64,000 nucleotides of DNA from a virus. Both the position numbers and the translations under genes were made by a program. Under the pieces are notes generated by a model. That model was not told the DNA's origin. It did not search any database and saw nothing but the letters and a program-made list of their open reading frames with translations. Every line of letters starts with the position of its first letter. Positions within the stretch are counted from its first letter, which is position 1. This document shows positions 1 through 64,000 of this stretch, piece by piece. The stretch is from positions 1 to 64,000 of IMG/VR virus record IMGVR_UViG_3300045988_108221. One strand, given 5' to 3'.

Positions 1-1793
1 AATCCACAGGTACAGACCCAGAGGTGGCACAACAGATTTTAGATATGATTGTTGCCGCTGGTTCGTACTCGTTTAACCATTGTATCTCTGGGGATACAAT
101 CTTGTATCGTGACAAAGGTCGTCATAAACCATTGTCTATCGCAGAGATGTATAAAACAATGCACGACAGACAATGGGCGAAAAAGAACGGTCATAAGGCA
201 TTAAATAGTAAATATCATAGATATGGCTACGGTAAATCATTAAGTATTGTTGATGATGCAATTAAAATCAATGATATTGTTGACATTTACTATAAGGGTA
301 AAAACGATGTTTATATGGTGGAAACAGAAAATGGTTCTTTTGTGAAAGCAACAATGAAACATAAGTTTCCAACGCCAGAGGGCATTAAGTATCTAAAACA
401 ATTACAAGTCGGTGACGTATTATATGTTAAGGGTGATAGAAATGTTGTTAAGAAAACATATAATTTGACCAAATTGGAACGCTCTACAAATATACCAACC
501 AAAGGTCAACGAGGTTTCCAACGACAAAACTATAGTGCGACACGTAATTTTGAAGATGCCATTGAGATTGCAAAACAACAAGAAAAACCTTGTGAGATTT
601 GTGGTTGTGCGTATGGGTCAACACGATTTGAGATGCATCATAAAGACTTTAACCGTAAAAATAATGATACGGATAACTTCCAATGGTTGTGTGTTTCTTG
701 CCATAAAAAAGAACATTACAAGCATGGTCGTGCGAAAAAAGGCGACCACGGATATACCATCGTAGAAGACAAAATCAAGTCTATTACATATGTCGGTGTT
801 GAAGATGTATACGATGTTGAAATGGCACATCCGAACCATACATTTGTTGTCAACAACGGCTTGGTCGTATGCAACTCTCACTCTCAATCATACGGTTATA
901 TGGCATACATAACGGCATACTTAAAGGCACACTATCCGCTCGAGTTTTATGTCGCAACCATCAATTCCGAAGATGGAAATCAAGAGAAAATCTTGCCGTA
1001 CATCCAAGAGATGCAACGTAAGGGCATCAAGATATTACCACCTGACTTACGCCACAGTGACCGCCAGTGGACAGTTGAGGATGGCTCTGTGCGTGTTGGT
1101 CTTGCGTATATCAAGGGTATCAACAAGATTGAAAAACCACATGAATACACCGTAGATGCCATCTTTAGTAAGTACACTAAGTTGCAACTACAGGGTCTCG
1201 TCGGTAGTGGTGCATTGGACTTCTTGGGAGATACACATAAACTCATGGCTTTAATCCCTGAGTATAAGTCATACGATAAAGACCGCAAGAACGCTTTGGA
1301 TAAAATACATGAGTGGCAATCCAAGTTACAACAGCACGAAGAGACTATGTATACAAACGATGGATTGTTCTCTGACAAAGAATTAAAGTCTTTGGATAAA
1401 AAGAAACAGAACATCGAAAAGAAAATCCAAGAATGGACAGACAAGTATAATTCTATAATGCTCGTAGAATCGCCAAATTTAAGCTCTAAGGTGCCTGTGG
1501 TCTCTCTTAGGTATGAATACCTTGGATGCACATTTGAAGACCCATTACAGGCATATAACACGAATTTGGCAAACGGTCGTGATGTCAAGGCAATCATTGT
1601 GTCTGATTTCAAAACGAAGACAACCAAGGCAGGCAAACCTATGGCATATGTATTCGACCATGTTGGTAACAAATATGTCATGTGGTCTAATTACTTGGTG
1701 GAAATGAAAGTTGGTGTTGGATATTATATCCAAGTGCGTGGCGACACAATCACAAAGGTTAAGCCATTGGAATTAAAACAAAATAATGCGTAA
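1..1793 (+). CDS. dnaE: DNA polymerase III alpha subunit (DnaE), C-terminal part; 5' end outside window; interrupted by an intein
   Basis: Frame is open from nt 3. Extein junction GSYSFNH|C...N|SHSQSYGYMAYITAYLKAHYPLEFY matches the conserved DnaE FNKSH..AY...AYLK.HYP segment. Stop TAA at 1791-1793. Confidence 0.85.
   Translation, partial: STGTDPEVAQQILDMIVAAGSYSFNHCISGDTILYRDKGRHKPLSIAEMYKTMHDRQWAKKNGHKALNSKYHRYGYGKSLSIVDDAIKINDIVDIYYKGKNDVYMVETENGSFVKATMKHKFPTPEGIKYLKQLQVGDVLYVKGDRNVVKKTYNLTKLERSTNIPTKGQRGFQRQNYSATRNFEDAIEIAKQQEKPCEICGCAYGSTRFEMHHKDFNRKNNDTDNFQWLCVSCHKKEHYKHGRAKKGDHGYTIVEDKIKSITYVGVEDVYDVEMAHPNHTFVVNNGLVVCNSHSQSYGYMAYITAYLKAHYPLEFYVATINSEDGNQEKILPYIQEMQRKGIKILPPDLRHSDRQWTVEDGSVRVGLAYIKGINKIEKPHEYTVDAIFSKYTKLQLQGLVGSGALDFLGDTHKLMALIPEYKSYDKDRKNALDKIHEWQSKLQQHEETMYTNDGLFSDKELKSLDKKKQNIEKKIQEWTDKYNSIMLVESPNLSSKVPVVSLRYEYLGCTFEDPLQAYNTNLANGRDVKAIIVSDFKTKTTKAGKPMAYVFDHVGNKYVMWSNYLVEMKVGVGYYIQVRGDTITKVKPLELKQNNA
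81..875 (+). mobile_element. Intein (265 aa) with HNH homing-endonuclease domain inside DnaE
   Basis: Begins with Cys (CISGDTIL, block A). T-x-x-H block B (ATMKHKF). Ends HTFVVNNGLVVCN followed by +1 Ser. Internal CEICGC..HHKD..N..W.CVSCHKKEH HNH/zinc motif at ~591-716. Confidence 0.8.
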
Positions 1794-1805
1794 AACGCAA
1801 AAAAT

Positions 1806-1835
1806 GGGGAGTATACCTTAGTTGGTATACTCCCC
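1806..1835. terminator. Bidirectional intrinsic terminator between convergent dnaE and the lysis operon
   Basis: GGGGAGTATACC-ttagtt-GGTATACTCCCC, with a T-rich tail on both strands (ATTTTTTGCG on the minus strand). Confidence 0.8.
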
Positions 1836-1925
1836 ATTTATATTATGTAGAATATTTAACATACTAAAAAGACGATATCGGACATCCACTCTTGTCCGCT
1901 AGAGAGATGAAGAAGACCACCTCCG

Positions 1926-2420
1926 CTAACCCTTGGCAATTTTATACACAAGGGCAGTTCCAAGAACAATGTTTAAAATTTTACTGTTGCGGTTCTGTTG
2001 TTGTGCTTTCTTGATTATCTCTTTTTGCTGATTCAAGTATATTTCTGCTTTCTCTAATGATAGCTTTTGCATTTGTAGCATCTGTTCTTGCTGCCTTAAC
2101 GAGTTCTGTGCTTCTATCAATAGCTGTTTCTGCTCTCTTAGCTGACTCAAGGCTTCGAGTAACGCTTGTTGTGACTCGTTCGTTGACATCTTGGCTATGC
2201 TCAACTGCTGTTCTAGCTCGTTGATTGTATTCAACTGACTGTCTATTGTATTCTCCAGCGTGTCGAAGTTCTTCATTAGCACGTTGTATTGGCTTTGTGT
2301 CAATACGACCGTCTGCTCTGATGTAGCTCCAGATACAGATGGCACACATAAGAATAATCCCAAGAATAATAATACCGTTACGCTTTGGATTCGACATAAT
2401 GTATGTTCTAACATTTTCAT
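1926..2420 (-). CDS. Alternative-frame ORF (164 aa) almost co-extensive with 1981..2424; signal peptide, Q/L/E coiled coil, short hydrophobic C-terminus; coding status uncertain
   Basis: Its ATG lies 4 nt after the ATG of the other frame, behind the same AGGAGA SD with 8-nt spacing. 164 codons are open. Codon use (CAG/GAG/CTA-rich) is atypical for this genome. Confidence 0.3.
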   Translation of the reverse strand: MKMLEHTLCRIQSVTVLLFLGLFLCVPSVSGATSEQTVVLTQSQYNVLMKNFDTLENTIDSQLNTINELEQQLSIAKMSTNESQQALLEALSQLREQKQLLIEAQNSLRQQEQMLQMQKLSLEKAEIYLNQQKEIIKKAQQQNRNSKILNIVLGTALVYKIAKG

Positions 2421-2424
2421 TCAT
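1981..2424 (-). CDS. Type II membrane-anchored helical protein, last gene of lysis cassette (spanin-like candidate)
   Basis: ATGA overlap with the stop of the upstream ORF. N-terminal TM (GIIILGIILMCAICIW) followed by an R/E/A/T-rich helical domain. CAA/GAA-type codon use matches neighbouring genes. Confidence 0.6.
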   Translation of the reverse strand: MNENVRTYIMSNPKRNGIIILGIILMCAICIWSYIRADGRIDTKPIQRANEELRHAGEYNRQSVEYNQRARTAVEHSQDVNERVTTSVTRSLESAKRAETAIDRSTELVKAARTDATNAKAIIRESRNILESAKRDNQESTTTEPQQ

Positions 2425-2717
2425 CGTATCTCCTGTGGTGGCGGTGGCACAAGTGTGCCACGCTCGTATTCAAGGTTTTCTAATATTGAAATCTTTTGTT
2501 TTAACGACTCTCTCTCTTGTTTTGTTACTTGCAGTTGCATCCGTGTGACTTGCAACTCTTGCTCGGTTTCTTGTAATTGTTTTTCGTGTGTATGTATACC
2601 ACTAAATAATAGATACACGCACACGAATAATCCAATTAGACATATCGAAAAGACTGTACCAACCGTTTTCCACAATGGTGGTTTTGCAATATGATACCTC
2701 ATAGGCTGATACCCCAT
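2421..2717 (-). CDS. Membrane-anchored coiled-coil protein with PPPP tail (i-spanin-like lysis accessory)
   Basis: TM segment VGTVFSICLIGLFVCVYLLF, then heptad-rich QLQETEQELQVTRMQLQVTKQERESLKQKI, then PPPPQEIR. An alternative ATG at 2702 makes an ATGA overlap with the amidase stop. Confidence 0.55.
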   Translation of the reverse strand: MGYQPMRYHIAKPPLWKTVGTVFSICLIGLFVCVYLLFSGIHTHEKQLQETEQELQVTRMQLQVTKQERESLKQKISILENLEYERGTLVPPPPQEIR

Positions 2718-3277
2718 TCATTGCTTGCGATGAATCGTGCGTTACCACGAATTTGGTCTCCACCAGACCACGGTTGTTCATTCTCACGCAATACCCATAA
2801 ATCCCATCGTTCGCACGTTGAGTCTGGACCGTAGGTATTATTTGGGTATGGTGTTGGGTCGTTATAATACAAGTCCATACCATCTTTATTATCTGCGGCT
2901 TCCGCATGGGTCATTACATGCTGAATATCCAACGGAATACCGATTTGTACACAAAGTAATGCCACCAACCAACTGAGGGCATAAATTTGTTTTTCAGTCG
3001 GTGGTTCTGTACCCATGTTTGTCGGACTAATGGCATCGAAACAACCGTTTAACGTGATACCGATGGCACGACTGTTTCGCATATACGTATGGTCACGGTG
3101 TTCCGTAAACAAATCAACATCGGTATACATATTGCCGTCTTTGTCAATGCAGATGTGGTATTTATCGGTATGACTTTGGTTGTAATGACCAGCAGACCAA
3201 TGCAAATAGATATGGTCGATATAGCCTTGTGCATTTGTTGCCATCTCCATTAATTCGTCTTTTGTTAATTGTCTCAT
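2699..3277 (-). CDS. N-acetylmuramoyl-L-alanine amidase endolysin (Amidase_2/PGRP, T7-lysozyme-like)
   Basis: Shows the H.SAG...YH..IDKDG....H...N..AIGI..NG...T..Q......L......I......THAE pattern. ATGA overlap with the holin stop. Confidence 0.8.
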   Translation of the reverse strand: MRQLTKDELMEMATNAQGYIDHIYLHWSAGHYNQSHTDKYHICIDKDGNMYTDVDLFTEHRDHTYMRNSRAIGITLNGCFDAISPTNMGTEPPTEKQIYALSWLVALLCVQIGIPLDIQHVMTHAEAADNKDGMDLYYNDPTPYPNNTYGPDSTCERWDLWVLRENEQPWSGGDQIRGNARFIASNEWGISL

Positions 3278-3660
3278 TTCGTATCACCCATTTCATTATT
3301 ATTTATAACATTGTTTTGTTGTGGCTGTTTTGCGTGTGCTTTTGCATCTAATTCGTCTGACTCACCATTACCGTCCGAGTCAATTAAAGCAACACCATAA
3401 GCAAGCAAGCCTGTGACTGTCTGTGTAGAGAAGATTACGGAGACGAACAATCGCAACTCCGTTAAGAGAGACACGAGAATATTCACGTTTAATCCGATGT
3501 GCATTGCATAGATTGCGTATAACCATACAATCAAATAAATAAATATCGGAATAAAACTAGTGGTAATTACAAATTTTACGAATTGTAAGGAGTGAATATT
3601 CCCATGAGATTCTCTTAGTTTATCCCAATATTCTCTAGCTTTTATGAATAGTGAGTTCAT
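3274..3660 (-). CDS. Holin (multi-TM, charged C-terminus)
   Basis: Three hydrophobic segments followed by an acidic/basic tail. Sits immediately upstream of the endolysin. SD GGAGGTAATTA-ATG. Confidence 0.65.
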   Translation of the reverse strand: MNSLFIKAREYWDKLRESHGNIHSLQFVKFVITTSFIPIFIYLIVWLYAIYAMHIGLNVNILVSLLTELRLFVSVIFSTQTVTGLLAYGVALIDSDGNGESDELDAKAHAKQPQQNNVINNNEMGDTK

Positions 3661-3663
3661 TAA

Positions 3664-3930
3664 TTACCTCCGAGAATATTCCTCTAAGGCATCAATACGT
3701 TGTCCGATATGTTTAAGGTCGCTTTCCATGCCACTAAGTTTAATAGACATGTTGTATCGGTCAACACGACCTGTTTCAATATCTTTGAGAATTGCAGCAA
3801 TAGTTGTAGATAGATTGTCAATAGAGACTTTTAATGGGGAAATAATCATGACTTTAAAAACAAAGCCAATGAAACTTCCGACAAACACAAGTATACCACA
3901 TATCAAAGAAATCATTGTTAATAGTTCCAT
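3664..3930 (-). CDS. Small N-terminal-TM coiled-coil protein, first gene of lysis cassette (holin/antiholin-like)
   Basis: TM LLTMISLICGILVFVGSFIGFVF followed by an amphipathic helix. Lies downstream of the tail-fiber terminator. Confidence 0.5.
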   Translation of the reverse strand: MELLTMISLICGILVFVGSFIGFVFKVMIISPLKVSIDNLSTTIAAILKDIETGRVDRYNMSIKLSGMESDLKHIGQRIDALEEYSRR

Positions 3931-3970
3931 TGATTGCCTTTCTTACGAATTATAAACATATGTAAAACTT

Positions 3971-3993
3971 GGGGAGACGATGGTTGTCTCCCC
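3971..3993 (-). terminator. Intrinsic terminator after tail fiber gene
   Basis: Hairpin GGGGAGAC-n7-GTCTCCCC between 4004 and 3930. Confidence 0.6.
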
Positions 3994-4003
3994 TATTGTT
4001 TTA

Positions 4004-5074
4004 CTATAGAGCATCTTGAGATTCCATAATGGTGTTGGTATGATAACGATAGATAATGTTATATCCAGTAGGTTTCAATATCATAACATTGGAATCACCA
4101 ACTTGGATAGCTTTACCAATATACCATTTAGAGCGATTGTCGTCTGAAGCAACACGACTAAAGAATTTTTCTTCTTGACTTCCATATCCTTGTGCCTGAT
4201 AGTAAGAGAAATCAAGACGGAGGTTTACACCATGTCCAATACCTTGTGCAATGTTTCTCAAAGATGAGTTATTGTAAGGAGCCCACATTTGGCTAGTGAG
4301 AGCATCGTCTATGATTAATGTTTCAATATCTCCGACTTTAGTCTTAACATAGTCTTTGATTTTTTGGAACTCGCTTTGACCGAGAGTTGGTTGCATACGT
4401 TTGTCACCAACATGAGCTAACTCAACAACCTTGTTGTCATAAATTGAAACATTGACCTTGTCACTACCGCCTAAGCTGAGTTCTTTTGTCTCAACCAAAG
4501 AGCCTTTGTCAAATACAGAAGCTAGACGACCAAAGGAAATATTTATGTCCGAGATGTGATTGTCAACATAACCAAAATATTGTGCCACATAGGAGTCGCC
4601 TGCATTAGAACTTGAAACAGCTACTTCCGCAAGTCCATTAGAACCAAATTCAACAGTTTTATTGTCAACTTTTAATTTAAAATGTGGCTCACCAGTAAAG
4701 GTTAGATTTGGGTTACCAACCAAAATTGTAGACTGTAAAGCCATTGGAGCATAATTTGTTCGTGGCATTGGTTTGCCCCAGTTACCTAATAGTGCACTCA
4801 ACACAGAGTCTACGGTGGAGTCGTCACACCAGATGTTATTTTCTAGCAACTTTTGTCGTGCTTGCTCTGCTTTGGCTGTGCCACCGCCTTGCAGACTTGC
4901 AAGCCACTCTTGTTCCGTACCAATGAAACCGTTTCGGACGGCAACACGATATGCATCATCGCCATCTCTACCGTTTATACCGTCTTTCCCTGCTTTTCCC
5001 TCAAAATTTGGTATAGCAACATTGACCTGTATAGGGTCAACCAAAGAAATTTTTGTAATAGTATCATCTGCCAT
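4004..5074 (-). CDS. Tail fiber protein with collagen-like G-x-y stretch
   Basis: GKAGKDGINGRDGDDAY near the N-terminus. Last structural gene before the lysis genes. SD ACAGGAGACAAACT-ATG. Confidence 0.65.
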   Translation of the reverse strand: MADDTITKISLVDPIQVNVAIPNFEGKAGKDGINGRDGDDAYRVAVRNGFIGTEQEWLASLQGGGTAKAEQARQKLLENNIWCDDSTVDSVLSALLGNWGKPMPRTNYAPMALQSTILVGNPNLTFTGEPHFKLKVDNKTVEFGSNGLAEVAVSSSNAGDSYVAQYFGYVDNHISDINISFGRLASVFDKGSLVETKELSLGGSDKVNVSIYDNKVVELAHVGDKRMQPTLGQSEFQKIKDYVKTKVGDIETLIIDDALTSQMWAPYNNSSLRNIAQGIGHGVNLRLDFSYYQAQGYGSQEEKFFSRVASDDNRSKWYIGKAIQVGDSNVMILKPTGYNIIYRYHTNTIMESQDAL

Positions 5075-5095
5075 AGTTTGTCTCCTGTAAAAAAT

Positions 5096-5434
5096 TTAAT
5101 GCATAGAAATGTCATGGATAATCTCAATATCACCCATGCAAACTTTATAGGACTTATCATCCTTGAGAAGAAACACATCGTATTTACCCTTGCGTATTCG
5201 TTCATCAATACCAAGAGTTGTATCATATCCAATTTGTACCAAGACTTGATTGCCACTAATCGAACACATTGCCGTACACAAGACATTATTTTTCATGTCT
5301 CTGATTTTACATACCGCAGATGCATCATCTAGTGTAAAATCAGGGTTTTGACTGTTGATGATATACAGACGTTCCCAATCAGCACCAGTATGTAATGTCT
5401 CAGGTACATCAATCACATAGTTGATATTAATCAC
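5096..5434 (-). CDS. Hypothetical tail-associated protein
   Basis: GTG start overlapping the upstream stop. Located between the host-specificity protein and the tail fiber. Confidence 0.5.
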   Translation of the reverse strand: MININYVIDVPETLHTGADWERLYIINSQNPDFTLDDASAVCKIRDMKNNVLCTAMCSISGNQVLVQIGYDTTLGIDERIRKGKYDVFLLKDDKSYKVCMGDIEIIHDISMH

Positions 5435-5927
5435 CTGCCTTTATTATATTTAGTACAACAGTTATCCACCCAGATATTGTATGCTCAAATGATGTGCTAT
5501 TATTTTTACAATAAGCAATACCATCTGAGTTGATACCAACGAGATAGTCAGAGCCACGATACAATGGGAACTCTGGAGGTTTAACAATCGCACCAACATT
5601 TGGAGAATTAAATCTGTCGTCTGCCATTTGGAATGATACGATTGTTGCCCTGTATTTAGAACTTGGGTATTCTTCCGTGTAAACGGCATCCCCATGTTTA
5701 ATTCTAAAGATTAAGGCTTGAGAAGAACCATTTGATGGATTCTGTGGTTCTTCTGGGTTAATCTCTGGTTGTTCAATCACATAAGGTTTAATCTCGCCGT
5801 TTACCAACTGAATTTCCCATGTGTTGTAGAACTGTTCTGTTTCAATGGCGGTTGTGCCATCTATGTGTACTTCAATTGGTGATGAACATACGCATAAACC
5901 AGTGTTGTTGTCAAATATATAGAACAT
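5427..5927 (-). CDS. Hypothetical tail-associated protein
   Basis: Start moved to internal ATG (MFYIFDNN), 5 nt after the stop of 5933..9784. The track ORF extension overlaps the upstream gene. Confidence 0.5.
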   Translation of the reverse strand: MFYIFDNNTGLCVCSSPIEVHIDGTTAIETEQFYNTWEIQLVNGEIKPYVIEQPEINPEEPQNPSNGSSQALIFRIKHGDAVYTEEYPSSKYRATIVSFQMADDRFNSPNVGAIVKPPEFPLYRGSDYLVGINSDGIAYCKNNSTSFEHTISGWITVVLNIIKAGD

Positions 5928-5932
5928 ATGTT

Positions 5933-8900
5933 TTAACCTTTCTTGCCAATCACAAGAACATAAAGAACACCTAAAGCAATCCATTCGGTGTCTCTGTCAC
6001 CACGGTTGCTATAGTGAGTTGTTGTATTCCATGTACTTTCACATACAGCTTTTCTATTGTTAAGTCCAACAACACAGTTTAAATCTTTAGCTCCGTATTG
6101 AGAATAAATCCATGGTTGTTGACCTTGTAGATAAATAGTGCATCTCCCTATTTTTCGTTTATTGGCTACATCATATCTTTTTCTACCATCGTAATCGCCA
6201 GCGTTACTGTTGTATTTTTCTGTAAAATTATACCCAATAGGAACAAATGTACATTCGTTAACACTATAGTTGCCAATCGTTGGAACATCTTGACCGTGAG
6301 CTACAGTAAGAATTGCATAGTCTATATTCTTAACTTTATAGCCAGAGTTATATATTGAATCAGCACTAATGGTTGAACCTGTAATATTCGCACCACGGAT
6401 ATTGCCATTTGGGTCTACAGAGAATGTTCCGTTGTCATTTTTAATGGTAGAGCTTACGATTGTACCACTATGGACATCCCCCAAGTTAGCACTAATGGCA
6501 CTTAAGGAGTCAGCTTTAATTTTGTCAGCAGTTACTGCATTGGCTTGCAACATTTTGTCTGTAATAATGTTGTCGTCAAACTTAGCTTGACCTGTAACAT
6601 GAAGCAATCGACCATCAATCAATGTGCCTGCGGAAGACAAATTGATTTTCGATACCAGCTTGTCGCCTGTCAAGTTCTCTTCCACTTTAAGCTGGATTGC
6701 TTTTTCAGTCTGTGTTAACTGAGAGGACATTTCCGCTTTAGCATCGTCAATCTTCTTTTGTACAGTTGACGAGATACCATTCACGGTTTGAACCATTTGT
6801 GTTACACGACCATCAATAGCGTTAACTTGAGTTAGAATCCCATTCTTAGATTGTGTGATTTCAGACCGTAGTGTGTTTTCTGTATTAGAAATCTTGGTTG
6901 TGTTTGCGGTTACATCGTTCTTAATACCATCTACTTTATCACTAAGAGTAGACACAAAATCTTCAATCGTAGTCAACCCAAGAGCTTCTCTATCCAGCAT
7001 TTCTGCATCAATAGTTGCTTTGACTTGGACTGTTTGCTCAGGAGAGAACTCACCGAGTCCAAAGTAGTCTTCAAAGGCTACGGATACGTTATATAAACCG
7101 CCATCGCTATTGTAGACAAACAAAGGTTCTTTAGTTCTATAGTCTGTTCCGTCAATACGAACAACAGCTTCACAGCCTTTTGGTATAGCATTATAGTTTA
7201 CTCTAAAAGATTGTAAGAATGATTTAATTGTCACGGATGGAGCGGTTGGTTTTGGTAGATTGTACCCATACTTAGTAGGAGCACTATAGACTTCCTCTGA
7301 ATTGACTGCATAGACCCAAACAGTACCACTTCGACCAATTCGTGTTAAATCAATCTCTCCGCTGATTTCAGATGTCATTAATAACAGATTATTCTCTGTA
7401 AGAGATTCAGATGAGCGTACCTCATATCGGTCTATATCAGCGGTTGTTACACGTTTCCACGAGATAGTTACACTCTCTTTTGTAAATCTAATGGTAACAT
7501 TCTCTGGTGCAGATGGATTACCAATTTTTGGAACAATCGTATGTGTGTATGTTACCATTGACTCTTCGTGTGGTAATTCTTTAGAATCATATGGTATAAT
7601 TCTGAAATGAACTTTATCGTTTTTGTTTAAGCCAATCACAGGCATTATACCATGGCTAACACCATAAACTTTCCAATCACCAAGTACACCATTGCGTTCA
7701 ATCTGAACAGACACTTGTGAGTATCCATAGTTAACATCGTTTGGCTCTGTAAACACAAGCATAGCATCATATGTTGGAATACCATTGACTTTTTGACGGT
7801 ATACCTGTTCAACAGATACATTTTCTACAGGCTTAACAGTTTCTGGTAACAGATTAATTTCTTTAGAATTATCACCTGTTGGAGCGAATACTTTTAAGGA
7901 TGCACCAAATGCATCGTCGTAGATTGACGGATTGTATTGTTTAGCAGAGATTTCAAACGTACCGTCTTCTTCTTTCATCTCGACAATACGAACTTGTTGG
8001 TTTTCAAACAAGGTTTGTTTTTCGCCGTTTTCATCAATGTATGTTTTTGTGATTGTAACGACATCGCCAGCTTCAAGATGAGAAGCCATAAGACCTGTCT
8101 TGAATGTGACAGTAATCGGACACAAACGAATAATGTCTCGTGCAATTTTCCCAAGTCGTAAACATTGCGTTTGTCTGCGGACACCTTTGAACTCAATGTC
8201 TTGCTCCACAGGACGACCAATACCAATCGGTGGTGGTAATTGGTTTGTCGCATCTTCTACAATTAATTTAACCGCAGTATAATCCAATGCAGGTTCAACA
8301 TAAGTCAAATTAAACTTGTTTGGACTTTGTTCAATAGATGCTCCTTTATAGGATAAAGAGTTTTCAACGATATTGTCGTCATTAAATGCATATACAGGCG
8401 TTTCCAATCGTTCACACCGTAGCTTGATTTTATTGTTTGAAAACACAACGAATCCAAGGAACGAATTTAATATTGACTGCATATTTTCTAAATGAGATTT
8501 TGTCTCATTAAGAATAATATCAAGTTCATATCGCTTTTCTGACTTGGTAACACCATATGGGTCATTATATGTAATAACTTCATCGCAGTAGTTCGCAACA
8601 TCCGTAAATGATTCCATGTCAAGAACATCTGGTGTAATATATTTACCAGCACCATAAACATCGTTTGTTAAGTAATCATACAAACATACAGCTGGGTTTT
8701 TAGAGTATTCTGTCTTCCCTGTACGCCAATCATATACCTTGCGACCACGAACGATAGCTGTAATTGTTGGATTTCCTGCACCCATTTTATCAGTATATCG
8801 CAAATCTGCAACCATATACGCAATATTTGGATAACCACCTGTAGTTTTATAAGTCGATGGAGCTTCAGCATCGTGTTGTCCATTGTATAAGATAACAGTA

Positions 8901-9784
8901 CTGTCTTTTGCATCTTGCTCGCCGTTCGTGGTGAAGAAAACGTCTTTTTTATAACATGGCAATACATCTGTTGTTTGTATTTTGTTTGGTGAGTCTTGAC
9001 AGATAACAGGGTCAACAAGTTCCCATCCGTCTTTTTGTAAATCAGATAAATATGTGTCGCCTAAGATAATTTGGTAGACTTTGCCAAAGGTATTACACGC
9101 AAGAGAATACTTGTCGTCAATCTTCGTGTTATCTTCGGTTAAGAAAATGTATGTTTCCTTACCGTTTGCCTTGAGTACTAACTTAGGGTATTTATTAAAG
9201 TCTTTATAGTCAATATCGTCTTGATAAATGGATTGTTGTGATGTAGATGGTAATTGTACTAGACCTCTAAAGCCTTTAGACGGTGCAGAACCACCTGTAA
9301 TTTGAGCGGTTGCATCTTGCCATTTATTGTTTCGGATGCCGAATATATTGACTTTCCTCGATACAGAGTTACCATCTTTAATAGGCAGTAAATATCCATT
9401 GGCAGTTGCACCGAAGAAACCATCAATTTCGCCCTCCCCAACGATAACATGCTTCAACAGTTTGCGACCGTTAACATCCATATGATGGTATGTTTGTAAA
9501 CCACCAGCCTTAGACTGACCGTAAATAATTGGGATTGTACCCTCAGATGTTACTTGGTTGTTCTTGGAGTCAAACGTAGACTCTGGTGTGCGGTTCTTTT
9601 GTTTGTCAAACAGACCACCAATGGCAGAACCGAGAGATAGACCATACATGGCTGCGGTAAATGCTTTTACACCACCAAGGAACGCCCATGGAGCACCAGC
9701 ACCGAAACCAAAGGCGATAGCCGCAGCAAGTCCGAGGAACTTACCAACACGACCTTTACCGCCTTTTCCTCCGCCTTTACCCAT
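5933..9784 (-). CDS. Host-specificity / central tail fibre protein (lambda gpJ / GTA gp15-like)
   Basis: 1283 aa. Contains NPAVCLYDYLTNDVYGAGKYI...FTDVANYCDE, typical of the gpJ family. FN3-like repeats. C-terminal coiled coil and fibre-like domain. Confidence 0.8.
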   Translation of the reverse strand: MGKGGGKGGKGRVGKFLGLAAAIAFGFGAGAPWAFLGGVKAFTAAMYGLSLGSAIGGLFDKQKNRTPESTFDSKNNQVTSEGTIPIIYGQSKAGGLQTYHHMDVNGRKLLKHVIVGEGEIDGFFGATANGYLLPIKDGNSVSRKVNIFGIRNNKWQDATAQITGGSAPSKGFRGLVQLPSTSQQSIYQDDIDYKDFNKYPKLVLKANGKETYIFLTEDNTKIDDKYSLACNTFGKVYQIILGDTYLSDLQKDGWELVDPVICQDSPNKIQTTDVLPCYKKDVFFTTNGEQDAKDSTVILYNGQHDAEAPSTYKTTGGYPNIAYMVADLRYTDKMGAGNPTITAIVRGRKVYDWRTGKTEYSKNPAVCLYDYLTNDVYGAGKYITPDVLDMESFTDVANYCDEVITYNDPYGVTKSEKRYELDIILNETKSHLENMQSILNSFLGFVVFSNNKIKLRCERLETPVYAFNDDNIVENSLSYKGASIEQSPNKFNLTYVEPALDYTAVKLIVEDATNQLPPPIGIGRPVEQDIEFKGVRRQTQCLRLGKIARDIIRLCPITVTFKTGLMASHLEAGDVVTITKTYIDENGEKQTLFENQQVRIVEMKEEDGTFEISAKQYNPSIYDDAFGASLKVFAPTGDNSKEINLLPETVKPVENVSVEQVYRQKVNGIPTYDAMLVFTEPNDVNYGYSQVSVQIERNGVLGDWKVYGVSHGIMPVIGLNKNDKVHFRIIPYDSKELPHEESMVTYTHTIVPKIGNPSAPENVTIRFTKESVTISWKRVTTADIDRYEVRSSESLTENNLLLMTSEISGEIDLTRIGRSGTVWVYAVNSEEVYSAPTKYGYNLPKPTAPSVTIKSFLQSFRVNYNAIPKGCEAVVRIDGTDYRTKEPLFVYNSDGGLYNVSVAFEDYFGLGEFSPEQTVQVKATIDAEMLDREALGLTTIEDFVSTLSDKVDGIKNDVTANTTKISNTENTLRSEITQSKNGILTQVNAIDGRVTQMVQTVNGISSTVQKKIDDAKAEMSSQLTQTEKAIQLKVEENLTGDKLVSKINLSSAGTLIDGRLLHVTGQAKFDDNIITDKMLQANAVTADKIKADSLSAISANLGDVHSGTIVSSTIKNDNGTFSVDPNGNIRGANITGSTISADSIYNSGYKVKNIDYAILTVAHGQDVPTIGNYSVNECTFVPIGYNFTEKYNSNAGDYDGRKRYDVANKRKIGRCTIYLQGQQPWIYSQYGAKDLNCVVGLNNRKAVCESTWNTTTHYSNRGDRDTEWIALGVLYVLVIGKKG

Positions 9785-9798
9785 ATGTCACCTGCTTT

Positions 9799-10617
9799 CT
9801 ATGTTCTTACCGTAAATTCAAATGGTACGGACAAGAATCCTGCATATCGTTTTTGATTGTTATGTCTCTTGCAGTCAGATGGAGTTTTATCACATCCAGC
9901 TTGCACCGTACATTGTTTATTTAATAAAAAGTTTGTCGCTTGTAATAGCGGATATTCTAACTTGACAGTCTTATTAGTTATAAAACCAACGATTTTTCTT
10001 GCTTCACCCTCAACAATTAATACTCCATTGGTATAATCTTGTTCGGATACAACGGCATTTAATGTGACTTCATATCCATTGTTTGTTTGTTGAATGTTTG
10101 TAATCGTTGGGTTCATCTGCTTAACAACGGCTTTGCATGATGCATCGCCAAATACAGATGTACAAGAGTATTGCGACCTACGACCGCCACGCACGTTTGG
10201 AACATCGCTTGTGACTGTTACCTTAAAGATGCCGTCACTAGATAGTTCTGGTGAGTCAACTCGCCCCATGAACACAGGTTTAACCAATCGGTTATTCGCA
10301 AGTGACTCAGGATATAAGATTCTGTAGATATATATACGACTGCCTGTAAATGGAATACCCTTGAATAACAGTTGTGTAAATTTGTCGGTCGCATTAGAGA
10401 TTTCTAACTCGCATGAGTCGATAGAACTATCAACGGTTTTATTAATTTCACCTCGGCGTATCGGCAACGCCAAGTATGTCTGACCGTTGAATTGTATATT
10501 TATATCACATGAGCATAAATATAATGTCATGTTTGGGATATGCACTTCGTATAATTCGATGTCAAACACCGAACCGCTTTCCAAAGCATCACGAAATGCA
10601 ACAGGTAGATTAATCAT
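9799..10617 (-). CDS. Tail tip protein, DUF2163/BR0599-like (gpL-like position)
   Basis: C-terminal CDKTPSDCKRHNNQKRYAGFLSVP resembles the conserved C..C...N..FGGFP motif of that family. Lies next to the gpJ-like gene. Confidence 0.5.
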   Translation of the reverse strand: MINLPVAFRDALESGSVFDIELYEVHIPNMTLYLCSCDINIQFNGQTYLALPIRRGEINKTVDSSIDSCELEISNATDKFTQLLFKGIPFTGSRIYIYRILYPESLANNRLVKPVFMGRVDSPELSSDGIFKVTVTSDVPNVRGGRRSQYSCTSVFGDASCKAVVKQMNPTITNIQQTNNGYEVTLNAVVSEQDYTNGVLIVEGEARKIVGFITNKTVKLEYPLLQATNFLLNKQCTVQAGCDKTPSDCKRHNNQKRYAGFLSVPFEFTVRT

Positions 10618-10628
10618 ACATCCTCCTG

Positions 10629-11003
10629 TTAGATTACTTTTTCAATTTGAACGCTTGCCGTGAAACCAACAGCATTGCCATGAGTACCATTCTCAATAGT
10701 AAAATCTCGTAGCACTTTCAGATTAAATTCGTTGGTTGCGAAACGGCAGATTTGGTCTTTACCAAACTCATCGGTAAACACAAAATGCCTTGTGTTACCA
10801 CCAACTGTTTCACAAAAGTCTTCAAATATCTTTTGTTGCTCAGTTGTTCCTCGTAAGCTGATATTCCAAGTTCTTGTCGGTGTTACCGCATTTTGTCGCA
10901 CTTGTTTTTTACCACTTGCGAATACGACTTCTTGTGTAGCGAACTTTAGACCTTTTTCAACCTCGAATATATACGGTAAAGGAAACTTTGGTAATTGTGC
11001 CAT
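10629..11003 (-). CDS. Minor tail protein (gpM-like position)
   Basis: 124 aa, located between the NlpC/P60 and gpL-like genes. TAATG junction with the upstream ORF. Confidence 0.4.
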   Translation of the reverse strand: MAQLPKFPLPYIFEVEKGLKFATQEVVFASGKKQVRQNAVTPTRTWNISLRGTTEQQKIFEDFCETVGGNTRHFVFTDEFGKDQICRFATNEFNLKVLRDFTIENGTHGNAVGFTASVQIEKVI

Positions 11004-11422
11004 TAGTTATTCCTTTCTTGACGGAAACCACAATAGAACAATGGTTGCCAATAACTGCGTTTAAATACAGCAGATAGAGACTGATTGGTAACACAAGGAA
11101 CTTGCATCGCCAGTATTTGTCCATTTTGTAGATATACCCCTGTGTGTAAATCTCCGTCAACATTAAATACAACAACATCTCCATGTTGAAGATTGTCCGC
11201 ATCTCTGACTTTATCGAAATGTTTCAATAAATATCGCAAGAGTCTCATTTGATGGTTCTTGTGAAAATCTTCACAGGACACAGGGTCTTTCTTCCCATCG
11301 TCAAAACAATGTGTATATCCATGGTCTTTATACCACATACGGCATATGTCAGCACAATGGTATTGACCTTTGGTTTTATCAAAGCCATATTTCAAGCCAA
11401 GGTATTTTGTTATGTCTTCCAT
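11003..11422 (-). CDS. Tail-associated NlpC/P60 cysteine peptidase (gpK-like)
   Basis: Candidate catalytic Cys (YHCADICRMWY) and His (GDLHTGVY) with P60-like spacing. First gene after the tape measure. Confidence 0.6.
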   Translation of the reverse strand: MEDITKYLGLKYGFDKTKGQYHCADICRMWYKDHGYTHCFDDGKKDPVSCEDFHKNHQMRLLRYLLKHFDKVRDADNLQHGDVVVFNVDGDLHTGVYLQNGQILAMQVPCVTNQSLSAVFKRSYWQPLFYCGFRQERNN

Positions 11423-11445
11423 ATGACCTCCATAGTAAAAACAAT

Positions 11446-11466
11446 AGAGGGGGTATTCGCCCCTCT
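11446..11466 (-). terminator. Intrinsic terminator downstream of tape measure gene
   Basis: AGAGGGG-cgaatac-CCCCTCT followed by ATTGTTTTT on the minus strand. Confidence 0.6.
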
Positions 11467-11504
11467 ATCTATAGTATCAAACATTCGACTTTTGTAACAA
11501 GATT

Positions 11505-14500
11505 TTATGCTTGTTTTAATTTCCCAAGAGCAATCAGTTTTTGGTACTTAGACAAGAAGTCTTGGTCGGATATTGTTTGTTTAACAAACACAGGTTGAGC
11601 GATAGATTGTTGTGAACCAGAACTATTGTTCGCCATATAGTTCATGCCCTTAGTCATAGCATGAGTATTAGCAACCATTTGATTCATCAATCGGTCTTGC
11701 CTTTTAGTTGCATCCGACATAGCACCATTCTTTGTTTCCTCATGTTGCCACTTAGGTTCAATACCACTTGTTACACCAACACCAAGGTCTTTTGCCGCTT
11801 GATTCAATAGTTGACGACCTCGTGCTTTATCTGAGGTTGGGATAATCCATTCCTTTTTATCACCCTCACCAACACGAACTAATTGGTCTTTGTCAACAGA
11901 ACCACCGCCAGCGAATTTCAATAGACCAAATTGTTTAGCAAAACCCATGACAGTACTGAGAGTACCCATCCACTTGTTATTGCCACCACCAGCAATTTTC
12001 ATGCCAGCGTTGATATATTGAGATACATCGGTTTTACCGTCTTTGTCTTTAGTTGTCTCAGGTAAGTCTACATTACCTTTTTCACCTTGGACATTACCAT
12101 AGATTACCGCATCGGTAAATGTCGCTTGTTGCCAAGCAGTACCGTTTTGAGTGTTAGCCATGAATGTTTCAAAGTTTTTATCAAGGTTTCGTGTAGATTG
12201 AGCAGTCAACATTTGATGGTTTAGACTTTCGTCAATACCTCCAATGTTTTTACCGTCTTTCCCATCGCCACCCAACACAGGATTGATACCTTTTTGATAT
12301 TTCTTATCGAATCTCTTTAGTAAGTTCTGTAGCAAACCACCATTACCGTCTTGGATTTTAAATATCATTTTTAAGGCATCTTCGGCAAGTTGTTTCCACA
12401 AGTCTTTCCACACATCTTTAAACTTTTTGCCCTCAAAGATTAATCCGTGGAATACATCGTGTGTTTGTTGCTTGATGTTTTTATTGAGTGCATTGCCTGT
12501 TTTCTTGATTTGAACCTCAAGTTTCTTAAGCTCAAGACCAGCCTTGCGAATGTCAGCTTCGGTATATTCAGAGTCACCACGCTTAAAGGCTGCAACCATA
12601 TCTTGGTATTTCTTGACTTTAATCATATACTCTTCAACCAAACGATTGACAGTACGTACATCAGACACCCAGAAGTTTTCAGATGTTCCTGCAATATCAC
12701 GGTCTAAATCTTCGTTCTCATGACGGTCTTTCATCATTTGAACGGCTTCGTCATAGTCTTTATCACGGTATTTATCTTGAAGACGATGAGTCATAGTTGC
12801 TTCATATTTCTTCATCGTTTCTTGAAGACTTTTGACATTGGCTTGAGGATTGAGTTTTAATAGCTCATCAATCTCTTTTTGCATGCTCTTGATTTTTTCA
12901 GTTAAAGATGCCGTTTCTTTTGCAAAATCGGCTTGCTCTTTCGGCTTCATGGCATTTTCCATCTCAAGCTGTTCTTTGGCAAGTTTTAGGGCAATGTTTT
13001 CAACTTTCTTTTGTTTTTCAATGAGTTTGTTAGCACGATTGTCAGCAGTTTTATCCTCATCGCCATAACCATTGTTTGCAAGGGCACGAGCCTTTTGTTG
13101 CCGCACCCAGTTATGCTCTTGAGAAGAGCGTTCAACATATTTATCAAAATATGATGCATATTCTTCTGGTGTACCATTGACAGATTCACTAAGAACCTTT
13201 TGCCAATTACCACGTTCTTTATGTTGCAATTCATACACAAGGAACGCAAGTTGTGTTTCAAAAGCAGTATAATCAGACTGATTATCTCTTGCGAATTGTT
13301 TTAAGTCTTCTAAGCGACTGCCTTGCCATTGAGCAATACCGTACGCACCTGTACCGTCTTCCGCCCATGGACGAATATCGTCAAAAGATTCTACTTGTAG
13401 ATTACCTACGATACCATATGCTTGGTTAACAGAAAACCCTTGTTTTACCAAGAAATCAATGGCTGCACCAACACGAGTCTCTGCCAAAGGGTTCTTTTGT
13501 TTTTTACTTGAGGACTTGCCTTTTTTGCCCTTAGATTCGTCACCTGCTCCATCTGGTAGTTCGCTTCGTGCATAATCACCTGTGTTACCGCCACCGATAG
13601 CACCGCCACCTGCATGACCTGAGTTTGCAGTCATATCCAACTCATTAAGTTTTTCCGCTTGTTCAACCCTGATATTAGCGATTGCTCGTGCATTAAGTTT
13701 TGCGATACTGTCTTGAGCTTCATCTTGCCATTGTTTAGCCATTGATAAAGACTCTTGAGAGATATTCATTTGGTGTTCGGTTTCAGCCATGCGGTTTTCA
13801 AACGCTTGTGCACCTTGTAGGTCTCCCTCTGCTCTTCTTGCTTCGGCTTCGGCTTTATCTTCTTCAAGTTGTTTCTTGAGGTCTTCAATCCGTGCGTTTG
13901 CACGTTTTTCTTTCCATTCGCCAATGATTTGTAACAACTTAGCATAAGCCATTTGAGCAAGACCAACCCAGCCGATATACTCTTTCAATATAGCCATTCG
14001 TCTAATCCAACTGGTTTCTTCGCTTTTGAGAGAGTCTATATTCGCATTGGTTGCCGCTCTTAATTGATTTGCCGTCTCAGCAATGGCTGCACGTTCGTCT
14101 TCGGCTGACTTTTGAAGTTCTTCTTTCTTGCGAGTAATTGCATCTTGTGCTCTTTGGCTTTGCTCTTCGGCACTATCTGCGGCAAGCACATAAGCAGTCT
14201 CTTCTTCACCCAAAATGGCAATAAGTCCTTGTTCTGATTCTTGGACTTGGTTTTGTAGAGTGATTCGTTCCTGTTCAGATGTTGCTGTGTCTTTTATTTT
14301 TTCTTGTAATCGAGAATGGATGGTAATATATTGTTCTGCAACCCCTCTAGCTTCTTCCATTCTTGCCGCAGTCTCTTCGTATTGTTGAGCTAGCTTTTGG
14401 TGTGCTGAATAATCTTCATATAGAGACTTAGTTGTATCTTGTGATGCAGTATAAAGGTCGGACAATGTCTCTACAACCATTGCTACAATCATGATGATAC

Positions 14501-16484
14501 CAAGCCATCCGCCAGCAAGTGCTTTTAAACCAGACCCAACACCTTTGATTGCACCGCTTGTTGTTGCCATAGCTCGACCAACGCCACTTGTTGCAACAGA
14601 TGCTTCTTGTGCAGCGACAATATATCCATTTACATGAGTCGTAGCTTCAGTCCATAGTCTTGAAACATTCTTAATTACTAATTGGCTGACAGAACCCCAT
14701 CTGCGTTGAGCAATTAATGCGGCAAGAGTTGCACCAGCTATAACATACATAGAAGATGGAATAGAGTCAAGCCATTTTAATAAACCCAAGGTGACATCCA
14801 ATGTGGCTTTAATTGCAGAACCAAGAGTATGACTGCTTGATGTCATTTTCTCCCATTGAGCAGAAATTTGTTTAAGTTTTGTCTCAATAGTATCTAATTG
14901 CATACCAACTTGAGCGTTTGTAAAACCCATAGAAGAAGACGATTGTTTTAATGCTTCAAGATACTCATTTAAATCTAACATGGCATCTGCTTTATTCCAT
15001 TGCCATTTACCACCTGAGATAGCCTTTAAAAGACCCTCCATGGACTCTTTTGACCCTTGAGCTTTAATCATTAAATCTAATAGAACATCGTCAACTTTAC
15101 GGAACGATTTTTCACCATTTTCGCCGACCTTATAGACTTCGATACCAAAGTCTTGCAATGCGGAGATTGCTTTTTTAGAGTGAATAGAACCAAAGATAGA
15201 CTTTAAGGCATTACCGATTTCACCGCCGTCTGCTTGTGTTTTTCGAGCCATAACAGCGACAAGTGCTTGTGCGGAATGAAATGATACACCAACTTCTGCG
15301 GCAGATTGAGCCATACGCTTGTTTGCTTCAGATAATGTTTGTGCAGAAACCGTATAGTTATGAGCTAATGCAGTCCACGAATCAATAATACGGCTTGAAA
15401 CACTCACAGCATCGTTTGCATTATGAATTTGGAAACCCCATTGCATGATTGAAGACTCAAGTGCTTTATTGGCAGATACGATGTCAAACGCATCGGCTAC
15501 CGCAAGTTTAGTGGCTGCATCTGTTAACGCAAGTACTGTGTTGTTATCTTTGTATGCACGACCCCAAAGTTTGGCAGACTCAATCATTTCATGGCTAGTT
15601 GTACCATACTTAACGGCAAGTCCTTGTAGTTTGCTTTGCATTTCCTCAAGCTCATGCTTAAAGTGTTCCGCTTCTTGCCCAGATAATTGTAGACCATTCA
15701 CCATATGCGATGGGTCAACTTCCATTAAACTTCGTGCAAAAGCGTTTGTTTGACCTGTTCCATGTTTCATTACTTGGGCGAAACCAGCCATATCTTTTTC
15801 AACATGTGCCATTTGAGTGAAACTTTGGATAGTTTTATCTAATGCAAACGATGCGACCATGCGTGTTGCAAGATAACCAAGTCTATGACCTACGTTTTCT
15901 GTGTCAATGCCCCATTGTTTTAAAAGACCAATGTTTTCTCTTGTTGCCAAGTTGACAACTTTTTGTGCTTGATATAGTTTTTGCAATTCAGTATTGAGTG
16001 CTCGTGCATTTTGAGCATAAGCCATTGGATTTGTAGCAAAATTTTGTCTATAATTTTCTTCCGCTTGTCTCTTTAGGCTCGCAATCTGTCCAGAGAACGA
16101 TTGTTCTTTAGCCGTCATTGAAGACCGCTGTAATGATTGCCCTAGTTTTTCAATGTTTCTTGAAGCATCGGTTACTTCCTTAGAGACATTCTTTGTCATA
16201 TCACGAACGCTTGCAAACCTAGAGGTTACTTGTCCAAGGGAATTACTGAGAGTTGCACCGCTTGCAGATGCGGTTTTAAGACTCCTGTCGAGTTGTGCGG
16301 CATACTCAGTTAACTTCTTGAATTGGTCTCCACCAGCTTTAACATTAATGGAAATATCCTTTACATTCTTGAGTCGTCCAATGGCTTTATCGAGTTCTTG
16401 AAGACCCTTGATAACCTTTTGGGTGTCGTCATGGATATTACCATAGTTGACCTTTATATCATATCCGAATTTCTTATTCGCCAT
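11505..16484 (-). CDS. Tail tape measure protein
   Basis: 1659 aa, largely helical/coiled coil with an internal TM-like block. Follows the frameshifted chaperone pair. Confidence 0.9.
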   Translation of the reverse strand: MANKKFGYDIKVNYGNIHDDTQKVIKGLQELDKAIGRLKNVKDISINVKAGGDQFKKLTEYAAQLDRSLKTASASGATLSNSLGQVTSRFASVRDMTKNVSKEVTDASRNIEKLGQSLQRSSMTAKEQSFSGQIASLKRQAEENYRQNFATNPMAYAQNARALNTELQKLYQAQKVVNLATRENIGLLKQWGIDTENVGHRLGYLATRMVASFALDKTIQSFTQMAHVEKDMAGFAQVMKHGTGQTNAFARSLMEVDPSHMVNGLQLSGQEAEHFKHELEEMQSKLQGLAVKYGTTSHEMIESAKLWGRAYKDNNTVLALTDAATKLAVADAFDIVSANKALESSIMQWGFQIHNANDAVSVSSRIIDSWTALAHNYTVSAQTLSEANKRMAQSAAEVGVSFHSAQALVAVMARKTQADGGEIGNALKSIFGSIHSKKAISALQDFGIEVYKVGENGEKSFRKVDDVLLDLMIKAQGSKESMEGLLKAISGGKWQWNKADAMLDLNEYLEALKQSSSSMGFTNAQVGMQLDTIETKLKQISAQWEKMTSSSHTLGSAIKATLDVTLGLLKWLDSIPSSMYVIAGATLAALIAQRRWGSVSQLVIKNVSRLWTEATTHVNGYIVAAQEASVATSGVGRAMATTSGAIKGVGSGLKALAGGWLGIIMIVAMVVETLSDLYTASQDTTKSLYEDYSAHQKLAQQYEETAARMEEARGVAEQYITIHSRLQEKIKDTATSEQERITLQNQVQESEQGLIAILGEEETAYVLAADSAEEQSQRAQDAITRKKEELQKSAEDERAAIAETANQLRAATNANIDSLKSEETSWIRRMAILKEYIGWVGLAQMAYAKLLQIIGEWKEKRANARIEDLKKQLEEDKAEAEARRAEGDLQGAQAFENRMAETEHQMNISQESLSMAKQWQDEAQDSIAKLNARAIANIRVEQAEKLNELDMTANSGHAGGGAIGGGNTGDYARSELPDGAGDESKGKKGKSSSKKQKNPLAETRVGAAIDFLVKQGFSVNQAYGIVGNLQVESFDDIRPWAEDGTGAYGIAQWQGSRLEDLKQFARDNQSDYTAFETQLAFLVYELQHKERGNWQKVLSESVNGTPEEYASYFDKYVERSSQEHNWVRQQKARALANNGYGDEDKTADNRANKLIEKQKKVENIALKLAKEQLEMENAMKPKEQADFAKETASLTEKIKSMQKEIDELLKLNPQANVKSLQETMKKYEATMTHRLQDKYRDKDYDEAVQMMKDRHENEDLDRDIAGTSENFWVSDVRTVNRLVEEYMIKVKKYQDMVAAFKRGDSEYTEADIRKAGLELKKLEVQIKKTGNALNKNIKQQTHDVFHGLIFEGKKFKDVWKDLWKQLAEDALKMIFKIQDGNGGLLQNLLKRFDKKYQKGINPVLGGDGKDGKNIGGIDESLNHQMLTAQSTRNLDKNFETFMANTQNGTAWQQATFTDAVIYGNVQGEKGNVDLPETTKDKDGKTDVSQYINAGMKIAGGGNNKWMGTLSTVMGFAKQFGLLKFAGGGSVDKDQLVRVGEGDKKEWIIPTSDKARGRQLLNQAAKDLGVGVTSGIEPKWQHEETKNGAMSDATKRQDRLMNQMVANTHAMTKGMNYMANNSSGSQQSIAQPVFVKQTISDQDFLSKYQKLIALGKLKQA
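13075..13485 (-). other. Lysozyme-like (phage tail lysozyme type) domain embedded in the tape measure
   Basis: RVGAAIDFLVKQGFSVNQAYGIVGNLQVESF...GAYGIAQWQGSRLEDLKQFA resembles muralytic domains found in TMPs. Coordinates are approximate. Confidence 0.5.
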
Positions 16485-16498
16485 TTATTTACTCCATT

Positions 16499-17091
16499 CT
16501 ATTCTGCATATCCAGAACTTAAAAGACCTCGAATGGCATCTGCTCCTGTTACTGAATTGGAGTCAACAAAAGAGTCTTCCGATGAATCATCTAGTTTATT
16601 ATTTTCGTTTAATGCAGTAGATAAACCCTCTAGTTCTGGCAAGGTATATTCCATTAGACTTGCTTTTGTTTCGCTCGTGTGTTGAACAAGGGATGCGATT
16701 ACATTGTCGAGTCCGCCATCCCCTGTAGACCCATCATTATCTTTTTTTTTAAACCTGAGATACACATGTATTCATCTAAGATTTCGATACCGCTATCTAA
16801 ATCAACAACATCCATTACTTCTTTTCTTGGAATGTGTAATGCAAGCTCAAATAATTCACACATGGCATTAAATGCCACATAGTCATATTTCACTTTACCA
16901 TTCTTATCTAGTTCGAATGAACCGTCTTCCTTAGTAATTGGTGTTGGTAAATTCAAATATAAATACTGGTCATTAATCTTAGACAACAACCGTTCTACTC
17001 TTGCATAGTCACCAAGTTTCATTGGATGGATTTGATATTCTTTATCGCCAAGTTGAACGTATTTACTCTTAGGAATTAATGTGTCTGCCAT
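16499..17091 (-). CDS. Tail assembly chaperone GT-type fusion made by -1 programmed frameshift
   Basis: The zero frame reads GGT TTA AAA AAA AAG. A -1 slip on A_AAA_AAG continues into the 16499..16765 ORF (..KKKDNDGSTGDGG..). Confidence 0.7.
16699..17091 (-). CDS. Tail assembly chaperone (G-type, unshifted product)
   Basis: 130 aa, directly upstream of the tape measure. SD TGGAGATTTAACAT-ATG. Confidence 0.75.
   Translation of the reverse strand: MADTLIPKSKYVQLGDKEYQIHPMKLGDYARVERLLSKINDQYLYLNLPTPITKEDGSFELDKNGKVKYDYVAFNAMCELFELALHIPRKEVMDVVDLDSGIEILDEYMCISGLKKKIMMGLQGMADSTM
16741..16747 (-). promoter_or_regulatory. Slippery heptamer A AAA AAG for the -1 frameshift
   Basis: Same heptamer as the E. 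coli dnaX site. Lies at the overlap of the two chaperone frames. Confidence 0.7.
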
Positions 17092-17119
17092 ATGTTAAAT
17101 CTCCATATATAAAAAATAA

Positions 17120-17140
17120 GGGGCATCATTAAGATGCCCC
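17120..17140 (-). terminator. Intrinsic terminator after major tail gene
   Basis: GGGGCATC-ttaat-GATGCCCC followed by TTATTTTTT on the minus strand. Confidence 0.75.
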
Positions 17141-17149
17141 CATAAGTTT

Positions 17150-17947
17150 TTATTGAATTTCTTGAGTGATTTCCAAGATTTTACCATCGGTACGAGTAGT
17201 GTCGTACATTACCTCAAACTCAAGTTGAGGAGCGGACGCCTTTTGGCGTTCGTGGTCTATATCCATCTTGCCTGTAGCACGTGCACGGAAGATGTGAGTA
17301 TGAAGAACAACTTTTTTGCCATCGCCCATATCAACTGGGTTAGAAACGTGGCGGATTTCCACGAATTGAGGAACAGATGTTGCTTTCATTGTTGCACGGC
17401 GAGATGTTGTATCAGTACGCAAACCAGATACTTCGATGTATTTATTTGTTACAGATGCACCTAGCGTGATAGCACCGTTTGCATCAATCGTAAATTGACC
17501 TGCGGATGGAGATGCTTTTACATAAACTAAAGTTTCACGTTCGTCTTCCATTTGCACATCGTTCGCAAGTACAACAATTGTATCTTCTGGAATTACATTG
17601 GATACGTTTGGTACAGTAAAGGATGTACCGCTTGCAATCAATGTAGGTTCAACAGAGAAAATCAAAGTACCTTTGTTATCGATTTCAGCACCAGCAGTTA
17701 CACCAAGATAATCAAGGTTGAAACGTGCTTCTGTAAATGATGCAGATACAGAGGATTCTTTATTCAAGATATAAATAGGTGGCAAGGCATCTGAGCCATA
17801 CACCTTTTCGTCAGATGAACTAAATGATAGTTTCATTGTTTGAAGCGTGCCTAGTTTGTAGGCTTCAACTTTGCCGTTTACGACACGTTTCGCCCATGCT
17901 TCACCTACACCGTTCAAAACAAAGTTTTTGCCAGTTTGTTGTGCCAT
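17150..17947 (-). CDS. Major tail (tube) protein
   Basis: Start moved to MAQQTGKN behind SD ACAGGAGAATACTTA. Position upstream of the chaperones, followed by a strong terminator. Confidence 0.6.
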   Translation of the reverse strand: MAQQTGKNFVLNGVGEAWAKRVVNGKVEAYKLGTLQTMKLSFSSSDEKVYGSDALPPIYILNKESSVSASFTEARFNLDYLGVTAGAEIDNKGTLIFSVEPTLIASGTSFTVPNVSNVIPEDTIVVLANDVQMEDERETLVYVKASPSAGQFTIDANGAITLGASVTNKYIEVSGLRTDTTSRRATMKATSVPQFVEIRHVSNPVDMGDGKKVVLHTHIFRARATGKMDIDHERQKASAPQLEFEVMYDTTRTDGKILEITQEIQ

Positions 17948-17975
17948 TAAGTATTCTCCTGTAATTAAGATGTAA

Positions 17976-18395
17976 TCAAGACCAAGTAAATGGTCTAACT
18001 CTAAACATATAACCAATAAGACCTGCTGTGCCTGTAGAGAATGAACCCTCAGCATAAACAGACATATCTTCATAATGTTTTTTTAACAATTTGTTCAGGT
18101 GGATATATAAGTCATTCATTAGTTTGCGATTGTTACTCCGACCAATAAGTCGAAACTCAAGCATATTCTTGTTAACCATCCAATTCTTTGTTCCACCTAC
18201 GGATGGTATGAACGACATAACAAAATAAATATCTTGTTTTTCGTCAACGAGTTCAGCACCTGCCAACCCTCGTCTCATTTTAGTGTTCCATTCAGTAAGA
18301 CTCGTTGGGTCTTTTACCCTCAGTAACATAGCCAAGGTTTCATCCTTGCGGAATGTATCCCATATTTCGTCTAACAGTTGTACCGTATACTTCAT
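17976..18395 (-). CDS. Head-tail joining / tail terminator-type protein
   Basis: Start moved to MKYTVQLL (ATGA overlap with the upstream stop). Position in the connector module. Confidence 0.45.
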   Translation of the reverse strand: MKYTVQLLDEIWDTFRKDETLAMLLRVKDPTSLTEWNTKMRRGLAGAELVDEKQDIYFVMSFIPSVGGTKNWMVNKNMLEFRLIGRSNNRKLMNDLYIHLNKLLKKHYEDMSVYAEGSFSTGTAGLIGYMFRVRPFTWS

Positions 18396-19000
18396 GCGTT
18401 TGCCCCTTTGAAACATCCCTCGATTGAGTCCATTAACCACTCATCGACTGCTTCATTAATTGCATCTTCAAGTTCAATACACCAATAGAAGACCTCTTCT
18501 TCCACAATATGTAGTGGTTCTTGTGGTTCTAGTGGTGGTAATGGTTTTGCCTTGGGGTTCTTCCGTGGTAGCGGTTTCTCAAGGTTTTTCCCATATAATT
18601 TACCACTAGATTTTGTATCCTTTCCACCTCTTTCAGGGGAATGGATAATATCTCCTTTGTCACGACCTGTGATTGCATTTCCATTAGCTGTCCTAGCGTT
18701 GTTGAACCACGAGGAGTTCATGTAATCTGAGACATCTGGGTTGCCTAGGTCTCCAATTTCTGCACTCGTGTTTGTCACCATAAGTGAACCTGAGCCATAC
18801 TCAAGGATAAAAGCACCAAGACCCTCAAAATCTAAACCAAGTCTAACCATGTTTTTGCTTGGTGTATATCGTCTAAGTGTTATATCGTGAGCAGTATATT
18901 CACCTTGGTCTGTCGCACTCCATCGTTGCTGGATGCGTTCTGTTAAAGCGAATACATGGTCTTCGACAACCTTAGAGACTACATCTTGGATTGTTTCCAT
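18392..19000 (-). CDS. Head-tail joining protein (putative)
   Basis: 202-aa ORF in the connector module. No diagnostic motif recognised. Confidence 0.4.
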   Translation of the reverse strand: METIQDVVSKVVEDHVFALTERIQQRWSATDQGEYTAHDITLRRYTPSKNMVRLGLDFEGLGAFILEYGSGSLMVTNTSAEIGDLGNPDVSDYMNSSWFNNARTANGNAITGRDKGDIIHSPERGGKDTKSSGKLYGKNLEKPLPRKNPKAKPLPPLEPQEPLHIVEEEVFYWCIELEDAINEAVDEWLMDSIEGCFKGANA

Positions 19001-19002
19001 GG

Positions 19003-19590
19003 TTAGCCACGCTCATCTGGTGAGCATTGCACATACAAGAATGGAGCAAAATCGAACTTGTTGATTACATCAATTTGTAAGAACTGCCCATTGATTTCGA
19101 TTCTATCAAGTAGTGCCACACCAGTATCTTTGGGTAAAATAAAACGCTTGGTTGTAGTTGGTAACAAACCATAGTCAAATATATGCATTTTGGCAGAAAC
19201 ATCTTCGTATACACACTTAAGATTTTTCACTTTAAGTGTAGCGGTGGTGCCTGCCGTGTTACCATATTCGTCTAGTTGATTGTCAACACTATAGATATTT
19301 ACTGTGGTATTAGTTGTGTAAAACTCACCTTTGTCTCCCTTGAATGAGTTTGTTTTTGCGACCAAGAACAGCGTATCGCCATTCTTGCGTTCGCAGATGT
19401 CTCCACACTCAAGTGCAGAGTCAGACATTAGATTTCCCCATCTGACATTATTCACAAGAAACCGTTTTGTACCACGACCGATTCGAGTAAAAAGTACAAA
19501 CTCAGGCTTCTTGCCATCACATTTTATAGTCTCTCTCCATGATGCGAACATCCGAGTACAGTCAAACTTAGGCGTATATTTTTCTCTCAT
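19003..19590 (-). CDS. Head-tail joining protein (putative)
   Basis: SD ACGGAGGTATAT-ATG. Position in the connector module. Confidence 0.4.
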   Translation of the reverse strand: MREKYTPKFDCTRMFASWRETIKCDGKKPEFVLFTRIGRGTKRFLVNNVRWGNLMSDSALECGDICERKNGDTLFLVAKTNSFKGDKGEFYTTNTTVNIYSVDNQLDEYGNTAGTTATLKVKNLKCVYEDVSAKMHIFDYGLLPTTTKRFILPKDTGVALLDRIEINGQFLQIDVINKFDFAPFLYVQCSPDERG

Positions 19591-19602
19591 ATATACCTCC
19601 GT

Positions 19603-20175
19603 TTAGAACCTGTAGCGAGACAATAGAGACTTAATCTCATTCGTAAACAAATTAGGGTCAGCAAGGGAAAATCTAGCATCAAGTGTAGTCATTGAGTCTA
19701 ATGCAGTAAAGGTTGATACCTGAGATATATTCATGGCAAGCATAGCACATGCAGTTTTTACTTCTTCTGGGATTCCATCATACCCATACTTGTATGTGAC
19801 CTTGTAATATCTTGCACCACGCAAGAAGATTTTTGAATATGACATTTTATTGGCATTATTTAGTAGATAAACGTATTTACTGCCGTCAAAATCGTACAGA
19901 TATGGCTCTATTTCAACACCAACTTCATTTACATCTCGTGTATGAACACCTTGGATAGACTCAATCTCTAATACAGGGTCATTCTTAAGTATCAGAATAC
20001 CCTTGCGGTTCGGATGAACAACTTCGATTGCCCTGTTTTGTGAGAACTTTGATTGACCATTGTTCGTTCCAACATAGGCATCAATCATTGTCGATGCGAA
20101 GCGAACATGAGTCTCATCAAAGGGAATAATCGTTGCATATTCGTCAATCTCATTTGGTTCTAAGTACATCGACAT
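19603..20175 (-). CDS. Head-tail connector protein (putative)
   Basis: Start moved to MSMYLEPNEI behind SD ACAGGAGAGTCAAT. Among the first genes after the capsid gene. Confidence 0.45.
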   Translation of the reverse strand: MSMYLEPNEIDEYATIIPFDETHVRFASTMIDAYVGTNNGQSKFSQNRAIEVVHPNRKGILILKNDPVLEIESIQGVHTRDVNEVGVEIEPYLYDFDGSKYVYLLNNANKMSYSKIFLRGARYYKVTYKYGYDGIPEEVKTACAMLAMNISQVSTFTALDSMTTLDARFSLADPNLFTNEIKSLLSRYRF

Positions 20176-20188
20176 ATTGACTCTCCTG

Positions 20189-20398
20189 TTATTCAGCTTC
20201 CGTTTCTTCTTTGTTTTTGGACTGTTTAGTGTCCAATGGTTTAACAACTTTGCCAGCTTTTTTATCCACAGGCTCTAGTACGGCTTCATTCAAAGCGTAT
20301 TCTTCCTCGGAAACCTCAAAGCGACCGTTGTCAGATTCAATGATGCGACCACACAGATAAATGCGTTTTGCATCACTATCTTTTAATGTTACTAACAT
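20189..20398 (-). CDS. Small hypothetical head-associated protein
   Basis: Start moved to MLVTLKDSD behind SD TGGAGATACAT. Lysine-rich C-terminus. Confidence 0.45.
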   Translation of the reverse strand: MLVTLKDSDAKRIYLCGRIIESDNGRFEVSEEEYALNEAVLEPVDKKAGKVVKPLDTKQSKNKEETEAE

Positions 20399-20424
20399 AT
20401 GTATCTCCATTCGGTTAAAACATT

Positions 20425-20444
20425 GGGGTGTCAAAAGACACCCC
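20425..20444 (-). terminator. Intrinsic terminator after major capsid gene
   Basis: GGGGTGTC-tttt-GACACCCC followed by AATGTTTT on the minus strand. Confidence 0.7.
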
Positions 20445-20472
20445 TGTGATTAATCGTTTGAATTATAGCTGA

Positions 20473-21495
20473 TTACGCTTCAACAAAATCAACTTTGAAG
20501 TGAGCACCTGCATCTGCACCTTTAGCAACAACTGCGTCAAACATTACTGCAACGTACTCGTCTAATAAGTCTTTAGTGTCGCCCATTTTGAATACACGAG
20601 CTTCAGAATCACCAACCCAATGACGTTCGATTAAGTTTTCGTTTACAACATACAATGTATGTTTTTTGTTAGATGGGTCAAATGGGATATAGTTGTCTGG
20701 AATCAATGGTAAATAGCCAGCTTGTGTACGGATAGTATTCACAATGAAACCATTGCCTAAATCAACTTTATCAGCAGATTGGTCTACGCTGAAGTTAGGA
20801 CGGCGAAGTTCTGCACGGCTTAAGTAATCAATAGTCAATGGGTTCGCATAGATAGCTGTAGGCATCCCTACAAACTTAGTAGATGCCAAGTTTTGAGCCA
20901 TTTTCGTGCGAATAGTATCTGTTACAAAATCACCAGAAGCAGTTGCAAAGCTATAAGGGTTAGCCACAGTTACAGAGTCTGTAATTTGTGTTGCCAAACC
21001 GCAGTATTCAGTTGCAGTAGAGTCTTCAGTAGAAGTTGCATTACCTGTCCAAATACCTTTATTGGATGTTTGATATAAATCAACAAGCATATCTGCCATG
21101 TCTTTATTTAACATTTGTTTAGCAAGTTCATCGCCTTGTTGAGCAACAATATCTTGGTCGAATAAAGAGTATTTAATACCAGAAGTGATTGCTTTAATGA
21201 ACAATGCACGTTCTTTACGACCATAGTCTTCATCGTAAGTACCTGTAACACCGTATTTACCAGAGTCACCTGTGCGAGCATCTACGAATTTTGCGTTGTG
21301 TGCAATCTTAGTTTGTTCCCAATATCTAGATGGGTGACCTGTCGCCATTACGGATTTGATACGGTCACGGATTGTTACTTGACGATTCAACAAGTCAAGC
21401 ATATCTTTTTGGAACTTAGGAAGTTCGATATAGTGAGATTGATTGTAGTCTGCAACGGCTGCTGCAGAGATAAAACCTGTTTTTGTTACTGCCAT
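20473..21495 (-). CDS. Major capsid protein
   Basis: 340 aa. Located after the scaffold/protease gene and before a strong terminator. SD ACAGGAGACTACATAAT-ATG. Confidence 0.75.
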   Translation of the reverse strand: MAVTKTGFISAAAVADYNQSHYIELPKFQKDMLDLLNRQVTIRDRIKSVMATGHPSRYWEQTKIAHNAKFVDARTGDSGKYGVTGTYDEDYGRKERALFIKAITSGIKYSLFDQDIVAQQGDELAKQMLNKDMADMLVDLYQTSNKGIWTGNATSTEDSTATEYCGLATQITDSVTVANPYSFATASGDFVTDTIRTKMAQNLASTKFVGMPTAIYANPLTIDYLSRAELRRPNFSVDQSADKVDLGNGFIVNTIRTQAGYLPLIPDNYIPFDPSNKKHTLYVVNENLIERHWVGDSEARVFKMGDTKDLLDEYVAVMFDAVVAKGADAGAHFKVDFVEA

Positions 21496-21540
21496 ATTAT
21501 GTAGTCTCCTGTTATGAATAGTACTTAAATATCGTCTGTA

Positions 21541-22443
21541 TTATAATACAGAGTTAACCATATCTGCGAAGTCTGTGAAGTTTTCTTTCTTGCCAGCTTC
21601 TAATTTTGCTTTTGTTTCAAGATTTTTAACATCGGAAACAACAGTTGTTTCTTTTGCGGATGCTTCGATTTCTGCATCTTTGTCAGCAACAGCTTTTTCC
21701 AATTCAGCGATTTTCGCATCTTTTTCAGCGATTGTTACATCTTTAGCAGAACATTCAGCAGTCAAGCGTTCAACTTCTGCTTTTGCAGTTGCCAATTCTT
21801 GAGCTTCAACTTTTGCTTGTTCAGCTTTTGCATTAGCTTCTAATTGAGCCTTGATTGTTTCTTCAATAAGGTTTTGAATTTCGTGTTTTTCCATTTGTTT
21901 TCCTTTCGCTGCCTTTGCAGCAATTTCAGCAATATAAGTGTTTTGGTATGCGGCTGCATTTTTAAACAACATAGCAACACCAGTAAATTCGACATCTGCC
22001 ATTTCAATATAGTCTTCGTGTTCGTGAAGATTGAACATGGCTTCCACGGAGAACCCAAGGGAGTCAACGGTCTTTTTAATGAAGTCTGCAATATCTGGGA
22101 AGTCGTTTTTATACATGATGCCTGTAAACTTTAGCTCATCACCATCAACCCAACACTTTTCGACAACACCAATTTTATTTCTTCGATTGTGAGCAGTCAT
22201 GAGTTCATCTGGGAATAGCCATGGGTCATAATCACAATTAATACCCATAAGGTTCATCGTGGATGCACATTTTTCAGCTTCATCAGAAGACAATACTACT
22301 GGTCTGTCAACACCATTGGGCGTATAATCAGACGGTGTGTTCAAAAACATACAAGTACCTGTAAAACGCATTGCATTTGAGTGTAAATTATCAAGGGTTA
22401 CACTAATTGCATTAGCTTGCAAGGATACCTTTTGCTTATTCAC
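21541..22443 (-). CDS. Scaffolding protein (possibly protease-scaffold fusion)
   Basis: C-terminal third is an A/E/K coiled coil (AKAEQAKVEAQELATAKAEVERL...). Lies between portal and capsid. GTG start overlapping the portal stop. Confidence 0.5.
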   Translation of the reverse strand: MNKQKVSLQANAISVTLDNLHSNAMRFTGTCMFLNTPSDYTPNGVDRPVVLSSDEAEKCASTMNLMGINCDYDPWLFPDELMTAHNRRNKIGVVEKCWVDGDELKFTGIMYKNDFPDIADFIKKTVDSLGFSVEAMFNLHEHEDYIEMADVEFTGVAMLFKNAAAYQNTYIAEIAAKAAKGKQMEKHEIQNLIEETIKAQLEANAKAEQAKVEAQELATAKAEVERLTAECSAKDVTIAEKDAKIAELEKAVADKDAEIEASAKETTVVSDVKNLETKAKLEAGKKENFTDFADMVNSVL

Positions 22444-23731
22444 TATCTGTCTCTCCTTTCTCCGTAGATTTCTCTAAAGGAACATCTTGTGGGGTGGATA
22501 TCACTCGTTGTTCAATTAGAGATGATTTATATTCATCGAGCAGTTGATTGCCCTTTTGAATATCAGGGAGTTCAATACCAAGAACACCATTTAGTTCTTG
22601 ACGAGCTTCGTTGATTGTGATAACATTACCATCAACAAGTTTTCTAACTCGTTCAACGGCATCGGCTTGTTGAGCCTTAGTAGGAGTAAACACAAAACGG
22701 AACTCAATTTTGCCACCATAACCAAGTCTATCAACGACATATTTATTGATGGCACGTTCAAATATTTTCGCCCATGGCTTAATTGTGTATTCCAGCATCT
22801 CGTTGTCTTTTTCCGATGATGTTGAACGGTCATTTGAGATTGCAACCCCAAGTCGTTCTGGTGGAATGTTAAAGCATGTGGCAATAATTTGTAACAACAG
22901 CTTTTGCCAATTTAGAGATGCTGACTCGTCACCAATAGGAGACACTTGTTTTGCATCTAATTGTGTTGTACCAACGATTGCTACAGCAGATTGACCTTGG
23001 ATTTCACTTTCGATATACACTCGAACTTTCTCGATTTCCTCTTGAGATGCGTTTGCACCAAGATTAATCAAATACTTTGGCATCGCATTAGAAGAAATAT
23101 CATTTGCATACTCTTGTACCTCAGATAGATACTTGATGTGTCGATAGGCTTGTTCTAATGGTGAATAACCAAACTCATCATAAGTCAGTTTCGTGCGTTG
23201 TAACATTGCGATTTTATCACATTTATACCACTCCTGAACACCATTGGCGTTCTGCATGTATCTTGGCTGGTTTAAATCGCCAGACCAATTTGTGACAACT
23301 TCAATCGTTTGAGCATCAATAGGGAATAAATACAAAGGTCTATCCCTTTTAACAACCTTTTGTTCAAAGAACGCAAGGTCTAACACAATTAAATCTTCAA
23401 ATAATTTGCCAATGAAGTCATGGTAATCGTCCACAGGGTTAGGTTGTTTAACAATCTCAGTTACTTTGCGAATTGCTTTTTTATTTTCGTTATCATCAAT
23501 AGAAACAACCTCCCATGGCAATGCTAGGATGCCCTCTCGAATTTGATTAATAGCACTTCTAGCAATAGGTGTTTTTGCCATGTTTCGTAACGCATCGACA
23601 CTCAACTTAGTTTCCGTGTTTTTGCGTTTCTTATTACCCCAACGACCAAACCATGTTTGTGTTACATTGGCAATAGTATCTCGTGTAACGAAAGCACTCA
23701 TCCATGCGTAAATTTTTTCTCGTAGGTTCAT
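22436..23731 (-). CDS. Portal protein
   Basis: 431 aa, directly after the large terminase. ATG in an ATGA overlap with the terL stop. Confidence 0.8.
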   Translation of the reverse strand: MNLREKIYAWMSAFVTRDTIANVTQTWFGRWGNKKRKNTETKLSVDALRNMAKTPIARSAINQIREGILALPWEVVSIDDNENKKAIRKVTEIVKQPNPVDDYHDFIGKLFEDLIVLDLAFFEQKVVKRDRPLYLFPIDAQTIEVVTNWSGDLNQPRYMQNANGVQEWYKCDKIAMLQRTKLTYDEFGYSPLEQAYRHIKYLSEVQEYANDISSNAMPKYLINLGANASQEEIEKVRVYIESEIQGQSAVAIVGTTQLDAKQVSPIGDESASLNWQKLLLQIIATCFNIPPERLGVAISNDRSTSSEKDNEMLEYTIKPWAKIFERAINKYVVDRLGYGGKIEFRFVFTPTKAQQADAVERVRKLVDGNVITINEARQELNGVLGIELPDIQKGNQLLDEYKSSLIEQRVISTPQDVPLEKSTEKGETDSE

Positions 23732-25410
23732 CGTTTCCAACCTTTCATGAATGATAGTGTGTCCATTCGTTTCTTACGAATTGTACCCATCGCACCAACA
23801 TTGATAGTCGATGAGTTTTCTAAGAATTTAGATATACACCGTTCTAAACAGTCAGGTGCATCATCGTGGTCTTTTGGAAAGTTCTTAAGTTGACTTTCGA
23901 GAACACGATGGTTTTTGTTAAACTTGATGTATCCCTGCTTTATCTTTGGTGCAAGCGAGCGTATTCTAGTACCCTTGTTGTCGCTCGCTGTACTACGAGC
24001 AGAAATCCAGTTTACATACAGACCCATATCAACGGCGGTCTGCTGTAAAGTCTTAGAGAAGAACTCTTGGAATACGTTCTCTTCGACAATAAAACCGTCT
24101 AAACGACCATTATACTTGTCGAGATACAACAGTATATCATTAATAATAATATCTGGTGACCTGCGTTCAATGTCGGCTTCTAACACATAGAAATAATTAT
24201 CTACGCCACGACCGACAAATATAATCGCAGAATAATCAGATGTTCGTGATTTACCCATAGATAAATCGACAGATGCATATATCTGTTTCATCTTAGGTAA
24301 ATTCGTTTCGTCATAATAGTTAGCCTTAATCCACGACTCTTTAAACACTCGACTCGCTTCTGTCATAGGGTTGTTTTGATACTCTGAGTTGAACGCTTCA
24401 TCGTCTTGCATACGCAAAATCATGAGTTCTTGATACCAGTTATCACGAGACAATCTCATCTTCTCTTCGTATGAACAATCCATGTGTTCAAATAAACCAA
24501 AGTTACGACCCTCCCACATTATTTTGACACCGTCCATCATTTCATCTCGATGTTCCTCAAAATAATCGGCTGCGTTCTTTGCCGCATCTGGGTCTGACAA
24601 GTCGTTAAAGATTTCTTCCCAAACAGTCCAACAAGGACTTTCGGAAAACGTGTATACAGCTTTATATATTGAACGATTCCAGTTATTAAATTTGGAGTCG
24701 GTCAACACTTTATATAGTAATGATTCATAATGCAATACCGAACCAACATACAAAAATACAGTTCGAGGATTGCCAATCGGCATCAATACTTTCATGAACC
24801 AATCATATAATTTCTTGCGTTGGTTTTCTGTTTCTACTGCTTCGTCATTCTCAAGGTCGTCCAAGATAACAACTTCTGGTCGAATATTGTTATAACTTGA
24901 ACCACGTAAAGATTGACCGCTTGACTTTGCAAACACTTGGATTTTGTTCTTTGTGACAATCTTGTCGCTTGCCCATGTCTTATCACCTTTAAGAAGACCA
25001 AAGTCTTTTTTCAAACGTTCATTATCTTCTAGTTCGTCTTTTATCGTTTGAATGAACTCCTTGGCTTGTTCAAAGGTATCAGATATAATCAGTATGTTCT
25101 TACGATAGCCATACACGATTAACCATATAGGGAACACGACCGAGATAATACGGCTCTTACCGTGACCTCGTGGTGCCGCACGAACAAATTTGTTATGCAA
25201 GTTATCAAAGTGCAGTATCATATTTTCTGCATCCCTAAACATCGAATGATGAAAGTCGCAGAATGGAGTAGAGAATATATGGGGGAAATATGTCTTGGCG
25301 AAGTGTTCCAAGTTTGTAGCACCAATATCTTTGTCAGTTGGTGTGTTATCACTTGGCTCTGTTGTCGCTCGAGATGCCCCTAGTAGCGTGTCTAAAATAT
25401 TTTCAGCCAT
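23728..25410 (-). CDS. terL: Terminase large subunit
   Basis: APRGHGKSRI (Walker A-like), VVILDDLEND (Walker B) and a C-terminal nuclease acidic motif (DHDDAPDCLE). ATG behind AAGGAGGTGTGTTA. Confidence 0.9.
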   Translation of the reverse strand: MAENILDTLLGASRATTEPSDNTPTDKDIGATNLEHFAKTYFPHIFSTPFCDFHHSMFRDAENMILHFDNLHNKFVRAAPRGHGKSRIISVVFPIWLIVYGYRKNILIISDTFEQAKEFIQTIKDELEDNERLKKDFGLLKGDKTWASDKIVTKNKIQVFAKSSGQSLRGSSYNNIRPEVVILDDLENDEAVETENQRKKLYDWFMKVLMPIGNPRTVFLYVGSVLHYESLLYKVLTDSKFNNWNRSIYKAVYTFSESPCWTVWEEIFNDLSDPDAAKNAADYFEEHRDEMMDGVKIMWEGRNFGLFEHMDCSYEEKMRLSRDNWYQELMILRMQDDEAFNSEYQNNPMTEASRVFKESWIKANYYDETNLPKMKQIYASVDLSMGKSRTSDYSAIIFVGRGVDNYFYVLEADIERRSPDIIINDILLYLDKYNGRLDGFIVEENVFQEFFSKTLQQTAVDMGLYVNWISARSTASDNKGTRIRSLAPKIKQGYIKFNKNHRVLESQLKNFPKDHDDAPDCLERCISKFLENSSTINVGAMGTIRKKRMDTLSFMKGWKR

Positions 25411-25493
25411 TAACACACCTCCTTACAGAAAATTCGTTCTCTATATATAGTATAAAACACTTTAATTTTGTAACACTTTTTTGAGAAAAATTA

Positions 25494-26102
25494 TCAATTT
25501 TGTTGGATTTTTGCATAATTTGCCAATAAAATCTTATTATCTTTCATTTGTTCACGCACTTTATTCGCCAAAGCAGGGTCTTCTTTATTGATAATATCCA
25601 TAATCTCAACGATAATAGAGTTCATAGCTTGGAATGTATAAATTTTCTCTGCGACTGTTTGCATATCCTTTAAGATAGACTGTTTTCTTGCGATATACTT
25701 CTCTTGGTCTAACATTAGGTCTTTCATACGTTTGTAGACAACATCGGCATCCGAAGAACCAGTCGCTTGTTGACATTGCAAGTCGTCTATGAACAGTTGT
25801 ATCATCTCGATTTGTGTCTCAACCATATCAAGTAAGTTCTTTTGTTGGTTATAGGTGTTAACCACTTCAGTTTCTTCCGATGGTTGCATCTCTTGTACCA
25901 AGTTTGTGCGACACCAATCACCGACCATCTTAGGCGTAATCAAGATATTCTGTAGCTCGCCCTTATGTTCTTTATTTAGTTGTCGAGCGATTGCCGTATA
26001 AGATTTACCAGCGTTTCGCCAATCGGTTACATAGTCGCCAAGACCGAAAAAGTCAATGCGGTTCTCATAACCCTTTTTACGCTTTAATGCGACTTCATTC
26101 AT
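25494..26102 (-). CDS. Terminase small subunit (putative, N-terminal HTH)
   Basis: HTH-like GKSYTAIARQLN near the N-terminus plus a coiled-coil C-terminus. Located directly upstream of terL. Confidence 0.5.
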   Translation of the reverse strand: MNEVALKRKKGYENRIDFFGLGDYVTDWRNAGKSYTAIARQLNKEHKGELQNILITPKMVGDWCRTNLVQEMQPSEETEVVNTYNQQKNLLDMVETQIEMIQLFIDDLQCQQATGSSDADVVYKRMKDLMLDQEKYIARKQSILKDMQTVAEKIYTFQAMNSIIVEIMDIINKEDPALANKVREQMKDNKILLANYAKIQQN

Positions 26103-26137
26103 AATATCAAATTCTCCAAAAATATTTCAAAAAGTTG

Positions 26138-26166
26138 TTGACATAATATATCCTGTAATGTATCAT
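26138..26166 (+). promoter_or_regulatory. Sigma70-type promoter of the plus-strand recombinase operon
   Basis: TTGACA, 17-nt spacer, TATCAT, about 40 nt upstream of the SD AGGAGG. Confidence 0.65.
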
Positions 26167-26206
26167 ATAAGTAGAAATCATGGAAACACACAGGAGGAAA
26201 CATATC

Positions 26207-26737
26207 ATGGCTAATACAACAGAACCAATTAGAAATCTATCAAAAGTCCAAGAAATGAAACAAGCACTAGGGAATGACCGAGATAAAATGTTGTTCACTC
26301 TTGGCATTAACTCTGGTCTCCGCATCAGCGACCTTGTCGGTCTCACAGTCGATGATGTTAAACCAGAGATGGAATTGTATGAACAAAAGACAGGTAAGTT
26401 CAAACGGTTTATGTTATCTAAAGAGGTCTACGCATTGTTATGCGAATACGCAAGCCGATGCAAGCATTGGTTATTTCCAAGTCGCTCTGGTGACGGACAT
26501 ATCTCGACCGTACAAGCGTGGAGGAAAATCAAAGCTGCATCCGTGAAATGTGGTTTAGATAACATCGGTACGCACTCGATGCGTAAAACATTTGGATACC
26601 ATGCGTATCGCAAAGGTGTACCGATTGCGTACCTTATGCAAGTCTTTAATCATTCCTCGGAAGCAATCACAATGCGATACATTGGTATCACAACAGAGGA
26701 ATTAAATACTAAAGTGTATGCCATTATGGCTTTATAA
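26207..26737 (+). CDS. Small tyrosine recombinase (catalytic domain only, FimB/FimE-sized)
   Basis: Candidate catalytic residues: R (GLRISDL), H-x-x-R (THSMRKTF), and H...Y (NHSSEAITMRYI). Start moved to the ATG behind AGGAGGAAACATATC. 176 aa, with no N-terminal arm/core-binding domain. Confidence 0.8.
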   Translation: MANTTEPIRNLSKVQEMKQALGNDRDKMLFTLGINSGLRISDLVGLTVDDVKPEMELYEQKTGKFKRFMLSKEVYALLCEYASRCKHWLFPSRSGDGHISTVQAWRKIKAASVKCGLDNIGTHSMRKTFGYHAYRKGVPIAYLMQVFNHSSEAITMRYIGITTEELNTKVYAIMAL

Positions 26738-26752
26738 CAGGAGGAATCACTT

Positions 26753-27007
26753 ATGATTGCAATTATTTTATTATTACTATTGGTTACCGCAGTTAGTCTT
26801 GCGATTGCATTGGTTGTCGGATGGGTAACATCTCCACGCACCGCAGGTATTCTGTATATTGTTGTCGCTGGCATGTATGGAGCATCCACCGTAAGCAATA
26901 TCGCTGACGGAACTGTCAAGTTTGGTGACTCTTGGTTGGCTTTTGCAATTTGTGCAATTTTTGTCTACCTTGGATTGCGATTTATTGCTGAGTTCCCAGA
27001 GTATTAA
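26753..27007 (+). CDS. Small integral membrane protein (3 TM)
   Basis: SD ACAGGAGGAATCACTT-ATG. Hydrophobic throughout. Co-transcribed with the recombinase. Confidence 0.65.
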   Translation: MIAIILLLLLVTAVSLAIALVVGWVTSPRTAGILYIVVAGMYGASTVSNIADGTVKFGDSWLAFAICAIFVYLGLRFIAEFPEY

Positions 27008-27022
27008 TCACAAAGTCTTTTA

Positions 27023-27072
27023 AAGGGCATACATAGGTTTATATCTTAGGATATATTCTTATGTATGCCCTT
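27023..27072 (+). terminator. Intrinsic terminator of the plus-strand operon
   Basis: AAGGGCATACAT ... ATGTATGCCCTT stem followed by TTTTG. Confidence 0.7.
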
Positions 27073-27181
27073 TTTGTGTTTCTTGGGTTACATCTGTATG
27101 TTTCATTTGTAGTCTCACACGTATGTTAACAGGTTTGGTCTCAAACACAATATCTGACTATAAGGCAAACACGTTAGTGTT

Positions 27182-27268
27182 TATTGTCGAAGACAATCTT
27201 ATAGGTTTAATACTTATGTATTCTTTAGAGTATTCCTTATAGATTGCTTCGCAATATTCCTTACGGAA
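27182..27268. repeat. Three short palindromes in ORF-free DNA
   Basis: ATTGTC-gaa-GACAAT, ATTGC-ttc-GCAAT and ATTCC-ttac-GGAAT. Surrounded by reiterated CTTATAG, TTTCTTAA and CTTTCAA words. Confidence 0.6.
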
Positions 27269-27381
27269 TGTCTTTCAAGTCGGTTTCTTAAGTTTGGGGT
27301 AAAACCTTTTTCAAAAGCTGTTTCTTAAAACTCTTTCAAGAACGCACTTGCTTTCAAACCATAAGTTAAAACTCTCTCTAC

Positions 27382-27410
27382 TTATAGGGTAAAACATTTG
27401 ATTTTTGTAA
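27382..27410 (-). promoter_or_regulatory. Orphan promoter-like element pointing toward the recombinase operon
   Basis: On the minus strand: AAAAAAGTG-TTACAA, 17-18 nt spacer, (C)TATAAG. The A-tract plus TTACAA box recurs upstream of terL (~25447-25483). Confidence 0.35.
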
Positions 27411-27591
27411 CACTTTTTTCTTAAAATTGGATAAATATTTTATTTTACATGGTAAAATTTACCCCTCAAAAATGCCACTCAGCTCAGTAAATATCTGTGT
27501 TTCAAGACTTGAAAAAATTTTTTCCAGTTTATGAGTAAAAAATGCCCCATAAGTCTTAAATCTATAAAATGCGATACAGGATTTTTAACTC

Positions 27592-27886
27592 GCATGGTAC
27601 TAGGCTGGTGTCACACTCCTATGGTAGTGCTTGGGTTGGACGGCATCTGACCCACATGGGATAAAATCGAACGAATGTACGTTGGTAAACACAACCATAG
27701 TATCGTGATGAATTTTCACAAGCACAACACTAGGGTCGTGATTTTGGATGGAAAATAGTTTGGCTGCGGCCTGTAGTTAGTCTGACTAAAAATAAAGCAA
27801 TCACCATCCTATGATGGTGATTAACTATGTTGAAAAATATTGTCCAAACGATACACAGTCCTAGTATTGCATCTCCCTAGTACCAT
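27592..27886. repeat. ~295-bp segment bounded by a perfect 12-bp inverted repeat
   Basis: CATGGTACTAGG (27592-27603) and CCTAGTACCATG (27875-27886). ACTAGG occurs 7 times within 27597-28402. Confidence 0.6.
27798..27821 (-). terminator. Intrinsic terminator inside the IR-bounded segment
   Basis: AATCACCATC-atag-GATGGTGATT followed by GCTTTATTTTT on the minus strand. Confidence 0.55.
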
Positions 27887-28018
27887 GTCACAAACTTATA
27901 ATAACGCTATACTAGGAAAACATACATCAAAAAACATAATCATCATACTAGGGTTTACATATTATAGAAAATCATAAGTTACCTTGTATGCAACCCTAAA
28001 AATTTCTACAAAAATTTT

Positions 28019-28145
28019 AAACGATTGTATATTCGATAGACAACTCAAATTGGAAAATACGATTGTTCCATATGATGTTTCATATCTTAGACAATCTATT
28101 GAAACGATTGTTTTATCGATAGTATTTGCGATTGTTTTCTACATA
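28019..28145. repeat. Iteron-like repeats (A)CGATTGT ... TCGATAG
   Basis: AAACGATTGTATATTCGATAG and AAACGATTGTTTTATCGATAG about 90 bp apart. Half copies at ~28068 and ~28137. Another copy at ~28868. Confidence 0.55.
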
Positions 28146-28367
28146 TGTTATGTGTTTAAATGTATGAAACCATAGATAAAACATGGGTTTGTAGACCATT
28201 GTATGGTGTGTTTTGTATATAGCCATTGTTTGTACTGGGGTATGTTTCTTATGTGTGGACTTAGGTATGCTCTTGGGTTTGTTATGATTATACCGCCCCC
28301 AGCTGAGAATGGTTCTCCCTTTTGGATATTGAAAATTTTCGATACGCTTAGGGGTGTCTCATTGGTT

Positions 28368-28391
28368 CATATGAACATATGTTCACATATG
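28368..28391. promoter_or_regulatory. Palindrome CATATGAACATATGTTCACATATG with a perfect GAAC-N4-GTTC core (Cheo/LexA-box-like)
   Basis: Core GAACATATGTTC at 28373-28384, preceded by AAAATTTTCGATA about 30 bp upstream. Confidence 0.5.
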
Positions 28392-28896
28392 CACCATACT
28401 AGGGTTAGTCAATCAATCGAATAGTATCAATGTAATAGAATATCTAATTGCTTACATTCATTATCACTTGTATTCTCAATATGTAGATGTCATATATTGA
28501 AAACTATCGATATATATGTTTGTACATAGAGTATTCGTTCATGTATCAACTAACGGTTTACAGTTGGGTAACATATGAGTAGATACTCATGTATGCACTA
28601 TATGCATTATACCTATGATTTTAAGTAATGTTTAATATTGGTCTTGGCTGGCGGTGGTTGTAAAATTGTATTTTACACAATGTTTTTTATTTGGGTACAT
28701 CAATAAGGGTTCAAAATTCTGTAGTATCACTCGCCTAAGTCAATGCCATTGTACACCCTACGTACACTACCAAAGTACAACCACATCACAATACAATACG
28801 TTTATACATCTGTTACATACATGAGTAATACATATGTATAAAACAAATAAAAATACAACGATATACAACGATTGTATATAACAGATATATTTACCG

Positions 28897-29000
28897 TTGT
28901 ATGCTCATTTGTATTCGTTGCATATGTTTATATTCGAACGAGATTAAACGCACCGTATAACTCAAATAAATCAATCGTTTATTCTCATTTAGTCGTGCGT
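28897..29000. repeat. Regulatory module copy D
   Basis: GTATGCTCATTT ... CCGTATAACTCAAATAAATCAAT ... TTCTCATTTAG aligns with copies at 29599-29836, 32590-32760, 33281-33470 and 34745-34790. Confidence 0.6.
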
Positions 29001-29026
29001 ATTGATAACGCCTGCGTTATGTGTAG

Positions 29027-29048
29027 CATATGAACATACGTTCATATG
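29027..29048. promoter_or_regulatory. Palindrome CATATGAACATACGTTCATATG with a perfect GAAC-N4-GTTC core
   Basis: Core GAACATACGTTC at 29032-29043. Confidence 0.5.
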
Positions 29049-29091
29049 TTATGTTTGTATGAATGGTTGTTTATATATTGAATATAAATAT

Positions 29092-29120
29092 AAGCGGTAC
29101 AGAAATGATCTGTACCGCTT
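29092..29120 (-). terminator. Intrinsic terminator after 29129..29389
   Basis: AAGCGGTACA-n9-TGTACCGCTT. Member of the recurring GCGGTA...TACCGC hairpin family. Confidence 0.55.
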
Positions 29121-29128
29121 GTTATTGT

Positions 29129-29389
29129 TTACATATAACATTCAACAAGACTTTGCACGGTATCTTTATTTACAGTATCAAGGCTATCCAAATATGTGCT
29201 ATTTGTATGTATAGCTATTAACTTATTTTTATAGCCTTTTTTACTAATAATTTTAAATCTAATTAAATAGTTCCATCCTTCCATATCGTTAAAATATAGG
29301 AATTTTACTGATGTACATTTAATGTTATCAATTAAATGTAGATTTCTTTGTAAAAAGTCAAATAATGCATTATATGTATATGTTTTCAT
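29129..29389 (-). CDS. Hypothetical protein (AT-rich island)
   Basis: Start moved to MKTYTYNALF behind AAGGGGTTATTAAA. Confidence 0.5.
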   Translation of the reverse strand: MKTYTYNALFDFLQRNLHLIDNIKCTSVKFLYFNDMEGWNYLIRFKIISKKGYKNKLIAIHTNSTYLDSLDTVNKDTVQSLVECYM

Positions 29390-29406
29390 TTTAATAACCC
29401 CTTTTC

Positions 29407-29598
29407 TTAACATTCCCAATAATCAACAATATCATTATGGGCAGTAATTAAATCAATCATGTGAAAATATAAATATTCTTTTGAACATTCCCATAACTCA
29501 TTAGAATTATTATTAATAGTTGCCACATCATGAGCGTGATTTATTGCATAATCGATGTACACCATGGATATATACGTTATGAGACTGCCAAAATACAT
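29407..29598 (-). CDS. Hypothetical protein (AT-rich island)
   Basis: 63-aa ORF directly downstream of module A. Confidence 0.4.
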   Translation of the reverse strand: MYFGSLITYISMVYIDYAINHAHDVATINNNSNELWECSKEYLYFHMIDLITAHNDIVDYWEC

Positions 29599-29836
29599 AT
29601 GGTCTAAAAACGCTATATTTGCTTTCTAAGGCGTTTTATATGTTTTACATACAATCATAAGCGAATGTTTTTACACGCACCCTATAGCGTAAAATAACGA
29701 ATGTTTTATTGAGAAATGTTCTCAAAATATATGGATGCCTACGCTGGTGTTCTCATTTAGGATTTCTAATTGAGAATTGCTGCTTAAGGTGTACACGCAA
29801 GAAAAAGCGGTATCTATAAGGATACCGCCGTATAAA
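29599..29836. repeat. Regulatory module copy A
   Basis: Contains TTGAGAA-atg-TTCTCA and TTCTCATTT-n9-AATTGAGAA palindromes, CATACAATCATAAG, and the terminator hairpin of the upstream gene. Confidence 0.65.
29807..29828 (-). terminator. Intrinsic terminator after 29837..30148
   Basis: GCGGTATC-cttata-GATACCGC followed by TTTTTC on the minus strand. Confidence 0.7.
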
Positions 29837-30148
29837 CTATAATTCATTTAGAGTGTTTTTGTAAACCGTGTATAATTCATGTTCAAGGAACGGCAACCAT
29901 CTCCATTTATCCGCTTTGTCTAAAATCCTTTCATTGATAAACACAATTTCAGATATAACATAAGCACGATAATTCATAGTATTTTCGTGTTCCTCTTTTA
30001 CCCTACTAGGGTTATAACCGTAACACTCGGCATCTCGTAAGAAATTTAATAATTTACCTTTATCTTTTGTAGGCTTGCCACTTGTAGCATAATTAGATAC
30101 TACGTTCAATATAGCTTTTTTCGTGTATTCGTTTTTGATAGTAAACAT
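29837..30148 (-). CDS. Hypothetical protein (AT-rich island)
   Basis: 103-aa ORF. No motif recognised. Confidence 0.55.
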   Translation of the reverse strand: MFTIKNEYTKKAILNVVSNYATSGKPTKDKGKLLNFLRDAECYGYNPSRVKEEHENTMNYRAYVISEIVFINERILDKADKWRWLPFLEHELYTVYKNTLNEL

Positions 30149-30178
30149 TATTATATTACCTCTTTTTATTCCTTTCGT

Positions 30179-30568
30179 TTATACGATATAACTACTTGCA
30201 ACGGCGAGCCGTTCGCCGTCAATCATAATCTGAACACCTTTATATAAGTTAATAGGTAGTAAATATCTTTGATGTGTATAACTATAAATATGCTCGTTTT
30301 CATAAATCAAAAATTGCCCTTGATTATTCTGTAATTTAACTTTATATAAATCAAACTTGATATAATACCGCCGTAAAACACGATTATTTTTATCAAGTAA
30401 GATATAAAACTCTTTGCCTTCGCTATCACATGGATAATAAGTGATAGCGTTATCTATTTTATATAGTGTACCATTGTTATATAATCGGTTGCGTTTTTCT
30501 ATTGTGATAGGTTTAAACTCTACCCACTTTAAACCATAATACACTTTTATGTTTTCTACTGTTTTCAT
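30179..30568 (-). CDS. Hypothetical protein (AT-rich island)
   Basis: 129-aa ORF with SD GGAGGGAACAC-ATG. Confidence 0.55.
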   Translation of the reverse strand: MKTVENIKVYYGLKWVEFKPITIEKRNRLYNNGTLYKIDNAITYYPCDSEGKEFYILLDKNNRVLRRYYIKFDLYKVKLQNNQGQFLIYENEHIYSYTHQRYLLPINLYKGVQIMIDGERLAVASSYIV

Positions 30569-30650
30569 GTGTTCCCTCCGATGTGATCACTTATGATTAT
30601 ATTCCACGGTTAAACACAAACGGTATAACCGTGGTTAAAAAATTCTTATG

Positions 30651-30719
30651 TTATAATGTTTGATTGTTTTTCGTGCGTTGAATAAACACGATAATTAAAC
30701 TTAATAAAACTAAAGCCAT
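30651..30719 (-). CDS. Possible 22-aa hydrophobic peptide
   Basis: AAAGGGGAACATATTTAT-ATG. Translation MALVLLSLIIVFIQRTKNNQTL. Confidence 0.25.
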   Translation of the reverse strand: MALVLLSLIIVFIQRTKNNQTL

Positions 30720-30751
30720 ATAAATATGTTCCCCTTTCGATTGATAAGCAA

Positions 30752-31054
30752 CTATAGATATAACTCATCAAGATAATATAGCAAATCAAGATATCTATTG
30801 AGAGACTTTATAAAGTCATTCAAATTGTTGTATTCCTTATGTGTTCCCTTAACAGTAATAAAACAATAATTATTACCTTGCACAAATATATGTATATCGT
30901 AGTCATGATATAATAACGTATGTATTTTATCGTATTCTACATAGCTATAAAACATATAACTTTCTGCATATGTGATAATTTCATAATCTTTTGACATATC
31001 AAATATAAATGCATTTAGGTTTATAATCTTATGTATATTATCTTTTGTTTTCAT
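30752..31054 (-). CDS. Hypothetical protein (AT-rich island)
   Basis: 100-aa ORF with SD AGGGGTGAAAAT-ATG. Confidence 0.55.
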   Translation of the reverse strand: MKTKDNIHKIINLNAFIFDMSKDYEIITYAESYMFYSYVEYDKIHTLLYHDYDIHIFVQGNNYCFITVKGTHKEYNNLNDFIKSLNRYLDLLYYLDELYL

Positions 31055-31064
31055 ATTTTCACCC

Positions 31065-31424
31065 CTAACAATAAACTACAAATGGACTATACATATCTGT
31101 GTATGCAACACATGATTCACAACAAATATTTCTAAATGTTTTTTCATAGTCAATCGATATCCAATACGGTAAATCACCATATAAACCACTTTCATAAAAA
31201 TATAAGTCTATATAATTATAAATATCTGTATAATACCAACAATCACCATTTTTAATATATTCGCTTGACTCGTCAATATTCAAATCTTGACTTAAAATGT
31301 CAAGCATATCCATTTCATATTCTGAAAATTCGTTGATACACTCAAGAAAATCATGCAATCCATCAAGTGTTCCTAACTCGTTTTTATATTGTCGTGCATA
31401 TTGTAACAATGTTATAAATTCCAT
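31065..31424 (-). CDS. ArdA-like antirestriction protein (C-terminal domains only)
   Basis: Very acidic. ESGLYGDLPYWISIDYEKTFRN aligns by eye with the ArdA(Tn916) segment ETGALGEVPASLQNYIDYQAYGRD. Confidence 0.45.
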   Translation of the reverse strand: MEFITLLQYARQYKNELGTLDGLHDFLECINEFSEYEMDMLDILSQDLNIDESSEYIKNGDCWYYTDIYNYIDLYFYESGLYGDLPYWISIDYEKTFRNICCESCVAYTDMYSPFVVYC

Positions 31425-31435
31425 GTTGTACCTCT

Positions 31436-32020
31436 TTAACCGTTAATTTCTGTAATAAGTCCGATATCTTCACCGTCAATAGTAAAATAGTATTGACTAC
31501 AATAATTTATTAATTCCTTTGTATCTAATAAGTCATTATGGTTATTATGATAATGTTCTATAATTAATTCTATATCTTTATCAAAATCATAAAAACTTTG
31601 TTGTAATTTTCTCCATTCGTTCGCAAGTTGTAAACATTCGCTATCAGATAATAAAAGATAATTCTCTAACTTAAAGCCGTTAACATCAAATATTTGATAT
31701 TTTACGTTTTCGCCGTTTATGTCTGCATTAGGTAAAACAAAACGAATAAGCAATGATAATTTTTTATTATCGTTTATAAACATTTCTAAAGCATCACCAT
31801 AATAGCTATATTTATAAAGACATTGATAATGAGTAGTAATATTATATTCTTTTTCTTGTACATTAGATAATAATATCATATCAATAAGTTCGTCAATCAT
31901 TCCATTATGAATGATATTATCAAGCATATTTTTCTTTATTTTATTTTGTACATCAATAGATAATTCATTATATTCATATATATTAATTGTCTTTGTTTCT
32001 GTTTTTGTAATTGTTTTCAT
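31436..32020 (-). CDS. Hypothetical protein (AT-rich island)
   Basis: Start moved to the ATG (MKTITKTE) behind AAGAGGTTAAA. Contains an IYEYNELS motif of the kind seen in conjugative-element leading-region proteins (my recollection only). Confidence 0.5.
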   Translation of the reverse strand: MKTITKTETKTINIYEYNELSIDVQNKIKKNMLDNIIHNGMIDELIDMILLSNVQEKEYNITTHYQCLYKYSYYGDALEMFINDNKKLSLLIRFVLPNADINGENVKYQIFDVNGFKLENYLLLSDSECLQLANEWRKLQQSFYDFDKDIELIIEHYHNNHNDLLDTKELINYCSQYYFTIDGEDIGLITEING

Positions 32021-32021
32021 T

Positions 32022-32288
32022 TTAACCTCTTTCAATAATCATATATAATTCTTCATTATTTACTTTTTCAATGTGTAACGGCGAAAATTTTCGAATAAAT
32101 CTATTTAAGTATTTAGATGTGGTATGAGAATATTTTTCTCTATCTTGATACATTACATCATTTTTACTATCATATACGGCAATCAAAGTATTATAACTTT
32201 GAAAAGCTGTTAGATTTAAACAGATATTAATAATAAATTGATTGGGAACCGTGTTACCCTTACTACTTAACATATTTTGTACTAACAT
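32022..32288 (-). CDS. Hypothetical protein (AT-rich island)
   Basis: 88-aa ORF. Its ATG overlaps the stop of the 39-aa ORF (ATGTTAG). Confidence 0.55.
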   Translation of the reverse strand: MLVQNMLSSKGNTVPNQFIINICLNLTAFQSYNTLIAVYDSKNDVMYQDREKYSHTTSKYLNRFIRKFSPLHIEKVNNEELYMIIERG

Positions 32289-32401
32289 AATTTTTGCCCT
32301 TTCATTCGTTCCAATACGGTATATACTCTATTCATACCGTACACCATAGCCACAGTAAACACCATAGCCAAAACATTTTTTAAAATCATAGATAATTCCA
32401 T
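32282..32401 (-). CDS. Small membrane peptide (39 aa)
   Basis: AAAGGGTGTAGCCT-ATG. Translation MELSMILKNVLAMVFTVAMVYGMNRVYTVLERMKGQKLC. Translationally coupled to the next ORF. Confidence 0.4.
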   Translation of the reverse strand: MELSMILKNVLAMVFTVAMVYGMNRVYTVLERMKGQKLC

Positions 32402-32439
32402 AGGCTACACCCTTTCGATTAAATATATAACCTTTTCTA

Positions 32440-32545
32440 TGGTCTTATTGTACCGCTTAGTAGGTGCAATGTACAATAGTTTTTATCTATGGTTGCCATA
32501 GTTTTAAGCTATGGCGGTACACCATTGAATACCGCTATACAATAG
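32440..32545 (-). promoter_or_regulatory. Promoter/operator module P1 of the island operon
   Basis: On the minus strand: TTGTAC, 18-nt spacer, TACAAT. Upstream CCATAG-n7-CTATGG-n3-CCATAG palindromes. Homologous to 33990-34110. Confidence 0.45.
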
Positions 32546-32589
32546 ATATATATAAATACCACAAAAACACGAATTTGTCAAATTTTAGC

Positions 32590-32760
32590 AAAAACCAAGC
32601 GTAAATGAGAATGTCTCTCAATAAAACGTTTAAATATTTGCGTTCTAAGGTCTGTCTAAAGTCTCCGCCTTATGATTGTATGCAAAAAGTCAAAAACGCC
32701 GTACAACGCAAATAAATCAATTCTAGAGGTATTGTCTAAATGAGAATGACGGTGGTATCT
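32590..32760. repeat. Regulatory module copy B (partly inverted relative to A and C)
   Basis: CTTATGATTGTATG (32669-32682) is the reverse complement of CATACAATCATAAG in A. CCGTACAACGCAAATAAATCAAT is direct relative to C and D. Confidence 0.6.
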
Positions 32761-32952
32761 TTTGTATGCATACATAAGTTATGAATTTGTTTGTCTACAA
32801 TAGACACCGTTGTATATCGAATGTTTTCTATATGTTATTAACAAATATAATCATTATTGACTAATAGCTAAAATTTTCGATATGGTTTACGCAGGCGGTG
32901 GTCGTGCAATATGGTTGTATGCAATCGAATTTCACGCAACGGTTTTTCATCT

Positions 32953-33095
32953 GAATATATGTTCATATGTTCACACATCGGTTATATGAATAAGTTTTCA
33001 TATGAACATACATTCATTTGAAAACATATGAATATATGCTCATGTATTCATTTATTGAACACATGAAAGTATGTTCAATTATTCATATGTTATAA
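32953..33095. repeat. Cluster of degenerate TGAA(C/T)ATATG(T/C)TCA palindromes
   Basis: GAATATATGTTC, GAACATACATTC and GAATATATGCTC, plus TTCATATG words. No perfect GAAC-N4-GTTC here. Confidence 0.5.
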
Positions 33096-33280
33096 TCGGT
33101 TGTATGCAATTTAATTGTGGTATCTCGCAGGATTTACCGTATTGAGAATATTTCTCATTTAAGCTGCGGTATATTGTGATGTCTTCTATAGGCGTACACA
33201 TTCATATGTTTTGTACATAAAAACAAACAAACGCAAAAACACGCAAAAAGTCATATATCATAAAATCGTGTATTTTCGCT

Positions 33281-33470
33281 TGTATGCTCGTTTAGGTGTT
33301 TTATGTACAATCATAAACGGAACATCTGAAAACTGCCGTATAACTCAAATAACGCAACTTTTATTTGAGAACAATTATCAAATACGCTGGCTTTTCTCAT
33401 TTGTAGTATCTAATTGAGAATACGATGGTAAAACAAAAGGCGGTATACCTTAAGTATACCGCCAATGGTT
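33281..33470. repeat. Regulatory module copy C
   Basis: By-eye alignment with module A shows many shared blocks: GTACAATCATAA, CCGTATAACTCAAATAA, TTGAGAA/TTCTCATTT/TTGAGAA, and a terminal GGCGGTATAC hairpin. Confidence 0.65.
33439..33463 (-). terminator. Intrinsic terminator
   Basis: GGCGGTATAC-ttaag-GTATACCGCC followed by TTTTGTTTT on the minus strand. Confidence 0.7.
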
Positions 33471-33571
33471 TATAGGTCTTCTAGTCCCTCTTCTAAGTCT
33501 TTTTTATAATCTTCATCTACGTTATCAAGTAGCGCCTTAATATATTCTTGTTCAACGATAAAATAAAACAT
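33470..33571 (-). CDS. Small acidic protein (33 aa)
   Basis: ACGGAGGATGATCAACTT-ATG. Translation MFYFIVEQEYIKALLDNVDEDYKKDLEEGLEDL. Confidence 0.35.
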   Translation of the reverse strand: MFYFIVEQEYIKALLDNVDEDYKKDLEEGLEDL

Positions 33572-33612
33572 AAGTTGATCATCCTCCGTTATTATTAAGT
33601 GCTTAAAGCGTT

Positions 33613-33632
33613 GGCGGTACATAAGTACCGCC
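33613..33632 (-). terminator. Hairpin after 33641..33934 (weak terminator)
   Basis: GGCGGTAC-ttat-GTACCGCC with no clear T tract. Confidence 0.35.
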
Positions 33633-33640
33633 GTTAGTGT

Positions 33641-33934
33641 TTATCTGAGTGGCTTTTCATCGTGTAGTATGATTTTGGCAACTCGCCAATTATATTGGCT
33701 TAAGTTTACCATGTATTCACTACCGCTTTTTGTACTACCGATTAGGCTTGAATGTTTTTCGCCATCAAAATAATCACAAATTGTGGTGGTTTGATAGATA
33801 CGCTCATTCAATGGATACACTTTAGACCAATTAGATTTACTATATTCAATCTCAATCAAATAAGGCTTTTTTAATAAATATCTGTGTTCCTCTAGGTAGT
33901 CAACTAATTTTGATAAACTAGAAAATTCTTTCAT
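33641..33934 (-). CDS. Hypothetical protein
   Basis: Start moved to MKEFSSLSKL behind AAAGGGGTAAAACTC. Confidence 0.55.
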   Translation of the reverse strand: MKEFSSLSKLVDYLEEHRYLLKKPYLIEIEYSKSNWSKVYPLNERIYQTTTICDYFDGEKHSSLIGSTKSGSEYMVNLSQYNWRVAKIILHDEKPLR

Positions 33935-33989
33935 GAGTTTTACCCCTTTCAATATAAAATTATAAAAGACCTACGAAAGACATTTATCA

Positions 33990-34110
33990 TCTTTCGTTAC
34001 ACTCATTATACACCTAGAGGGGCAATCTGCATAATAGAAAAAATCTATGGATAGTCATAACTTTAAGCTATGGCGGATAACCGCACTCCGCAGGATTTAT
34101 CCATACAATT
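33990..34110 (-). promoter_or_regulatory. Promoter/operator module P2 (homolog of P1)
   Basis: Extended -10 TGTATAAT on the minus strand. ATCTATGG..CATAACTTTAAGCTATGGCGG is shared with P1. 5'UTR hairpin ACGAAAGA-n9-TCTTTCGT. Confidence 0.45.
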
Positions 34111-34139
34111 CTATTGTGTACAACTGAATTTTACGCCGT

Positions 34140-34260
34140 CATATGAATATGTGCTCATATGTTCATGTATCGTTACATGAATGTCTGTTCATATGAACAA
34201 CTGTTCAGATGACAACACATGAACGAATGTTCATATGTTCAAACGCTCATATGATTGAAT
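34140..34260. promoter_or_regulatory. Cluster of TGAACA/TGTTCA palindromes with two perfect GAAC-N4-GTTC cores
   Basis: GAACAACTGTTC (34195-34206) and GAACGAATGTTC (34221-34232), plus several half sites. Confidence 0.5.
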
Positions 34261-34569
34261 ACAATCGAATTGCATGAGACTATATCGAAAGTTTTCACGC
34301 TTTAATCATCTAAAGTATTCGAACTGATTGAAAAAATTCGATTAGTTGCAGGATTTTCGATATACTGCACATCGAAAATTTTCGACCTTTAGTATACTAA
34401 AGTTTTCGATTAGATGGAAAATTTTGAATATATTAAAGTGAACAAATGTTCGCTGGTTGCAGGCGGTCTCGCAGGTCGTGGCGAGCACATGGGCGGTCAA
34501 TATGTAATGCCTTGAAAAAACACACATATGTATTAATATATGAGCGTATATATGTATAAAAATAGGGGT

Positions 34570-35200
34570 GAGATATATATGTATATATACATATATAAAA
34601 TACCGTGGACATATACATATAAATATATACAAATGTAAAAATCCGTGGACAATATCATATATATAAACAATAAAAACCACCGCAGAATTGATTTAAATCG
34701 TTTATACGGTGTGTTTATATCCACGGTGGTATATTTGTATACCACATATGTGAAAACCACCGTACAATGCAAATAAATGAATTTCATGAGATGATGTGGT
34801 CGTATGAACATATGTTCAATCATGGGTATTGCCACGTGGTATCATGGAAGATTAAAAACAAACAAATGTTCGGTTGTTTTTCTCTTAGGCAGCATCCGTG
34901 GTTCGTCAATAGAATACCCCATGAACACACCATAATACACACCAATAGATAAACACATATATCATCGACACATATATACGTTTGTTTAATACCACGATAT
35001 ATATAAATAAAAAAATACCACCGCATAAAACGTGGACACATAACGAACGTATAATGTATAAGCAATATATGCTGCGGATGCACGATTGTTTCATGCAGGT
35101 GTTCGCCATGATTTTTATGCTGTGGTATTTATAATAGACAACAGGTAGTACACGCATAAATGTTAGCTGTATTTAAAATGGTGGTATGATTACCTGTGTG
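34570..35200. repeat. AT-rich iteron field, candidate replication origin
   Basis: (TA)n-like runs plus at least 12 copies of ATACCAC(C/G)G / CCGTGGAC / GGTGGTAT words in both orientations (for example 34601-34610, 34641-34650, 34721-34730). Confidence 0.4.
34806..34817. promoter_or_regulatory. Perfect GAACATATGTTC box
   Basis: Lies within TATGAACATATGTTCAAT inside the iteron field. Confidence 0.45.
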
Positions 35201-35261
35201 CTGTGTTTGGGATGCATCACACAATGTTGGTGTATACATGCACTCATCTGTTGTCATTTAT

Positions 35262-35291
35262 AGAATAACACAAGACGGTTTGTGTTGTCAA
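35262..35291 (-). promoter_or_regulatory. Promoter-like element firing into the ORF-free region
   Basis: On the minus strand: TTGACA, 18-nt spacer, TATTCT. Immediately downstream of phased A-tracts. Confidence 0.4.
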
Positions 35292-35299
35292 TAACCAAT

Positions 35300-35385
35300 G
35301 TGTTTTTCTTGGGTTTTATTTTTTGAAATCTTGTTTTTTATTTTTTGGTTTTTAATTTTTTGGATTTAGGTCATTGGTTTTTGGT
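35300..35385. repeat. Phased A/T tracts (intrinsically bent DNA / UP-like)
   Basis: On the plus strand: TTTTTCTT GGG TTTTATTTTTT G AAATC TTGTTTTTTATTTTTT GG TTTTTAATTTTTT. Confidence 0.55.
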
Positions 35386-35790
35386 TATGCCACATAACTC
35401 TTGGATGGGAAATTCATAGTTCTGTAGACATGATACACCAATATTATTCGTTGACTCGTTGACAAAAACATAGATTGTATTTTTTACATATATCGTCTTT
35501 TCTGTAAATCTAGTGACTACGCCGATATAAACATGTTTATCATTAGACCGTGCAATAGCTGTATCGCCATCTCTGAGATAGCCGTATTTAGTATTTAGCG
35601 TAGTAACAGTCGGTAAATCTTCCACAGATTCATCCACAGACTTCCCATTGAACAACATCGTGCCAGTCGGAATGAAATTTGAAACCTGAGATTCAGGCTT
35701 TAAAAACAATGACTTTAAATATTCGATGTTCTGTGGTGTCACTTCCAGTTTTAATTTTAATGTTCCCATAGAGTCGTTTTTGGTTTTCAT
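35371..35790 (-). CDS. Hypothetical early protein
   Basis: SD GGAGATAATTA-ATG. No motif recognised. Confidence 0.6.
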   Translation of the reverse strand: MKTKNDSMGTLKLKLEVTPQNIEYLKSLFLKPESQVSNFIPTGTMLFNGKSVDESVEDLPTVTTLNTKYGYLRDGDTAIARSNDKHVYIGVVTRFTEKTIYVKNTIYVFVNESTNNIGVSCLQNYEFPIQELCGITKNQ

Positions 35791-36032
35791 TAATTATCTC
35801 CTATTGGTTCATCGGTTTTCACCAAGTAAATTGTAATGGCATTTGCCCTAGAGAGATTTAACGCAAATGCATCTATTGATTCTTCCCGTTCGTTGTCAAA
35901 CAGATAACATACTTGACCTACAAAAGTGTCAGATAATAAGCTTGTCTTTAGCTCTTGCAAAGTCTTTGTTGACTTGTATGTGATTGTTCGTCTGCCACTA
36001 CTGTAATCGGCATGGATGCGATATATATTCAT
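35790..36032 (-). CDS. Hypothetical early protein
   Basis: SD GCAGGAGGTCTAA-ATG. Confidence 0.6.
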   Translation of the reverse strand: MNIYRIHADYSSGRRTITYKSTKTLQELKTSLLSDTFVGQVCYLFDNEREESIDAFALNLSRANAITIYLVKTDEPIGDN

Positions 36033-36776
36033 TTAGACCTCCTGCACGATTTTAAACCACTCTTTGTAAAAGTTGTCATGGACTGCTGCAATAAATACTT
36101 TTTCTTCAAAAGCAGATGTAGTCACACTTTCAACTGTAACTTGTTTTGTTTTTGTCGGAGGAGTTGTTTCAATATTGGCATACAACACTTCTGCTTCGAC
36201 TTCAACTTTAGTACCACTTGGTAATAACGCTGATAATTCATCCACAGTAAAGTCTGTAGTATGATACCATTTGTCTGCTTGTAGAGCAACTCCATGAATT
36301 AATTCCAAGTTTTTATCTGTGGCAAACCATCCGCCGTAGCAATCAACACCATCGTGTTCAACATTACATTCAAAGCCATTGGTTGCATTATCTAGTTGTA
36401 CGACATAACCCTCTGAGAAGTCAACACCACTCATTGGTAAGCGAACAATAGTGCCTGTAAAGTCGTTATATTTTACGATTACACGGTCGCCAATATTAAA
36501 CTTAGACTTTGGTTGCTCCTGTGGTTCATCTGGGTCAACCGTTGGCTGTTCTTGCGTATAATCAAAAGATTTAATCTGATGTGGATACGTTGGCTGTTCT
36601 TGGGTTTCCATCCGTTGTTGCTCCAAAACTTCCACCAGCTTATCTGCATGACGTTTGATATTCATGGCACAACCAAAGTTTTGTCCTTGAATGGCAAACT
36701 TAATGATTGTTCCTTTTAAGAATGAAATAAACTCATCTTTTGTTAGATTTTCTTCGATAATGTCTAATGTTTTCAT
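36033..36776 (-). CDS. Hypothetical protein with DUF3310-like N-terminus
   Basis: Start moved to MKTLDIIEE behind ACAGGAGAAAACAT. FISFLKGTIIKFAIQ...HADKLVEVL resembles DUF3310 (my recollection). Confidence 0.45.
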   Translation of the reverse strand: MKTLDIIEENLTKDEFISFLKGTIIKFAIQGQNFGCAMNIKRHADKLVEVLEQQRMETQEQPTYPHQIKSFDYTQEQPTVDPDEPQEQPKSKFNIGDRVIVKYNDFTGTIVRLPMSGVDFSEGYVVQLDNATNGFECNVEHDGVDCYGGWFATDKNLELIHGVALQADKWYHTTDFTVDELSALLPSGTKVEVEAEVLYANIETTPPTKTKQVTVESVTTSAFEEKVFIAAVHDNFYKEWFKIVQEV

Positions 36777-36789
36777 ATGTTTTCTCCTG

Positions 36790-37104
36790 TTAGTCAATTT
36801 GAGTATATATTATTTTATATCCATCATTAATACATTTCTTAATCTGACATAACTGCTCTACTTGGTCATGGAATATTAATGGGTCTCTTGGGTTAGATAA
36901 TGGACTGCGAGTTAATGTTCCATCTTCGTGAGACTCCAACAAACGTGAAACCAAAGAGCCATCAATAATGTATTCCTCGTTTGGTTGAAAATTACGGAGA
37001 TTATCTCTGAAAAACCCTCCGACATTTCTGTTGTAGATGCTAAAGTGTGCCACAGGAATGACTCTATTGTTTGCAAACACATAAAACTCGTTGTATATGC
37101 CCAT
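36790..37104 (-). CDS. Hypothetical early protein
   Basis: SD ACAGGAGGATTACTA-ATG. TAATG junction with the upstream small ORF. Confidence 0.6.
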   Translation of the reverse strand: MGIYNEFYVFANNRVIPVAHFSIYNRNVGGFFRDNLRNFQPNEEYIIDGSLVSRLLESHEDGTLTRSPLSNPRDPLIFHDQVEQLCQIKKCINDGYKIIYTQID

Positions 37105-37241
37105 TAGTAATCCTCCTGTTTCTCTACCAGTAGATATTCAATGTCTGCAAAAGCCAATAACTGTAGAAAATACATAGGGTCTTCTTTTGTATATAATTCT
37201 TGGGTTTGTTTATTGGCTTGTCTAAAGGTGATTTTATGCAT
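37104..37241 (-). CDS. Small hypothetical protein (45 aa)
   Basis: SD CACAGGAGGTATTCTA-ATG. Translation begins MHKITFRQANKQTQELYTKEDP... Confidence 0.45.
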   Translation of the reverse strand: MHKITFRQANKQTQELYTKEDPMYFLQLLAFADIEYLLVEKQEDY

Positions 37242-37257
37242 TAGAATACCTCCTGTG

Positions 37258-37575
37258 TTATAGAAATGCTTGTCGTGTCACGGCAAAAGTCAGTAAAATT
37301 GTCACAATAACAGTTATAACAACTAGTTCCATTGGCATATACCGAGTGCCATACTCAAAGCCACCAATGACATGAACTGCTTTTTGTCGAATTGCTGCAC
37401 TCGCCCATTTTTTATCAAACTTTTGACATGAAATCTCCCATCTGGCAGAACATAACTCGTCTGTTGTTTTTTCTAACTTGCGTTGTAACTGCTCAATATA
37501 ACTGTCTTTGGCGACAATCACTTGGTTCTGTTCTTCGATTGTTTTATGTAGTTGTTGTGTGTCCAAGTTAATCAA
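37258..37575 (-). CDS. Coiled-coil protein with C-terminal TM anchor
   Basis: TTG start per the track, so the start is uncertain. C-terminal MELVVITVIVTILLTFAV. Confidence 0.5.
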   Translation of the reverse strand: MINLDTQQLHKTIEEQNQVIVAKDSYIEQLQRKLEKTTDELCSARWEISCQKFDKKWASAAIRQKAVHVIGGFEYGTRYMPMELVVITVIVTILLTFAVTRQAFL

Positions 37576-37912
37576 TCTCCTGTTCTAAATGGGTTTCAAA
37601 CAATTTTAAGAACTGAAGCTCTGCATCCAAGTCGTCAACTTGCTCGGTATCATACATCACTTGGTCTTCTAAAGTTAAGAACGAGAGTCCATATGCATAT
37701 CTTGTAAGTTCACCACTATTACGAATAAACATTAAGTTTGTATACGGTCGTTGCTCACCGAATAAAGACATATTATGAGTATACACAATCATGTGACCTT
37801 GTGGCAACGTTACAGAATATACAGAATACATTTGCTTGTGTACATCCCCAATATAGCTGTAGATGTTTTCAACTGTTTTGTCGATTTGTTTTAATAATTG
37901 TTTGCGTTTCAA
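37568..37912 (-). CDS. Hypothetical early protein
   Basis: AGGAGGAAAAACCA-TTG start. Confidence 0.55.
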   Translation of the reverse strand: MKRKQLLKQIDKTVENIYSYIGDVHKQMYSVYSVTLPQGHMIVYTHNMSLFGEQRPYTNLMFIRNSGELTRYAYGLSFLTLEDQVMYDTEQVDDLDAELQFLKLFETHLEQEID

Positions 37913-37935
37913 TGGTTTTTCCTCCTGCTATTGAA

Positions 37936-38469
37936 TTAAACTTTCAACTTAAAAATTGTGTTTTTATGCTCAAATGCACGAATTAATTGATATTCATATG
38001 TGTTGATAATGGTTTGTCTTGCATTTTGTAATATGTTCCCTAGAGTCTCAAATTGCTCTACCGTGTATTCTTGAGTGCCATCAAGAAAATACATATTAGT
38101 GAGTAATCCTTGATGCAATAAAACTTTATCTTTTCTAACCTCCAGTCGATAGCCGTCTCGTAAGTATATTGTATCACATAACTTTAATATCGCCAACAAG
38201 TTATCTGAGTCAAACTTAACAGAAACACTTGGTTGTCCATTAGACCAGCTTGGTTGCACGGTTGTTACAATTAAATCTGGCACATTATCAGACCAGAACT
38301 GATTGCGACCTAAAGTAATACCATGGAGTCTCATGGGTAATGTCTTTGGTATGATAACATCTGCACCATATTGATTGATACTGCTATAGATGATTTGTTG
38401 AGACATATATTCATCGAAAATATCTATCTCAGGCTGTACAGGGTCTAATCTTAAGTACGTTACTTCCAA
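37936..38469 (-). CDS. Hypothetical early protein
   Basis: GCAGGAGGAATAACC-TTG start. Confidence 0.55.
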   Translation of the reverse strand: MEVTYLRLDPVQPEIDIFDEYMSQQIIYSSINQYGADVIIPKTLPMRLHGITLGRNQFWSDNVPDLIVTTVQPSWSNGQPSVSVKFDSDNLLAILKLCDTIYLRDGYRLEVRKDKVLLHQGLLTNMYFLDGTQEYTVEQFETLGNILQNARQTIINTYEYQLIRAFEHKNTIFKLKV

Positions 38470-38471
38470 GG

Positions 38472-38891
38472 TTATTCCTCCTGCCTTTCTTGTGGTTTCT
38501 CATGTTTATCAGCAAGCGTTAAGCACTTGTCGCATACGCCCTGTAGCTGTTTCTTAACCAGTGTCACCGCTTGGTCTAATTCCTTGATTACTTGCTTAAC
38601 GCACTTCAAGTCTTCTTTTGTTAATCGGTCAGTATCTGCATTTGGCAATAACAAAATGATGTCTTTGATTGTCTTGATTTGTTTCCACTCGACAACCTGT
38701 TGTTGCAATGCTTCAAAAGATAACGTATGTTCACCAACAGCATTTAAAATCTCTTGATACATTGAGTATCGTAAATGGTTTAAAACCACATTATCTTCTT
38801 TGTGAGAATTGATGTTATCTGCCATGCGGTCAATATATAACGTAAGCGGATAACCTGCCATAGAATTTACTAAGATGTCTTTATTATTCAT
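38472..38891 (-). CDS. Hypothetical early protein
   Basis: SD ACGGAGGTTGGA-ATG. Confidence 0.6.
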   Translation of the reverse strand: MNNKDILVNSMAGYPLTLYIDRMADNINSHKEDNVVLNHLRYSMYQEILNAVGEHTLSFEALQQQVVEWKQIKTIKDIILLLPNADTDRLTKEDLKCVKQVIKELDQAVTLVKKQLQGVCDKCLTLADKHEKPQERQEE

Positions 38892-38906
38892 TCCAACCTC
38901 CGTTTT

Positions 38907-39164
38907 TTATTCGTTATCAATTTCTTGTTGTCTTTGCTCGGCGTATAACCGACTGTAATATTTTTGTTTACACGTTGTTGTACAAAACCGTTGATTGTGA
39001 CTTTTGGGTATAAACCAACGGTCACAACAATCGCATTGTTTCATATGTTTTCTTCGTTCGGCTTCTCGCTTATAAAACCCAATAAGAAAATCATGTGGTA
39101 CTGCTGGGTGAGGTCTGCCGTCAAAACAAGATTTCCCCTGTAGAAATTCTGGTAATTTAGACAT
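38907..39164 (-). CDS. Small zinc-ribbon protein
   Basis: Start moved to MSKLPEF behind CGGAGGTG. Contains CDCCDRWF...NQRFCTTTCKQKYY. Confidence 0.5.
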   Translation of the reverse strand: MSKLPEFLQGKSCFDGRPHPAVPHDFLIGFYKREAERRKHMKQCDCCDRWFIPKSHNQRFCTTTCKQKYYSRLYAEQRQQEIDNE

Positions 39165-39179
39165 AGATTCCACCTCCGA

Positions 39180-39494
39180 TTATAACTCAAATGTTTTACG
39201 TTGAGTCGCTTTAGAACCACGGTTTTGAACCAATGCTGCTTCATAGTTAGAGATAAATGCTCGTAGATTAATGTATACATAACCCTTGCCTGTTGCAACA
39301 GCATCTTCCATAAGCTGATGAGTCAAGGTGTTAAACATTTTAGACAACATAACTGCATCAATTTCAGATACAGGTACGTTAATTGTCATGTTTGACAATT
39401 CGTTGTCCAAAATGATAATCTTAGATTGCTTCGCATCGAATGTAAAAGTTTTAACGAATGTTGTATTTGTATCTAAAGATAACTTAAATAGCAT
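39180..39494 (-). CDS. Hypothetical early protein
   Basis: SD ACAGGAGAAATAATC-ATG. Confidence 0.6.
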   Translation of the reverse strand: MLFKLSLDTNTTFVKTFTFDAKQSKIIILDNELSNMTINVPVSEIDAVMLSKMFNTLTHQLMEDAVATGKGYVYINLRAFISNYEAALVQNRGSKATQRKTFEL

Positions 39495-39496
39495 GA

Positions 39497-39712
39497 TTAT
39501 TTCTCCTGTTCATTTAATTCATTTCTAATAATGTCACGCACCATTGCACAATACCATGCACAGTATGGGTCGTGTAATAATTTGGCTTGTTCTTGCCATA
39601 ATTCTTGTAATTGTTCTTTGGTCTTCTTTGGCTGTTGTGCCCGTTTTAATAACTTGCGACCAGCTTTAATTGACTTGGTTATTCTTTTTAGCTCTTTTTC
39701 TGTTGGTTGCAC
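39497..39712 (-). CDS. Small basic hypothetical protein
   Basis: GTG start just after the upstream stop. K/R/Q-rich. Confidence 0.45.
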   Translation of the reverse strand: MQPTEKELKRITKSIKAGRKLLKRAQQPKKTKEQLQELWQEQAKLLHDPYCAWYCAMVRDIIRNELNEQEK

Positions 39713-39713
39713 G

Positions 39714-39914
39714 TTAGACCACCACCAAGTTTTCTTCCAAAGCTACACTCAAGGCAAATGCTGCACTATCGCAATCCCATTTAATGGCGTTACCAATTAA
39801 TGTTCTTGCCGATTGTTGTTCTTGCGGTGTCAAGCGGATGCCGTCTTGAGTTGACTGTTTGATTGTCCGAACTCGTTCATCGCAATTTCTTCTGATTTCA
39901 TTTCTTGGGTTCAT
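39714..39914 (-). CDS. Hypothetical protein, first gene of an early operon
   Basis: Located downstream of a consensus promoter. SD GGTAGGAAACATTAT-ATG. Confidence 0.55.
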   Translation of the reverse strand: MNPRNEIRRNCDERVRTIKQSTQDGIRLTPQEQQSARTLIGNAIKWDCDSAAFALSVALEENLVVV

Positions 39915-39942
39915 ATAATGTTTCCTACCTTTCGTTAATAAT

Positions 39943-40015
39943 AAAACCCCAGACTGTTTAATGTCTAACAGGTGTTTTCCTTACCTGTTGATTACATTAT
40001 ATCAGTTGGGGTTTT
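39943..40015 (-). terminator. Long compound hairpin overlapping the next promoter
   Basis: AAAACCCCAGACTG ... CAGTTGGGGTTTT with inner AACAGGTG-ttttcct-TACCTGTT. T-rich tail on the minus strand. Confidence 0.45.
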
Positions 40016-40024
40016 TCGTGTCAA
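39996..40024 (-). promoter_or_regulatory. Consensus sigma70 promoter
   Basis: TTGACA, 17-nt spacer, TATAAT on the minus strand, with an upstream A-tract. Confidence 0.7.
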
Positions 40025-40059
40025 CAACTTTTTTACAAAATTTCGACTTTTTTATTTTA

Positions 40060-40485
40060 TTATTGTTTTAACGTGTATTTGTTCATTACATCAGCTATAG
40101 ATACCCATTGATAACCTGCTCCGATGTGTGAATACACTTGAATAAATACCGTGTCAATATCTTTATCCACACGCATGTCGCAACCAATCAAACGAGCGTT
40201 CTTATCTCGGTCAAACACATGCTTGTTCATGTATTGTACTGCGGCTAACACTTGTTTGTCGATGTCCAGGTATTTCCTCTTGGCATCTTCCATGGCTGTA
40301 AACAGTTGTTTTACATCATAGTGACCAATATATGTATACTCATCTGTAATGGCATAGATTGAGTCAAAAGAGCCATCGTCATACATTACATAAAGTTCTC
40401 CATCCGTATCTATACGAAAGATAATGATTGTATATCCACAATCATCAATATACATATCTCCGACTGTTGGCGTATGTTTATCCAT
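40060..40485 (-). CDS. Hypothetical early protein
   Basis: SD ACAGGAGGTCAACGCTA-ATG. Confidence 0.6.
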   Translation of the reverse strand: MDKHTPTVGDMYIDDCGYTIIIFRIDTDGELYVMYDDGSFDSIYAITDEYTYIGHYDVKQLFTAMEDAKRKYLDIDKQVLAAVQYMNKHVFDRDKNARLIGCDMRVDKDIDTVFIQVYSHIGAGYQWVSIADVMNKYTLKQ

Positions 40486-40795
40486 TAGCGTTGACCTCCT
40501 GTTGTAATGTACAATAAAATTGTTCCAAGAACTGGTCTATTTGATTGATTTCACATATGGTATAAACATTATATTCGTGGTCGATAATACCATCTGGGTG
40601 GTCTTCCCAAGAACATTCATATACAACTCGACCATCTTTCAATCGTATAACAAATGCTGCGTACATAATTGTAAGTGTTGCGTATTCATCATATGCGATT
40701 TCTTTGTTGATAACGATTGAGAATTGTTTATCGGTATAATCATATGTAAAACCATTGGCTGACACAAGATTAAACATATTTTTGATGTCAAACAT
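40478..40795 (-). CDS. Hypothetical early protein
   Basis: Start overlaps the upstream ORF end. Confidence 0.55.
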   Translation of the reverse strand: MFDIKNMFNLVSANGFTYDYTDKQFSIVINKEIAYDEYATLTIMYAAFVIRLKDGRVVYECSWEDHPDGIIDHEYNVYTICEINQIDQFLEQFYCTLQQEVNANG

Positions 40796-41072
40796 TGTAC
40801 TTATGCATCCTTTCTTTGAGTGTTATTAATAACAAATTCAGATTGGTATGCTCGTAAAGTGTAATGTATCGACCAAGGATGTCTCTCTTTTGTATCGTTG
40901 ATGTCGAGAAACAATCACCTGCCACCATATAGATTACACGATATGTCTTGAGTGTTTCTTTATATATTAATACAGGTTTGTCTTCCCAAAGGAATACATC
41001 CCCAATGGATAACTCGTGTTCATTATTAGACAATTTGTTGTCTCTATTAAAAAACTTACAAATCTTCTTCAT
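40788..41072 (-). CDS. Hypothetical early protein
   Basis: Start overlaps the upstream ORF end. Confidence 0.55.
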   Translation of the reverse strand: MKKICKFFNRDNKLSNNEHELSIGDVFLWEDKPVLIYKETLKTYRVIYMVAGDCFSTSTIQKRDILGRYITLYEHTNLNLLLITLKERMHKYNV

Positions 41073-41286
41073 AGTCTTCCTCGTAATCTGGTTCTTCTTC
41101 TTCGATGTAAGAAATCGTCACTTCTTCGACTTGACCATCAACATCGTATTGGCAAATGGTTGTATTGATGTCGAAACAGTCGGTTAAATCAGATGCAATC
41201 TCGTAGGCTTCTTCTTCACTAGAAGCGGTAATCCGTGCTTCACCATAGAATGTGCCACTATAAGTAATATTATAGACTTTATCCAT
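41056..41286 (-). CDS. Small highly acidic protein
   Basis: SD GGGGGAGAATAACA-ATG. C-terminus EEEEPDYEEDYEEDL. Confidence 0.55.
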   Translation of the reverse strand: MDKVYNITYSGTFYGEARITASSEEEAYEIASDLTDCFDINTTICQYDVDGQVEEVTISYIEEEEPDYEEDYEEDL

Positions 41287-41524
41287 TGTTATTCTCCCCC
41301 ATACCTATTAAACCAACAACCAACAAACAAATGATAAACGCAAGTGTAATCTTTAGTGTGAACCAAAGAACAGTCCATGCCATCGCCATAGTTACGCCTG
41401 CGATACCAATAAGTGCTAGAACGAACGCAATCGAAACAGCAATCCATGATAATTTTGTGATAATACCAAGGACAACGATTGCAACCGCAAGGATTGCACC
41501 TATAATAGCAGTCAATAGTTTCAT
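41279..41524 (-). CDS. Small integral membrane protein
   Basis: Start moved to MKLLTAIIGA behind AATGGAG. Three hydrophobic helices. Confidence 0.55.
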   Translation of the reverse strand: MKLLTAIIGAILAVAIVVLGIITKLSWIAVSIAFVLALIGIAGVTMAMAWTVLWFTLKITLAFIICLLVVGLIGMGENNNG

Positions 41525-41528
41525 ATGT

Positions 41529-41702
41529 TTAACTCCATTGTTTAATAATGCGTTTAGACGGTATATACCAAACATGACCGTTAATTTCGGCTTGCACCAA
41601 ATAGAAATCATCTGTCGGATTATACAGCTTGATTTCACCGACCAATTTTTGGTCTTTATCGTTTAAAAACTCCACGATTGTACCATCTTTAATTGTTTCC
41701 AT
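41529..41702 (-). CDS. Small hypothetical protein (57 aa)
   Basis: AAGGAGCTAGAAA-ATG inside the thyX 3' end. Translation begins METIKDGTIVEFLNDKDQ... Confidence 0.4.
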   Translation of the reverse strand: METIKDGTIVEFLNDKDQKLVGEIKLYNPTDDFYLVQAEINGHVWYIPSKRIIKQWS

Positions 41703-42351
41703 TTTCTAGCTCCTTGCGGACAGGTGTCTTTGGTTTCTTTTTATGTGTTGTAAAGTCGCAAGATACCTCTTTGCAGGACTCACACATCCCAAGCGTTTGT
41801 AAATTCACCAAAGATGGATACAAGTAATTCAAGCGTTCAAAAATCGCTCGTGCCACTTGTTGGTGTTCCATGGATGCTCTCTTGCAGAGACGCTTTGGCA
41901 AGTACTCCATCCATGTACGCAAAGAACCGCTCACAGTCATTGTCACGTTGGTTGCTAATGGTAACACATAGGATGCAACTTGGTATGGAACGCCTGCATC
42001 AACCAAACGGCGGTATTCTAAGATTTGGTTCTCAATTAATTTATTCATGAGTTGACCCATGTCGTCTGTAATCTCTGGGTGTTCTGTGGAATCAAACCAT
42101 GTGGCATCGCCAAAGTCTGTTCCTCGTGTAGATTTCACAGTAAAAGACAAGTGTCTGTGTCGTGTGATTTGTGCAAGGCATTTCTGTGACATTTCAATAT
42201 CAAATGTTACAAGGGTATGTTCCAATAGTGACAAATGTCCACTTTTGATGGCTCTCACTAGTGCATCCTCGGTTAGCTCCTTACCATAACATTGACCCAT
42301 AGCATGAGTCGCTGTATTGAGTGGTGTGTAATTCTGTAGTTCTACATGCAT
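41689..42351 (-). CDS. thyX: Flavin-dependent thymidylate synthase ThyX
   Basis: ThyX signature ITRHRHLSFTVKSTR (RHR..S.R), with fitting size and N-terminal region. Confidence 0.85.
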   Translation of the reverse strand: MHVELQNYTPLNTATHAMGQCYGKELTEDALVRAIKSGHLSLLEHTLVTFDIEMSQKCLAQITRHRHLSFTVKSTRGTDFGDATWFDSTEHPEITDDMGQLMNKLIENQILEYRRLVDAGVPYQVASYVLPLATNVTMTVSGSLRTWMEYLPKRLCKRASMEHQQVARAIFERLNYLYPSLVNLQTLGMCESCKEVSCDFTTHKKKPKTPVRKELENGNN

Positions 42352-42363
42352 AAAAGACCTCCG

Positions 42364-42699
42364 TTAAAACATTTTGAGTGTAAACCATGTTGCCATTATA
42401 ATGTTGAAAATCGTAAGACCAAAACACCATGCTTTAAGCCATAAGACAGAACGCTTGTTTTTCTGTACTTCACAGTTAATCGCACGAAACTTCAGTCTAT
42501 TATCAATATTCGTATCTCGAATAATCAGGATGGTATCATCTAGCGTTTTTTGCAACTCTCTGATACTTCGTGTGTTTGATAACGACCGTTGGTTAGCTGC
42601 GGTTTGACCGCTAACAAGTAAATCAATGGCATGAGTTCGCTGCTTAACTTTAGCTTCCATCTGTAAGCATTTGGTTTTTATCTTCTGTATTAAGTTCAT
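42364..42699 (-). CDS. Tail-anchored coiled-coil membrane protein
   Basis: SD ACAGGAGGTCTTA-ATG. C-terminal TM LWLKAWCFGLTIFNIIMATWFTL. Confidence 0.55.
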   Translation of the reverse strand: MNLIQKIKTKCLQMEAKVKQRTHAIDLLVSGQTAANQRSLSNTRSIRELQKTLDDTILIIRDTNIDNRLKFRAINCEVQKNKRSVLWLKAWCFGLTIFNIIMATWFTLKMF

Positions 42700-42711
42700 T
42701 AAGACCTCCTG

Positions 42712-43143
42712 TTAATGCATTTGTGTTAAACCATATATAAACGTGCCACCTGTGATTACAATGACCGCAATTAAATACCAAAAGATACGTTTATACATTT
42801 TAACCATTTCGGCTCTTAACAAGATAACATCGGATGAAAGACTATCGAGTCGCTCTTGTTGATACTTTACAACTGTCGACAATTTGTCGGTAATACTATT
42901 TATTTGCTCAAATAGTGATTGTTGTGCTTTAAATGTTTCTGCGACTTTCTTGAGTTGTTCTTGTTGCGTTTGTAGTGATGTGGAAAGCACCTCGATTTGT
43001 TTGTGGTGTTCATCTATGGTACTAGAGTACTCTCCTAGCTGGAGGGTCGTGGTTTGTAATACCTCGTTATTTTTGCCAACATTCTTTGCCAATGTTCCCA
43101 TCGTTTCGTGTGTACGTTGGTAAGCATCCATTAGTTCTGCCAT
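42712..43143 (-). CDS. Tail-anchored coiled-coil membrane protein
   Basis: SD ACAGGAGAAATAACAC-ATG. C-terminal TM FWYLIAVIVITGGTFIYGL. Confidence 0.55.
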   Translation of the reverse strand: MAELMDAYQRTHETMGTLAKNVGKNNEVLQTTTLQLGEYSSTIDEHHKQIEVLSTSLQTQQEQLKKVAETFKAQQSLFEQINSITDKLSTVVKYQQERLDSLSSDVILLRAEMVKMYKRIFWYLIAVIVITGGTFIYGLTQMH

Positions 43144-43146
43144 GTG

Positions 43147-43359
43147 TTATTTCTCCTGTGTTATATGATAAAAACAATAGTGTGACCCATAGTCAACCGT
43201 GATACCCAATGGATTATGCATGATGCGGTAATATGGTGGTGTAAAGCCATTGTGATGCCACCATTCTTTAATTGCTTGCAACGCATCAGCTTCGGTCTCA
43301 AATAAACCATGGTGTTTCATTTCGTATGTTCGTGTATCTTGCCACTCAAGTCTATACAT
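43147..43359 (-). CDS. Hypothetical early protein
   Basis: Start moved to MYRLEWQD (TAATG junction, SD GTGGAGATAG). Confidence 0.5.
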   Translation of the reverse strand: MYRLEWQDTRTYEMKHHGLFETEADALQAIKEWWHHNGFTPPYYRIMHNPLGITVDYGSHYCFYHITQEK

Positions 43360-43865
43360 TAGTCTATCTCCACAAGTTTTTGTAAATATAAGCAATTCGG
43401 CAATAATGTTGACAACTGAATATCGTCTGTATGACCGACTTGTCTATAGCCTGTGAATACAATCATGTCTTGCCAATACACATGGTTATTCGGTCGGAAA
43501 TATACGCCTGTTGGTCTATATTGACAACCATTGACTCTAAGGGTGATACCTCGGTCAAATGTGTTCCTCAAGAATACAAACTTTTGTTTGGCAATCTCTT
43601 GTTGCTCTTTAATGTAAGTCTGTAGTTGAAATCGCACACTTCCATTAGCAATATTATATAAGTCAATTTCTAATGGTTTATTGCTGAGATACTTCTTGCG
43701 AGATACCAAGTCATGTATGTTTTTGAACACTAATTCGTTACGGCGGATGTCGTAACAAATGCAATACTTTGGGTCGATGCAGATGTTTTGAACAAACATA
43801 TATATATTTCGTATTGCATCCTTATAGTTGTGTCGGTCGGTAATTAAGTCTCCATACACAAACAT
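43359..43865 (-). CDS. Hypothetical early protein
   Basis: SD AGCAGGTGTAACA-ATG. Confidence 0.6.
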   Translation of the reverse strand: MFVYGDLITDRHNYKDAIRNIYMFVQNICIDPKYCICYDIRRNELVFKNIHDLVSRKKYLSNKPLEIDLYNIANGSVRFQLQTYIKEQQEIAKQKFVFLRNTFDRGITLRVNGCQYRPTGVYFRPNNHVYWQDMIVFTGYRQVGHTDDIQLSTLLPNCLYLQKLVEID

Positions 43866-43867
43866 TG

Positions 43868-44224
43868 TTACACCTGCTTTCTGCGATACTCAGTAATAGT
43901 TGTAAGTTCTGGGTACACTTCATACCACTCAAAATCAAATCTTTCGATGGTGTGAATGTCTTCTGAGAATTGCAAACAATGGTATTTATTTGTTTGAACA
44001 TTGTGATAAATCTCTTTATGAACTAAGTGTTCGCCACCAAAGACTTCTTTTTCTTTAACCAACTCATAGTTGCCAAAAGAACAAAACACAATGTTTTCAA
44101 CAATTTCAGTAATATATTGGTTTGGGTTTTCCAACCAATGAATACATACTAAGTCCATATCTTCGATAGACAAACCGTCAACACCATAGTCTGCGTAATG
44201 TTGTAACGCTTGCTCAGTTGTCAT
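43868..44224 (-). CDS. Hypothetical early protein
   Basis: SD ACAGGAGGAAACAA-ATG. Confidence 0.6.
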   Translation of the reverse strand: MTTEQALQHYADYGVDGLSIEDMDLVCIHWLENPNQYITEIVENIVFCSFGNYELVKEKEVFGGEHLVHKEIYHNVQTNKYHCLQFSEDIHTIERFDFEWYEVYPELTTITEYRRKQV

Positions 44225-44915
44225 TTGTTTCCTCCTGTGTATTTAAAATCCGTTGCTTGGCAACATCGAAGTATAATGGGTCTAACTCAATACCAATGAA
44301 ATCTCGACCCAACTCAACGGCTGCAACACCTGTTGTACCAGAACCCATAAATGGGTCAACAATAGTATATTCCTGTGGCAGAATACCTACGATGTTTTTC
44401 ATTACTTGTAATGGCATCTGACATGGATGCACAGTTTTTTCTGCTGAGGTATTCTTAACGATATTAATATTCCACCAATCGTAAATCGGTGTGCCTTTAG
44501 AACCATTTGCTATTAGCTGTTTAATTCGTTTATCATTTGGGTTTTTGTACGGTTGTAACACTTGCTTGAAATCAGGCATTACACCAAAGAACGCAATATC
44601 ACGATGTTGCTTGCGATTGTTTGTGTTATATACCCATGATACTACACGAGTTGGTGGCATGTCAATATCAATCGCAAGCTGATACAACTGTTCTGGATAG
44701 TGAATAACCACGGATGGATGCGATGGAGAAAATACCATAGATAACATATATCGGTATGCATCATCATCCATTTTATCGTGGTATTTGTCGTAATGATACC
44801 CAATGTTGAACGGAGGGTCTGACACGATGATGTACGGCTTGCTTTCTTCTTGCAGTTGGGTTTCTATTGATTGTAATATGTTTCGACAATCGTTGTGGTA
44901 TAAATCAATCTTCAT
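44214..44915 (-). CDS. DNA methyltransferase, beta-class amino-MTase (N6-adenine or N4-cytosine)
   Basis: Motif IV SDPPF precedes motif I FMGSGTTGVAA. Start moved to MKIDLYHNDC behind GAGGAAGACT. Confidence 0.8.
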   Translation of the reverse strand: MKIDLYHNDCRNILQSIETQLQEESKPYIIVSDPPFNIGYHYDKYHDKMDDDAYRYMLSMVFSPSHPSVVIHYPEQLYQLAIDIDMPPTRVVSWVYNTNNRKQHRDIAFFGVMPDFKQVLQPYKNPNDKRIKQLIANGSKGTPIYDWWNINIVKNTSAEKTVHPCQMPLQVMKNIVGILPQEYTIVDPFMGSGTTGVAAVELGRDFIGIELDPLYFDVAKQRILNTQEETNDN

Positions 44916-45303
44916 AGTCTTCCTCAAATAACATTTTTGCGATTTCTTCGTCATAACTGAAGCCAAGTAGTCGCAGGATACTATCTTTATCCTTTTCAGT
45001 AAATGCTCTGTGACCGTTCAATTTCAAAGACATATTTGTGAGACTCATCCCAATTCTTGATGCAGCCTTGCTGACACTTAAATTTCGGTCTTTTAACATA
45101 CCTCGTAACATTGTATATCGCTCTTGGTATCGTGTTCCAATGTCTACTTTGAGTCGTGCGAGATATGTTTTGACATCTTCAATATCTTTAAAAGTGTCGT
45201 CTTCTAACACCTTTTGCAATTTTGACAGTAACACCGATGTTTCTTCAAACTTTTTGTAATCTTCTTCAATGACGATACCATTAATTCTTACATGTGTTTT
45301 CAT
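44905..45303 (-). CDS. XRE-type HTH DNA-binding protein
   Basis: Start moved to MKTHVRING behind TTGGAGGAATAT. C-terminal HTH LSVSKAASRIGMSLTNMSLKLNG. Confidence 0.55.
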   Translation of the reverse strand: MKTHVRINGIVIEEDYKKFEETSVLLSKLQKVLEDDTFKDIEDVKTYLARLKVDIGTRYQERYTMLRGMLKDRNLSVSKAASRIGMSLTNMSLKLNGHRAFTEKDKDSILRLLGFSYDEEIAKMLFEEDYED

Positions 45304-45321
45304 ATATTCCTCCAATAATTT

Positions 45322-45340
45322 GGGGCGGAAGAACCGCCCC
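45322..45340 (-). terminator. Intrinsic terminator directly after the adhesin gene
   Basis: GGGGCGG-ttctt-CCGCCCC followed by AAATTATT. Confidence 0.55.
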
Positions 45341-45348
45341 ATTTATTA

Positions 45349-46779
45349 TTATTTACTTAATAGATTTTCTAGCATTTCTACACGCTCTTTTAAGTCTTTT
45401 AACTCATCTCGTTTAACATTCGTTGTTTTACCAACTTTAAAGTTAACAGATGCATTAGTCACCTTGGCAGAGCCAAAAGATTGTCCAACGTAGAACATTA
45501 CATTTTCATTCGGAGCGTAGAACGCACCCAATGCACCAGCGTTTGCATTTTTGTAATGACCGAAGCCAGCACTAAAAGACAGTTTGTTGTTCACATCGAA
45601 ACCATCCCAATGTAATGCACTCAAGGCAGATACAGATGCAATCGCTTTGTTTGTGCCACGTTCTAATTGATTGATTTTATTATCGAAGTTACCAAACATT
45701 TGTTGACTTTGATTTTCCAAAGTAATAATTCGGTTTTCATGGTTCATAGACAATTGTTTTAACGCTGAAATATCGCCTGTGTGAGCGTTTTGGATGTCTC
45801 GTAATGTATTTACTTGTGCACTAACATTTGTGATGGATTGATGGTTCTCATTAATTAATGCGGTATTAGAACGAATGTCTGCTGTATTGGTTCGCACTTG
45901 TTTTTGGGTTTCGACAATCGCATCTGCATTAGTGGCTACATATGTATGCAACTCATCAATGGCATCTTTGTTTGTTTTGATGTTGATTCCATTAGTATTG
46001 ATTTCATCAATAGCTGCATGCAACTGAGAACCATTGACTGCATCTATAGAGTCAGAATCAATACGTCCAGCGGCTACATTCGTAATAGTTCGTTCCTTGC
46101 CTGTGTCGCCAATAGATATAGTACCTGCTGGGACAACACCAGCAAATGTATGCGTTTTGCCATTAATTACGGAAGAAGAAGTACCAATTACTACACTAGC
46201 TTTCGCATTATGTCCGATTGCTACGGATTCATCTTGGGTTACAGAAGCATCGTTACCAATAGCAATACCATAGTTAGCATGGTTGATTGTGCTAGATTTG
46301 CCTAAAATAATTCCGTGATAACTGTCTTGTAGTATATTTCTATTGCCAAGCAATACATCGCCTGTAGAGTTGCCTGTGTGATTTTCCACATTATTAAAAG
46401 CACCGATTAGAACAGAATCCTTTGTAGCACCATGGTTAATATTGCCAATGTTAACTGCATCATTCCCATCTGTAGTAAGTCCATAACCAATAGCTATGGA
46501 GGTCGTACTATTGGCATGAACTCCATTACCGATAGCAATAGTATTAATATTGTGTGCACCAACTCCATTGCCGATTGCGATGGCATTTGTGTTAGCAGTA
46601 ACACCGTTGCCAAGACCAATGCTATTATTGCTTGTGTTGATTACTCCGTTACCAACTGCAACACTATTATCTTGAGCAGCAATAACACCATTGCCAAACT
46701 CCACTGGGTTTGCAAACACGCCCATAGTTGCCATTGCTAATACTGCGGATAAAATTGTTGTTTTCATTTTGTTGTTCAT
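45349..46779 (-). CDS. Trimeric autotransporter adhesin (YadA-like: head, neck, stalk, anchor)
   Basis: Signal peptide, many N.(S/A)IAIGNG head repeats, neck ERTITNVAAGRIDSDSIDAVNGSQL, heptad stalk, anchor AIASVSALSAL..SAGFGHYKNANAGALGAFY..NFKVG, and a 26-aa coiled tail. Confidence 0.85.
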   Translation of the reverse strand: MNNKMKTTILSAVLAMATMGVFANPVEFGNGVIAAQDNSVAVGNGVINTSNNSIGLGNGVTANTNAIAIGNGVGAHNINTIAIGNGVHANSTTSIAIGYGLTTDGNDAVNIGNINHGATKDSVLIGAFNNVENHTGNSTGDVLLGNRNILQDSYHGIILGKSSTINHANYGIAIGNDASVTQDESVAIGHNAKASVVIGTSSSVINGKTHTFAGVVPAGTISIGDTGKERTITNVAAGRIDSDSIDAVNGSQLHAAIDEINTNGINIKTNKDAIDELHTYVATNADAIVETQKQVRTNTADIRSNTALINENHQSITNVSAQVNTLRDIQNAHTGDISALKQLSMNHENRIITLENQSQQMFGNFDNKINQLERGTNKAIASVSALSALHWDGFDVNNKLSFSAGFGHYKNANAGALGAFYAPNENVMFYVGQSFGSAKVTNASVNFKVGKTTNVKRDELKDLKERVEMLENLLSK

Positions 46780-46800
46780 TGTGTTTCTCCTGTGTTTTAA

Positions 46801-47058
46801 TTACAAAGTTTTGTTTAATTGTTTAAAATAATCCAATACGTCTTCTTTTGTTTTCTTTTTAATTAGATTAATGTCCGTGGTTGTCCAATCGGCACTTGTG
46901 AGACACTTAGCATCAATAGATTTTAACCGTTTATGCCATTGGTCGGTACAAACGTAAATCACACCTCGTTTCATCCGTAGACATTGCGATGTGTTCCAAT
47001 GGTGTCTTCGAATGCCCTTGCCGTTTGACATCAATTCGTATGCTTCGTGGAATCGCAT
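46801..47058 (-). CDS. DUF2829-like small protein (Tad2-family candidate)
   Basis: MRFHEAYELMSNGKGIRRHHW ... LTSADW fits the M.F.EAL..L..GK...R..W......L..DW pattern of DUF2829 (my recollection). The internal start was chosen by eye. Confidence 0.45.
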   Translation of the reverse strand: MRFHEAYELMSNGKGIRRHHWNTSQCLRMKRGVIYVCTDQWHKRLKSIDAKCLTSADWTTTDINLIKKKTKEDVLDYFKQLNKTL

Positions 47059-47231
47059 TTGCAACTCTTCTCCTTTCTTGGGAATAAACATAAGACTACA
47101 ACACTTAATAGCATTGCCCCAAGCCATTCTTGGTTATTGAATATAAATGTTTGAATGAATGAACCACCCATCAGTAATAAACATGAGATGTCAATCATTC
47201 GTCTAATGTCAAGAATTAATTGTTTGTCCAT
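47031..47231 (-). CDS. Small membrane protein (2 TM)
   Basis: Strong SD ACAGGAGGAAGAAA-ATG. Overlaps both neighbouring ORFs. Confidence 0.5.
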   Translation of the reverse strand: MDKQLILDIRRMIDISCLLLMGGSFIQTFIFNNQEWLGAMLLSVVVLCLFPRKEKSCKCDSTKHTN

Positions 47232-47541
47232 TTTCTTCCTCCTGTTGCTTTAATTCTTTACGACCAATCTTTTGTAAAAATTTCCATGCTCTAAACATTG
47301 ACACATAATCAAGGTTTATGTATGTACGGTTCTTTGGATGCTTTGGACAAGCCAAGTATATCCAATGTTCATCTGCTGACCGCAAGTGCTGAAGTATTGG
47401 TATTGGCTTTGTTTTGCACTTATAACAGCCATCTGTTTTTTGACACCTGTCTAACACATCGTCAAACCCATCGCCATAATCAATGAAATACTCTCGTTTT
47501 TTCGGTAGCTTGCGACCACCGCCAAATCCTGTACTTGCCAT
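47209..47541 (-). CDS. Hypothetical Cys-rich protein, first gene after a promoter
   Basis: SD AGCAGGTGAGAT-ATG. Contains C.KTDGCYKC...ACPKH. Confidence 0.55.
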   Translation of the reverse strand: MASTGFGGGRKLPKKREYFIDYGDGFDDVLDRCQKTDGCYKCKTKPIPILQHLRSADEHWIYLACPKHPKNRTYINLDYVSMFRAWKFLQKIGRKELKQQEEENGQTINS

Positions 47542-47563
47542 ATCTCACCTGCTTTCTAATAAG

Positions 47564-47592
47564 ATAATACCATATAAATATACTTATGTCAA
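47564..47592 (-). promoter_or_regulatory. Sigma70-type promoter
   Basis: TTGACA, 17-nt spacer, TATTAT on the minus strand. Confidence 0.65.
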
Positions 47593-47636
47593 TAACTTAT
47601 TTTTAATAAGTGTAAGATTTTTACATATAAAAAAAA

Positions 47637-47657
47637 GAGACCAACTATGTGGTCTCT
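47637..47657 (-). terminator. Intrinsic terminator
   Basis: AGAGACCA-catag-TTGGTCTCT followed by TTTTTTTT on the minus strand. Confidence 0.8.
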
Positions 47658-47663
47658 TATGTA

Positions 47664-48125
47664 CTATTTGTTTGTATTATCTGCTAATTTTATATAATTA
47701 TATTCAACTATAGCATTTGTGCTTGTAGACCATGAAGACTGTCCAGATGCGTATACAAAATATGCTCCATCTTCATACTTAGCAAAATAACGAGGTTTCC
47801 AATTTTGTGTGTTATCATCTCTGACTAACACAGGCGTGTCAACAGGCACCTTAGACCAATCGACAGTATCAATGTGGTCTTCAATCGCAATATAATTTCT
47901 GTCGGTTAATAAGTCTTTAGCGACCAACGTGGGAAAATATGAGACAAACGGATATTTTTCTCCATCGCAATACATAAATGTTGCATCACGAAAAACAGGC
48001 TCTTGTTTTGATAACATGTGAATACCTCTATCTGGATTGTAAAACACATATTTAAACCCAAGTTTATAACATTCCTTAAACCAAGCCTGTAAACCGTCTT
48101 GTGTTAAATATTTTGATTGTAACAT
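47664..48125 (-). CDS. Hypothetical protein
   Basis: SD ACAGGAGGTACAC-ATG. Confidence 0.6.
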   Translation of the reverse strand: MLQSKYLTQDGLQAWFKECYKLGFKYVFYNPDRGIHMLSKQEPVFRDATFMYCDGEKYPFVSYFPTLVAKDLLTDRNYIAIEDHIDTVDWSKVPVDTPVLVRDDNTQNWKPRYFAKYEDGAYFVYASGQSSWSTSTNAIVEYNYIKLADNTNK

Positions 48126-48137
48126 GTGTACCTCCTG

Positions 48138-48614
48138 TTACCTACTAACCCATTTCATGCAGCCAATGCGTAAATATCGCAAGTATTCTTCCTCAGACAT
48201 TTCCTTATAATTTTTGCGGACTTTTGCTCGTTTAGCATACTTATCAACGCAATAAAGATTACCTCGGAAATCACATGTATCAATCTCATCTATTAATATT
48301 AAGCCTGCACCGACTTCATTTAACTTATTATCGACAAATTGTCGATGTTTCTCATACACATCTATTGGCATGGCGTAATAGAAATACTTGACATGCTCAC
48401 AGTCGTGATACCTTTTCTTGTTAAAGTCTCGCTTAAAGTCCTCAATATTGGTCTTAGCTTCAACTTCTGTTAAGAACCGTTGAGTGTGTTTGAAGTATAT
48501 AAAATCAGCTTCATATTCGCTGCGGTTGTCTCCAAACATTAATACATTGGGAATACATATGTATTTTAAATACAGATGACACCCTAGTGCTTGGACAATG
48601 TCATATTCCGTCAT
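48138..48614 (-). CDS. PD-(D/E)XK-type nuclease-like protein (MmcB-like)
   Basis: EADFIYF...LTEVEAKTNIEDFKRDFNKK...YFYYAMP resembles the MmcB-family motif (my recollection). Confidence 0.4.
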   Translation of the reverse strand: MTEYDIVQALGCHLYLKYICIPNVLMFGDNRSEYEADFIYFKHTQRFLTEVEAKTNIEDFKRDFNKKRYHDCEHVKYFYYAMPIDVYEKHRQFVDNKLNEVGAGLILIDEIDTCDFRGNLYCVDKYAKRAKVRKNYKEMSEEEYLRYLRIGCMKWVSR

Positions 48615-48913
48615 TGTACCTCCAATTCAGAAATCGCCTGTAGATATTCCAGTACTGCATCAAGACAAACATTGGTAACATCTCCATCTGGCAACAGCTT
48701 AGTATCATAATAAATCACGCCGTCTCTCAATAGTTCTAAACAAAAGACATCATTGTCTTCGGTATACTCAAATTGAATAACGGCAACATCATATCCATTG
48801 TCAAATGCAAACCACCACATTTGCCTTTCTTCATACATAATGTTTTTTGGTAAAATAGTCGTGTATTTAAAGCCGTTGTGTTCTTGCAATTCTTTTATAA
48901 TTGTTTTGTCCAT
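48611..48913 (-). CDS. Hypothetical protein
   Basis: SD ACAGGAGGAATT-ATG. First gene after a promoter. Confidence 0.6.
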   Translation of the reverse strand: MDKTIIKELQEHNGFKYTTILPKNIMYEERQMWWFAFDNGYDVAVIQFEYTEDNDVFCLELLRDGVIYYDTKLLPDGDVTNVCLDAVLEYLQAISELEVQ

Positions 48914-48951
48914 AATTCCTCCTGTGTAAAAAACAATTTGTTTACATCATT

Positions 48952-48980
48952 ATGATACCATGGATATATACGTATGTCAA
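48952..48980 (-). promoter_or_regulatory. Sigma70-type promoter
   Basis: TTGACA, 17-nt spacer, TATCAT on the minus strand. Confidence 0.65.
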
Positions 48981-48996
48981 CAACCAAATAAAAAAA

Positions 48997-49020
48997 GACG
49001 GAAGAAATTAATCTTCCGCC
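48997..49020 (-). terminator. Intrinsic terminator overlapping the stop of the upstream ORF
   Basis: GGCGGAAGA-ttaattt-CTTCCGTC followed by TTTTTTT on the minus strand. Confidence 0.7.
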
Positions 49021-49187
49021 ATACGATAATGCCATAATGCACAATCGTCTATTTCACAAGCCTGTACTTCCGCAAGTGTACCACAACAACACTCTCGACA
49101 TTTCTTATGAATTGCTTCGAGCGGTGTCTTTGGTTTTGATGGCTTGCGTTTTCGTTTGGCTGTTTTATTGTTTGGTTTCTTTGGCAT
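49008..49187 (-). CDS. Small basic Cys-rich (zinc-binding type) protein
   Basis: K/R-rich N-terminus, then CRECCCGTLAEVQACEIDDCALWHYR. Start moved to the ATG (MPKKPNN). Confidence 0.5.
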   Translation of the reverse strand: MPKKPNNKTAKRKRKPSKPKTPLEAIHKKCRECCCGTLAEVQACEIDDCALWHYRMAED

Positions 49188-50007
49188 GTTCAACTGCCTT
49201 TCGCAAGTGTTCTAATTCAAGAACACGGTCGATGTGGTCGTGTACTCTCATTTGTTTTTTATTGCGTTCTCCACTAAGCTCAACAATGGATGTACCACAA
49301 TCGTTTGGGCGATAACCCTTGTCTGCGGAATAACCGCCCCAACCAAGGAATGAACCTGTTTGGACATCCAAGTGTTCAATTAAAGACCAAGCCTTGGCAA
49401 TACGGTTTGGTTCTGCCACCATGGTGCGTTCATACGTTGTCTTATGTAGATGCTCGTAGAACGTAATATCGGTATGTAGCCATTCCATTTTATCAGGTTT
49501 CTTTGAATTGTGCCATGTGCCAATAACATACAAGTTTTTATTGACATTAAAGAATACCGATGCCATACCATGGTAGAATGGAACGCCCAACAGTTCAGCT
49601 AACATTTGCTCTGGGATTAAACGGTTATGTTTCAACGCTCGTTCATATCCATGGTTGCCACTTCGGCAGAACAAAATACGGTCTTTAATCGGTTCTAACA
49701 AGCGATATGCCGTAAGAACTTGGTCTCCACCGTGCTCAGATTGTTCAAATACCGATGATGCGGACGATGTGGTTGCATTATCCGTAGAGTCACCACCGAT
49801 AATCAAATACAGATTGTCAATCGTTTTGACTTGAGAAATGAACTTCTCAAAGGCTTCACGATTGTGATAGATGTTACCGACATGGATATCAGATATGTCA
49901 GCAATATATGCTCGTTCCGACTCCACTCGAACATCCAATTTATTTACATTTAAGGACTGTTCAGCAATATTCAAATTCGTTTCTCCATATCTTTCAAACG
50001 TGTACAT
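49165..50007 (-). CDS. Calcineurin-like metallophosphoesterase
   Basis: Motifs ISDIHVGN (DxH), GGDSTD (GD) and SGNHG (GNH). The start may instead be a TTG at 49974. Confidence 0.75.
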   Translation of the reverse strand: MYTFERYGETNLNIAEQSLNVNKLDVRVESERAYIADISDIHVGNIYHNREAFEKFISQVKTIDNLYLIIGGDSTDNATTSSASSVFEQSEHGGDQVLTAYRLLEPIKDRILFCRSGNHGYERALKHNRLIPEQMLAELLGVPFYHGMASVFFNVNKNLYVIGTWHNSKKPDKMEWLHTDITFYEHLHKTTYERTMVAEPNRIAKAWSLIEHLDVQTGSFLGWGGYSADKGYRPNDCGTSIVELSGERNKKQMRVHDHIDRVLELEHLRKAVEHAKETKQ

Positions 50008-50624
50008 TGGTTGCCACAGAAATTACAAATGGTTTGGTTATCACCGAATGACCCATCCAGATATTCAACCGCTTTACAAGTAGTCATAGGTCTTTGTTCT
50101 CCAGCATATTTGTACATGCGTTTAAATGTTTGTCTTGCAGAGTCAAACGGATAGTTAACCTTGATGGTTGGTGTCTTTGCTTCGTAATGTCTAATACTTG
50201 GTCTCAAGACATCCTCATCAAGAACACCATTGTCAATTAAGTCTTTAAGTACTGCTTGAGCAATACCCAATGACTTCTTGAGTCTTCTTGAGGTCAACAT
50301 TTTGTATTCACCAAATTGTTTGGCAATGTCGCTAACTTTCATTCGTAAGCCATAACGCATCATAAGTCGTTTCATACAACTACTACCGACTTCTTTTCTA
50401 AGTCGCAAGAACGCATACATCAACTCTTTGATTTCTTCTTGTTCAATCAAGATGTCCTCTGGTGAGCGTTCGTAATCAAAATCCCTGTAACGTTTCATCT
50501 TGCGTACCAATTTCTTTGATATTCGCTCTTGGTCGAACTCTTTAAAAGACATACGGTTATCAAACTCGTGTATCTTAAAGAGTTCATCCGAATTAGAGCA
50601 AAAGAACTCCATTAATTTATTCAT
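49971..50624 (-). CDS. Sigma-70 region-4-like transcription regulator with C-terminal Cys cluster
   Basis: CMKRLMMRYGLRMKVSDIAKQFGEYKMLTSRRLKKSLGIAQAVL looks like a region-4 HTH. C-terminal CNFCGNQC. Confidence 0.4.
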   Translation of the reverse strand: MNKLMEFFCSNSDELFKIHEFDNRMSFKEFDQERISKKLVRKMKRYRDFDYERSPEDILIEQEEIKELMYAFLRLRKEVGSSCMKRLMMRYGLRMKVSDIAKQFGEYKMLTSRRLKKSLGIAQAVLKDLIDNGVLDEDVLRPSIRHYEAKTPTIKVNYPFDSARQTFKRMYKYAGEQRPMTTCKAVEYLDGSFGDNQTICNFCGNQCTRLKDMEKRI

Positions 50625-50941
50625 GCGACCACCGTATATCTACTATCAACACCAATAATTTTCTTTGACCGTTCTCCGATTGATTGGCAACGGTCTGTCC
50701 GAAAATCACATTGTACGATTGTACCAACATTTCTACCGTTGTACGTTATCTTGCGATATTTACCCTTTGTGCGTTTCTTTTCTTGCTTTTCTGTTTCCTC
50801 GTCTTCACGCAAGAAGATTACCTCTGGTGAAATCGAATATAAATACTGTTGGATTATCTCCCTGTGTTCACCGTATATTGATACTCGATATAACTCCCCA
50901 TTCTTAAACATATCCACTAAAAACATATATCTTTTAAACAT
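50621..50941 (-). CDS. Hypothetical protein
   Basis: SD CAGGGGAAACACATCC-ATG. Confidence 0.55.
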   Translation of the reverse strand: MFKRYMFLVDMFKNGELYRVSIYGEHREIIQQYLYSISPEVIFLREDEETEKQEKKRTKGKYRKITYNGRNVGTIVQCDFRTDRCQSIGERSKKIIGVDSRYTVVA

Positions 50942-50959
50942 GGATGTGTTTCCCCTGTG

Positions 50960-51460
50960 TTATTTATTTGTTGACCCTGTGCCACCTGTGCGTTGGTCTG
51001 TTGTATTGTCGTAATCAGCCAAGAAATATTTTGTGAACACACCTTGCACGATACGTTCTCCAGCTTCGATGGTTTGGGTTTCATCACCATAGTTATATAA
51101 AACCACCATGATTTCACCCTCGTTATCTGGATTGTTATAATAATCAGCATCAATAACTGATGCACTAGTCGCCAGCATTAATTGGCGTTTAATACCCAAA
51201 GATGAACGCACTCGCAAGTCCAAGTATTCGTCTGGTGGCATATACGCTTTAATACCTGTTTTAATTAATACCGATTGTTTTGGTTCGATTGTATAGTCGT
51301 CATAAGCGTGGATGTCATAACCAGCACTATGGATTGACCCTCGTTTTGGCAATTTAACAGGTGTTTCCATTCTACTTACGACCTCAAAACCTCGTACTCG
51401 CTTTGTTGCAGGTTTAAAGCCATGTATCTTTCGTATTGCATTTAATGTATTTTTTGACAT
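50960..51460 (-). CDS. dut: dUTPase
   Basis: Trimeric dUTPase motifs SAGYDI, RSSLG, VIDADYY, GERIVQ and C-terminal RTGGTGST. Confidence 0.85.
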   Translation of the reverse strand: MSKNTLNAIRKIHGFKPATKRVRGFEVVSRMETPVKLPKRGSIHSAGYDIHAYDDYTIEPKQSVLIKTGIKAYMPPDEYLDLRVRSSLGIKRQLMLATSASVIDADYYNNPDNEGEIMVVLYNYGDETQTIEAGERIVQGVFTKYFLADYDNTTDQRTGGTGSTNK

Positions 51461-51476
51461 AATTCTCCTCTAAAGG

Positions 51477-51809
51477 TTACACTAAGACTTCAACAGTAAT
51501 ATACTGTCGTCCAAATTCAATGGCATCTTCGTATGATGGCATCCAAATGTCAATAGCATTTGAATAACCACCACCGAATCTATCTTTTACAACATACGTT
51601 CGACCATTAATAACCACTCGTGTGCCAAACGGTAAGTCGTCACTTGCGATTGCACCATCGTGTGTCCATTCACCGTTTGCCATTGTGCCGTGGTCTGCAT
51701 ATGCGGATACCTCAGCTTGCATTTGATATGCTTGTGATGGCATTAAGCCACTCAGGAATAATACAAATGCAAGCAAACCCAGTCGTAACATATCTAAGCG
51801 TTTTTTCAT
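51477..51809 (-). CDS. Secreted 3D-domain (RlpA/MltA-like double-psi barrel) protein
   Basis: Start moved to MKKRLDML behind ACAGGAGATAGATAT. Signal peptide. GTRVVINGRTYVVKDRFGGGYSNAIDIWM. Confidence 0.6.
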   Translation of the reverse strand: MKKRLDMLRLGLLAFVLFLSGLMPSQAYQMQAEVSAYADHGTMANGEWTHDGAIASDDLPFGTRVVINGRTYVVKDRFGGGYSNAIDIWMPSYEDAIEFGRQYITVEVLV

Positions 51810-51813
51810 ATAT

Positions 51814-51924
51814 CTATCTCCTGTTGTCGTAATATTCAATAATTTGTTTAATCCATAAAAAGCACACATAGATAAAACCAACAAACATTAGTGTGGCAAT
51901 TATCTTATGCAGTAATACTAACAT
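51814..51924 (-). CDS. Small membrane peptide (36 aa)
   Basis: ATG 2 nt after the upstream stop. Translation MLVLLHKIIATLMFVGFIYVCFLWIKQIIEYYDNRR. Confidence 0.35.
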   Translation of the reverse strand: MLVLLHKIIATLMFVGFIYVCFLWIKQIIEYYDNRR

Positions 51925-51926
51925 AA

Positions 51927-52487
51927 TTAAACAGTCCATGATTGCACCGCATCTATTGTGTGATTTAATTCGTCAACGATACTGTCTTGTGCTTGATACC
52001 CAAGTTGCATAGACCAAATTAAACCAATAGTCAATGTATAATCGTTTAATAAAGCACCAGACACAATCTTGTTGACCTTAGATTGATTATCTTCGTCTAG
52101 TCGATATACAGCAATCGTATTTTCTTTTTCGACTTCATCAAAATCTGCAACACAGTATTCTTCTTCGATGTCGCCTAATTTGTTAACAAATGCATGTACG
52201 ATAATGTCACCATGGAACACAGTAAAGGCTTCATCAATCACACCCAAATCACACAGGCATTTATCCAATGCTTCACCATTCAAGAACGCTTGACGTGCAA
52301 TCTCGTTTGTATCCTCGTCTACATCGCCAGTTAAATACACAAGCCAATGCGGATGCAATTTACGAATGTCTTCACATGATGGTGAGTCTGTGGATGTCAA
52401 GCAATAGGACTGACCGTTGAACCACAACAGTTGTTCTCCCCATAGTTTATTTAAACCATCTGTGTTTATTAATTTTTGTTCTAACAT
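51927..52487 (-). CDS. Hypothetical protein
   Basis: SD ATAGGAGACAATACTT-ATG. Confidence 0.6.
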   Translation of the reverse strand: MLEQKLINTDGLNKLWGEQLLWFNGQSYCLTSTDSPSCEDIRKLHPHWLVYLTGDVDEDTNEIARQAFLNGEALDKCLCDLGVIDEAFTVFHGDIIVHAFVNKLGDIEEEYCVADFDEVEKENTIAVYRLDEDNQSKVNKIVSGALLNDYTLTIGLIWSMQLGYQAQDSIVDELNHTIDAVQSWTV

Positions 52488-52502
52488 AAGTATTGTCTCC
52501 TA

Positions 52503-52922
52503 TTATGGTGTAATGTCATAAACTTTAAACTCGATGCGTGGATGCTCGCTATAGCGTTTTCTACAGATTACATCGCACACTTGGTTATCATCATGCCATA
52601 CGATGCCACTCAATGCATCCATGACACCTTTTAATACGTTATCAACATCTGGTTTTTTAGTCGGTAGAATTAAGCCTGACTTCATATCTTCACGGTCTTT
52701 CTTGCGACCACCAGATGGTATTTTACGGTAAATATCAAGTTCAAACAGTAATGGCACTTCCGTTACATCTTTTGGATGTTCGATTGAGTCTTTAATCAGT
52801 TGTTTATAAGCCTTTGACTTCGGAGGGTCATATGCTCTTACGAAACGACCTCGTCCGCATAGGCGTGGACGACCTTGTGGAACAGGTTCTCCCATTACTG
52901 TTGCTGAATAAATTAATTTCAA
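52503..52922 (-). CDS. rusA: RusA-type Holliday junction resolvase
   Basis: GEPVPQGRPR near the N-terminus and KPDVDNVLKGVMDALSGIVWHDDNQV. Confidence 0.8.
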   Translation of the reverse strand: MKLIYSATVMGEPVPQGRPRLCGRGRFVRAYDPPKSKAYKQLIKDSIEHPKDVTEVPLLFELDIYRKIPSGGRKKDREDMKSGLILPTKKPDVDNVLKGVMDALSGIVWHDDNQVCDVICRKRYSEHPRIEFKVYDITP

Positions 52923-52925
52923 GTA

Positions 52926-53108
52926 CTAAACCTCCGCTTTATCATACAATCGACATAATGCATCTGTAATATCATCGCAAGCCTTGTCTACGAGATGAAC
53001 AGCTTCTTGTTTTGACAGGTCAGATTCTAACATTCGTCTTCGGACTTCTGCCTTTAGTTCATTAGTTCTATAATCAATAATCGCAAGCATGTGTAATTCT
53101 TTTACCAT
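52926..53108 (-). CDS. Small hypothetical protein
   Basis: SD TCGGAGAATAGACT-ATG. Confidence 0.5.
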   Translation of the reverse strand: MVKELHMLAIIDYRTNELKAEVRRRMLESDLSKQEAVHLVDKACDDITDALCRLYDKAEV

Positions 53109-53111
53109 AGT

Positions 53112-53738
53112 CTATTCTCCGATTGTAGCTTTGATTTTATCAACTTGTTCTTTTAAATGATTTATGTCTTTAGAGTTATTAATCACGAAGTCACATTGAG
53201 ATTTTAAATCATCAACAGATGTTTCTGACACATCGTTAAGTCTCGTTTCATTGCATGACCCATCTCTTTTCTTCATTCGTTTAATACGTTCTTTTTTGTT
53301 CGCTGAAATAAAGATTGCGACATTGAACGCTGGGTCTCCAACTTGTAGCTCTTTTAACATATCAAGCTCATTTTGATAACGACAATCAGTAACAATATAT
53401 CGACTTGGTTTATCTACCAGTAGTTGATTCTTTAAGACAACAATCCAAAAGTCTTTAAACAATGACCGCAAACCATTGCCAAGTGCTTGTAGATGTTTCC
53501 GTTGTTTGCCATCTAAGACGGTTTTCTCAATCGTTTGTACCACAGGTAGAATACCTTGTAATTCTTCGATTGAATATCCACTCAGGTCTGACAAATATTT
53601 CATGCCTGCATCTACACCATCAGATTGAATAATGGATACCATTTCTTTGATTGCATCTGCGTAGGCATACTGTGGAATATCATTAAACATTTCAGCAACA
53701 GTATCTTTACCAACGCCAGCACGACCAATTAATATCAT
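53112..53738 (-). CDS. Deoxynucleoside monophosphate kinase-like P-loop protein
   Basis: N-terminal MILIGRAGVGKDT P-loop. Size and layout resemble phage dNMP kinases. Confidence 0.6.
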   Translation of the reverse strand: MILIGRAGVGKDTVAEMFNDIPQYAYADAIKEMVSIIQSDGVDAGMKYLSDLSGYSIEELQGILPVVQTIEKTVLDGKQRKHLQALGNGLRSLFKDFWIVVLKNQLLVDKPSRYIVTDCRYQNELDMLKELQVGDPAFNVAIFISANKKERIKRMKKRDGSCNETRLNDVSETSVDDLKSQCDFVINNSKDINHLKEQVDKIKATIGE

Positions 53739-54046
53739 TCGACTACCTCCGTTGTTCCAACGTCTTCGCTACAGGTCACAGGTTCAGCATCGAAGTTAAA
53801 GCTAAAGATTTTCTGTAAACGCTCTTGTGTGATATATTTCGTATGTTTGTTTTTATCTGGAAAATACAGTCTCACTCGTGGTGCTAAATAGCCAGCTTGA
53901 CTGCGTTCACCATGCAGTTTCGTACAAATGTAAAACTCGTCACCAACACGCAAGTCATTGACAAACGCTGTTCTCGATTGTCGGTGAATTGCAGTCACTC
54001 GGTAACGGTCAACAGTACGAAACTCTTGAGTTTTTATGTTTAACAT
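53735..54046 (-). CDS. Hypothetical protein
   Basis: Start moved to MLNIKTQEF (TAATG junction). Confidence 0.5.
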   Translation of the reverse strand: MLNIKTQEFRTVDRYRVTAIHRQSRTAFVNDLRVGDEFYICTKLHGERSQAGYLAPRVRLYFPDKNKHTKYITQERLQKIFSFNFDAEPVTCSEDVGTTEVVE

Positions 54047-54918
54047 TACTTTTTTATCCTTTCTTGATAATATGGACAACAATATGATACACTACAATAG
54101 TCTTTACATTTGCGACCCATTGGATATGTCTTGGACACCCATCGGTCTTTTGCAGAACACTCTCGTGGTAATTCTTGTTTGGCGATGGCATTTACCAAGG
54201 CATCCTTTTTGTATAACGCATAATCAAGCAACCTCTGGTCGTTCATCTTGGGTAGCTGTATTAGATAACATTGTTTATCTAAATTGAATGTCTTGATTGT
54301 ATTAATTGGCTCTTTGATAATCACTTGTAAGAACATGTCATTGATTGGTATACCATGCTTATTTAACAGTATTCTATATAAATTTTGTTGCTTGCAGTAA
54401 TCTCCATAATGGTGTAAACCATCGTATACCCATTGTTGTCGCATCTCGGTTTCACCCTTGCGTTTACCACGAGTGATTGTATATGGTCTCCACAATGGTC
54501 TTCCGCCCATCATTGTCGCACACTTGTATGCACCAACGACTTTGTAATCATACAAGGTATGATGCTCTAAGTCAATACAGTCCATCTGACCTGTGAGACC
54601 TTGATAATTCAACCGAAACTCACCTGCGTAATTCTGCGGTAGACAATTCTCAAGAATACCATGCACGGATGTACCGACTGTCGCAGCAATCGAAGAGAAT
54701 GGGTTGATTGTCTCTGGGTTGTTTGCCTTGAGATACATGTATAATGTTGGAGACAATACCTCGGTGACTGAGAAGTGGTCTCTATTTAAATTCCTGAGAC
54801 GACTTGCATTTACAAGCAAAGGTTTTGCAAGACACCGTTGCCCCATTCGACATTCTTTCATACAGTCTTTAACCAGTATGGTTTTGCCGTCAGGGCACAG
54901 AAAGGAGTTTTCTTTCAT
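54046..54918 (-). CDS. Cas4/RecB-like PD-(D/E)XK exonuclease with Cys cluster
   Basis: N-terminal Cys residues, IDLEHHTLYDYKV (D..D.K) and C-terminal CKDYCSVSYCCPYY. First gene after a consensus promoter. Confidence 0.65.
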   Translation of the reverse strand: MKENSFLCPDGKTILVKDCMKECRMGQRCLAKPLLVNASRLRNLNRDHFSVTEVLSPTLYMYLKANNPETINPFSSIAATVGTSVHGILENCLPQNYAGEFRLNYQGLTGQMDCIDLEHHTLYDYKVVGAYKCATMMGGRPLWRPYTITRGKRKGETEMRQQWVYDGLHHYGDYCKQQNLYRILLNKHGIPINDMFLQVIIKEPINTIKTFNLDKQCYLIQLPKMNDQRLLDYALYKKDALVNAIAKQELPRECSAKDRWVSKTYPMGRKCKDYCSVSYCCPYYQERIKK

Positions 54919-54944
54919 ATATTCACCTGCTTTCGTATATACTT

Positions 54945-54973
54945 ATTATACAGTATTTTTCTATGTTTGTCAA
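54945..54973 (-). promoter_or_regulatory. Perfect consensus sigma70 promoter
   Basis: TTGACA, 17-nt spacer, TATAAT on the minus strand, about 25 nt upstream of the SD. Confidence 0.75.
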
Positions 54974-55006
54974 CAAATTTGCCACCCCTTTATAAACACA
55001 AAAAAA

Positions 55007-55043
55007 AGACCCAAGCGTGAAAGGAGGGAAAACGCTTGGGTCT
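55007..55043 (-). terminator. Strong intrinsic terminator closing the tRNA cassette
   Basis: AGACCCAAGCG-n15-CGCTTGGGTCT followed by TTTTTTTT on the minus strand. Confidence 0.8.
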
Positions 55044-55170
55044 TTTACATAGTACACTATGTTTAACGTGCTAGTGTGAACACTAAAGATGAAGATGATG
55101 GTTTGTAGAGGATTGCAAGTGTTTACATCTCTTGCGTGATGCTGTTATGTACATAACAGAAGTAGACGTG

Positions 55171-55245
55171 TGCACTCAGCAAGACTCGAACTTGCATAAC
55201 GAAAAAGATGATGAGAACCGTTGTTTTACATTAAACTATGAGTGC
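55171..55245 (-). pseudogene. tRNA-like element with intact acceptor, D and T arms but no foldable anticodon arm
   Basis: GCACTCA/TGAGTGC acceptor, GTTT..AAAC D stem, and GCAAG-TTCGAGT-CTTGC T arm. The central 27 nt do not form a 5-bp stem with a 7-nt loop. Confidence 0.35.
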
Positions 55246-55400
55246 ATGAGCGACTTGGGTTTTACCCCAAGTCAGTTAGGAGGAAAAATCATGCGTACCT
55301 CTTGGACTATTACCCAAGACATACGATGTATGCCAGCCGAATGGCAAACCCTTGAGTAAACCATTCGGTGATACAATGGCGTACCATATGCATCTGGCTC

Positions 55401-55490
55401 TGGAGGAAAGTGTGGGATTTGAACCCACGGAACATTTCTGTTCGACAGTTTTCAAGACTGTTGCATTAAACCAAACTCTGCCAACTTTCC
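55401..55490 (-). tRNA. tRNA-Ser (anticodon UGA), CCA encoded
   Basis: Hand-folded: GGAAAGT acceptor, ACAGT-CTTGAAA-ACTGT anticodon arm, long variable arm GAACA-gaaa-TGTTC, T arm GTGGG-TTCAAAT-CCCAC, 3' TCCA. Confidence 0.8.
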
Positions 55491-55587
55491 ATGTGAGTCG
55501 GCTGACAAAACAGCGTACGTCCGTTCTGTCTCTAACGGCAAGCCAGCTCATACCGACCACCTTATTAGCTAGATAAGATGGATTTAA

Positions 55588-55679
55588 TGGAGGATGGTAC
55601 AGGATTTGAACCTGTGGTCGTTTTAATGAACGACATCTCTTTAGCAAAGAGACTCAATAAACCACTCTGACAACCACCC
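55588..55679 (-). tRNA. tRNA-Ser (anticodon GCU), CCA encoded
   Basis: Hand-folded: GGGTGGT acceptor (one G-U pair), TCTCT-TTGCTAA-AGAGA anticodon arm, variable arm GTCGTT-cattaa-AACGAC, T arm ACAGG-TTCAAAT-CCTGT. Confidence 0.8.
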
Positions 55680-56098
55680 ATGTCTACCGCCACACAATCC
55701 TTGTTGTGTCATTCAACCACCGAAAGATTGCAATCTCGATGTCTTATGTTCGTATACGTCTATACTCATCGGCGGTAGGAGCTATAGCGTACCTGTTGTA
55801 GCTTGACAGGCTCAAGCGAGTTTTAACGTCTTCACAATGACGGCGGTCAATATAGAGCGGACTCTACATTTTTACACATGATGTTATCGTCTTGTCTGAC
55901 GGTGTAATTATGAGATTACACACCCCTGTTAGTTTTATCAAGGCTATCAGAAACTTGTTTTTGATGTTTGTTTGTCGCACATCAACCAAGCGACCTGTCT
56001 TTTACATCTATAGTGATGGTTTACAGTTGTCTCTGTCATGATTCTCGCTACATGCAACGCTCACTTTTGACACGGTAGGTAGCACCGTTTATGCTATT
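55680..56098 (-). ncRNA. ORF-free hairpin-rich spacer inside the tRNA transcription unit (possible small stable RNAs)
   Basis: Long-range CTACCGCC/GGCGGTAG pairing (55684/55771) plus hairpins ACACAA..TTGTGT, CCTGT..ACAGG and GGTGTAAT..ATTACACC. Lies between the cassette's promoter and terminator. Confidence 0.25.
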
Positions 56099-56158
56099 TG
56101 GGTCTCTTGGGAATCGAACCCAAGGTCAAGTATACTCGATTGCTTCCTGCAACGACCC
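56099..56158 (-). pseudogene. Truncated tRNA-like element (T arm plus acceptor only)
   Basis: TTGGG-TTCGATT-CCCAA followed by GAGACCCA. Only 60 nt, with no D or anticodon arm. Confidence 0.3.
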
Positions 56159-56241
56159 ATGTGTGTCAACGGATGTTACTCCGTTGACTATGTTAAGAAA
56201 GGAGGTGGACTAAGTAGGAACACAAACCTTAGTACACTATT

Positions 56242-56270
56242 ATAATAACATCTCCAACAGTACATGTCAA
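56242..56270 (-). promoter_or_regulatory. Sigma70-type promoter of the tRNA cassette
   Basis: TTGACA, 17-nt spacer, TATTAT on the minus strand, just after the helicase stop. Confidence 0.7.
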
Positions 56271-56294
56271 GTATTTATTTTAGATTTTTACGAT

Positions 56295-57455
56295 TTATGA
56301 GAAATAATTAATCTCTGATAGATGAGATGTTTTCTCGTCATACTTGAATTGGAATATATTGGCTGGCCCTCGTAATTTTCTACGAGTCTTACCAATTTTA
56401 ACATATGTATGGTTCTTGACTTTTTCTCTTTCGTCAAAATCAAGTTGCGTATCGGTGATATATGGTCGCCACAACAACAAAATAATATCTGCAATGGCTT
56501 TTAACGCATTAGAACCCTTGATGTACCTCAATATTGGTTCATATGGTTTCTTACTTTTTTCTTTCCCAAAGGTATTTTGAGATTCCTCGTTGAACTGGCA
56601 AAGCATAAACAAAATCAAGTTGAACTTTTTAACGTATTCTTTCATCTTGTTTGCATTTTTGGACAACACAGGAATGTCGTCAATATCAGGTATCAAGTGG
56701 AAATGGTCGAACACAACAAAATCCACAGGGAAATCGTTAGCATAACAAACCTCTGTAATCTTCTCAAGGTCTTCAATGGTTTTATTCGGCTCGTCAACAA
56801 AACGTACACGCTTGTCTAGCACAGCAGACACTTTTGAGTAAATCTCGATACCTGACTCCGTCTGCAACATCTCAAATAATTCGTCTTCTTCAACCCCAAG
56901 AATTTCCTTGACGATTTCAGCCAAGAATTGACCTCTTGGCATTTCCAAGGAGAAAATTAAGACATTATCATTAGAGTCCATTAATCGATGTGCAGCAACC
57001 TTGGCTGCAAAGAATGATTTACCTTGGTTGGTGTATGCACCAAGCAATACGATTTCTCTACGTTTAACACCATTGATTGCAAAATCCAAGGATGGAAAAC
57101 CAAGAGGAACACCCTCTTGACCGATGAATGTCTTCATGTCCTCAAACGAGTCATTAAACCCATGGACTTTTTCCCAAAGTTCTTCACTATTGGAAGCAGT
57201 CACATCGAGATAATTTTTGACATCTTCAATGGAACGCTCCCATCGTTTTGCCAGCATGGTGGCAATATCGGCAAGCACCATTTTGTCTGTTACCGACTTG
57301 CAGAACCGAGATGCTTTTTTATATTGGTCTTCTTTTCTTGGGTATTCTTCCAAAAGAACATTCAAACATGTAATATCTAATGGTTCAGTCTCAAGAGAGC
57401 CAATGTCAATATTTTGGACTAACAAGTCGTTGTAATCTTTACATTGTTTCTCCAT
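56295..57455 (-). CDS. dnaB: Replicative DNA helicase (DnaB family C-terminal domain)
   Basis: Walker A GAYTNQGKSFF, IFSLEM, Walker B VVFDHFHLI, and LCQFNEES. Confidence 0.8.
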   Translation of the reverse strand: MEKQCKDYNDLLVQNIDIGSLETEPLDITCLNVLLEEYPRKEDQYKKASRFCKSVTDKMVLADIATMLAKRWERSIEDVKNYLDVTASNSEELWEKVHGFNDSFEDMKTFIGQEGVPLGFPSLDFAINGVKRREIVLLGAYTNQGKSFFAAKVAAHRLMDSNDNVLIFSLEMPRGQFLAEIVKEILGVEEDELFEMLQTESGIEIYSKVSAVLDKRVRFVDEPNKTIEDLEKITEVCYANDFPVDFVVFDHFHLIPDIDDIPVLSKNANKMKEYVKKFNLILFMLCQFNEESQNTFGKEKSKKPYEPILRYIKGSNALKAIADIILLLWRPYITDTQLDFDEREKVKNHTYVKIGKTRRKLRGPANIFQFKYDEKTSHLSEINYFS

Positions 57456-57718
57456 TAGTCCTCCGATAACGTAATCACGGTATTGGATTTCTTATGGTAT
57501 TCATCAACATAATACTCATTGGTATTACCATTAAATGTTACTTCCCAGTATGTATGGTCGTAATCATCATGTGTTGACATAACCAATGCTTTGTGGTTTT
57601 TCAATGTTTTTGAGAACCATACAATATTTAAGGACTCGAATACTTCATCGATTTTATTGTCTTCGACATACATAGTATACCATACGGCTTCAATACAATT
57701 ATCAATAAATTTGCCCAT
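57455..57718 (-). CDS. Hypothetical protein
   Basis: Start moved to MGKFIDNCIE behind ACAGGAGGTTAC. TAATG junction with the helicase gene. Confidence 0.5.
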   Translation of the reverse strand: MGKFIDNCIEAVWYTMYVEDNKIDEVFESLNIVWFSKTLKNHKALVMSTHDDYDHTYWEVTFNGNTNEYYVDEYHKKSNTVITLSED

Positions 57719-57815
57719 GTAACCTCCTGTGGTGTTCAATAATGTTCTTCCCAAGTTCGTAAACAATCGGTATAGACACGGAATTACCAGCTTGTTTATA
57801 TAACTGTGCGTTCGA

Positions 57816-58604
57816 TTATATCTTCGCACAGGTTTCAAATTGTTCATCAGTAAACCCCTGTAATCGCCAAAACTCCCTTGGGGTCAACTTGCGTATTACA
57901 TTAGGATTTTTCGACAATAAAATCTTTGGTTCAATACCACCACCCTTGACACACGTCAAAGTCGGTGATAAGCCATGTGGTGAATATATACGACCTCGTT
58001 GTGGATTGCCACCAAAAGATGTTGTCTTGATTATATTTCCGACTTGAATAATAGATTGTTCGCTTTGGTCTGGTCGGTATAATACTTCGGATGGACATTC
58101 GTTTCCAAGGTGTCCGATAACGAACAACCTTTCACGGTTTTGCGGAAGTCCAAAGTCTTTTGTGTTGTACACACGCCATGCGATACTGTACCCTGCTTTG
58201 TCCATTTCAGACAAAACGCCGTAAAATCCCCATCCGTTATCAATTGACAAGAGGTTTTTAACATTCTCAATAAGCAACCATTTGGGTTTATGTTTTGTTT
58301 CATTCAATAACCTCGTGACTTCGTAAAATAAACCGCTTCGTGTGTTTCCCATGCCGTCTTTCAGTCCAGCAATGGAAACATCTTGACATGGGAAACCGAA
58401 GCACCATAAGTCTGCATACGGCATCTCTGTACCGTTTAATGCACGAACATCTGGTGAAAACCAAAGATTATCCGTTGGGTATAACGCACGGTATGATTCT
58501 TGTGCGTATTTATCTTGTTCGCACCAACCAACGCACTTCATGCCAGCCTTGGTTAAGCCATAATGAAAACCGCCAATGCCAGCGAATAAATCAATGAATT
58601 TCAT
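57816..58604 (-). CDS. DNA (cytosine-5)-methyltransferase
   Basis: Motifs I FAGIGGF, IV GFPCQDVS, VI ENVKNL, VIII QNRERLF and X LTPREFWRLQGF. Confidence 0.9.
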   Translation of the reverse strand: MKFIDLFAGIGGFHYGLTKAGMKCVGWCEQDKYAQESYRALYPTDNLWFSPDVRALNGTEMPYADLWCFGFPCQDVSIAGLKDGMGNTRSGLFYEVTRLLNETKHKPKWLLIENVKNLLSIDNGWGFYGVLSEMDKAGYSIAWRVYNTKDFGLPQNRERLFVIGHLGNECPSEVLYRPDQSEQSIIQVGNIIKTTSFGGNPQRGRIYSPHGLSPTLTCVKGGGIEPKILLSKNPNVIRKLTPREFWRLQGFTDEQFETCAKI

Positions 58605-58618
58605 GTAGACCTCCTGTG

Positions 58619-58966
58619 TTATATTTTTACCGTGTATAACTTTGGTCGTATCTCATAACCAATACCACCGTCTGCATCTCGAATAAACCGAACGTCTACC
58701 AAGTGAGAAATGGCACTCATGGGTAGATTACGCAATTCTTCTTCGGTATCTCTAGCAGCAAGATGCCAAAGTATTACCGTTTCCAAACTGGTTAAAATAT
58801 TTTTACAAAACGCATTTGTAACCCATTGTATCATATCTAAGCGTGGTTCGTCAACGTATCTTTTTGACTTAATGTTTTGGTCTACAGATGGCATCACATA
58901 ATTTGTCTTCAACACGGTCAATATCTTTTGTTCTAATGTCATTGAATCATCCTTAGTGTCTAACAT
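58619..58966 (-). CDS. Hypothetical protein
   Basis: Start overlaps the upstream ORF end. Confidence 0.5.
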   Translation of the reverse strand: MLDTKDDSMTLEQKILTVLKTNYVMPSVDQNIKSKRYVDEPRLDMIQWVTNAFCKNILTSLETVILWHLAARDTEEELRNLPMSAISHLVDVRFIRDADGGIGYEIRPKLYTVKI

Positions 58967-59427
58967 GAGATATCTTCTATTTGATAGAATGTATCATGTA
59001 AAATAAGTCTGCCATCTGCTTGCATCTCATAATGACCTAGTTTGAAATAAGCATTATCATATGTACGACTAAAGCCACCAAGTTGTTCATAACGATTATT
59101 TAACGCACAGAACTTTAAAAACATTTCTTGTTGTCCTGTGGTAAACTTACGAAGAACTTCTGGATACTTCTCAGGCTCATCTAAGAAATCATAAAAGTCT
59201 ACGCTATTGAAGCCGATGGTTTCATGAAAGACTTCATCTAAATGCTGTTCATCATATTGCCCTAAAGCCATAGAGATAATATCGTATTCTTCATTATCTG
59301 CTTTTTCTTTAAGAATCAACTCAGACCACTTATGTTTGGCTGCACTTAGATGAAAAAACATATATTCAGGACTTTCGATATAATCTTCGTATTCTCCTGA
59401 GCATAACGCCAAAATGTAAACATCCAT
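58960..59427 (-). CDS. Hypothetical acidic protein
   Basis: SD TAGGAGGTGGTTTAATA-ATG. Confidence 0.6.
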   Translation of the reverse strand: MDVYILALCSGEYEDYIESPEYMFFHLSAAKHKWSELILKEKADNEEYDIISMALGQYDEQHLDEVFHETIGFNSVDFYDFLDEPEKYPEVLRKFTTGQQEMFLKFCALNNRYEQLGGFSRTYDNAYFKLGHYEMQADGRLILHDTFYQIEDISC

Positions 59428-59441
59428 TATTAAACCACCTC

Positions 59442-59990
59442 CTAATCGTTATGTTGTTTACCTGTGTACCATTCTTGATGTTCGCTATTGTCGTTTTCAA
59501 TATGGATTACGATGTCGTTATTAAACAGATATGTCAACAAACCTTCTTTGGTTTGAAACATATTTTTGTCCACGACATTCCAAGATTGATGGTCAACATA
59601 TGCATCGACCTTACTAGAGTCACCGTATTCTTCTGGTAGATTGACAACAATATCTAATTCGTTTAACCATTGGATTACTTGTTTGAAAAATGGGTCTTCT
59701 TTAATAACACCCCAAGTTTTATACTGGTAGACGGACGACATAAGGTAACTTAGCTTTTCTGCTGGAGAAGATAACACATCAAATCCCCAACCGTATTCAT
59801 CAAAGTACAAAGGCATATACGAATACATTTCATATTCCTTTGGCTTCTTTGTTAGATGCAATTCTTTTGTGGCGAAACACAAGTCGTCTTTTGGTTTGTA
59901 ATTGTAATCACGCAAGACCGTGTTTTTGTATGCCAACGAATGTGCAGAACTAGAGTTTGTTTCAAAAACTCCGTTGCGTATTAATTTCAT
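59442..59990 (-). CDS. Hypothetical protein, FETNSSS-motif family, paralog 2
   Basis: Start moved to MKLIRNGVFETNSSSAHSLAY behind TAGGAGGAAACAA. Shares DPFF.QVIQWL and MF.TKE.L..YLFNN.IVI with 60296..60790. Confidence 0.6.
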   Translation of the reverse strand: MKLIRNGVFETNSSSAHSLAYKNTVLRDYNYKPKDDLCFATKELHLTKKPKEYEMYSYMPLYFDEYGWGFDVLSSPAEKLSYLMSSVYQYKTWGVIKEDPFFKQVIQWLNELDIVVNLPEEYGDSSKVDAYVDHQSWNVVDKNMFQTKEGLLTYLFNNDIVIHIENDNSEHQEWYTGKQHND

Positions 59991-60000
59991 TTGTTTCCTC

Positions 60001-60282
60001 CTATTTGGCAACCCAATAATCAACAGTTTTCACCTTATGCTCGACTTCGATAAAACGAATAAGATGTCTTTTCTTGTTATTGTATTCTTCGTAACATTCT
60101 AACATATAATAACGACCATTAGACCCCATGTATATATCTTGAACCTTAGCATAAAGACTATCGAAGTATAACACAATATGTTTAACTCGGTCTAAACATG
60201 ACGGCATCATGTCAACATCACAACGAATACCAACTTGGGATTCCAATAGACATTCCAATGAATGTTGGTCTTGTGAATCCAT
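60001..60282 (-). CDS. Hypothetical protein
   Basis: SD AGGGAGGAGTACTA-ATG. Confidence 0.55.
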   Translation of the reverse strand: MDSQDQHSLECLLESQVGIRCDVDMMPSCLDRVKHIVLYFDSLYAKVQDIYMGSNGRYYMLECYEEYNNKKRHLIRFIEVEHKVKTVDYWVAK

Positions 60283-60295
60283 TAGTACTCCTCCC

Positions 60296-60790
60296 TTAGT
60301 ACTCTGCCATTACCTCATATTGGCGAACATCAATCACGATATTATTATCAAACAAATATTTGTATAAATCTTCTTTGGTTTTAAACATTTCTTGCTTAAC
60401 AACACCATTGGTAGGAACTGATTCAACAATGTCGTCTACATCGTACCCAATTTCTTCTAAATAGATTCCGATGTCAGATAACCATTGTTTTATCTGTAGA
60501 TAAAATGGGTCACCAAACACTTCGTCAACCAAAGATTCGCTATAGATTTCCATTAGTAAAAACCATAGTTTATCTTGTGGTGTTGACAATGTTTGTTCTT
60601 TCCATACATAATCCGTAAAGTGGACTTCCCAAGACTGGTCGTTAAACATCGGAGTAAAACCAAGAACCCCAAACTGTTGTGTAATTGTTTGTGTTTGTGG
60701 CGGTTTAGCCAATTGTAATCTTGCGACATATGCCATAGAATGACAAGAAGAACTGTTGGTTTCAAATACGCCTACTCGCTTAAGAATCAT
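60296..60790 (-). CDS. Hypothetical protein, FETNSSS-motif family, paralog 1
   Basis: Start moved to MILKRVGVFETNSSSCHSMAY behind ACAGGAGGTGTCGC. Confidence 0.6.
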   Translation of the reverse strand: MILKRVGVFETNSSSCHSMAYVARLQLAKPPQTQTITQQFGVLGFTPMFNDQSWEVHFTDYVWKEQTLSTPQDKLWFLLMEIYSESLVDEVFGDPFYLQIKQWLSDIGIYLEEIGYDVDDIVESVPTNGVVKQEMFKTKEDLYKYLFDNNIVIDVRQYEVMAEY

Positions 60791-61694
60791 GCGACACCTC
60801 CTGTGATTCGCAAAAATGAAAATACGAACGTAAATCAGTTTCATCAAAACGTTTGATGTTATTCCGTGTTCGGCTGGATGGAGCAAAATATTGTTCCACC
60901 GCATTGATATACATGGAATGTTCGCCTTGGTAAAACGATTTGTATTCCTCATCTGTTATCTTACCACGGATTTCCAATTGTTGCAACCCCAAGTTATCAA
61001 AAGATACAATGTCAAAAATTTCTGTGAGTTGCATTATATTGGATTTCCATTGTTTGTGTTCTGGTGTGTTTAAATCAACTTTACCACGGTTAAACCCAAA
61101 GTCTTTTTCACCCAAGATTAGTAACTTACGGTACTTCACAGATAGCTCTTTTACATCGTCAAAATCATCAATACCATTAATCACATGGATAACAGTATGT
61201 GGATATTCTGCAATCCAATCTGGTAGCGATAAACAACCCTGTAACGAACGATACGAGATACCAAGACCATATACATATGGCATCATCTCTTTAAGCCGTG
61301 TGTCGCCATATTGCAAAATATAACGCTCGTTCATTGTAATGTTGACAACCAAACCAAGTTTCCATAAATTCTTGACGAACTGCATTAAGTCGTCTGTAAT
61401 TTGATTGACACCTAGGGCAATTTCTGTCCCACGTGGTAATTTTGCGTCCATCAATACCTGTTGCAGAATACCATAATGACATTCTACTCCGCTAACCAAT
61501 GCAGATTCGTGACAAAATGCACAAGTAGATTTCTGCGTTTCCACGTTATAACCATATGGACATTGTGTAGAAACACGAATATCAATATTGAGTGGTGTCT
61601 GTAGTGTTAGCGGTTCGTTGTCTGGGTATTCAATAATGCGTGTGCCATCTCGTAAGTCAAGCCACACGCTTGCGTTTCCGTTTGTATACTTCAT
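60780..61694 (-). CDS. Hypothetical Cys-motif protein (C-x12-C-x2-C; radical-SAM-like only as a guess)
   Basis: STQCPYGYNVETQKSTCAFCHES near the N-terminus. 304 aa. SD ACAGGAGGAAATC-ATG. Confidence 0.55.
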   Translation of the reverse strand: MKYTNGNASVWLDLRDGTRIIEYPDNEPLTLQTPLNIDIRVSTQCPYGYNVETQKSTCAFCHESALVSGVECHYGILQQVLMDAKLPRGTEIALGVNQITDDLMQFVKNLWKLGLVVNITMNERYILQYGDTRLKEMMPYVYGLGISYRSLQGCLSLPDWIAEYPHTVIHVINGIDDFDDVKELSVKYRKLLILGEKDFGFNRGKVDLNTPEHKQWKSNIMQLTEIFDIVSFDNLGLQQLEIRGKITDEEYKSFYQGEHSMYINAVEQYFAPSSRTRNNIKRFDETDLRSYFHFCESQEVSHDS

Positions 61695-61713
61695 GATTTC
61701 CTCCTGTAATAAA

Positions 61714-61968
61714 TCAACCGATGTACTTATCGTTAATCTCTAATAAGCTGTGTGGTGTAACATCAAAGTCATAACCTTTGTATTTAACCAACACCATGGC
61801 AACCAACGCAGTCACCATTCGGCATACACTCAGGATGCCAAAGATGCCAATCGTTAATGCAATTAGCGTTGGTTGTTGCATATTTAACACCAATAGTAAA
61901 ATCACATATAGTGTCCAATACAGAACACGAAAGGTAAATACTGGGTGTTGTTCAATTAGTTTTTTCAT
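61714..61968 (-). CDS. Small membrane protein (2 TM)
   Basis: SD ACAGGAGAGAAACAA-ATG. Two hydrophobic helices. Confidence 0.55.
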   Translation of the reverse strand: MKKLIEQHPVFTFRVLYWTLYVILLLVLNMQQPTLIALTIGIFGILSVCRMVTALVAMVLVKYKGYDFDVTPHSLLEINDKYIG

Positions 61969-62693
61969 TTGTTTCTCTCCTGTTGTTTAATGTAGTCACC
62001 CCATTGTTTAGCCATTGCATCTGCCATACCCTTGAAAGTCTTAGAGCGTAAACGTCTGCGTTCTTCGGCAGTCTTTGTTTCGGTTAATGCATCTGAAATC
62101 CACTTTTGCATCCGTTTGCCGCTTTTAAAAGTAAGTGTCTCACCCTCGTCTACGACATTCGTAGGTTCTAATAATGGCAACCCTTTCAGCCATAAACATG
62201 TTGTTTTTCGTGCTTGGTCTCCAAACATAAATGGTTGAACGATTTGGTCTGGCTTGCGGTATCTCGTTGACATAACACCAACAGGGTTTTCTACCGCAAT
62301 ATAGTCAATGTTTGCATCCATAAGAGCCATAAAGAAGTTTGCACCATCTTCTTGGTCTTTCTTACGATTTGGAAACTTTGGATGTGGTCTGCGTTGTTCA
62401 ATCGGTAGATGTTTGTCCTCAGGATGATAATACCATTTTGCACCACTAGATGTCAAGTATGTACATGGTGGATGTGCAATCATTAAATCCCATTTGTCAA
62501 CCATAACTCGTGTACCATCTTGTGTTATACCACCGTTATTCCTAATGACTTCTAGTGCATCACCCATAATGTGCCACTCAGGATATCCACCAGAGCACTC
62601 CACCAAGTCACAACTGTAGGCGTTAAACCCAAGTTCCCTAAAAGCCTTACAAACGGTTTGAGACTCCTCGCATGCAATTAATACGTTAATCAA
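61965..62693 (-). CDS. C5-cytosine-methyltransferase-like protein (short phage type, atypical motif I)
   Basis: VLIACEESQ...SCDL N-terminus, AHPPCTYLTSSG (motif IV-like) and AVENPVG (motif VI-like). TTG start behind ACAGGAGGTTGAATT. Confidence 0.5.
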   Translation of the reverse strand: MINVLIACEESQTVCKAFRELGFNAYSCDLVECSGGYPEWHIMGDALEVIRNNGGITQDGTRVMVDKWDLMIAHPPCTYLTSSGAKWYYHPEDKHLPIEQRRPHPKFPNRKKDQEDGANFFMALMDANIDYIAVENPVGVMSTRYRKPDQIVQPFMFGDQARKTTCLWLKGLPLLEPTNVVDEGETLTFKSGKRMQKWISDALTETKTAEERRRLRSKTFKGMADAMAKQWGDYIKQQERNK

Positions 62694-62860
62694 AATTCAA
62701 CCTCCTGTACCCATTCTCCCAAGTAATCAAAAACTGTTCCATTCAGCACATCTAAAGAAAAGTACTTCTTACCGTCTTTCACAATGGCTTTATCTTCGCA
62801 ATAAGCGGTTATATCGTTTGAACCGAATAAATCTTCATAAGATACGACTTTTATTTTCAT
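62690..62860 (-). CDS. Small hypothetical protein (56 aa)
   Basis: ATGA overlap with the primase stop and TTGA overlap with the next start. Translation begins MKIKVVSYEDLFGSNDITAY... Confidence 0.45.
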   Translation of the reverse strand: MKIKVVSYEDLFGSNDITAYCEDKAIVKDGKKYFSLDVLNGTVFDYLGEWVQEVEF

Positions 62861-63777
62861 TCTTCAACCTCCTGTTTGGGATATTTAACAACACGCACGT
62901 TTAATTCTGGTGCGTACTTATTGATGTCTTCTCGTGTCTTTAACAATGCCTTACGCCCTGTTGCATCACACTCTGGATTGTCAACAGCCAATGCAAAGGT
63001 AATATCGCCATTATATCTCTTTTGTAACTCCCATAGTAAACCAATTTGGTCTTTTGTCAAACGACCACCAAGATAACCAACGCATGGTACGCCTTGTTGA
63101 TGTGCTGACATAACATCGAGATAACCCTCGGCAACATGCAGTATACCATTTGGTTTTAACATTTTGATGGCACGATGGTAATTAAACAGCAGTTGTCGTT
63201 TAATGAATACATCGTCTTCTCTTGTGTTCTTGTACTTTGGTTCGTTGGTTTCTTCGAGCCGTCTTTTGGAAAACCCAACTATACGACCATAGGCATCTTG
63301 AATTGGGATAACAATACCAGATGATTGCACTCCTAAGAAACCACCAGCATCATAACCAATTAGAAATTCTTCCAAAGTCTCATTATTGATGCCACGCTTA
63401 ATATTCATATATTCACGAACGGCATCAACGGCTTTATGATACTTCATGGCAACCTTGGTGTTTTGTCCTACGATGCTTTTCTGCTTTTGGTACGTTGGGT
63501 CGTCTGTTGATACCTCGTACTTTTCTGCCAAGGCTTCTACCGCTTGATAGAACGGAAGACCCTCTACTTCGGCATAGAAACCGATGGCATCGCCAGATGA
63601 ACCACATCGGTGACAATAATATCTGTCGCCCAAGATGCAAAACTCTGTTGGGTTATCACCATGACAAATCGGACAGGTTCCTCGTGGTACTTTGCCACCG
63701 TTTCGTGATAACGTGGTGTATTCTTCCACAAGTTCTTGTATGTCGATTTTATACTTAAGTGTTGAGATTGTGTTCAT
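62857..63777 (-). CDS. dnaG: DNA primase (DnaG-type: CHC2 zinc finger plus TOPRIM)
   Basis: CPICHGDNPTEF..YYCHRCGSSGD zinc finger. TOPRIM VAEGYLDVMS ... ALAVDNPECDATG. Confidence 0.85.
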   Translation of the reverse strand: MNTISTLKYKIDIQELVEEYTTLSRNGGKVPRGTCPICHGDNPTEFCILGDRYYCHRCGSSGDAIGFYAEVEGLPFYQAVEALAEKYEVSTDDPTYQKQKSIVGQNTKVAMKYHKAVDAVREYMNIKRGINNETLEEFLIGYDAGGFLGVQSSGIVIPIQDAYGRIVGFSKRRLEETNEPKYKNTREDDVFIKRQLLFNYHRAIKMLKPNGILHVAEGYLDVMSAHQQGVPCVGYLGGRLTKDQIGLLWELQKRYNGDITFALAVDNPECDATGRKALLKTREDINKYAPELNVRVVKYPKQEVEE

Positions 63778-63988
63778 ACCAATTATATTCCTCCTGTAGT
63801 TTTTTAATTAATGTATTCATCTCATAATCTATTGTATCATCAAAACAACACTTTAGCAAGTACAATGTGTTTACTAGCTCTCTAACAGGAACTGGCTTGT
63901 TGTCTCTGACTTCTATAAGCGGTAGATATTCACTAATTGGTTCAACGTGTGTAATGAATTTAGGCTCAATAGTACAGTTGCGAACCAC
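63755..63988 (-). CDS. Hypothetical protein
   Basis: 77-aa ORF overlapping the primase start. The true start may lie at or beyond the window edge. Confidence 0.45.
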   Translation of the reverse strand: MVRNCTIEPKFITHVEPISEYLPLIEVRDNKPVPVRELVNTLYLLKCCFDDTIDYEMNTLIKKLQEEYNWYEHNLNT

Positions 63989-64000
63989 TCTTTCACGGTC

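What the first reader, a model, noticed from the sequence alone, without database searches (positions are those of the whole stretch)
27008..35370. 8.3-kb repeat-dense, poorly coding region in an otherwise gene-packed phage genome
Elsewhere in the window ORFs abut or overlap (ATGA/TAATG junctions), and intergenic DNA is only as large as a promoter or terminator. Three stretches here (27008-29128, 32402-33469, 33953-35370) have no credible ORF on either strand. The only ORFs are short ones or (TA)n-derived low-complexity ones. The DNA is clearly not random. At least six word families recur:
- GAAC-N4-GTTC palindromes
- TTGAGAA/TTCTCAA
- CCGTATAACTCAAATAA
- CCATAG palindromes
- AAAATTTTCGATA
- GGTGGTAT/CCGTGGAC

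In addition, 100-250 bp modules occur 2-5 times in both orientations. The region sits between the early operons and the recombinase/packaging genes. That position would suit an immunity/origin/partition control region or an array of ncRNA genes. I cannot map the architecture onto any described system.
Basis: seen in the sequence. Interest (0 to 1): 0.75.

Follow-up and report, generated by a model that had tools for sequence, protein, structure and literature searches.

The report
Noncoding control hub of a Veillonella phage
About 5 kb of truly noncoding DNA, packed with palindromes and repeated control cassettes, sits between the early genes and the packaging genes of an uncultured Veillonella phage family, and it most likely works as a transcription-control and gene-shuffling zone rather than as decayed genes or an array of RNA genes.

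Summary
Window 27008-35370 is only about 39% coding, against about 93% elsewhere. GC is 25-34% there, against about 38%. Short inverted repeats are 3.7 times denser than in shuffles.

Relatives (uncultured phages of 64-72 kb; the only genome hit is Veillonella) keep the same three ORF-free stretches. Their substitutions show no codon periodicity, so this is neither decayed coding DNA nor recoded DNA.

The anatomy is:
- Small minus-strand ORF cassettes that vary in presence and order. They follow two conserved consensus sigma-70 promoters (32582-32553 and 35291-35262).
- Five copies of a clade-specific composite cassette of 180-290 nt. It holds the -10-like box TAYAATCATAAG, operator-like palindromes and a GC-rich bidirectional terminator.
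- Arrays of the 22-bp palindrome CATATGAACATATGTTCATATG. Its core equals the Firmicutes LexA box.
- A left stretch whose length is held at 1270-1375 nt while identity falls to about 55%.

No Rfam family matched and there is no covariation, so an array of structured RNAs is not supported.

My best reading is a cis-regulatory, hyperplastic junction between early and late genes, comparable to the PeSL regions of T4-like phages. Operator arrays may give it an SOS or repressor input. A transcription-activated origin in 33953-35370 remains a live rival. I rate it a new variant of a known kind, of moderate interest.

The parts
26138..26166 (+). Consensus sigma-70 promoter (TTGACA-17-TATCAT) of the recombinase operon that bounds the region on the left.
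   Evidence: Read directly from the sequence.
26208..27007 (+). Operon of a 176-aa tyrosine recombinase that has only the catalytic domain (PF00589), plus an 84-aa ORF.
   Evidence: Variable sites by codon position are 19/6/75, which shows real coding.
27022..27073 (+). 52-nt inverted repeat followed by a T-run. It terminates the recombinase operon. The outer stem sequence is conserved in three clades.
   Evidence: (I15).
27074..28217 (.). ORF-free spacer whose length is conserved. It holds a conserved hairpin at 27798-27823 (T-run on the minus strand in this clade) and AACGATTGTW direct repeats at 28016-28140.
   Evidence: The distance from the terminator to the Island 1 core is 1270-1375 nt in 24 genomes, at 54-62% identity between clades. 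Substitutions show no 3-periodicity. Hairpin. Repeats: (D6).
28218..28345 (-). Island 1, the most conserved noncoding block. On the minus strand it reads TCGAAAATTTTC box (28330-28344), palindrome GAGAATGGTTCTC (28305-28317, at about -37 to -25), GC-rich CTGGGGGCGG, then TATAATCATAA (28292-28282).
   Evidence: Alignment of 15 genomes. Present in 8-11 of 14 relatives. Clade 3 has AGAACATATGTACC in place of the GAGAA palindrome. Motif statistics.
28371..28386 (.). LexA-box-like palindrome ATGAACATATGTTCAC.
28876..29122 (+). Module A copy 4 (partial). It holds the 17-mer at 28953-28969, a LexA-like box at 29030-29045 and a bidirectional terminator at 29090-29122.
29129..29598 (-). Accessory ORF cassette 1 (96 aa and 63 aa).
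29587..29835 (+). Module A copy 1. It holds TACAATCATAA (29650-29660), the palindromes TTGAGAAATGTTCTCAA and TTCTCA-N15-TGAGAA, and a terminator at 29806-29829.
   Evidence: nhmmer gives 159 bits.
29837..32288 (-). Accessory ORF cassette 2 (103, 129, 100, 119, 199 and 88 aa), with GC of 25-29%. TATAATCATAAG at 30601-30590 lies 22 nt upstream of the Shine-Dalgarno site and ATG of ORF 30568.
   Evidence: The 119-aa family occurs in all 15 genomes. The others vary in presence and order.
32289..32552 (-). Untranslated leader with CTATGG/CCATAG repeats. ARAGORN calls a tRNA-Lys here (32450-32524, + strand), but the Rfam tRNA model does not match.
32553..32582 (-). Strong conserved sigma-70 promoter, TTGACA-17-TATTTA with an extended -10 TG, that drives cassette 2.
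   Evidence: It is the most invariant block in an 8-genome alignment.
32583..32769 (-). Module A copy 3. It is followed by the promoter above instead of by a terminator.
   Evidence: nhmmer gives 154 bits.
32857..32886 (+). Promoter-like site (TTGACT-18-TATGGT) whose spacer is the AAAATTTTCGA box. The hexamers are conserved in relatives.
32944..33091 (.). Palindrome cluster 1, with 5-6 LexA-box-like sites. It ends at an extended -10-like TGTTATAAT (33083-33091, + strand).
33223..33510 (+). Module A copy 2, with TACAATCATAA at 33306-33316 and a terminator at 33439-33463.
   Evidence: nhmmer gives 181 bits.
33470..33952 (-). Accessory ORF cassette 3 (50 aa and 103 aa), with a GC-rich hairpin at 33612-33633.
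33973..33997 (-). Terminator-like hairpin immediately upstream of ORF 33952.
34140..34255 (.). Palindrome cluster 2, with about 6 LexA-box-like sites.
34270..34440 (.). Six or seven TCGAAA(A/G)TTTTCGA-like sites, spaced about 20-25 nt apart.
34520..34680 (.). (TA)-rich segment with CCGTGGACA iterons and a 40-nt repeat present 2.1 times. It ranks second for lowest duplex stability in the window at both the 60-nt and the 100-nt scale.
   Evidence: The same arrangement of iterons in (TA)-rich DNA occurs in clade 2.
34686..34819 (-). Module A copy 5 (partial, 34686-34787), plus a LexA-like box at 34804-34819.
35262..35390 (-). Strong promoter TTGACA-18-TATTCT (35291-35262) with phased A-tracts upstream (35300-35390). 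It fires into ORF-free DNA.
   Evidence: The block is present in about 10 of 14 relatives. The strict promoter pattern is found there in some genomes only.

Best explanation
The region is the cis-regulatory, hyperplastic junction between the early/replication genes and the packaging genes of a Veillonella siphophage family.

Host RNA polymerase starts at two conserved consensus promoters (35291-35262 and 32582-32553, minus strand). It transcribes small AT-rich accessory genes that are arranged as minus-strand cassettes.

The cassettes are separated and insulated by a clade-specific composite module of 180-290 nt. The module holds:
- the -10-like box TAYAATCATAAG, flanked by an inverted pair of 17-mers;
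- the palindromes TTGAGAA-N3-4-TTCTCAA and TTCTCA-N15-TGAGAA;
- a GC-rich bidirectional terminator.

The palindromes, the arrays of CATATGAACATATGTTCATATG (core identical to the Firmicutes LexA box) and the TCGAAAATTTTCGA boxes are protein-binding operators. They set when these promoters fire, possibly in response to SOS. The same applies to the conserved minus-strand promoter-like Island 1, upstream of the packaging genes.

The conserved modules also supply patches of homology. Through them, cassettes are gained, lost and reordered between related phages.

Shown:
- The DNA is noncoding.
- The modules, both promoters and the terminators are conserved.
- The motifs are confined to the region.
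- Cassette content is a mosaic.

Inferred:
- The promoters fire early.
- Which proteins bind the palindromes.
- That LexA is one of them.
- That recombination occurs at the modules.
For: Noncoding status:
- Variable sites by codon position are 19/6/75 in the recombinase gene. In every candidate ORF, and in every 240-nt window of all three stretches, they are flat.
- The same gaps appear in independent gene calls and in diverged relatives.

Promoters and terminators:
- Two TTGACA-N17-18 promoters with an extended -10 lie on the gene strand. One is invariant across 8 genomes. The other has phased A-tracts and is conserved.
- There are 12 terminator-like hairpins, against 3.8 expected. They sit exactly at cassette ends.

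Modules:
- Five copies lie in the window, all inside the region. None occur in distant clades. Each genome has 2-6 copies scoring at least 30 bits, at conserved relative positions.
- TAYAATCATAA occurs 5 times against 0.25 expected, always inside the region. One copy sits 22 nt upstream of a Shine-Dalgarno site plus ATG.

Palindromes look like protein sites rather than RNA stems:
- The stems are invariant in sequence and show no covariation.
- Uncompensated GAGAA/TTATC variants occur.
- Hairpin 2 appears in either orientation.
- At one fixed position in Island 1, one palindrome type is swapped for another between clades.

Mosaicism:
- Homology with close relatives stops at 29017-29131, at the module A4 terminator, in 5 of 6 cases. 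Other breaks fall at ORF or promoter boundaries.
- ORF families differ in presence and order between modules.
- The logic matches PeSL cassettes (PMC2839356; PMC4122927).
Against: - Only the A3-type module carries a full sigma-70 promoter. The TAYAATCATAAG box has no -35 at normal spacing.
- Three of the five modules point against the ORFs, so they lie downstream of cassettes rather than upstream as PeSLs do.
- Module paralogues are only about 67-72% identical, which is weak substrate for homologous exchange.
- LexA-like boxes number 0-13 per genome, and the distant relative L112 has none. The central palindrome unit is absent from 5 of 15 genomes.
- No regulator gene was identified.
- A control function does not by itself explain why 1.3 kb of weakly constrained DNA keeps its length.
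- It also does not explain why a strong promoter feeds 1.27 kb of ORF-free DNA.
- There are no transcription or binding data.
Confidence: 0.45

Rival explanations
1. The right ORF-free stretch (33953-35370) is a transcription-activated replication origin. The strong A-tract promoter at 35291-35262 would transcribe through iterons (CCGTGGACA, TCGAAAATTTTCGA and the palindrome cluster) and a (TA)-rich unwinding element. That transcription would open or prime the origin, as in lambda ori or the lactococcal phage c2 ori (comparison from my own knowledge).
For: - A strong conserved promoter faces 1.27 kb without an ORF.
- The segment near 34574 ranks second for lowest duplex stability in the window at both the 60-nt and the 100-nt scale.
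- CCGTGG-type iterons embedded in (TA)-rich DNA recur colinearly in clade 2. A TACCGTGG-containing repeat occurs 5 times in the ORF-free stretch of the distant relative L112.
- The stretch is noncoding, with few indels, in clade 2.
- The phage encodes its own polymerase, primase and helicase, so it needs an origin somewhere.
Against: - No initiator-like gene lies next to it. The conserved neighbour 36033-36797 models as tandem SH3/Tudor-like barrels.
- DnaA boxes are not enriched.
- GC skew shows no inflection here beyond what gene orientation gives.
- The replication genes lie 20 kb away.
- In (TA)-rich DNA the same words can be read as -35/-10 pairs.
- The numbers of palindromes and iterons vary widely between relatives.
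Confidence: 0.2
2. The region is an array of noncoding RNA genes. These would be RNAs of about 150-350 nt from the TAYAATCATAAG boxes to the GC-rich terminators, an RNA of about 470 nt from Island 1 to the hairpin at 27798, and an RNA of about 1.3 kb from the 35262 promoter. They would act as regulators or decoys.
For: - Pairs of a -10-like box and a terminator sit at plausible spacings and are conserved in about 60 copies.
- The hairpin at 27798-27823 is conserved, with different stem sequences in different clades.
- The small stem ATTCC-TTAC-GGAAT becomes AAGCC-TTAC-GGCTT between clades.
- Promoter 35262 must transcribe something.
Against: - No Rfam family matched, even at E<5.
- RNAalifold finds only two hairpins in the module, and only the terminator hairpin shows any compensatory change.
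- The structure conservation index is at most 0.6 across the left stretch, and high only at the one conserved hairpin.
- T-runs after the GC-rich hairpins are conserved on the minus strand (CCGCC-TTTTGTTTT) but poorly on the plus strand, on which the module RNAs would end.
- Uncompensated stem variants occur.
Confidence: 0.12
3. The left stretch (27008-29128) is the control leader of the late (packaging) operon. Island 1 would be the late promoter. Transcripts would stop at the hairpins at 27798 and 27073 unless antiterminated. They would then run antisense through the recombinase operon into the small terminase gene at 26102, much like lambda PR'-tR' (comparison from my own knowledge).
For: - No convincing minus-strand promoter lies in the 77-nt gap upstream of the small terminase gene.
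- Strict consensus promoters are absent from the whole structural block.
- Island 1 carries a conserved minus-strand -10 with an operator palindrome in the -35 position.
- A conserved hairpin lies about 470 nt downstream of it.
- The arrangement and its length are conserved in 24 genomes.
Against: - No Q-like, RinA/ArpU-like or sigma-like gene was detected.
- In clade 2 the T-run of the conserved hairpin is on the other strand.
- A leader of about 2.2 kb that crosses an opposing operon would be unusual.
- There are no transcript data.
Confidence: 0.1
4. The region holds the packaging start (pac) or the physical genome ends with terminal repeats. The repeats would be terminase binding sites, or injection or end signals, as in the noncoding repeat region of the T5 terminal repeat (comparison from my own knowledge).
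For: - The region lies next to the terminase genes.
- Direct repeats of the type (A/C)GATTGTAT occur in the left stretch of all three clades, and in related form in L112.
- All 6 circular assemblies, and many linear contigs, break inside the region.
Against: - Contig ends are scattered over 27.8-36 kb rather than at one coordinate. Hypervariability that breaks assembly graphs explains this better.
- The closest characterised large terminases are Mu-like headful enzymes at 33-36% identity. That argues against fixed ends, though weakly.
- The terminal overlaps are only k-mer sized, 55 or 127 nt.
Confidence: 0.08
5. The ORF-free stretches are decayed genes or selectively neutral filler.
For: - In close relatives, 27074-28179 is 84-88% identical. 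That is about the same as third codon positions of the large terminase gene (82-89%).
- 28481-28899 evolves faster still.
Against: - The stretches are ORF-free in three clades and in a relative whose large terminase is only 64% identical.
- The length is held at 1270-1375 nt.
- Conserved islands and motif families lie within them.
- Inverted repeats are 3.7 times denser than in shuffles.
Confidence: 0.03

Closest known systems
PeSL (promoter-early stem-loop) regulatory cassettes in the hyperplastic regions of T4-like phages (PMC2839356, PMC4122927)
   Same: - Repeated composite promoter/terminator cassettes are concentrated in an AT-rich zone of small orphan genes.
- The cassettes are conserved while the genes between them are inserted, deleted or replaced.
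- Breaks in homology fall at the cassettes.
   Different: - The modules here are 2-3 times longer and carry extra operator-like palindromes.
- Only one type has a full sigma-70 promoter.
- Three of the five point against the ORFs.
- There are only 2-6 copies per genome, at fixed relative positions.
- The paralogues are about 70% identical.
- Kilobases of ORF-free DNA accompany them.
- The host is a diderm Firmicute and the phage is siphovirus-like.
- Mini-circles were not tested.
LexA (Cheo/SOS box) control of phage switches, such as Bacillus tectivirus GIL01 or coliphage 186 tum (my own knowledge)
   Same: - The palindrome core GAACATATGTTC equals the Firmicutes LexA consensus GAAC-N4-GTTC.
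- The boxes lie in intergenic control DNA, next to -10-like elements.
   Different: - The sites are 22-bp extended palindromes, in arrays of 5-6.
- The copy number is 0-13 between close relatives.
- Overlap with a mapped promoter has not been shown.
- The host LexA specificity was not checked.
- The phage has a lytic-type replication module, and no lysogeny genes were found in the window.
Iteron plus AT-rich, transcription-activated phage origins (lambda ori, lactococcal c2 ori) (my own knowledge)
   Same: - There are clusters of palindromic or direct iterons.
- A very AT-rich, low-stability segment lies beside them.
- A strong promoter reads into ORF-free DNA.
   Different: - No adjacent initiator gene was found.
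- Iteron numbers vary.
- The stretch is about 1.3 kb rather than 0.3-0.6 kb.
- Function was not tested.
Noncoding repeat/palindrome region in the first-step-transfer terminal repeat of phage T5 (my own knowledge)
   Same: A kb-scale, ORF-free stretch rich in repeats and palindromes lies beside small early genes in a large siphovirus.
   Different: - There is no evidence of long terminal repeats or fixed ends here.
- The large terminase is nearest to Mu-like headful enzymes.
- The sequences are unrelated.

Membership tests
PeSL-type mobile regulatory cassette | Contains a strong sigma-70-like early promoter. | tested here: inconclusive
   The A3-type copy is followed by a conserved TTGACA-17-TATTTA with an extended -10 TG. 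The other copies have only the -10-like box TAYAATCATAAG, with no -35 at 16-19 nt.
PeSL-type mobile regulatory cassette | Contains an adjacent stem-loop that acts as a terminator. | tested here: met
   GC-rich hairpins GGCGGTA..TACCGCC with T-runs end the long copies. One pair in the hairpin shows compensatory changes. Terminator function itself was not assayed.
PeSL-type mobile regulatory cassette | Sits immediately upstream of the orphan ORF it drives, in the same orientation. | tested here: not met
   Copies A1, A2 and A4 are on the plus strand, converging on minus-strand ORFs. Only A3 is co-oriented with its cassette.
PeSL-type mobile regulatory cassette | Indels and replacements between related phages are bounded by the cassettes. 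| tested here: met
   Homology with 5 of 6 close relatives ends at 29017-29131, at the module A4 terminator. Other breaks fall at ORF or promoter edges. The conservation profile and the ORF-family maps agree.
PeSL-type mobile regulatory cassette | Recombination between cassettes produces mini-circles. | not testable with these tools
   This needs inverse PCR on infected cells.
LexA (SOS box) operator of Firmicutes | The palindrome GAAC-N4-GTTC. | tested here: met
   Six exact sites lie in the region, against 1.0 expected for the whole window. The consensus of 54 sites in 13 of the 15 genomes is CATATGAACATATGTTCATATG.
LexA (SOS box) operator of Firmicutes | The box overlaps the -35/-10 or the start site of the regulated promoter. 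| tested here: inconclusive
   -10-like hexamers lie next to boxes 29030 and 33063. No start sites are known, and in AT-rich DNA such hexamers are frequent.
LexA (SOS box) operator of Firmicutes | The host LexA recognises this motif. | not tested
A literature search found nothing usable.
LexA (SOS box) operator of Firmicutes | The sites are conserved in orthologous positions in relatives that infect the same host. | tested here: inconclusive
   The box after module A4 recurs in most genomes. Totals range from 0 to 13. In Island 1 the box is present in some clades and replaced in others.
Iteron-type, transcription-activated replication origin | At least 3 iterons next to an AT-rich unwinding element. 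| tested here: met
   34140-34680 holds palindrome cluster 2, six or seven TCGAAAATTTTCGA-like sites and CCGTGGACA repeats in (TA)-rich DNA. That (TA)-rich DNA ranks second for lowest duplex stability at both the 60-nt and the 100-nt scale.
Iteron-type, transcription-activated replication origin | A promoter directs transcription into the origin. | tested here: met
   35291-35262 (minus strand), with phased A-tracts. This rests on sequence only.
Iteron-type, transcription-activated replication origin | A cognate initiator gene lies adjacent to or overlaps the origin. | tested here: not met
   The neighbouring genes have no Pfam, PHROG or PDB match. The model of 36033-36797 is SH3/Tudor-like.
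Iteron-type, transcription-activated replication origin | The fragment supports replication. | not testable with these tools
   This needs plasmid-replication or marker-frequency assays.
Structured ncRNA family / tRNA | Matches a curated covariance model. | tested here: not met
   No Rfam hit reached gathering score in the region. Only chance miRNA-like palindrome hits appeared at E<5. The ARAGORN tRNA-Lys at 32450-32524 is not matched by RF00005.
Structured ncRNA family / tRNA | Base pairs are supported by compensatory change. | tested here: not met
   Among 18 module copies, 13 pairs are predicted. The hairpin-2 stem is invariant, and only two terminator pairs show compensatory change. The structure conservation index is at most 0.6 in the left stretch.
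Terminal-repeat / physical end region (T5- or SPO1-like) | Fixed genome ends or long direct terminal repeats lie at this locus. | tested here: inconclusive
   Contig breaks are scattered across the region and the overlaps are k-mer sized. The large terminase is nearest to Mu-like headful enzymes. No read data were available.

The most novel reading that the evidence does not exclude
The phage family maintains kilobases of length-constrained, untranslated DNA as a working part. Two readings of this remain open. In the first, the DNA is a scaffold that gathers or titrates host LexA and several phage DNA-binding proteins. The arrays of up to 13 near-consensus LexA boxes would then act as a LexA sink that reshapes the host SOS response during infection. 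In the second, the DNA is the template for long unstructured regulatory or decoy RNAs made from the A-tract promoter and from Island 1. Either would be a kind of phage function that is not encoded as protein and has not been described for phages of Negativicutes.
Probability: 0.12. Interest if true: 0.8.

Novelty: new variant of a known kind. Interest (0 to 1): 0.5.

Why it matters
Tailed-phage genomes are normally more than 90% coding. Here a family that is abundant in human-associated metagenomes (355 homologue clusters of one neighbouring gene, all on contigs no longer than about 71 kb, many of 62-71 kb) devotes about 7% of its genome to conserved noncoding DNA.

If the model holds, three things follow:
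- It gives a map of early promoters, terminators and operator sets for phages of Veillonella, a host with almost no phage genetics.
- It extends the idea of gene shuffling through regulatory cassettes from T4-like myoviruses to an unrelated siphovirus lineage.
- It points to a testable link between infection and the host SOS system.

The conserved modules are also practical markers and safe insertion sites for engineering these phages. The region explains why assemblies of this family break where they do.

Tried and rejected
- Known RNA families: none matched. Only palindrome-driven miRNA-like chance hits appeared.
- tRNA: ARAGORN's tRNA-Lys at 32450-32524 is not supported by Rfam and is not conserved outside the close clade.
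- Similar DNA elsewhere: megablast and blastn against phages and plasmids found no match.
- DnaA boxes: not enriched.
- Tandem arrays (ToxI-like or CRISPR-like): only trivial repeats.
- Coding in another genetic code, or decayed genes: rejected because substitutions show no 3-periodicity in any stretch.
- Structured long RNA in the left stretch: sliding RNAalifold found only one conserved hairpin. My shuffle z-scores were invalid because the shuffles folded to zero energy, so I used only energies and the structure conservation index.
- Invertible switch driven by the neighbouring small recombinase: the order and orientation of modules and of the segment between them are the same in all relatives. 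There is therefore no evidence of inversion.
- MITE-like mobile element: the copies sit at syntenic positions and lack terminal inverted repeats.
- Physical genome ends inferred from contig ends: the ends are scattered, and the overlaps of 55 or 127 nt are assembly k-mers.
- Spread of the 16-mer palindrome across IMG/VR: only 13 stretches, which is uninformative.
- Function of neighbouring or internal proteins: Pfam, PHROGs, PDB and one AlphaFold/Foldseek run gave no regulator or initiator.
- Homologue search for the universal 119-aa ORF: it found only itself.
- Literature on Veillonella phages or Veillonella LexA: nothing usable.

Full report
CONTEXT

The window is most of a phage genome of about 68.7 kb (source contig of 68,656 nt).

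Minus-strand genes at 64000->35371 encode:
- a primase, a DnaB-like helicase, exonucleases, a dNMP kinase and a dUTPase;
- three DNA methyltransferases and ThyX;
- a YadA-like adhesin.

Minus-strand genes at 26102->1926 are a putative small terminase subunit, then the large terminase, the portal and the tail genes. A DNA polymerase fragment lies on the plus strand at 24-1793.

The large terminase is only 33-36% identical to any deposited phage. Its nearest relatives are Mu-like enzymes. The only hit among 185,579 species genomes is Veillonella sp. 3310, at 64%. With the YadA-type adhesin, that points to Veillonella as the host.

IMG/VR holds about 30 relatives of 64-72 kb. Several are circular assemblies.

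Yes.
- Credible genes cover about 39% of 27008-35370. Even a permissive ORF measure gives 56%, against 93% elsewhere.
- An independent gene caller leaves the same three gaps.
- GC falls to 0.25-0.34.
- Short inverted repeats number 168 in 4958 noncoding bases. Shuffles give 45 +/- 9.
CCATAG and GGTGGTAT/CCGTGGAC are only modestly enriched.
- Modules of 100-300 nt in both orientations exist.

IS IT DECAYED OR HIDDEN CODING DNA?

No. I rebuilt the recombinase-to-ThyX segment for 14 relatives.
- In the recombinase gene, variable sites fall 19/6/75 by codon position.
- Every candidate ORF, and every 240-nt window of the left, middle and right stretches, is flat. That excludes coding in any genetic code.
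- The stretches are ORF-free in three clades.
- A relative with only 64% terminase identity also has an ORF-free, repeat-dense stretch beside the recombinase operon. It uses partly different words.
- The distance from the recombinase-operon terminator to the Island 1 core is 1270-1375 nt in 24 genomes. Identity between clades is only 54-62%.
- Among close relatives the bulk of this spacer changes about as fast as third codon positions. So length and a few islands are constrained, not most of the sequence.

ANATOMY

(a) Two consensus sigma-70 promoters lie on the gene strand.
- 32582-32553 is the most invariant block of the middle stretch across 8 genomes.
- 35291-35262 has phased A-tracts upstream and is conserved in most relatives.
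- The first drives the cassette 32288->29837. The second fires into 1.27 kb without an ORF, ending at a terminator-like hairpin (33997-33973) just before ORF 33952.

(b) GC-rich hairpins of the form GGCGGTA..TACCGCC sit at each cassette end. There are 12 terminator-like sites, against 3.8 expected.

(c) Module A has five copies: 28876-28990+, 29587-29835+, 32769-32475-, 33223-33510+ and 34787-34686-.
- All lie inside the region. The module is absent from distant clades.
- Each genome has 2-6 copies scoring at least 30 bits, at conserved relative positions.
- Its parts, in order: the 17-mer TTATTTGCGTTGTACGG; TAYAATCATAAG; the inverted 17-mer CCGTAYAACnCAAATAA; TTGAGAA-N3-4-TTCTCAA; TTCTCA-N15-TGAGAA; and a terminator.
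- TAYAATCATAA occurs 5 times, against 0.25 expected. One copy sits 22 nt upstream of a Shine-Dalgarno site plus ATG. Another lies on the minus strand of Island 1.

(d) Island 1 (28218-28345) is the best-conserved noncoding block.
- On the minus strand a palindrome occupies about -37 to -25 of TATAAT.
- Clade 3 carries AGAACATATGTACC where the other clades carry GAGAATGGTTCTC. That looks like an operator swap.

(e) There are 14 palindromes with the core GAAC-N4-GTTC. Their family consensus is CATATGAACATATGTTCATATG. Two arrays of 5-6 sites lie at 32944-33091 and 34140-34255.

(f) Further word families:
- TCGAAAATTTTCGA-like boxes.
- AACGATTGTW direct repeats. A related form occurs in L112.
- CCGTGGACA iterons in (TA)-rich DNA, also present in clade 2.

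RNA OR DNA ELEMENTS?

- No Rfam family matched.
- RNAalifold on 18 module copies predicts only hairpin 2 and the terminator. The hairpin-2 stem is invariant in sequence, with no compensatory change.
- Uncompensated GAGAA/TTATC variants occur, and hairpin 2 appears in either orientation.
- The left stretch has one conserved hairpin and a low structure conservation index.
- These facts favour protein-binding DNA sites over structured RNAs. Unstructured transcripts are not excluded.

GENE CONTENT AND MOSAICISM

- The internal ORFs are small, acidic, rich in Tyr and Asn, and without known function. One carries DUF8033.
- One family (31065-31424) is in all 15 genomes. The others differ in presence and order, and the window itself is rearranged.
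- Homology with close relatives ends at the module A4 terminator in 5 of 6 cases, and at ORF or promoter edges elsewhere.
- The conservation profile shows islands at the modules, with replaced DNA between them.
- The central unit A3-palindromes-A2 is missing from 5 of 15 genomes. It is therefore dispensable.

INTERPRETATION

The best-supported reading is a cis-regulatory, hyperplastic junction between early and late genes.
- Host-polymerase promoters drive accessory cassettes.
- Composite modules insulate the cassettes and offer homology for exchange.
- Several operator families give regulatory input. One has the core of the Firmicutes LexA box (my own knowledge, not tested on the host).
- In logic this resembles the PeSL cassettes of T4-like phages (PMC2839356, PMC4122927). 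One PeSL feature fails: most modules point against the ORFs. I therefore call it PeSL-like, not a member.

What stays unexplained:
- the length-constrained spacer of 1.3 kb;
- the promoter-fed stretch of 1.27 kb.

For the promoter-fed stretch, an origin activated by transcription is a serious rival, given its iterons, its low-stability (TA)-rich DNA and its promoter. No initiator gene lies beside it, however.

For the left stretch, a late-operon leader with antitermination, or a pac site, is possible.

Contig breaks inside the region are scattered and are best explained by hypervariability.

VERDICT

This is a real, conserved and unusual noncoding hub. It is a new variant of known kinds of phage control and plasticity regions. 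No new mechanism has been demonstrated. Interest 0.5.

Noticed in passing
45349-46779 (-): The phage carries a gene for a YadA-like trimeric autotransporter adhesin (stalk, anchor and head repeats). This is an outer-membrane adhesin carried by a phage of a diderm Firmicute.
   Followed up: partly
24-1793 (+): The DNA polymerase fragment has an internal segment (about residues 150-250) that matches HNH homing endonucleases. This suggests an inserted endonuclease or intein-like element.
   Followed up: no
26138-26737 (+): The tyrosine recombinase is only 176 aa, essentially the catalytic domain alone. It has a near-perfect sigma-70 promoter and is 86-99% conserved across the close relatives. No target site was identified.
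   Followed up: partly
Relatives L001-L020 and L113-L143: All six circular IMG/VR assemblies of this family, and many linear ones, are cut inside the equivalent of 27008-35370. The cut coordinates are scattered. Strain-level hypervariability breaking the assembly graphs is the likely cause.
   Followed up: partly
L112:6400-8300 (Veillonella sp. 3310, NZ_RQVJ01000003.1): A relative with 64% terminase identity lies inside a 232-kb bacterial contig, so it looks like a prophage. Its ORF-free stretch beside the recombinase carries about 12 CTATAGAT(T/A) repeats and five TATAGGGGTATACCGTGG repeats, and no LexA-like boxes.
   Followed up: partly
36033-36797 (-): This conserved neighbour gene has 355 homologue clusters, all without annotation and all on contigs no longer than about 71 kb (many of 62-71 kb). 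The AlphaFold model (pLDDT 72) shows an N-terminal helical part plus tandem SH3/Tudor/CAP-Gly-like barrels.
   Followed up: yes
44214-44966, 57816-58604 and 61965-62693 (-): One 68-kb genome carries three DNA methyltransferase genes. This suggests heavy investment in evading restriction.
   Followed up: no
55401-55679 (-): Two tRNA-Ser genes (anticodons TGA and GCT) are confirmed by both ARAGORN and Rfam.
   Followed up: no
On the minus strand they are followed by a conserved TTTTGTTTT.
   Followed up: partly
27240-27256: The small stem-loop ATTCC-TTAC-GGAAT becomes AAGCC-TTAC-GGCTT in clade 2. The loop is conserved and the stem change is compensated. It is the only clear covariation seen in the left stretch apart from the hairpin at 27798.
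   Followed up: no

Follow-up and report, generated by a model that had tools for sequence, protein, structure and literature searches.

Why should a bacteriophage carry the gene for a surface adhesin of the kind made by bacteria, and what could the phage gain from it? Such a gene was found in the window, by which we mean the whole stretch of 64,000 nucleotides analysed here (positions 1 to 64,000 of IMG/VR virus record IMGVR_UViG_3300045988_108221). It occupies 45349..46779 on the minus strand, where all further features of the locus given below also lie, begins with ATG and encodes a trimeric autotransporter adhesin (TAA) of 476 aa. The sequence-only reading, in which the gene was first described, had set its span to 45322-46779; the 476-aa ORF was retained, but not the start at 45322, which takes in the downstream hairpin. 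An adhesin gene in a phage with no sign of host integration is unusual.

The TAA is complete, as had been proposed: signal peptide, head repeats, neck, stalk, four-strand YadA anchor and post-anchor helix are all present. When the Pfam YadA models were run, the anchor (YadA_anchor, PF03895) was detected at residues 397-447 with 34.1 bits against a gathering cutoff of 22.7, and the stalk/neck model (YadA_stalk, PF05662) matched residues 231-274 with 40.9 bits against 28.4. The head model (YadA_head, PF05658) gave 22.2 bits, slightly below its cutoff of 25, yet 13 repeats of about 14 aa are visible. The NCBIfam YadA/Ata/EmaA models also matched, and matches in the PDB were to TAA head and neck structures (4usx, 3la9 and UspA1). 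Structure prediction consisted of a single-chain AF2 model (pTM 0.36, mean pLDDT 66.7 over the whole model), in which residues 26-211 form short beta-strand repeats.

The Sec signal peptide, residues 1-23 (46711..46779), was assigned by inspection and hydropathy; it has an MNNKMK n-region, a hydrophobic core of 16 residues and a cleavage site between VFA and NP, without a lipobox. It is kept across 92 homologues, with 74-100% identity across the phage family. The head, residues 24-228 (46096..46710), hereafter the type A cassette, consists of 13 left-handed beta-roll-type repeats of about 14 residues, a count that replaces the earlier estimate of about 20 degenerate repeats. The neck, or YadA_stalk motif, covers residues 229-262 (45994..46095), with invariant columns from R230 to L253; the string ERTITNVAAGRIDSDSIDAVNGSQL, rightly recognised before as a canonical neck, corresponds to residues 229-253 and holds most of these columns. 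The heptad stalk was likewise recovered, as a coiled coil at residues 263-385 (45625..45993) within a helical stalk of about 135 aa, modelled as one continuous helix from 250 to 387 (pLDDT 86-91). Its length differs by 14, 49 or 56 residues among relatives. The YadA-type membrane anchor, residues 386-447 (45439..45624), comprises the end of the in-barrel helix and exactly four beta-strands in the model (400-409, 412-421, 427-435 and 441-447), so that the four-strand anchor now has the PF03895 match above cutoff, the modelled strands and an alignment to the YadA anchor 2lme behind it. The anchors of three chains would together make a 12-strand barrel with the passenger exposed at the surface.

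Beyond the anchor the chain continues through residues 448-476 (45352..45438), a predicted periplasmic domain of a short linker and a helix of about three heptads. The model places a terminal helix at 457-475, with low confidence for the tail. The a/d positions are taken by L460, L463, V467, L470 and L474. Fourteen of the 29 residues at the C-terminus carry a charge; the 26 charged heptad residues noted earlier, KTTNVKRDELKDLKERVEMLENLLSK, are residues 451-476. With 29 residues past F447, the tail falls in the "short" periplasmic domain class defined for Negativicutes TAAs (more than 10 residues past the barrel, less than 100 aa, mainly coiled coil; bioRxiv 10.64898/2026.01.22.700529). The sequence-only reading had set this extension against classical TAAs, which end at the anchor, and had at the same time pointed to extra C-terminal periplasmic domains in Veillonella TAAs. 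The literature confirms the latter statement and makes the extension the rule here: post-anchor coiled-coil or SLH domains occur in all Veillonella TAAs and in 99.8% of Negativicutes TAAs (PMC7549365; bioRxiv 10.64898/2026.01.22.700529). Since such a coiled coil is described for essentially all Negativicutes TAAs, the tail is expected in this host clade, and the coil in itself is an already known feature. In V. parvula TAAs, including VtaA, deletion of the periplasmic tail leads to degradation, and tails co-evolve with barrels (bioRxiv 10.64898/2026.01.22.700529). In line with this, the phage TAA anchor and tail are inherited together, the tail being 83-100% identical in 92 phage homologues; its strong purifying selection (dN/dS 0.04-0.09) would fit a like role in protein stability.

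That the gene is phage-borne was evident from its surroundings, as terminase, portal, tape measure, J-like tail tip, DnaE-type polymerase, DnaG and DnaB genes were recognised in the window. The window belongs to a siphovirus of about 68.7 kb with its own replication genes and a circular map, one of a widespread family with members of about 65-72 kb from human-associated and other metagenomes. The TAA gene marks this family, and most members keep the adhesin under selection. Searches of the GenBank phage collection with DNA, full-length protein and anchor alone gave no true phage match, the full-length TAA matching only two entries, both contigs of Salmonella genomes. No cultured relative thus came to light, and no cultured phage has a terminase more than 36% identical.

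A search for the closest host TAAs placed those of Veillonella nearest, with WP_295285723.1 as the best cellular homologue. Species-representative genomes gave nothing when scanned with the TAA of the window; when scanned with the host-type TAA P0045 they returned Veillonella MAGs, and four of the five GTDB matches were Veillonella. The nearest named relatives of the endolysin are from Negativicutes. The earlier suggestion of a diderm host agrees with these homologues and with the near-universal post-anchor architecture of Negativicutes TAAs, and by sequence affinity the host is most likely Veillonella or a close Negativicutes relative. Veillonella is a human commensal, abundant in oral and gut biofilms, where it acts as a bridging organism and its adhesins determine which cells attach to which. 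Our literature searches found no paper on a sequenced Veillonella phage, and nothing specific on Veillonella phage genomes or on phage-encoded TAAs beyond Eib; the two studies of Veillonella TAAs (PMC7549365; bioRxiv 10.64898/2026.01.22.700529) do not mention phages.

The TAA gene is the third of a conserved trio. A terminator-like hairpin at 47635..47658 closes the preceding unit after o153; it has a 9-bp stem followed by the U-run TTTTTTAT, a folding energy of -12.6 kcal/mol (z = -4.2), and is conserved within the sub-lineage of the window. Downstream of it lies a candidate sigma-70/SigA-type promoter at 47564..47592, with TTGACA, a 17-nt spacer and TG-n-TATTAT (11 of 12 matches, extended -10). 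The -35 and extended -10 elements are kept, with varying spacer, in about 10 related loci and are absent from other lineages; overall, the region has no excess of promoter-like sites (26 observed, 30 expected). Judged by position and motif, this is the nearest candidate promoter for o110, o108 and the TAA gene. The first of these, o110 (47209..47541), is a Cys-rich protein of 110 aa to which no function was assigned, and family searches gave no match. The second, o108 (46801..47127), lies directly 5' of the TAA gene and has a weak Tad2-like/DUF2829 match (PF11195, 22.8 bits, under the gathering cutoff of 25). The synteny of o110 and o108 holds in 26 of 26 loci selected by TAA and in 32 of 32 selected by exonuclease. 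We considered both as TAA helpers of the SadB or TpgA kind and rejected this, as they have no signal peptides and persist in relatives that lack the TAA.

No promoter of its own was found for the TAA gene: the upstream gap is 21 nt, holding the RBS AGGAG at 46787..46791, and from 47564 down to the start codon the coding strand has no sigma-70-like site. The gene appears to be co-transcribed with its two upstream neighbours. Seven nt past its stop codon follows a GC-rich hairpin (45321..45341; GGGGCGG-ttctt-CCGCCCC), with -19.7 kcal/mol when flanks are included and z = -4.6. On the coding strand it runs into AAAUUAUU, a poor U-tract in this lineage with no U-run, and the RBS of the next gene follows 8 nt later. 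The GC hairpin reported earlier is real, with the RBS and ATG of the next gene within 20 nt of it; it may act as a weak or leaky terminator or as a 3' stabiliser of the mRNA. The downstream gene, o132 (44905..45303), has its own RBS, GGAGG, straight after the hairpin.

There were two main observations from the comparison of related phages. Firstly, the gene behaves as a cassette. Among 32 relatives selected by the exonuclease marker (80-99% exonuclease identity), 26 carry the TAA at one fixed site and six have a clean empty site; in these six (L047-L052) o108 is followed directly by o132, with no TAA between. The TAA is dispensable, because six of the 32 do without it. The hairpin is part of the cassette, being found in 26 of 26 loci with varying stem and loop sequences whatever gene comes next, and missing from the empty site. 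The AACACAGGAG-type RBS stands ahead of the TAA gene here and ahead of o132 in TAA-less relatives. Calling the gene a moron, as was done at first, fits only in part: it is cleanly inserted and ends in a conserved 3' hairpin, but the promoter of its own that a moron would have was not found. All modules of the TAA are under purifying selection, with dN/dS of 0.04-0.33 at dS of 0.3-1.1 (anchor about 0.06, tail 0.04-0.09, head about 0.15). When recent acquisition was looked for by composition, no deviation was seen, the GC of the TAA gene being 0.384 and that of the genome 0.394 +/- 0.018.

The second observation was that the head has a history different from that of the rest of the protein. The type A head of the window aligns without gaps, over 205 aa and at 71-76% identity, with head segments in the interior of Veillonella chromosomal TAAs; its identity to the type B heads of most sister phages is only about 33%. 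The anchor, in contrast, is only about 47% identical to host anchors. Type B heads find their best matches, at 36-44% identity, in giant TAAs. We therefore dropped the claim that all phage heads are copies of host heads; as type B has no close host counterpart, capture of a host head is shown for type A only. Signal peptide, anchor and tail stay constant within the phage family and the passenger is swapped, binding heads being exchanged, in one case with host adhesins. What is new at this locus is the combination of a fixed-site presence/absence cassette with its hairpin, strong purifying selection on signal peptide, anchor and tail, which are conserved across the family, and head swapping.

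The reading we favour, with confidence a little better than even, is that the ORF, its 3' hairpin and the duplicated RBS form an accessory cassette of an apparently non-integrating Veillonella/Negativicutes siphovirus, through which a compact and presumably fully functional Veillonella-type TAA is displayed on infected cells. The gene, lying in the early, replication-side block, would here probably be transcribed with o110 and o108 from the host-type promoter. The precursor would be exported by the host Sec system, and host BAM would assemble three four-strand anchors into the 12-strand outer-membrane barrel. The C-terminal helix of 29 aa would remain periplasmic, forming a short coiled coil of three chains, and guard against degradation, as in host TAAs, with the 13-repeat head, the neck and a stalk of about 20 nm displayed on the infected cell. 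The type A head was presumably drawn from the adhesin repertoire of the host, and if so it should bind the same target as that host adhesin. The likeliest benefit would be that infected cells stay fixed to their kin or to biofilm and thereby free their progeny beside susceptible hosts. If the TAA is expressed in lytic infection, it would show that phages need no lysogeny to reprogramme adhesion between cells in biofilms.

More tentatively, and with more doubt than belief, one may picture a virulent phage that has its host display an adhesin with a host-derived head in the latent period, the doomed cell being tethered to kin or biofilm and bursting amid new hosts, and that keeps a private export and anchor module while heads are exchanged with host adhesins in step with a diversifying host repertoire. 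A transmission-enhancing role of this kind, an adhesin of the infected cell used by lytic phages, was not described in the literature searched.

The benefit could also lie in superinfection exclusion, with a layer of TAA masking the phage receptor, blocking secondary adsorption and reducing loss of progeny on debris. T5 Llp and Cor proteins offer a functional analogy. The TAA is a predicted outer-membrane protein that would be made during infection, its gene stands among early genes of counter-defence type, with the Tad2-like protein and two methyltransferases, and all four TAA-less relatives with tail data have divergent tail fibres, which fits a receptor-linked role. Head types A and B, however, each occur with both types of J C-terminus/fibre, so that the displayed portion of the TAA does not match the receptor-binding proteins of the virion, and receptor-linked explanations are weakened. 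The head, host-adhesin-like and under purifying selection (dN/dS about 0.15), suggests ligand binding over passive shielding. Known exclusion proteins are small lipoproteins or inner-membrane proteins and not fibres of 25 nm. We hold exclusion to be unlikely.

Lysogenic conversion, the role first proposed for the gene, would have a temperate phage whose prophage expresses the TAA and gives the lysogen adhesion, biofilm or immune-evasion traits, as for Eib. EibD, which PMC8065619 lists among the products of temperate prophages, is a precedent. The unit is flanked by a host-type promoter and a 3' hairpin, and GAAC-N4-GTTC palindromes, eight where one is expected, are enriched in the neighbouring low-GC region and could be repressor or LexA operators. 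The only tyrosine recombinase present, at 26180..26737, matches the integrase family phrog_216 (E = 2e-54) and PF00589. It has just 185 aa, however, a catalytic domain without the N-terminal DNA-binding domain, and its best PDB matches are Xer-type. Genes for a full-length integrase, a repressor, an antirepressor, an excisionase or partition were not recognised in the window, and the complete replication and nucleotide-metabolism gene set of the phage is of the kind that virulent phages have. In three collections, more than 100 related contigs were examined, none above about 72.8 kb and none with bacterial flanks, and among the listed clusters of phage-type TAAs none comes from NCBI genomes. 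The plasmid collection gave only generic proteobacterial YadA-like matches of at most 33% identity, and thus no relative in the form of a plasmid prophage. Though apparently non-integrating, the phage may still be temperate or episomal. The proposal of a lysogenic-conversion factor found no support in these results, and we consider it quite improbable.

Far less probable is hitch-hiking host DNA, a recent capture that is neutral or decaying and of no benefit to the phage. Presence/absence polymorphism and occasional truncated copies (253 aa in L064, 148 aa in L069) would fit it, but across deep divergence 26 of 32 relatives retain the gene in the same place, every module is constrained, and its GC matches the genome. 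Nor was the capture recent, because signal peptide, anchor and tail form a set confined to the phage family, whose anchor shares only 47% identity with host anchors. A receptor-binding fibre of the virion has next to no likelihood: head, neck and stalk look like modules of trimeric phage fibres and PHROGs puts the TAA-like phrog_17426 "adhesin" under "tail", but a cleavable Sec signal peptide, barrel anchor and periplasmic tail are incompatible with virion assembly in the cytoplasm, the gene stands in the early region, some 35 kb away from the tail module, it is cleanly missing in six of 32 relatives, and head type is unlinked to tail-tip type.

The closest known systems are the Vta adhesins of Veillonella parvula (e.g., VtaA), which have the same order of parts from the signal peptide to a post-anchor coil of less than 100 aa, and the Veillonella chromosomal TAAs that share the type A head. 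Domain swaps in the passenger are typical of the host adhesin cluster too (PMC7549365). The Vta adhesins are chromosomal, whereas the present TAA is phage-borne and, with 476 aa, much shorter than many host adhesins; its tail of 29 aa, for which no sequence similarity to host tails was detected, ranks among the shortest of the class. It is a natural minimal TAA of Negativicutes type, a module of barrel and periplasmic coil with which one may ask why Terrabacteria TAAs need the coil.

The Eib TAAs of E. coli (EibA/C/D/E/F/G) are likewise short, YadA-sized and carried by phages as accessory genes (PMC8065619), and adhesion or aggregation phenotypes are ascribed to them (PMC13534694). They come from a proteobacterium, in whose temperate prophages they are encoded, and have nothing beyond the anchor, whereas the present phage has a virulent-type gene set with no integrated copies found, a predicted diderm-Firmicute host and a Terrabacteria-type periplasmic tail; no sequence relation between the two was seen beyond generic TAA motifs. 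Lom and Bor, morons of lambdoid phages, are also accessory outer-membrane proteins that alter adhesion or serum resistance (PMC8065619), but with other folds (a monomeric 8-strand barrel and a lipoprotein, respectively) and expressed by the prophage from promoters of their own, where none dedicated to the TAA was found. YadA of Yersinia, the prototype type Vc autotransporter, is similar in size and layout. Its tblastn alignment covers TAA residues 1-448 at only about 25% identity; YadA stops at the anchor and aligns only to residues 447/448, and the phage protein runs 29 residues further.

The open reading frame at 45349..46779 (minus strand, 476 aa, ATG start) encodes a trimeric autotransporter adhesin (TAA). 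The sequence-only reading had described a complete TAA here; this observation was confirmed with minor corrections, and its interpretation was supported in part. In a check which that reading had suggested, a Pfam model placed the YadA anchor at residues 397-447 (34.1 bits against a cutoff of 22.7). Residues 231-274 matched the Pfam neck/stalk model (40.9 bits, cutoff 28.4), the model of the head repeats stayed slightly under its cutoff (22.2 against 25), and the YadA, Ata, EmaA and BimA models of NCBIfam also matched the protein. Inspection of the N-terminus showed a standard Sec signal peptide, with MNNKMK ahead of a hydrophobic core of 16 residues and cleavage between VFA and NP, and the head comprises 13 repeats with a 14-residue period, instead of the about 20 counted earlier. 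The AlphaFold2 monomer model (mean pLDDT 66.7, pTM 0.36) contains short beta-strand repeats at residues 26-211, a single unbroken helix (250-387), exactly four beta-strands (400-409, 412-421, 427-435 and 441-447) and a terminal helix at 457-475. The sequence matches solved TAA heads and necks, as well as the YadA anchor structure 2lme. In the alignment YadA ends at the equivalent of residues 447/448, which makes the final 29 residues, KVGKTTNVKRDELKDLKERVEMLENLLSK, a true extension; they show a heptad a/d pattern. A 489-aa "Cell surface protein" (PDB 9gh4/9gh5) aligns with residues 367-461, spanning the anchor and about 14 residues past it, and runs on to residue 489. Judged from this alignment, this solved structure is apparently that of a TAA extended past its anchor, and it could be used as structural template for the one described here.

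Such an extension is expected for the host clade, and not odd. Post-anchor coiled-coil or SLH domains are documented for all Veillonella TAAs (Bechon et al., PMC7549365), and 99.8% of Negativicutes TAAs have periplasmic domains past the anchor (Dorison et al. 2026, bioRxiv 10.64898/2026.01.22.700529), in line with what the sequence-only reading had said of Veillonella. The latter study distinguishes short domains, coiled-coil only and under 100 aa, from long, peptidoglycan-binding ones. It also reports that the adhesin is degraded when its periplasmic domain is deleted, though trimerisation and secretion still take place, and that these domains co-evolve with their barrels. The 29-aa tail belongs to the short class, and the protein as a whole is a Negativicutes-type TAA of compact size. 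Neither paper mentions phages.

The adhesin is indeed phage-borne. The window encodes a large terminase, Mu-type portal, SU10-like capsid protein, tail tube, 1659-aa tape measure (11505-16484, minus), J-like tail tip and amidase endolysin, together with a set of genes for replication and nucleotide metabolism: a DnaE-type polymerase with intein, DnaG, DnaB, exonucleases, RusA, dNMP kinase, dUTPase, ThyX and two methyltransferases. The breakpoints differ between two independent assemblies (68,727 and 68,656 bp), and the map is therefore circular or circularly permuted, about 68.7 kb in size. The TAA is in the block on the replication side, with about 35 kb between it and the tail genes. Terminase identity to any cultured phage is at most 36%. 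No GenBank phage record matched the TAA region as DNA, and none matched the anchor; the only matches of the full-length protein in the GenBank phage collection were two Salmonella genome contigs. The search for the closest host TAAs led to Veillonella (e.g., WP_295285723.1, "YadA-like family protein [Veillonella sp.]"), and four of five matches in species-representative genomes were Veillonella MAGs. Independently of the TAA, the closest named relatives of the endolysin are Negativicutes (Sporomusa, Propionispora).

Several other genes deserve a remark. The DnaE-type Pol III alpha gene (24-1793, plus; PHP, DNA_pol3_alpha and finger domains) is interrupted by an intein/HNH element, is transcribed against the direction of the remaining genome and runs past the window; in the related loci L007 and L010 it encodes 1317 aa. 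The tape measure has a Phage_lysozyme2 domain, and the gene after it encodes a small NlpC/P60-like protein (11003-11422, minus), so that the tail carries two peptidoglycan hydrolase activities. An N6/N4-type DNA methyltransferase (44214-44966, minus) is encoded next to the TAA cassette, on its downstream side, and a C5-cytosine methyltransferase (200 bits) at 57816-58604 (minus); both are probably anti-restriction functions. Two tRNA-Ser genes (55401-55490 and 55588-55679, minus; anticodons UGA and GCU) were found by ARAGORN and Rfam.

What is new is the behaviour of the TAA gene across the phage family. Among the proteins retrieved by the protein search, 92 were phage-type homologues (389-476 aa, from contigs no longer than about 73 kb), and every one of them had the ending ...NFK[VI]GKTTNVKRDELKDLKERVEMLENLLSK or a near variant. 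Identity to the query is 74-100% in the signal peptide, 84-98% in the anchor and 83-100% in the periplasmic tail. Heads fall into type A, that of the window (67-93%), and type B, found in most relatives (about 33%), and the stalks vary chiefly by indels of 14, 49 or 56 residues, i.e., whole heptads. Over 205 aa without gaps, the type-A head shares 71-76% identity with a head segment internal to Veillonella chromosomal TAAs (630-830 aa in length), whose anchors are only 47% identical to the phage anchor and in which no similarity to the phage tail was detectable. No close cellular counterpart of the type-B head was found (best 36-44%). Every module is under purifying selection, most strongly the anchor (dN/dS 0.06) and tail (0.04-0.09), followed by head (0.15-0.16) and stalk (0.28-0.33), at dS of 0.3-1.1. 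No deviation of TAA GC content from the genome was found. Two IMG/VR relatives have shortened versions, 253 aa in frame in L064 (10001-10759) and a 148-aa remnant in L069, which suggests occasional decay or assembly errors.

In 26 IMG/VR loci chosen by TAA similarity, the gene order o110-o108-TAA, with two small genes upstream, was constant and the downstream genes varied. Sampled independently by a 280-aa exonuclease, 26 of 32 loci carried the TAA and six were cleanly without it, o108 abutting the downstream gene o132. In these empty sites an AACACAGGAG-type RBS stands ahead of o132; in filled sites this RBS serves the TAA, and a hairpin and second RBS precede o132. The gene's own GC hairpin had been taken as typical of morons. 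Insertion between neighbouring genes agrees with a moron, but the upstream gap of 21 nt is too small for the promoter of its own that a moron should have. The closest candidate promoter (TTGACA-17-TGgTATTAT, 47592-47564, minus), right after a proper terminator at 47658-47635, is kept in the window's sub-lineage only, with varying spacers. In 26/26 loci the hairpin comes after the TAA stop codon, with differing stem and loop sequences (window copy at 45321-45341; -19.7 kcal/mol including flanks, z = -4.6), but in the window's lineage the coding strand continues with AAAUUAUU in place of a U-run, which would suit a leaky terminator or 3' stabiliser better than a canonical terminator. The o108 product (46801-47127, minus) has a weak Tad2-like (Thoeris anti-defence 2/DUF2829) match (22.8 bits, where the cutoff is 25), and each of the 32 relatives sampled by exonuclease has kept it (35-90% identity), with or without TAA.

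Taken together, the TAA is best explained as a surface adhesin of the infected (or carrier) cell with an exchangeable specificity module, host-derived in the window. The phage might gain by keeping infected cells close to susceptible kin or in biofilm, by exclusion, or by conversion. TAA head type is not linked to J C-terminus or tail-fibre type, which weakens receptor-matched exclusion models, although the TAA-less genomes described below have divergent fibres of their own. Lysogenic conversion, proposed in the sequence-only reading, is not supported: the carrier phage had no recognisable full-length integrase, repressor, antirepressor, excisionase or partition protein, none of more than 100 related contigs (protein database, IMG/VR and metagenome collection; longest about 72.8 kb) had bacterial flanks, and no phage-type TAA cluster listed came from an NCBI genome. 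This argues against an integrating prophage; an episomal one is possible. The one recombinase present, at 26180..26737 (plus, opposite to the TAA), is a tyrosine-recombinase catalytic domain of 185 aa (PF00589 with 84.6 bits; phrog_216 "integrase" with E = 2e-54; closest PDB matches Xer-type), which could act in integration, dimer resolution or inversion. A virion role was rejected, since signal peptide, barrel anchor and periplasmic tail leave the outer membrane as the only reasonable location. As a phage accessory gene, the TAA has its closest precedent in the Eib TAAs that E. coli prophages encode, from which the adhesin described here differs in host clade, periplasmic tail, early-block position, passenger swapping and the apparent absence of lysogeny in its carrier.

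The four TAA-less genomes with tail data (L078, L080, L083 and L101) all have their own divergent fibres. Their J C-termini diverge as well (60-65% identity, 4/4), and no homologue of the window's fibre C-terminal domain was detectable in them; host range may differ in this small sample of about two lineages.

The recombinase and an 84-aa ORF (26753-27007, plus) are on the strand opposite to nearly all other genes, between the terminase genes and a low-GC region. This gene-poor region (26800-35000, 27-31% GC) contains a tRNA-Lys (UUU; 32450-32524, plus; ARAGORN alone) and is dense in the palindrome CATATGAACATATGTTCATATG, clustered at about 28368, 29027, 32948-33090, 34140-34260 and 34790. Its core, GAAC-N4-GTTC, occurs eight times in the window against 1.0 expected, six of them within 28.3-34.8 kb, and resembles the Firmicute LexA (Cheo) box. 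The palindromes may serve a phage regulator or host LexA as operators, or act as origin iterons.
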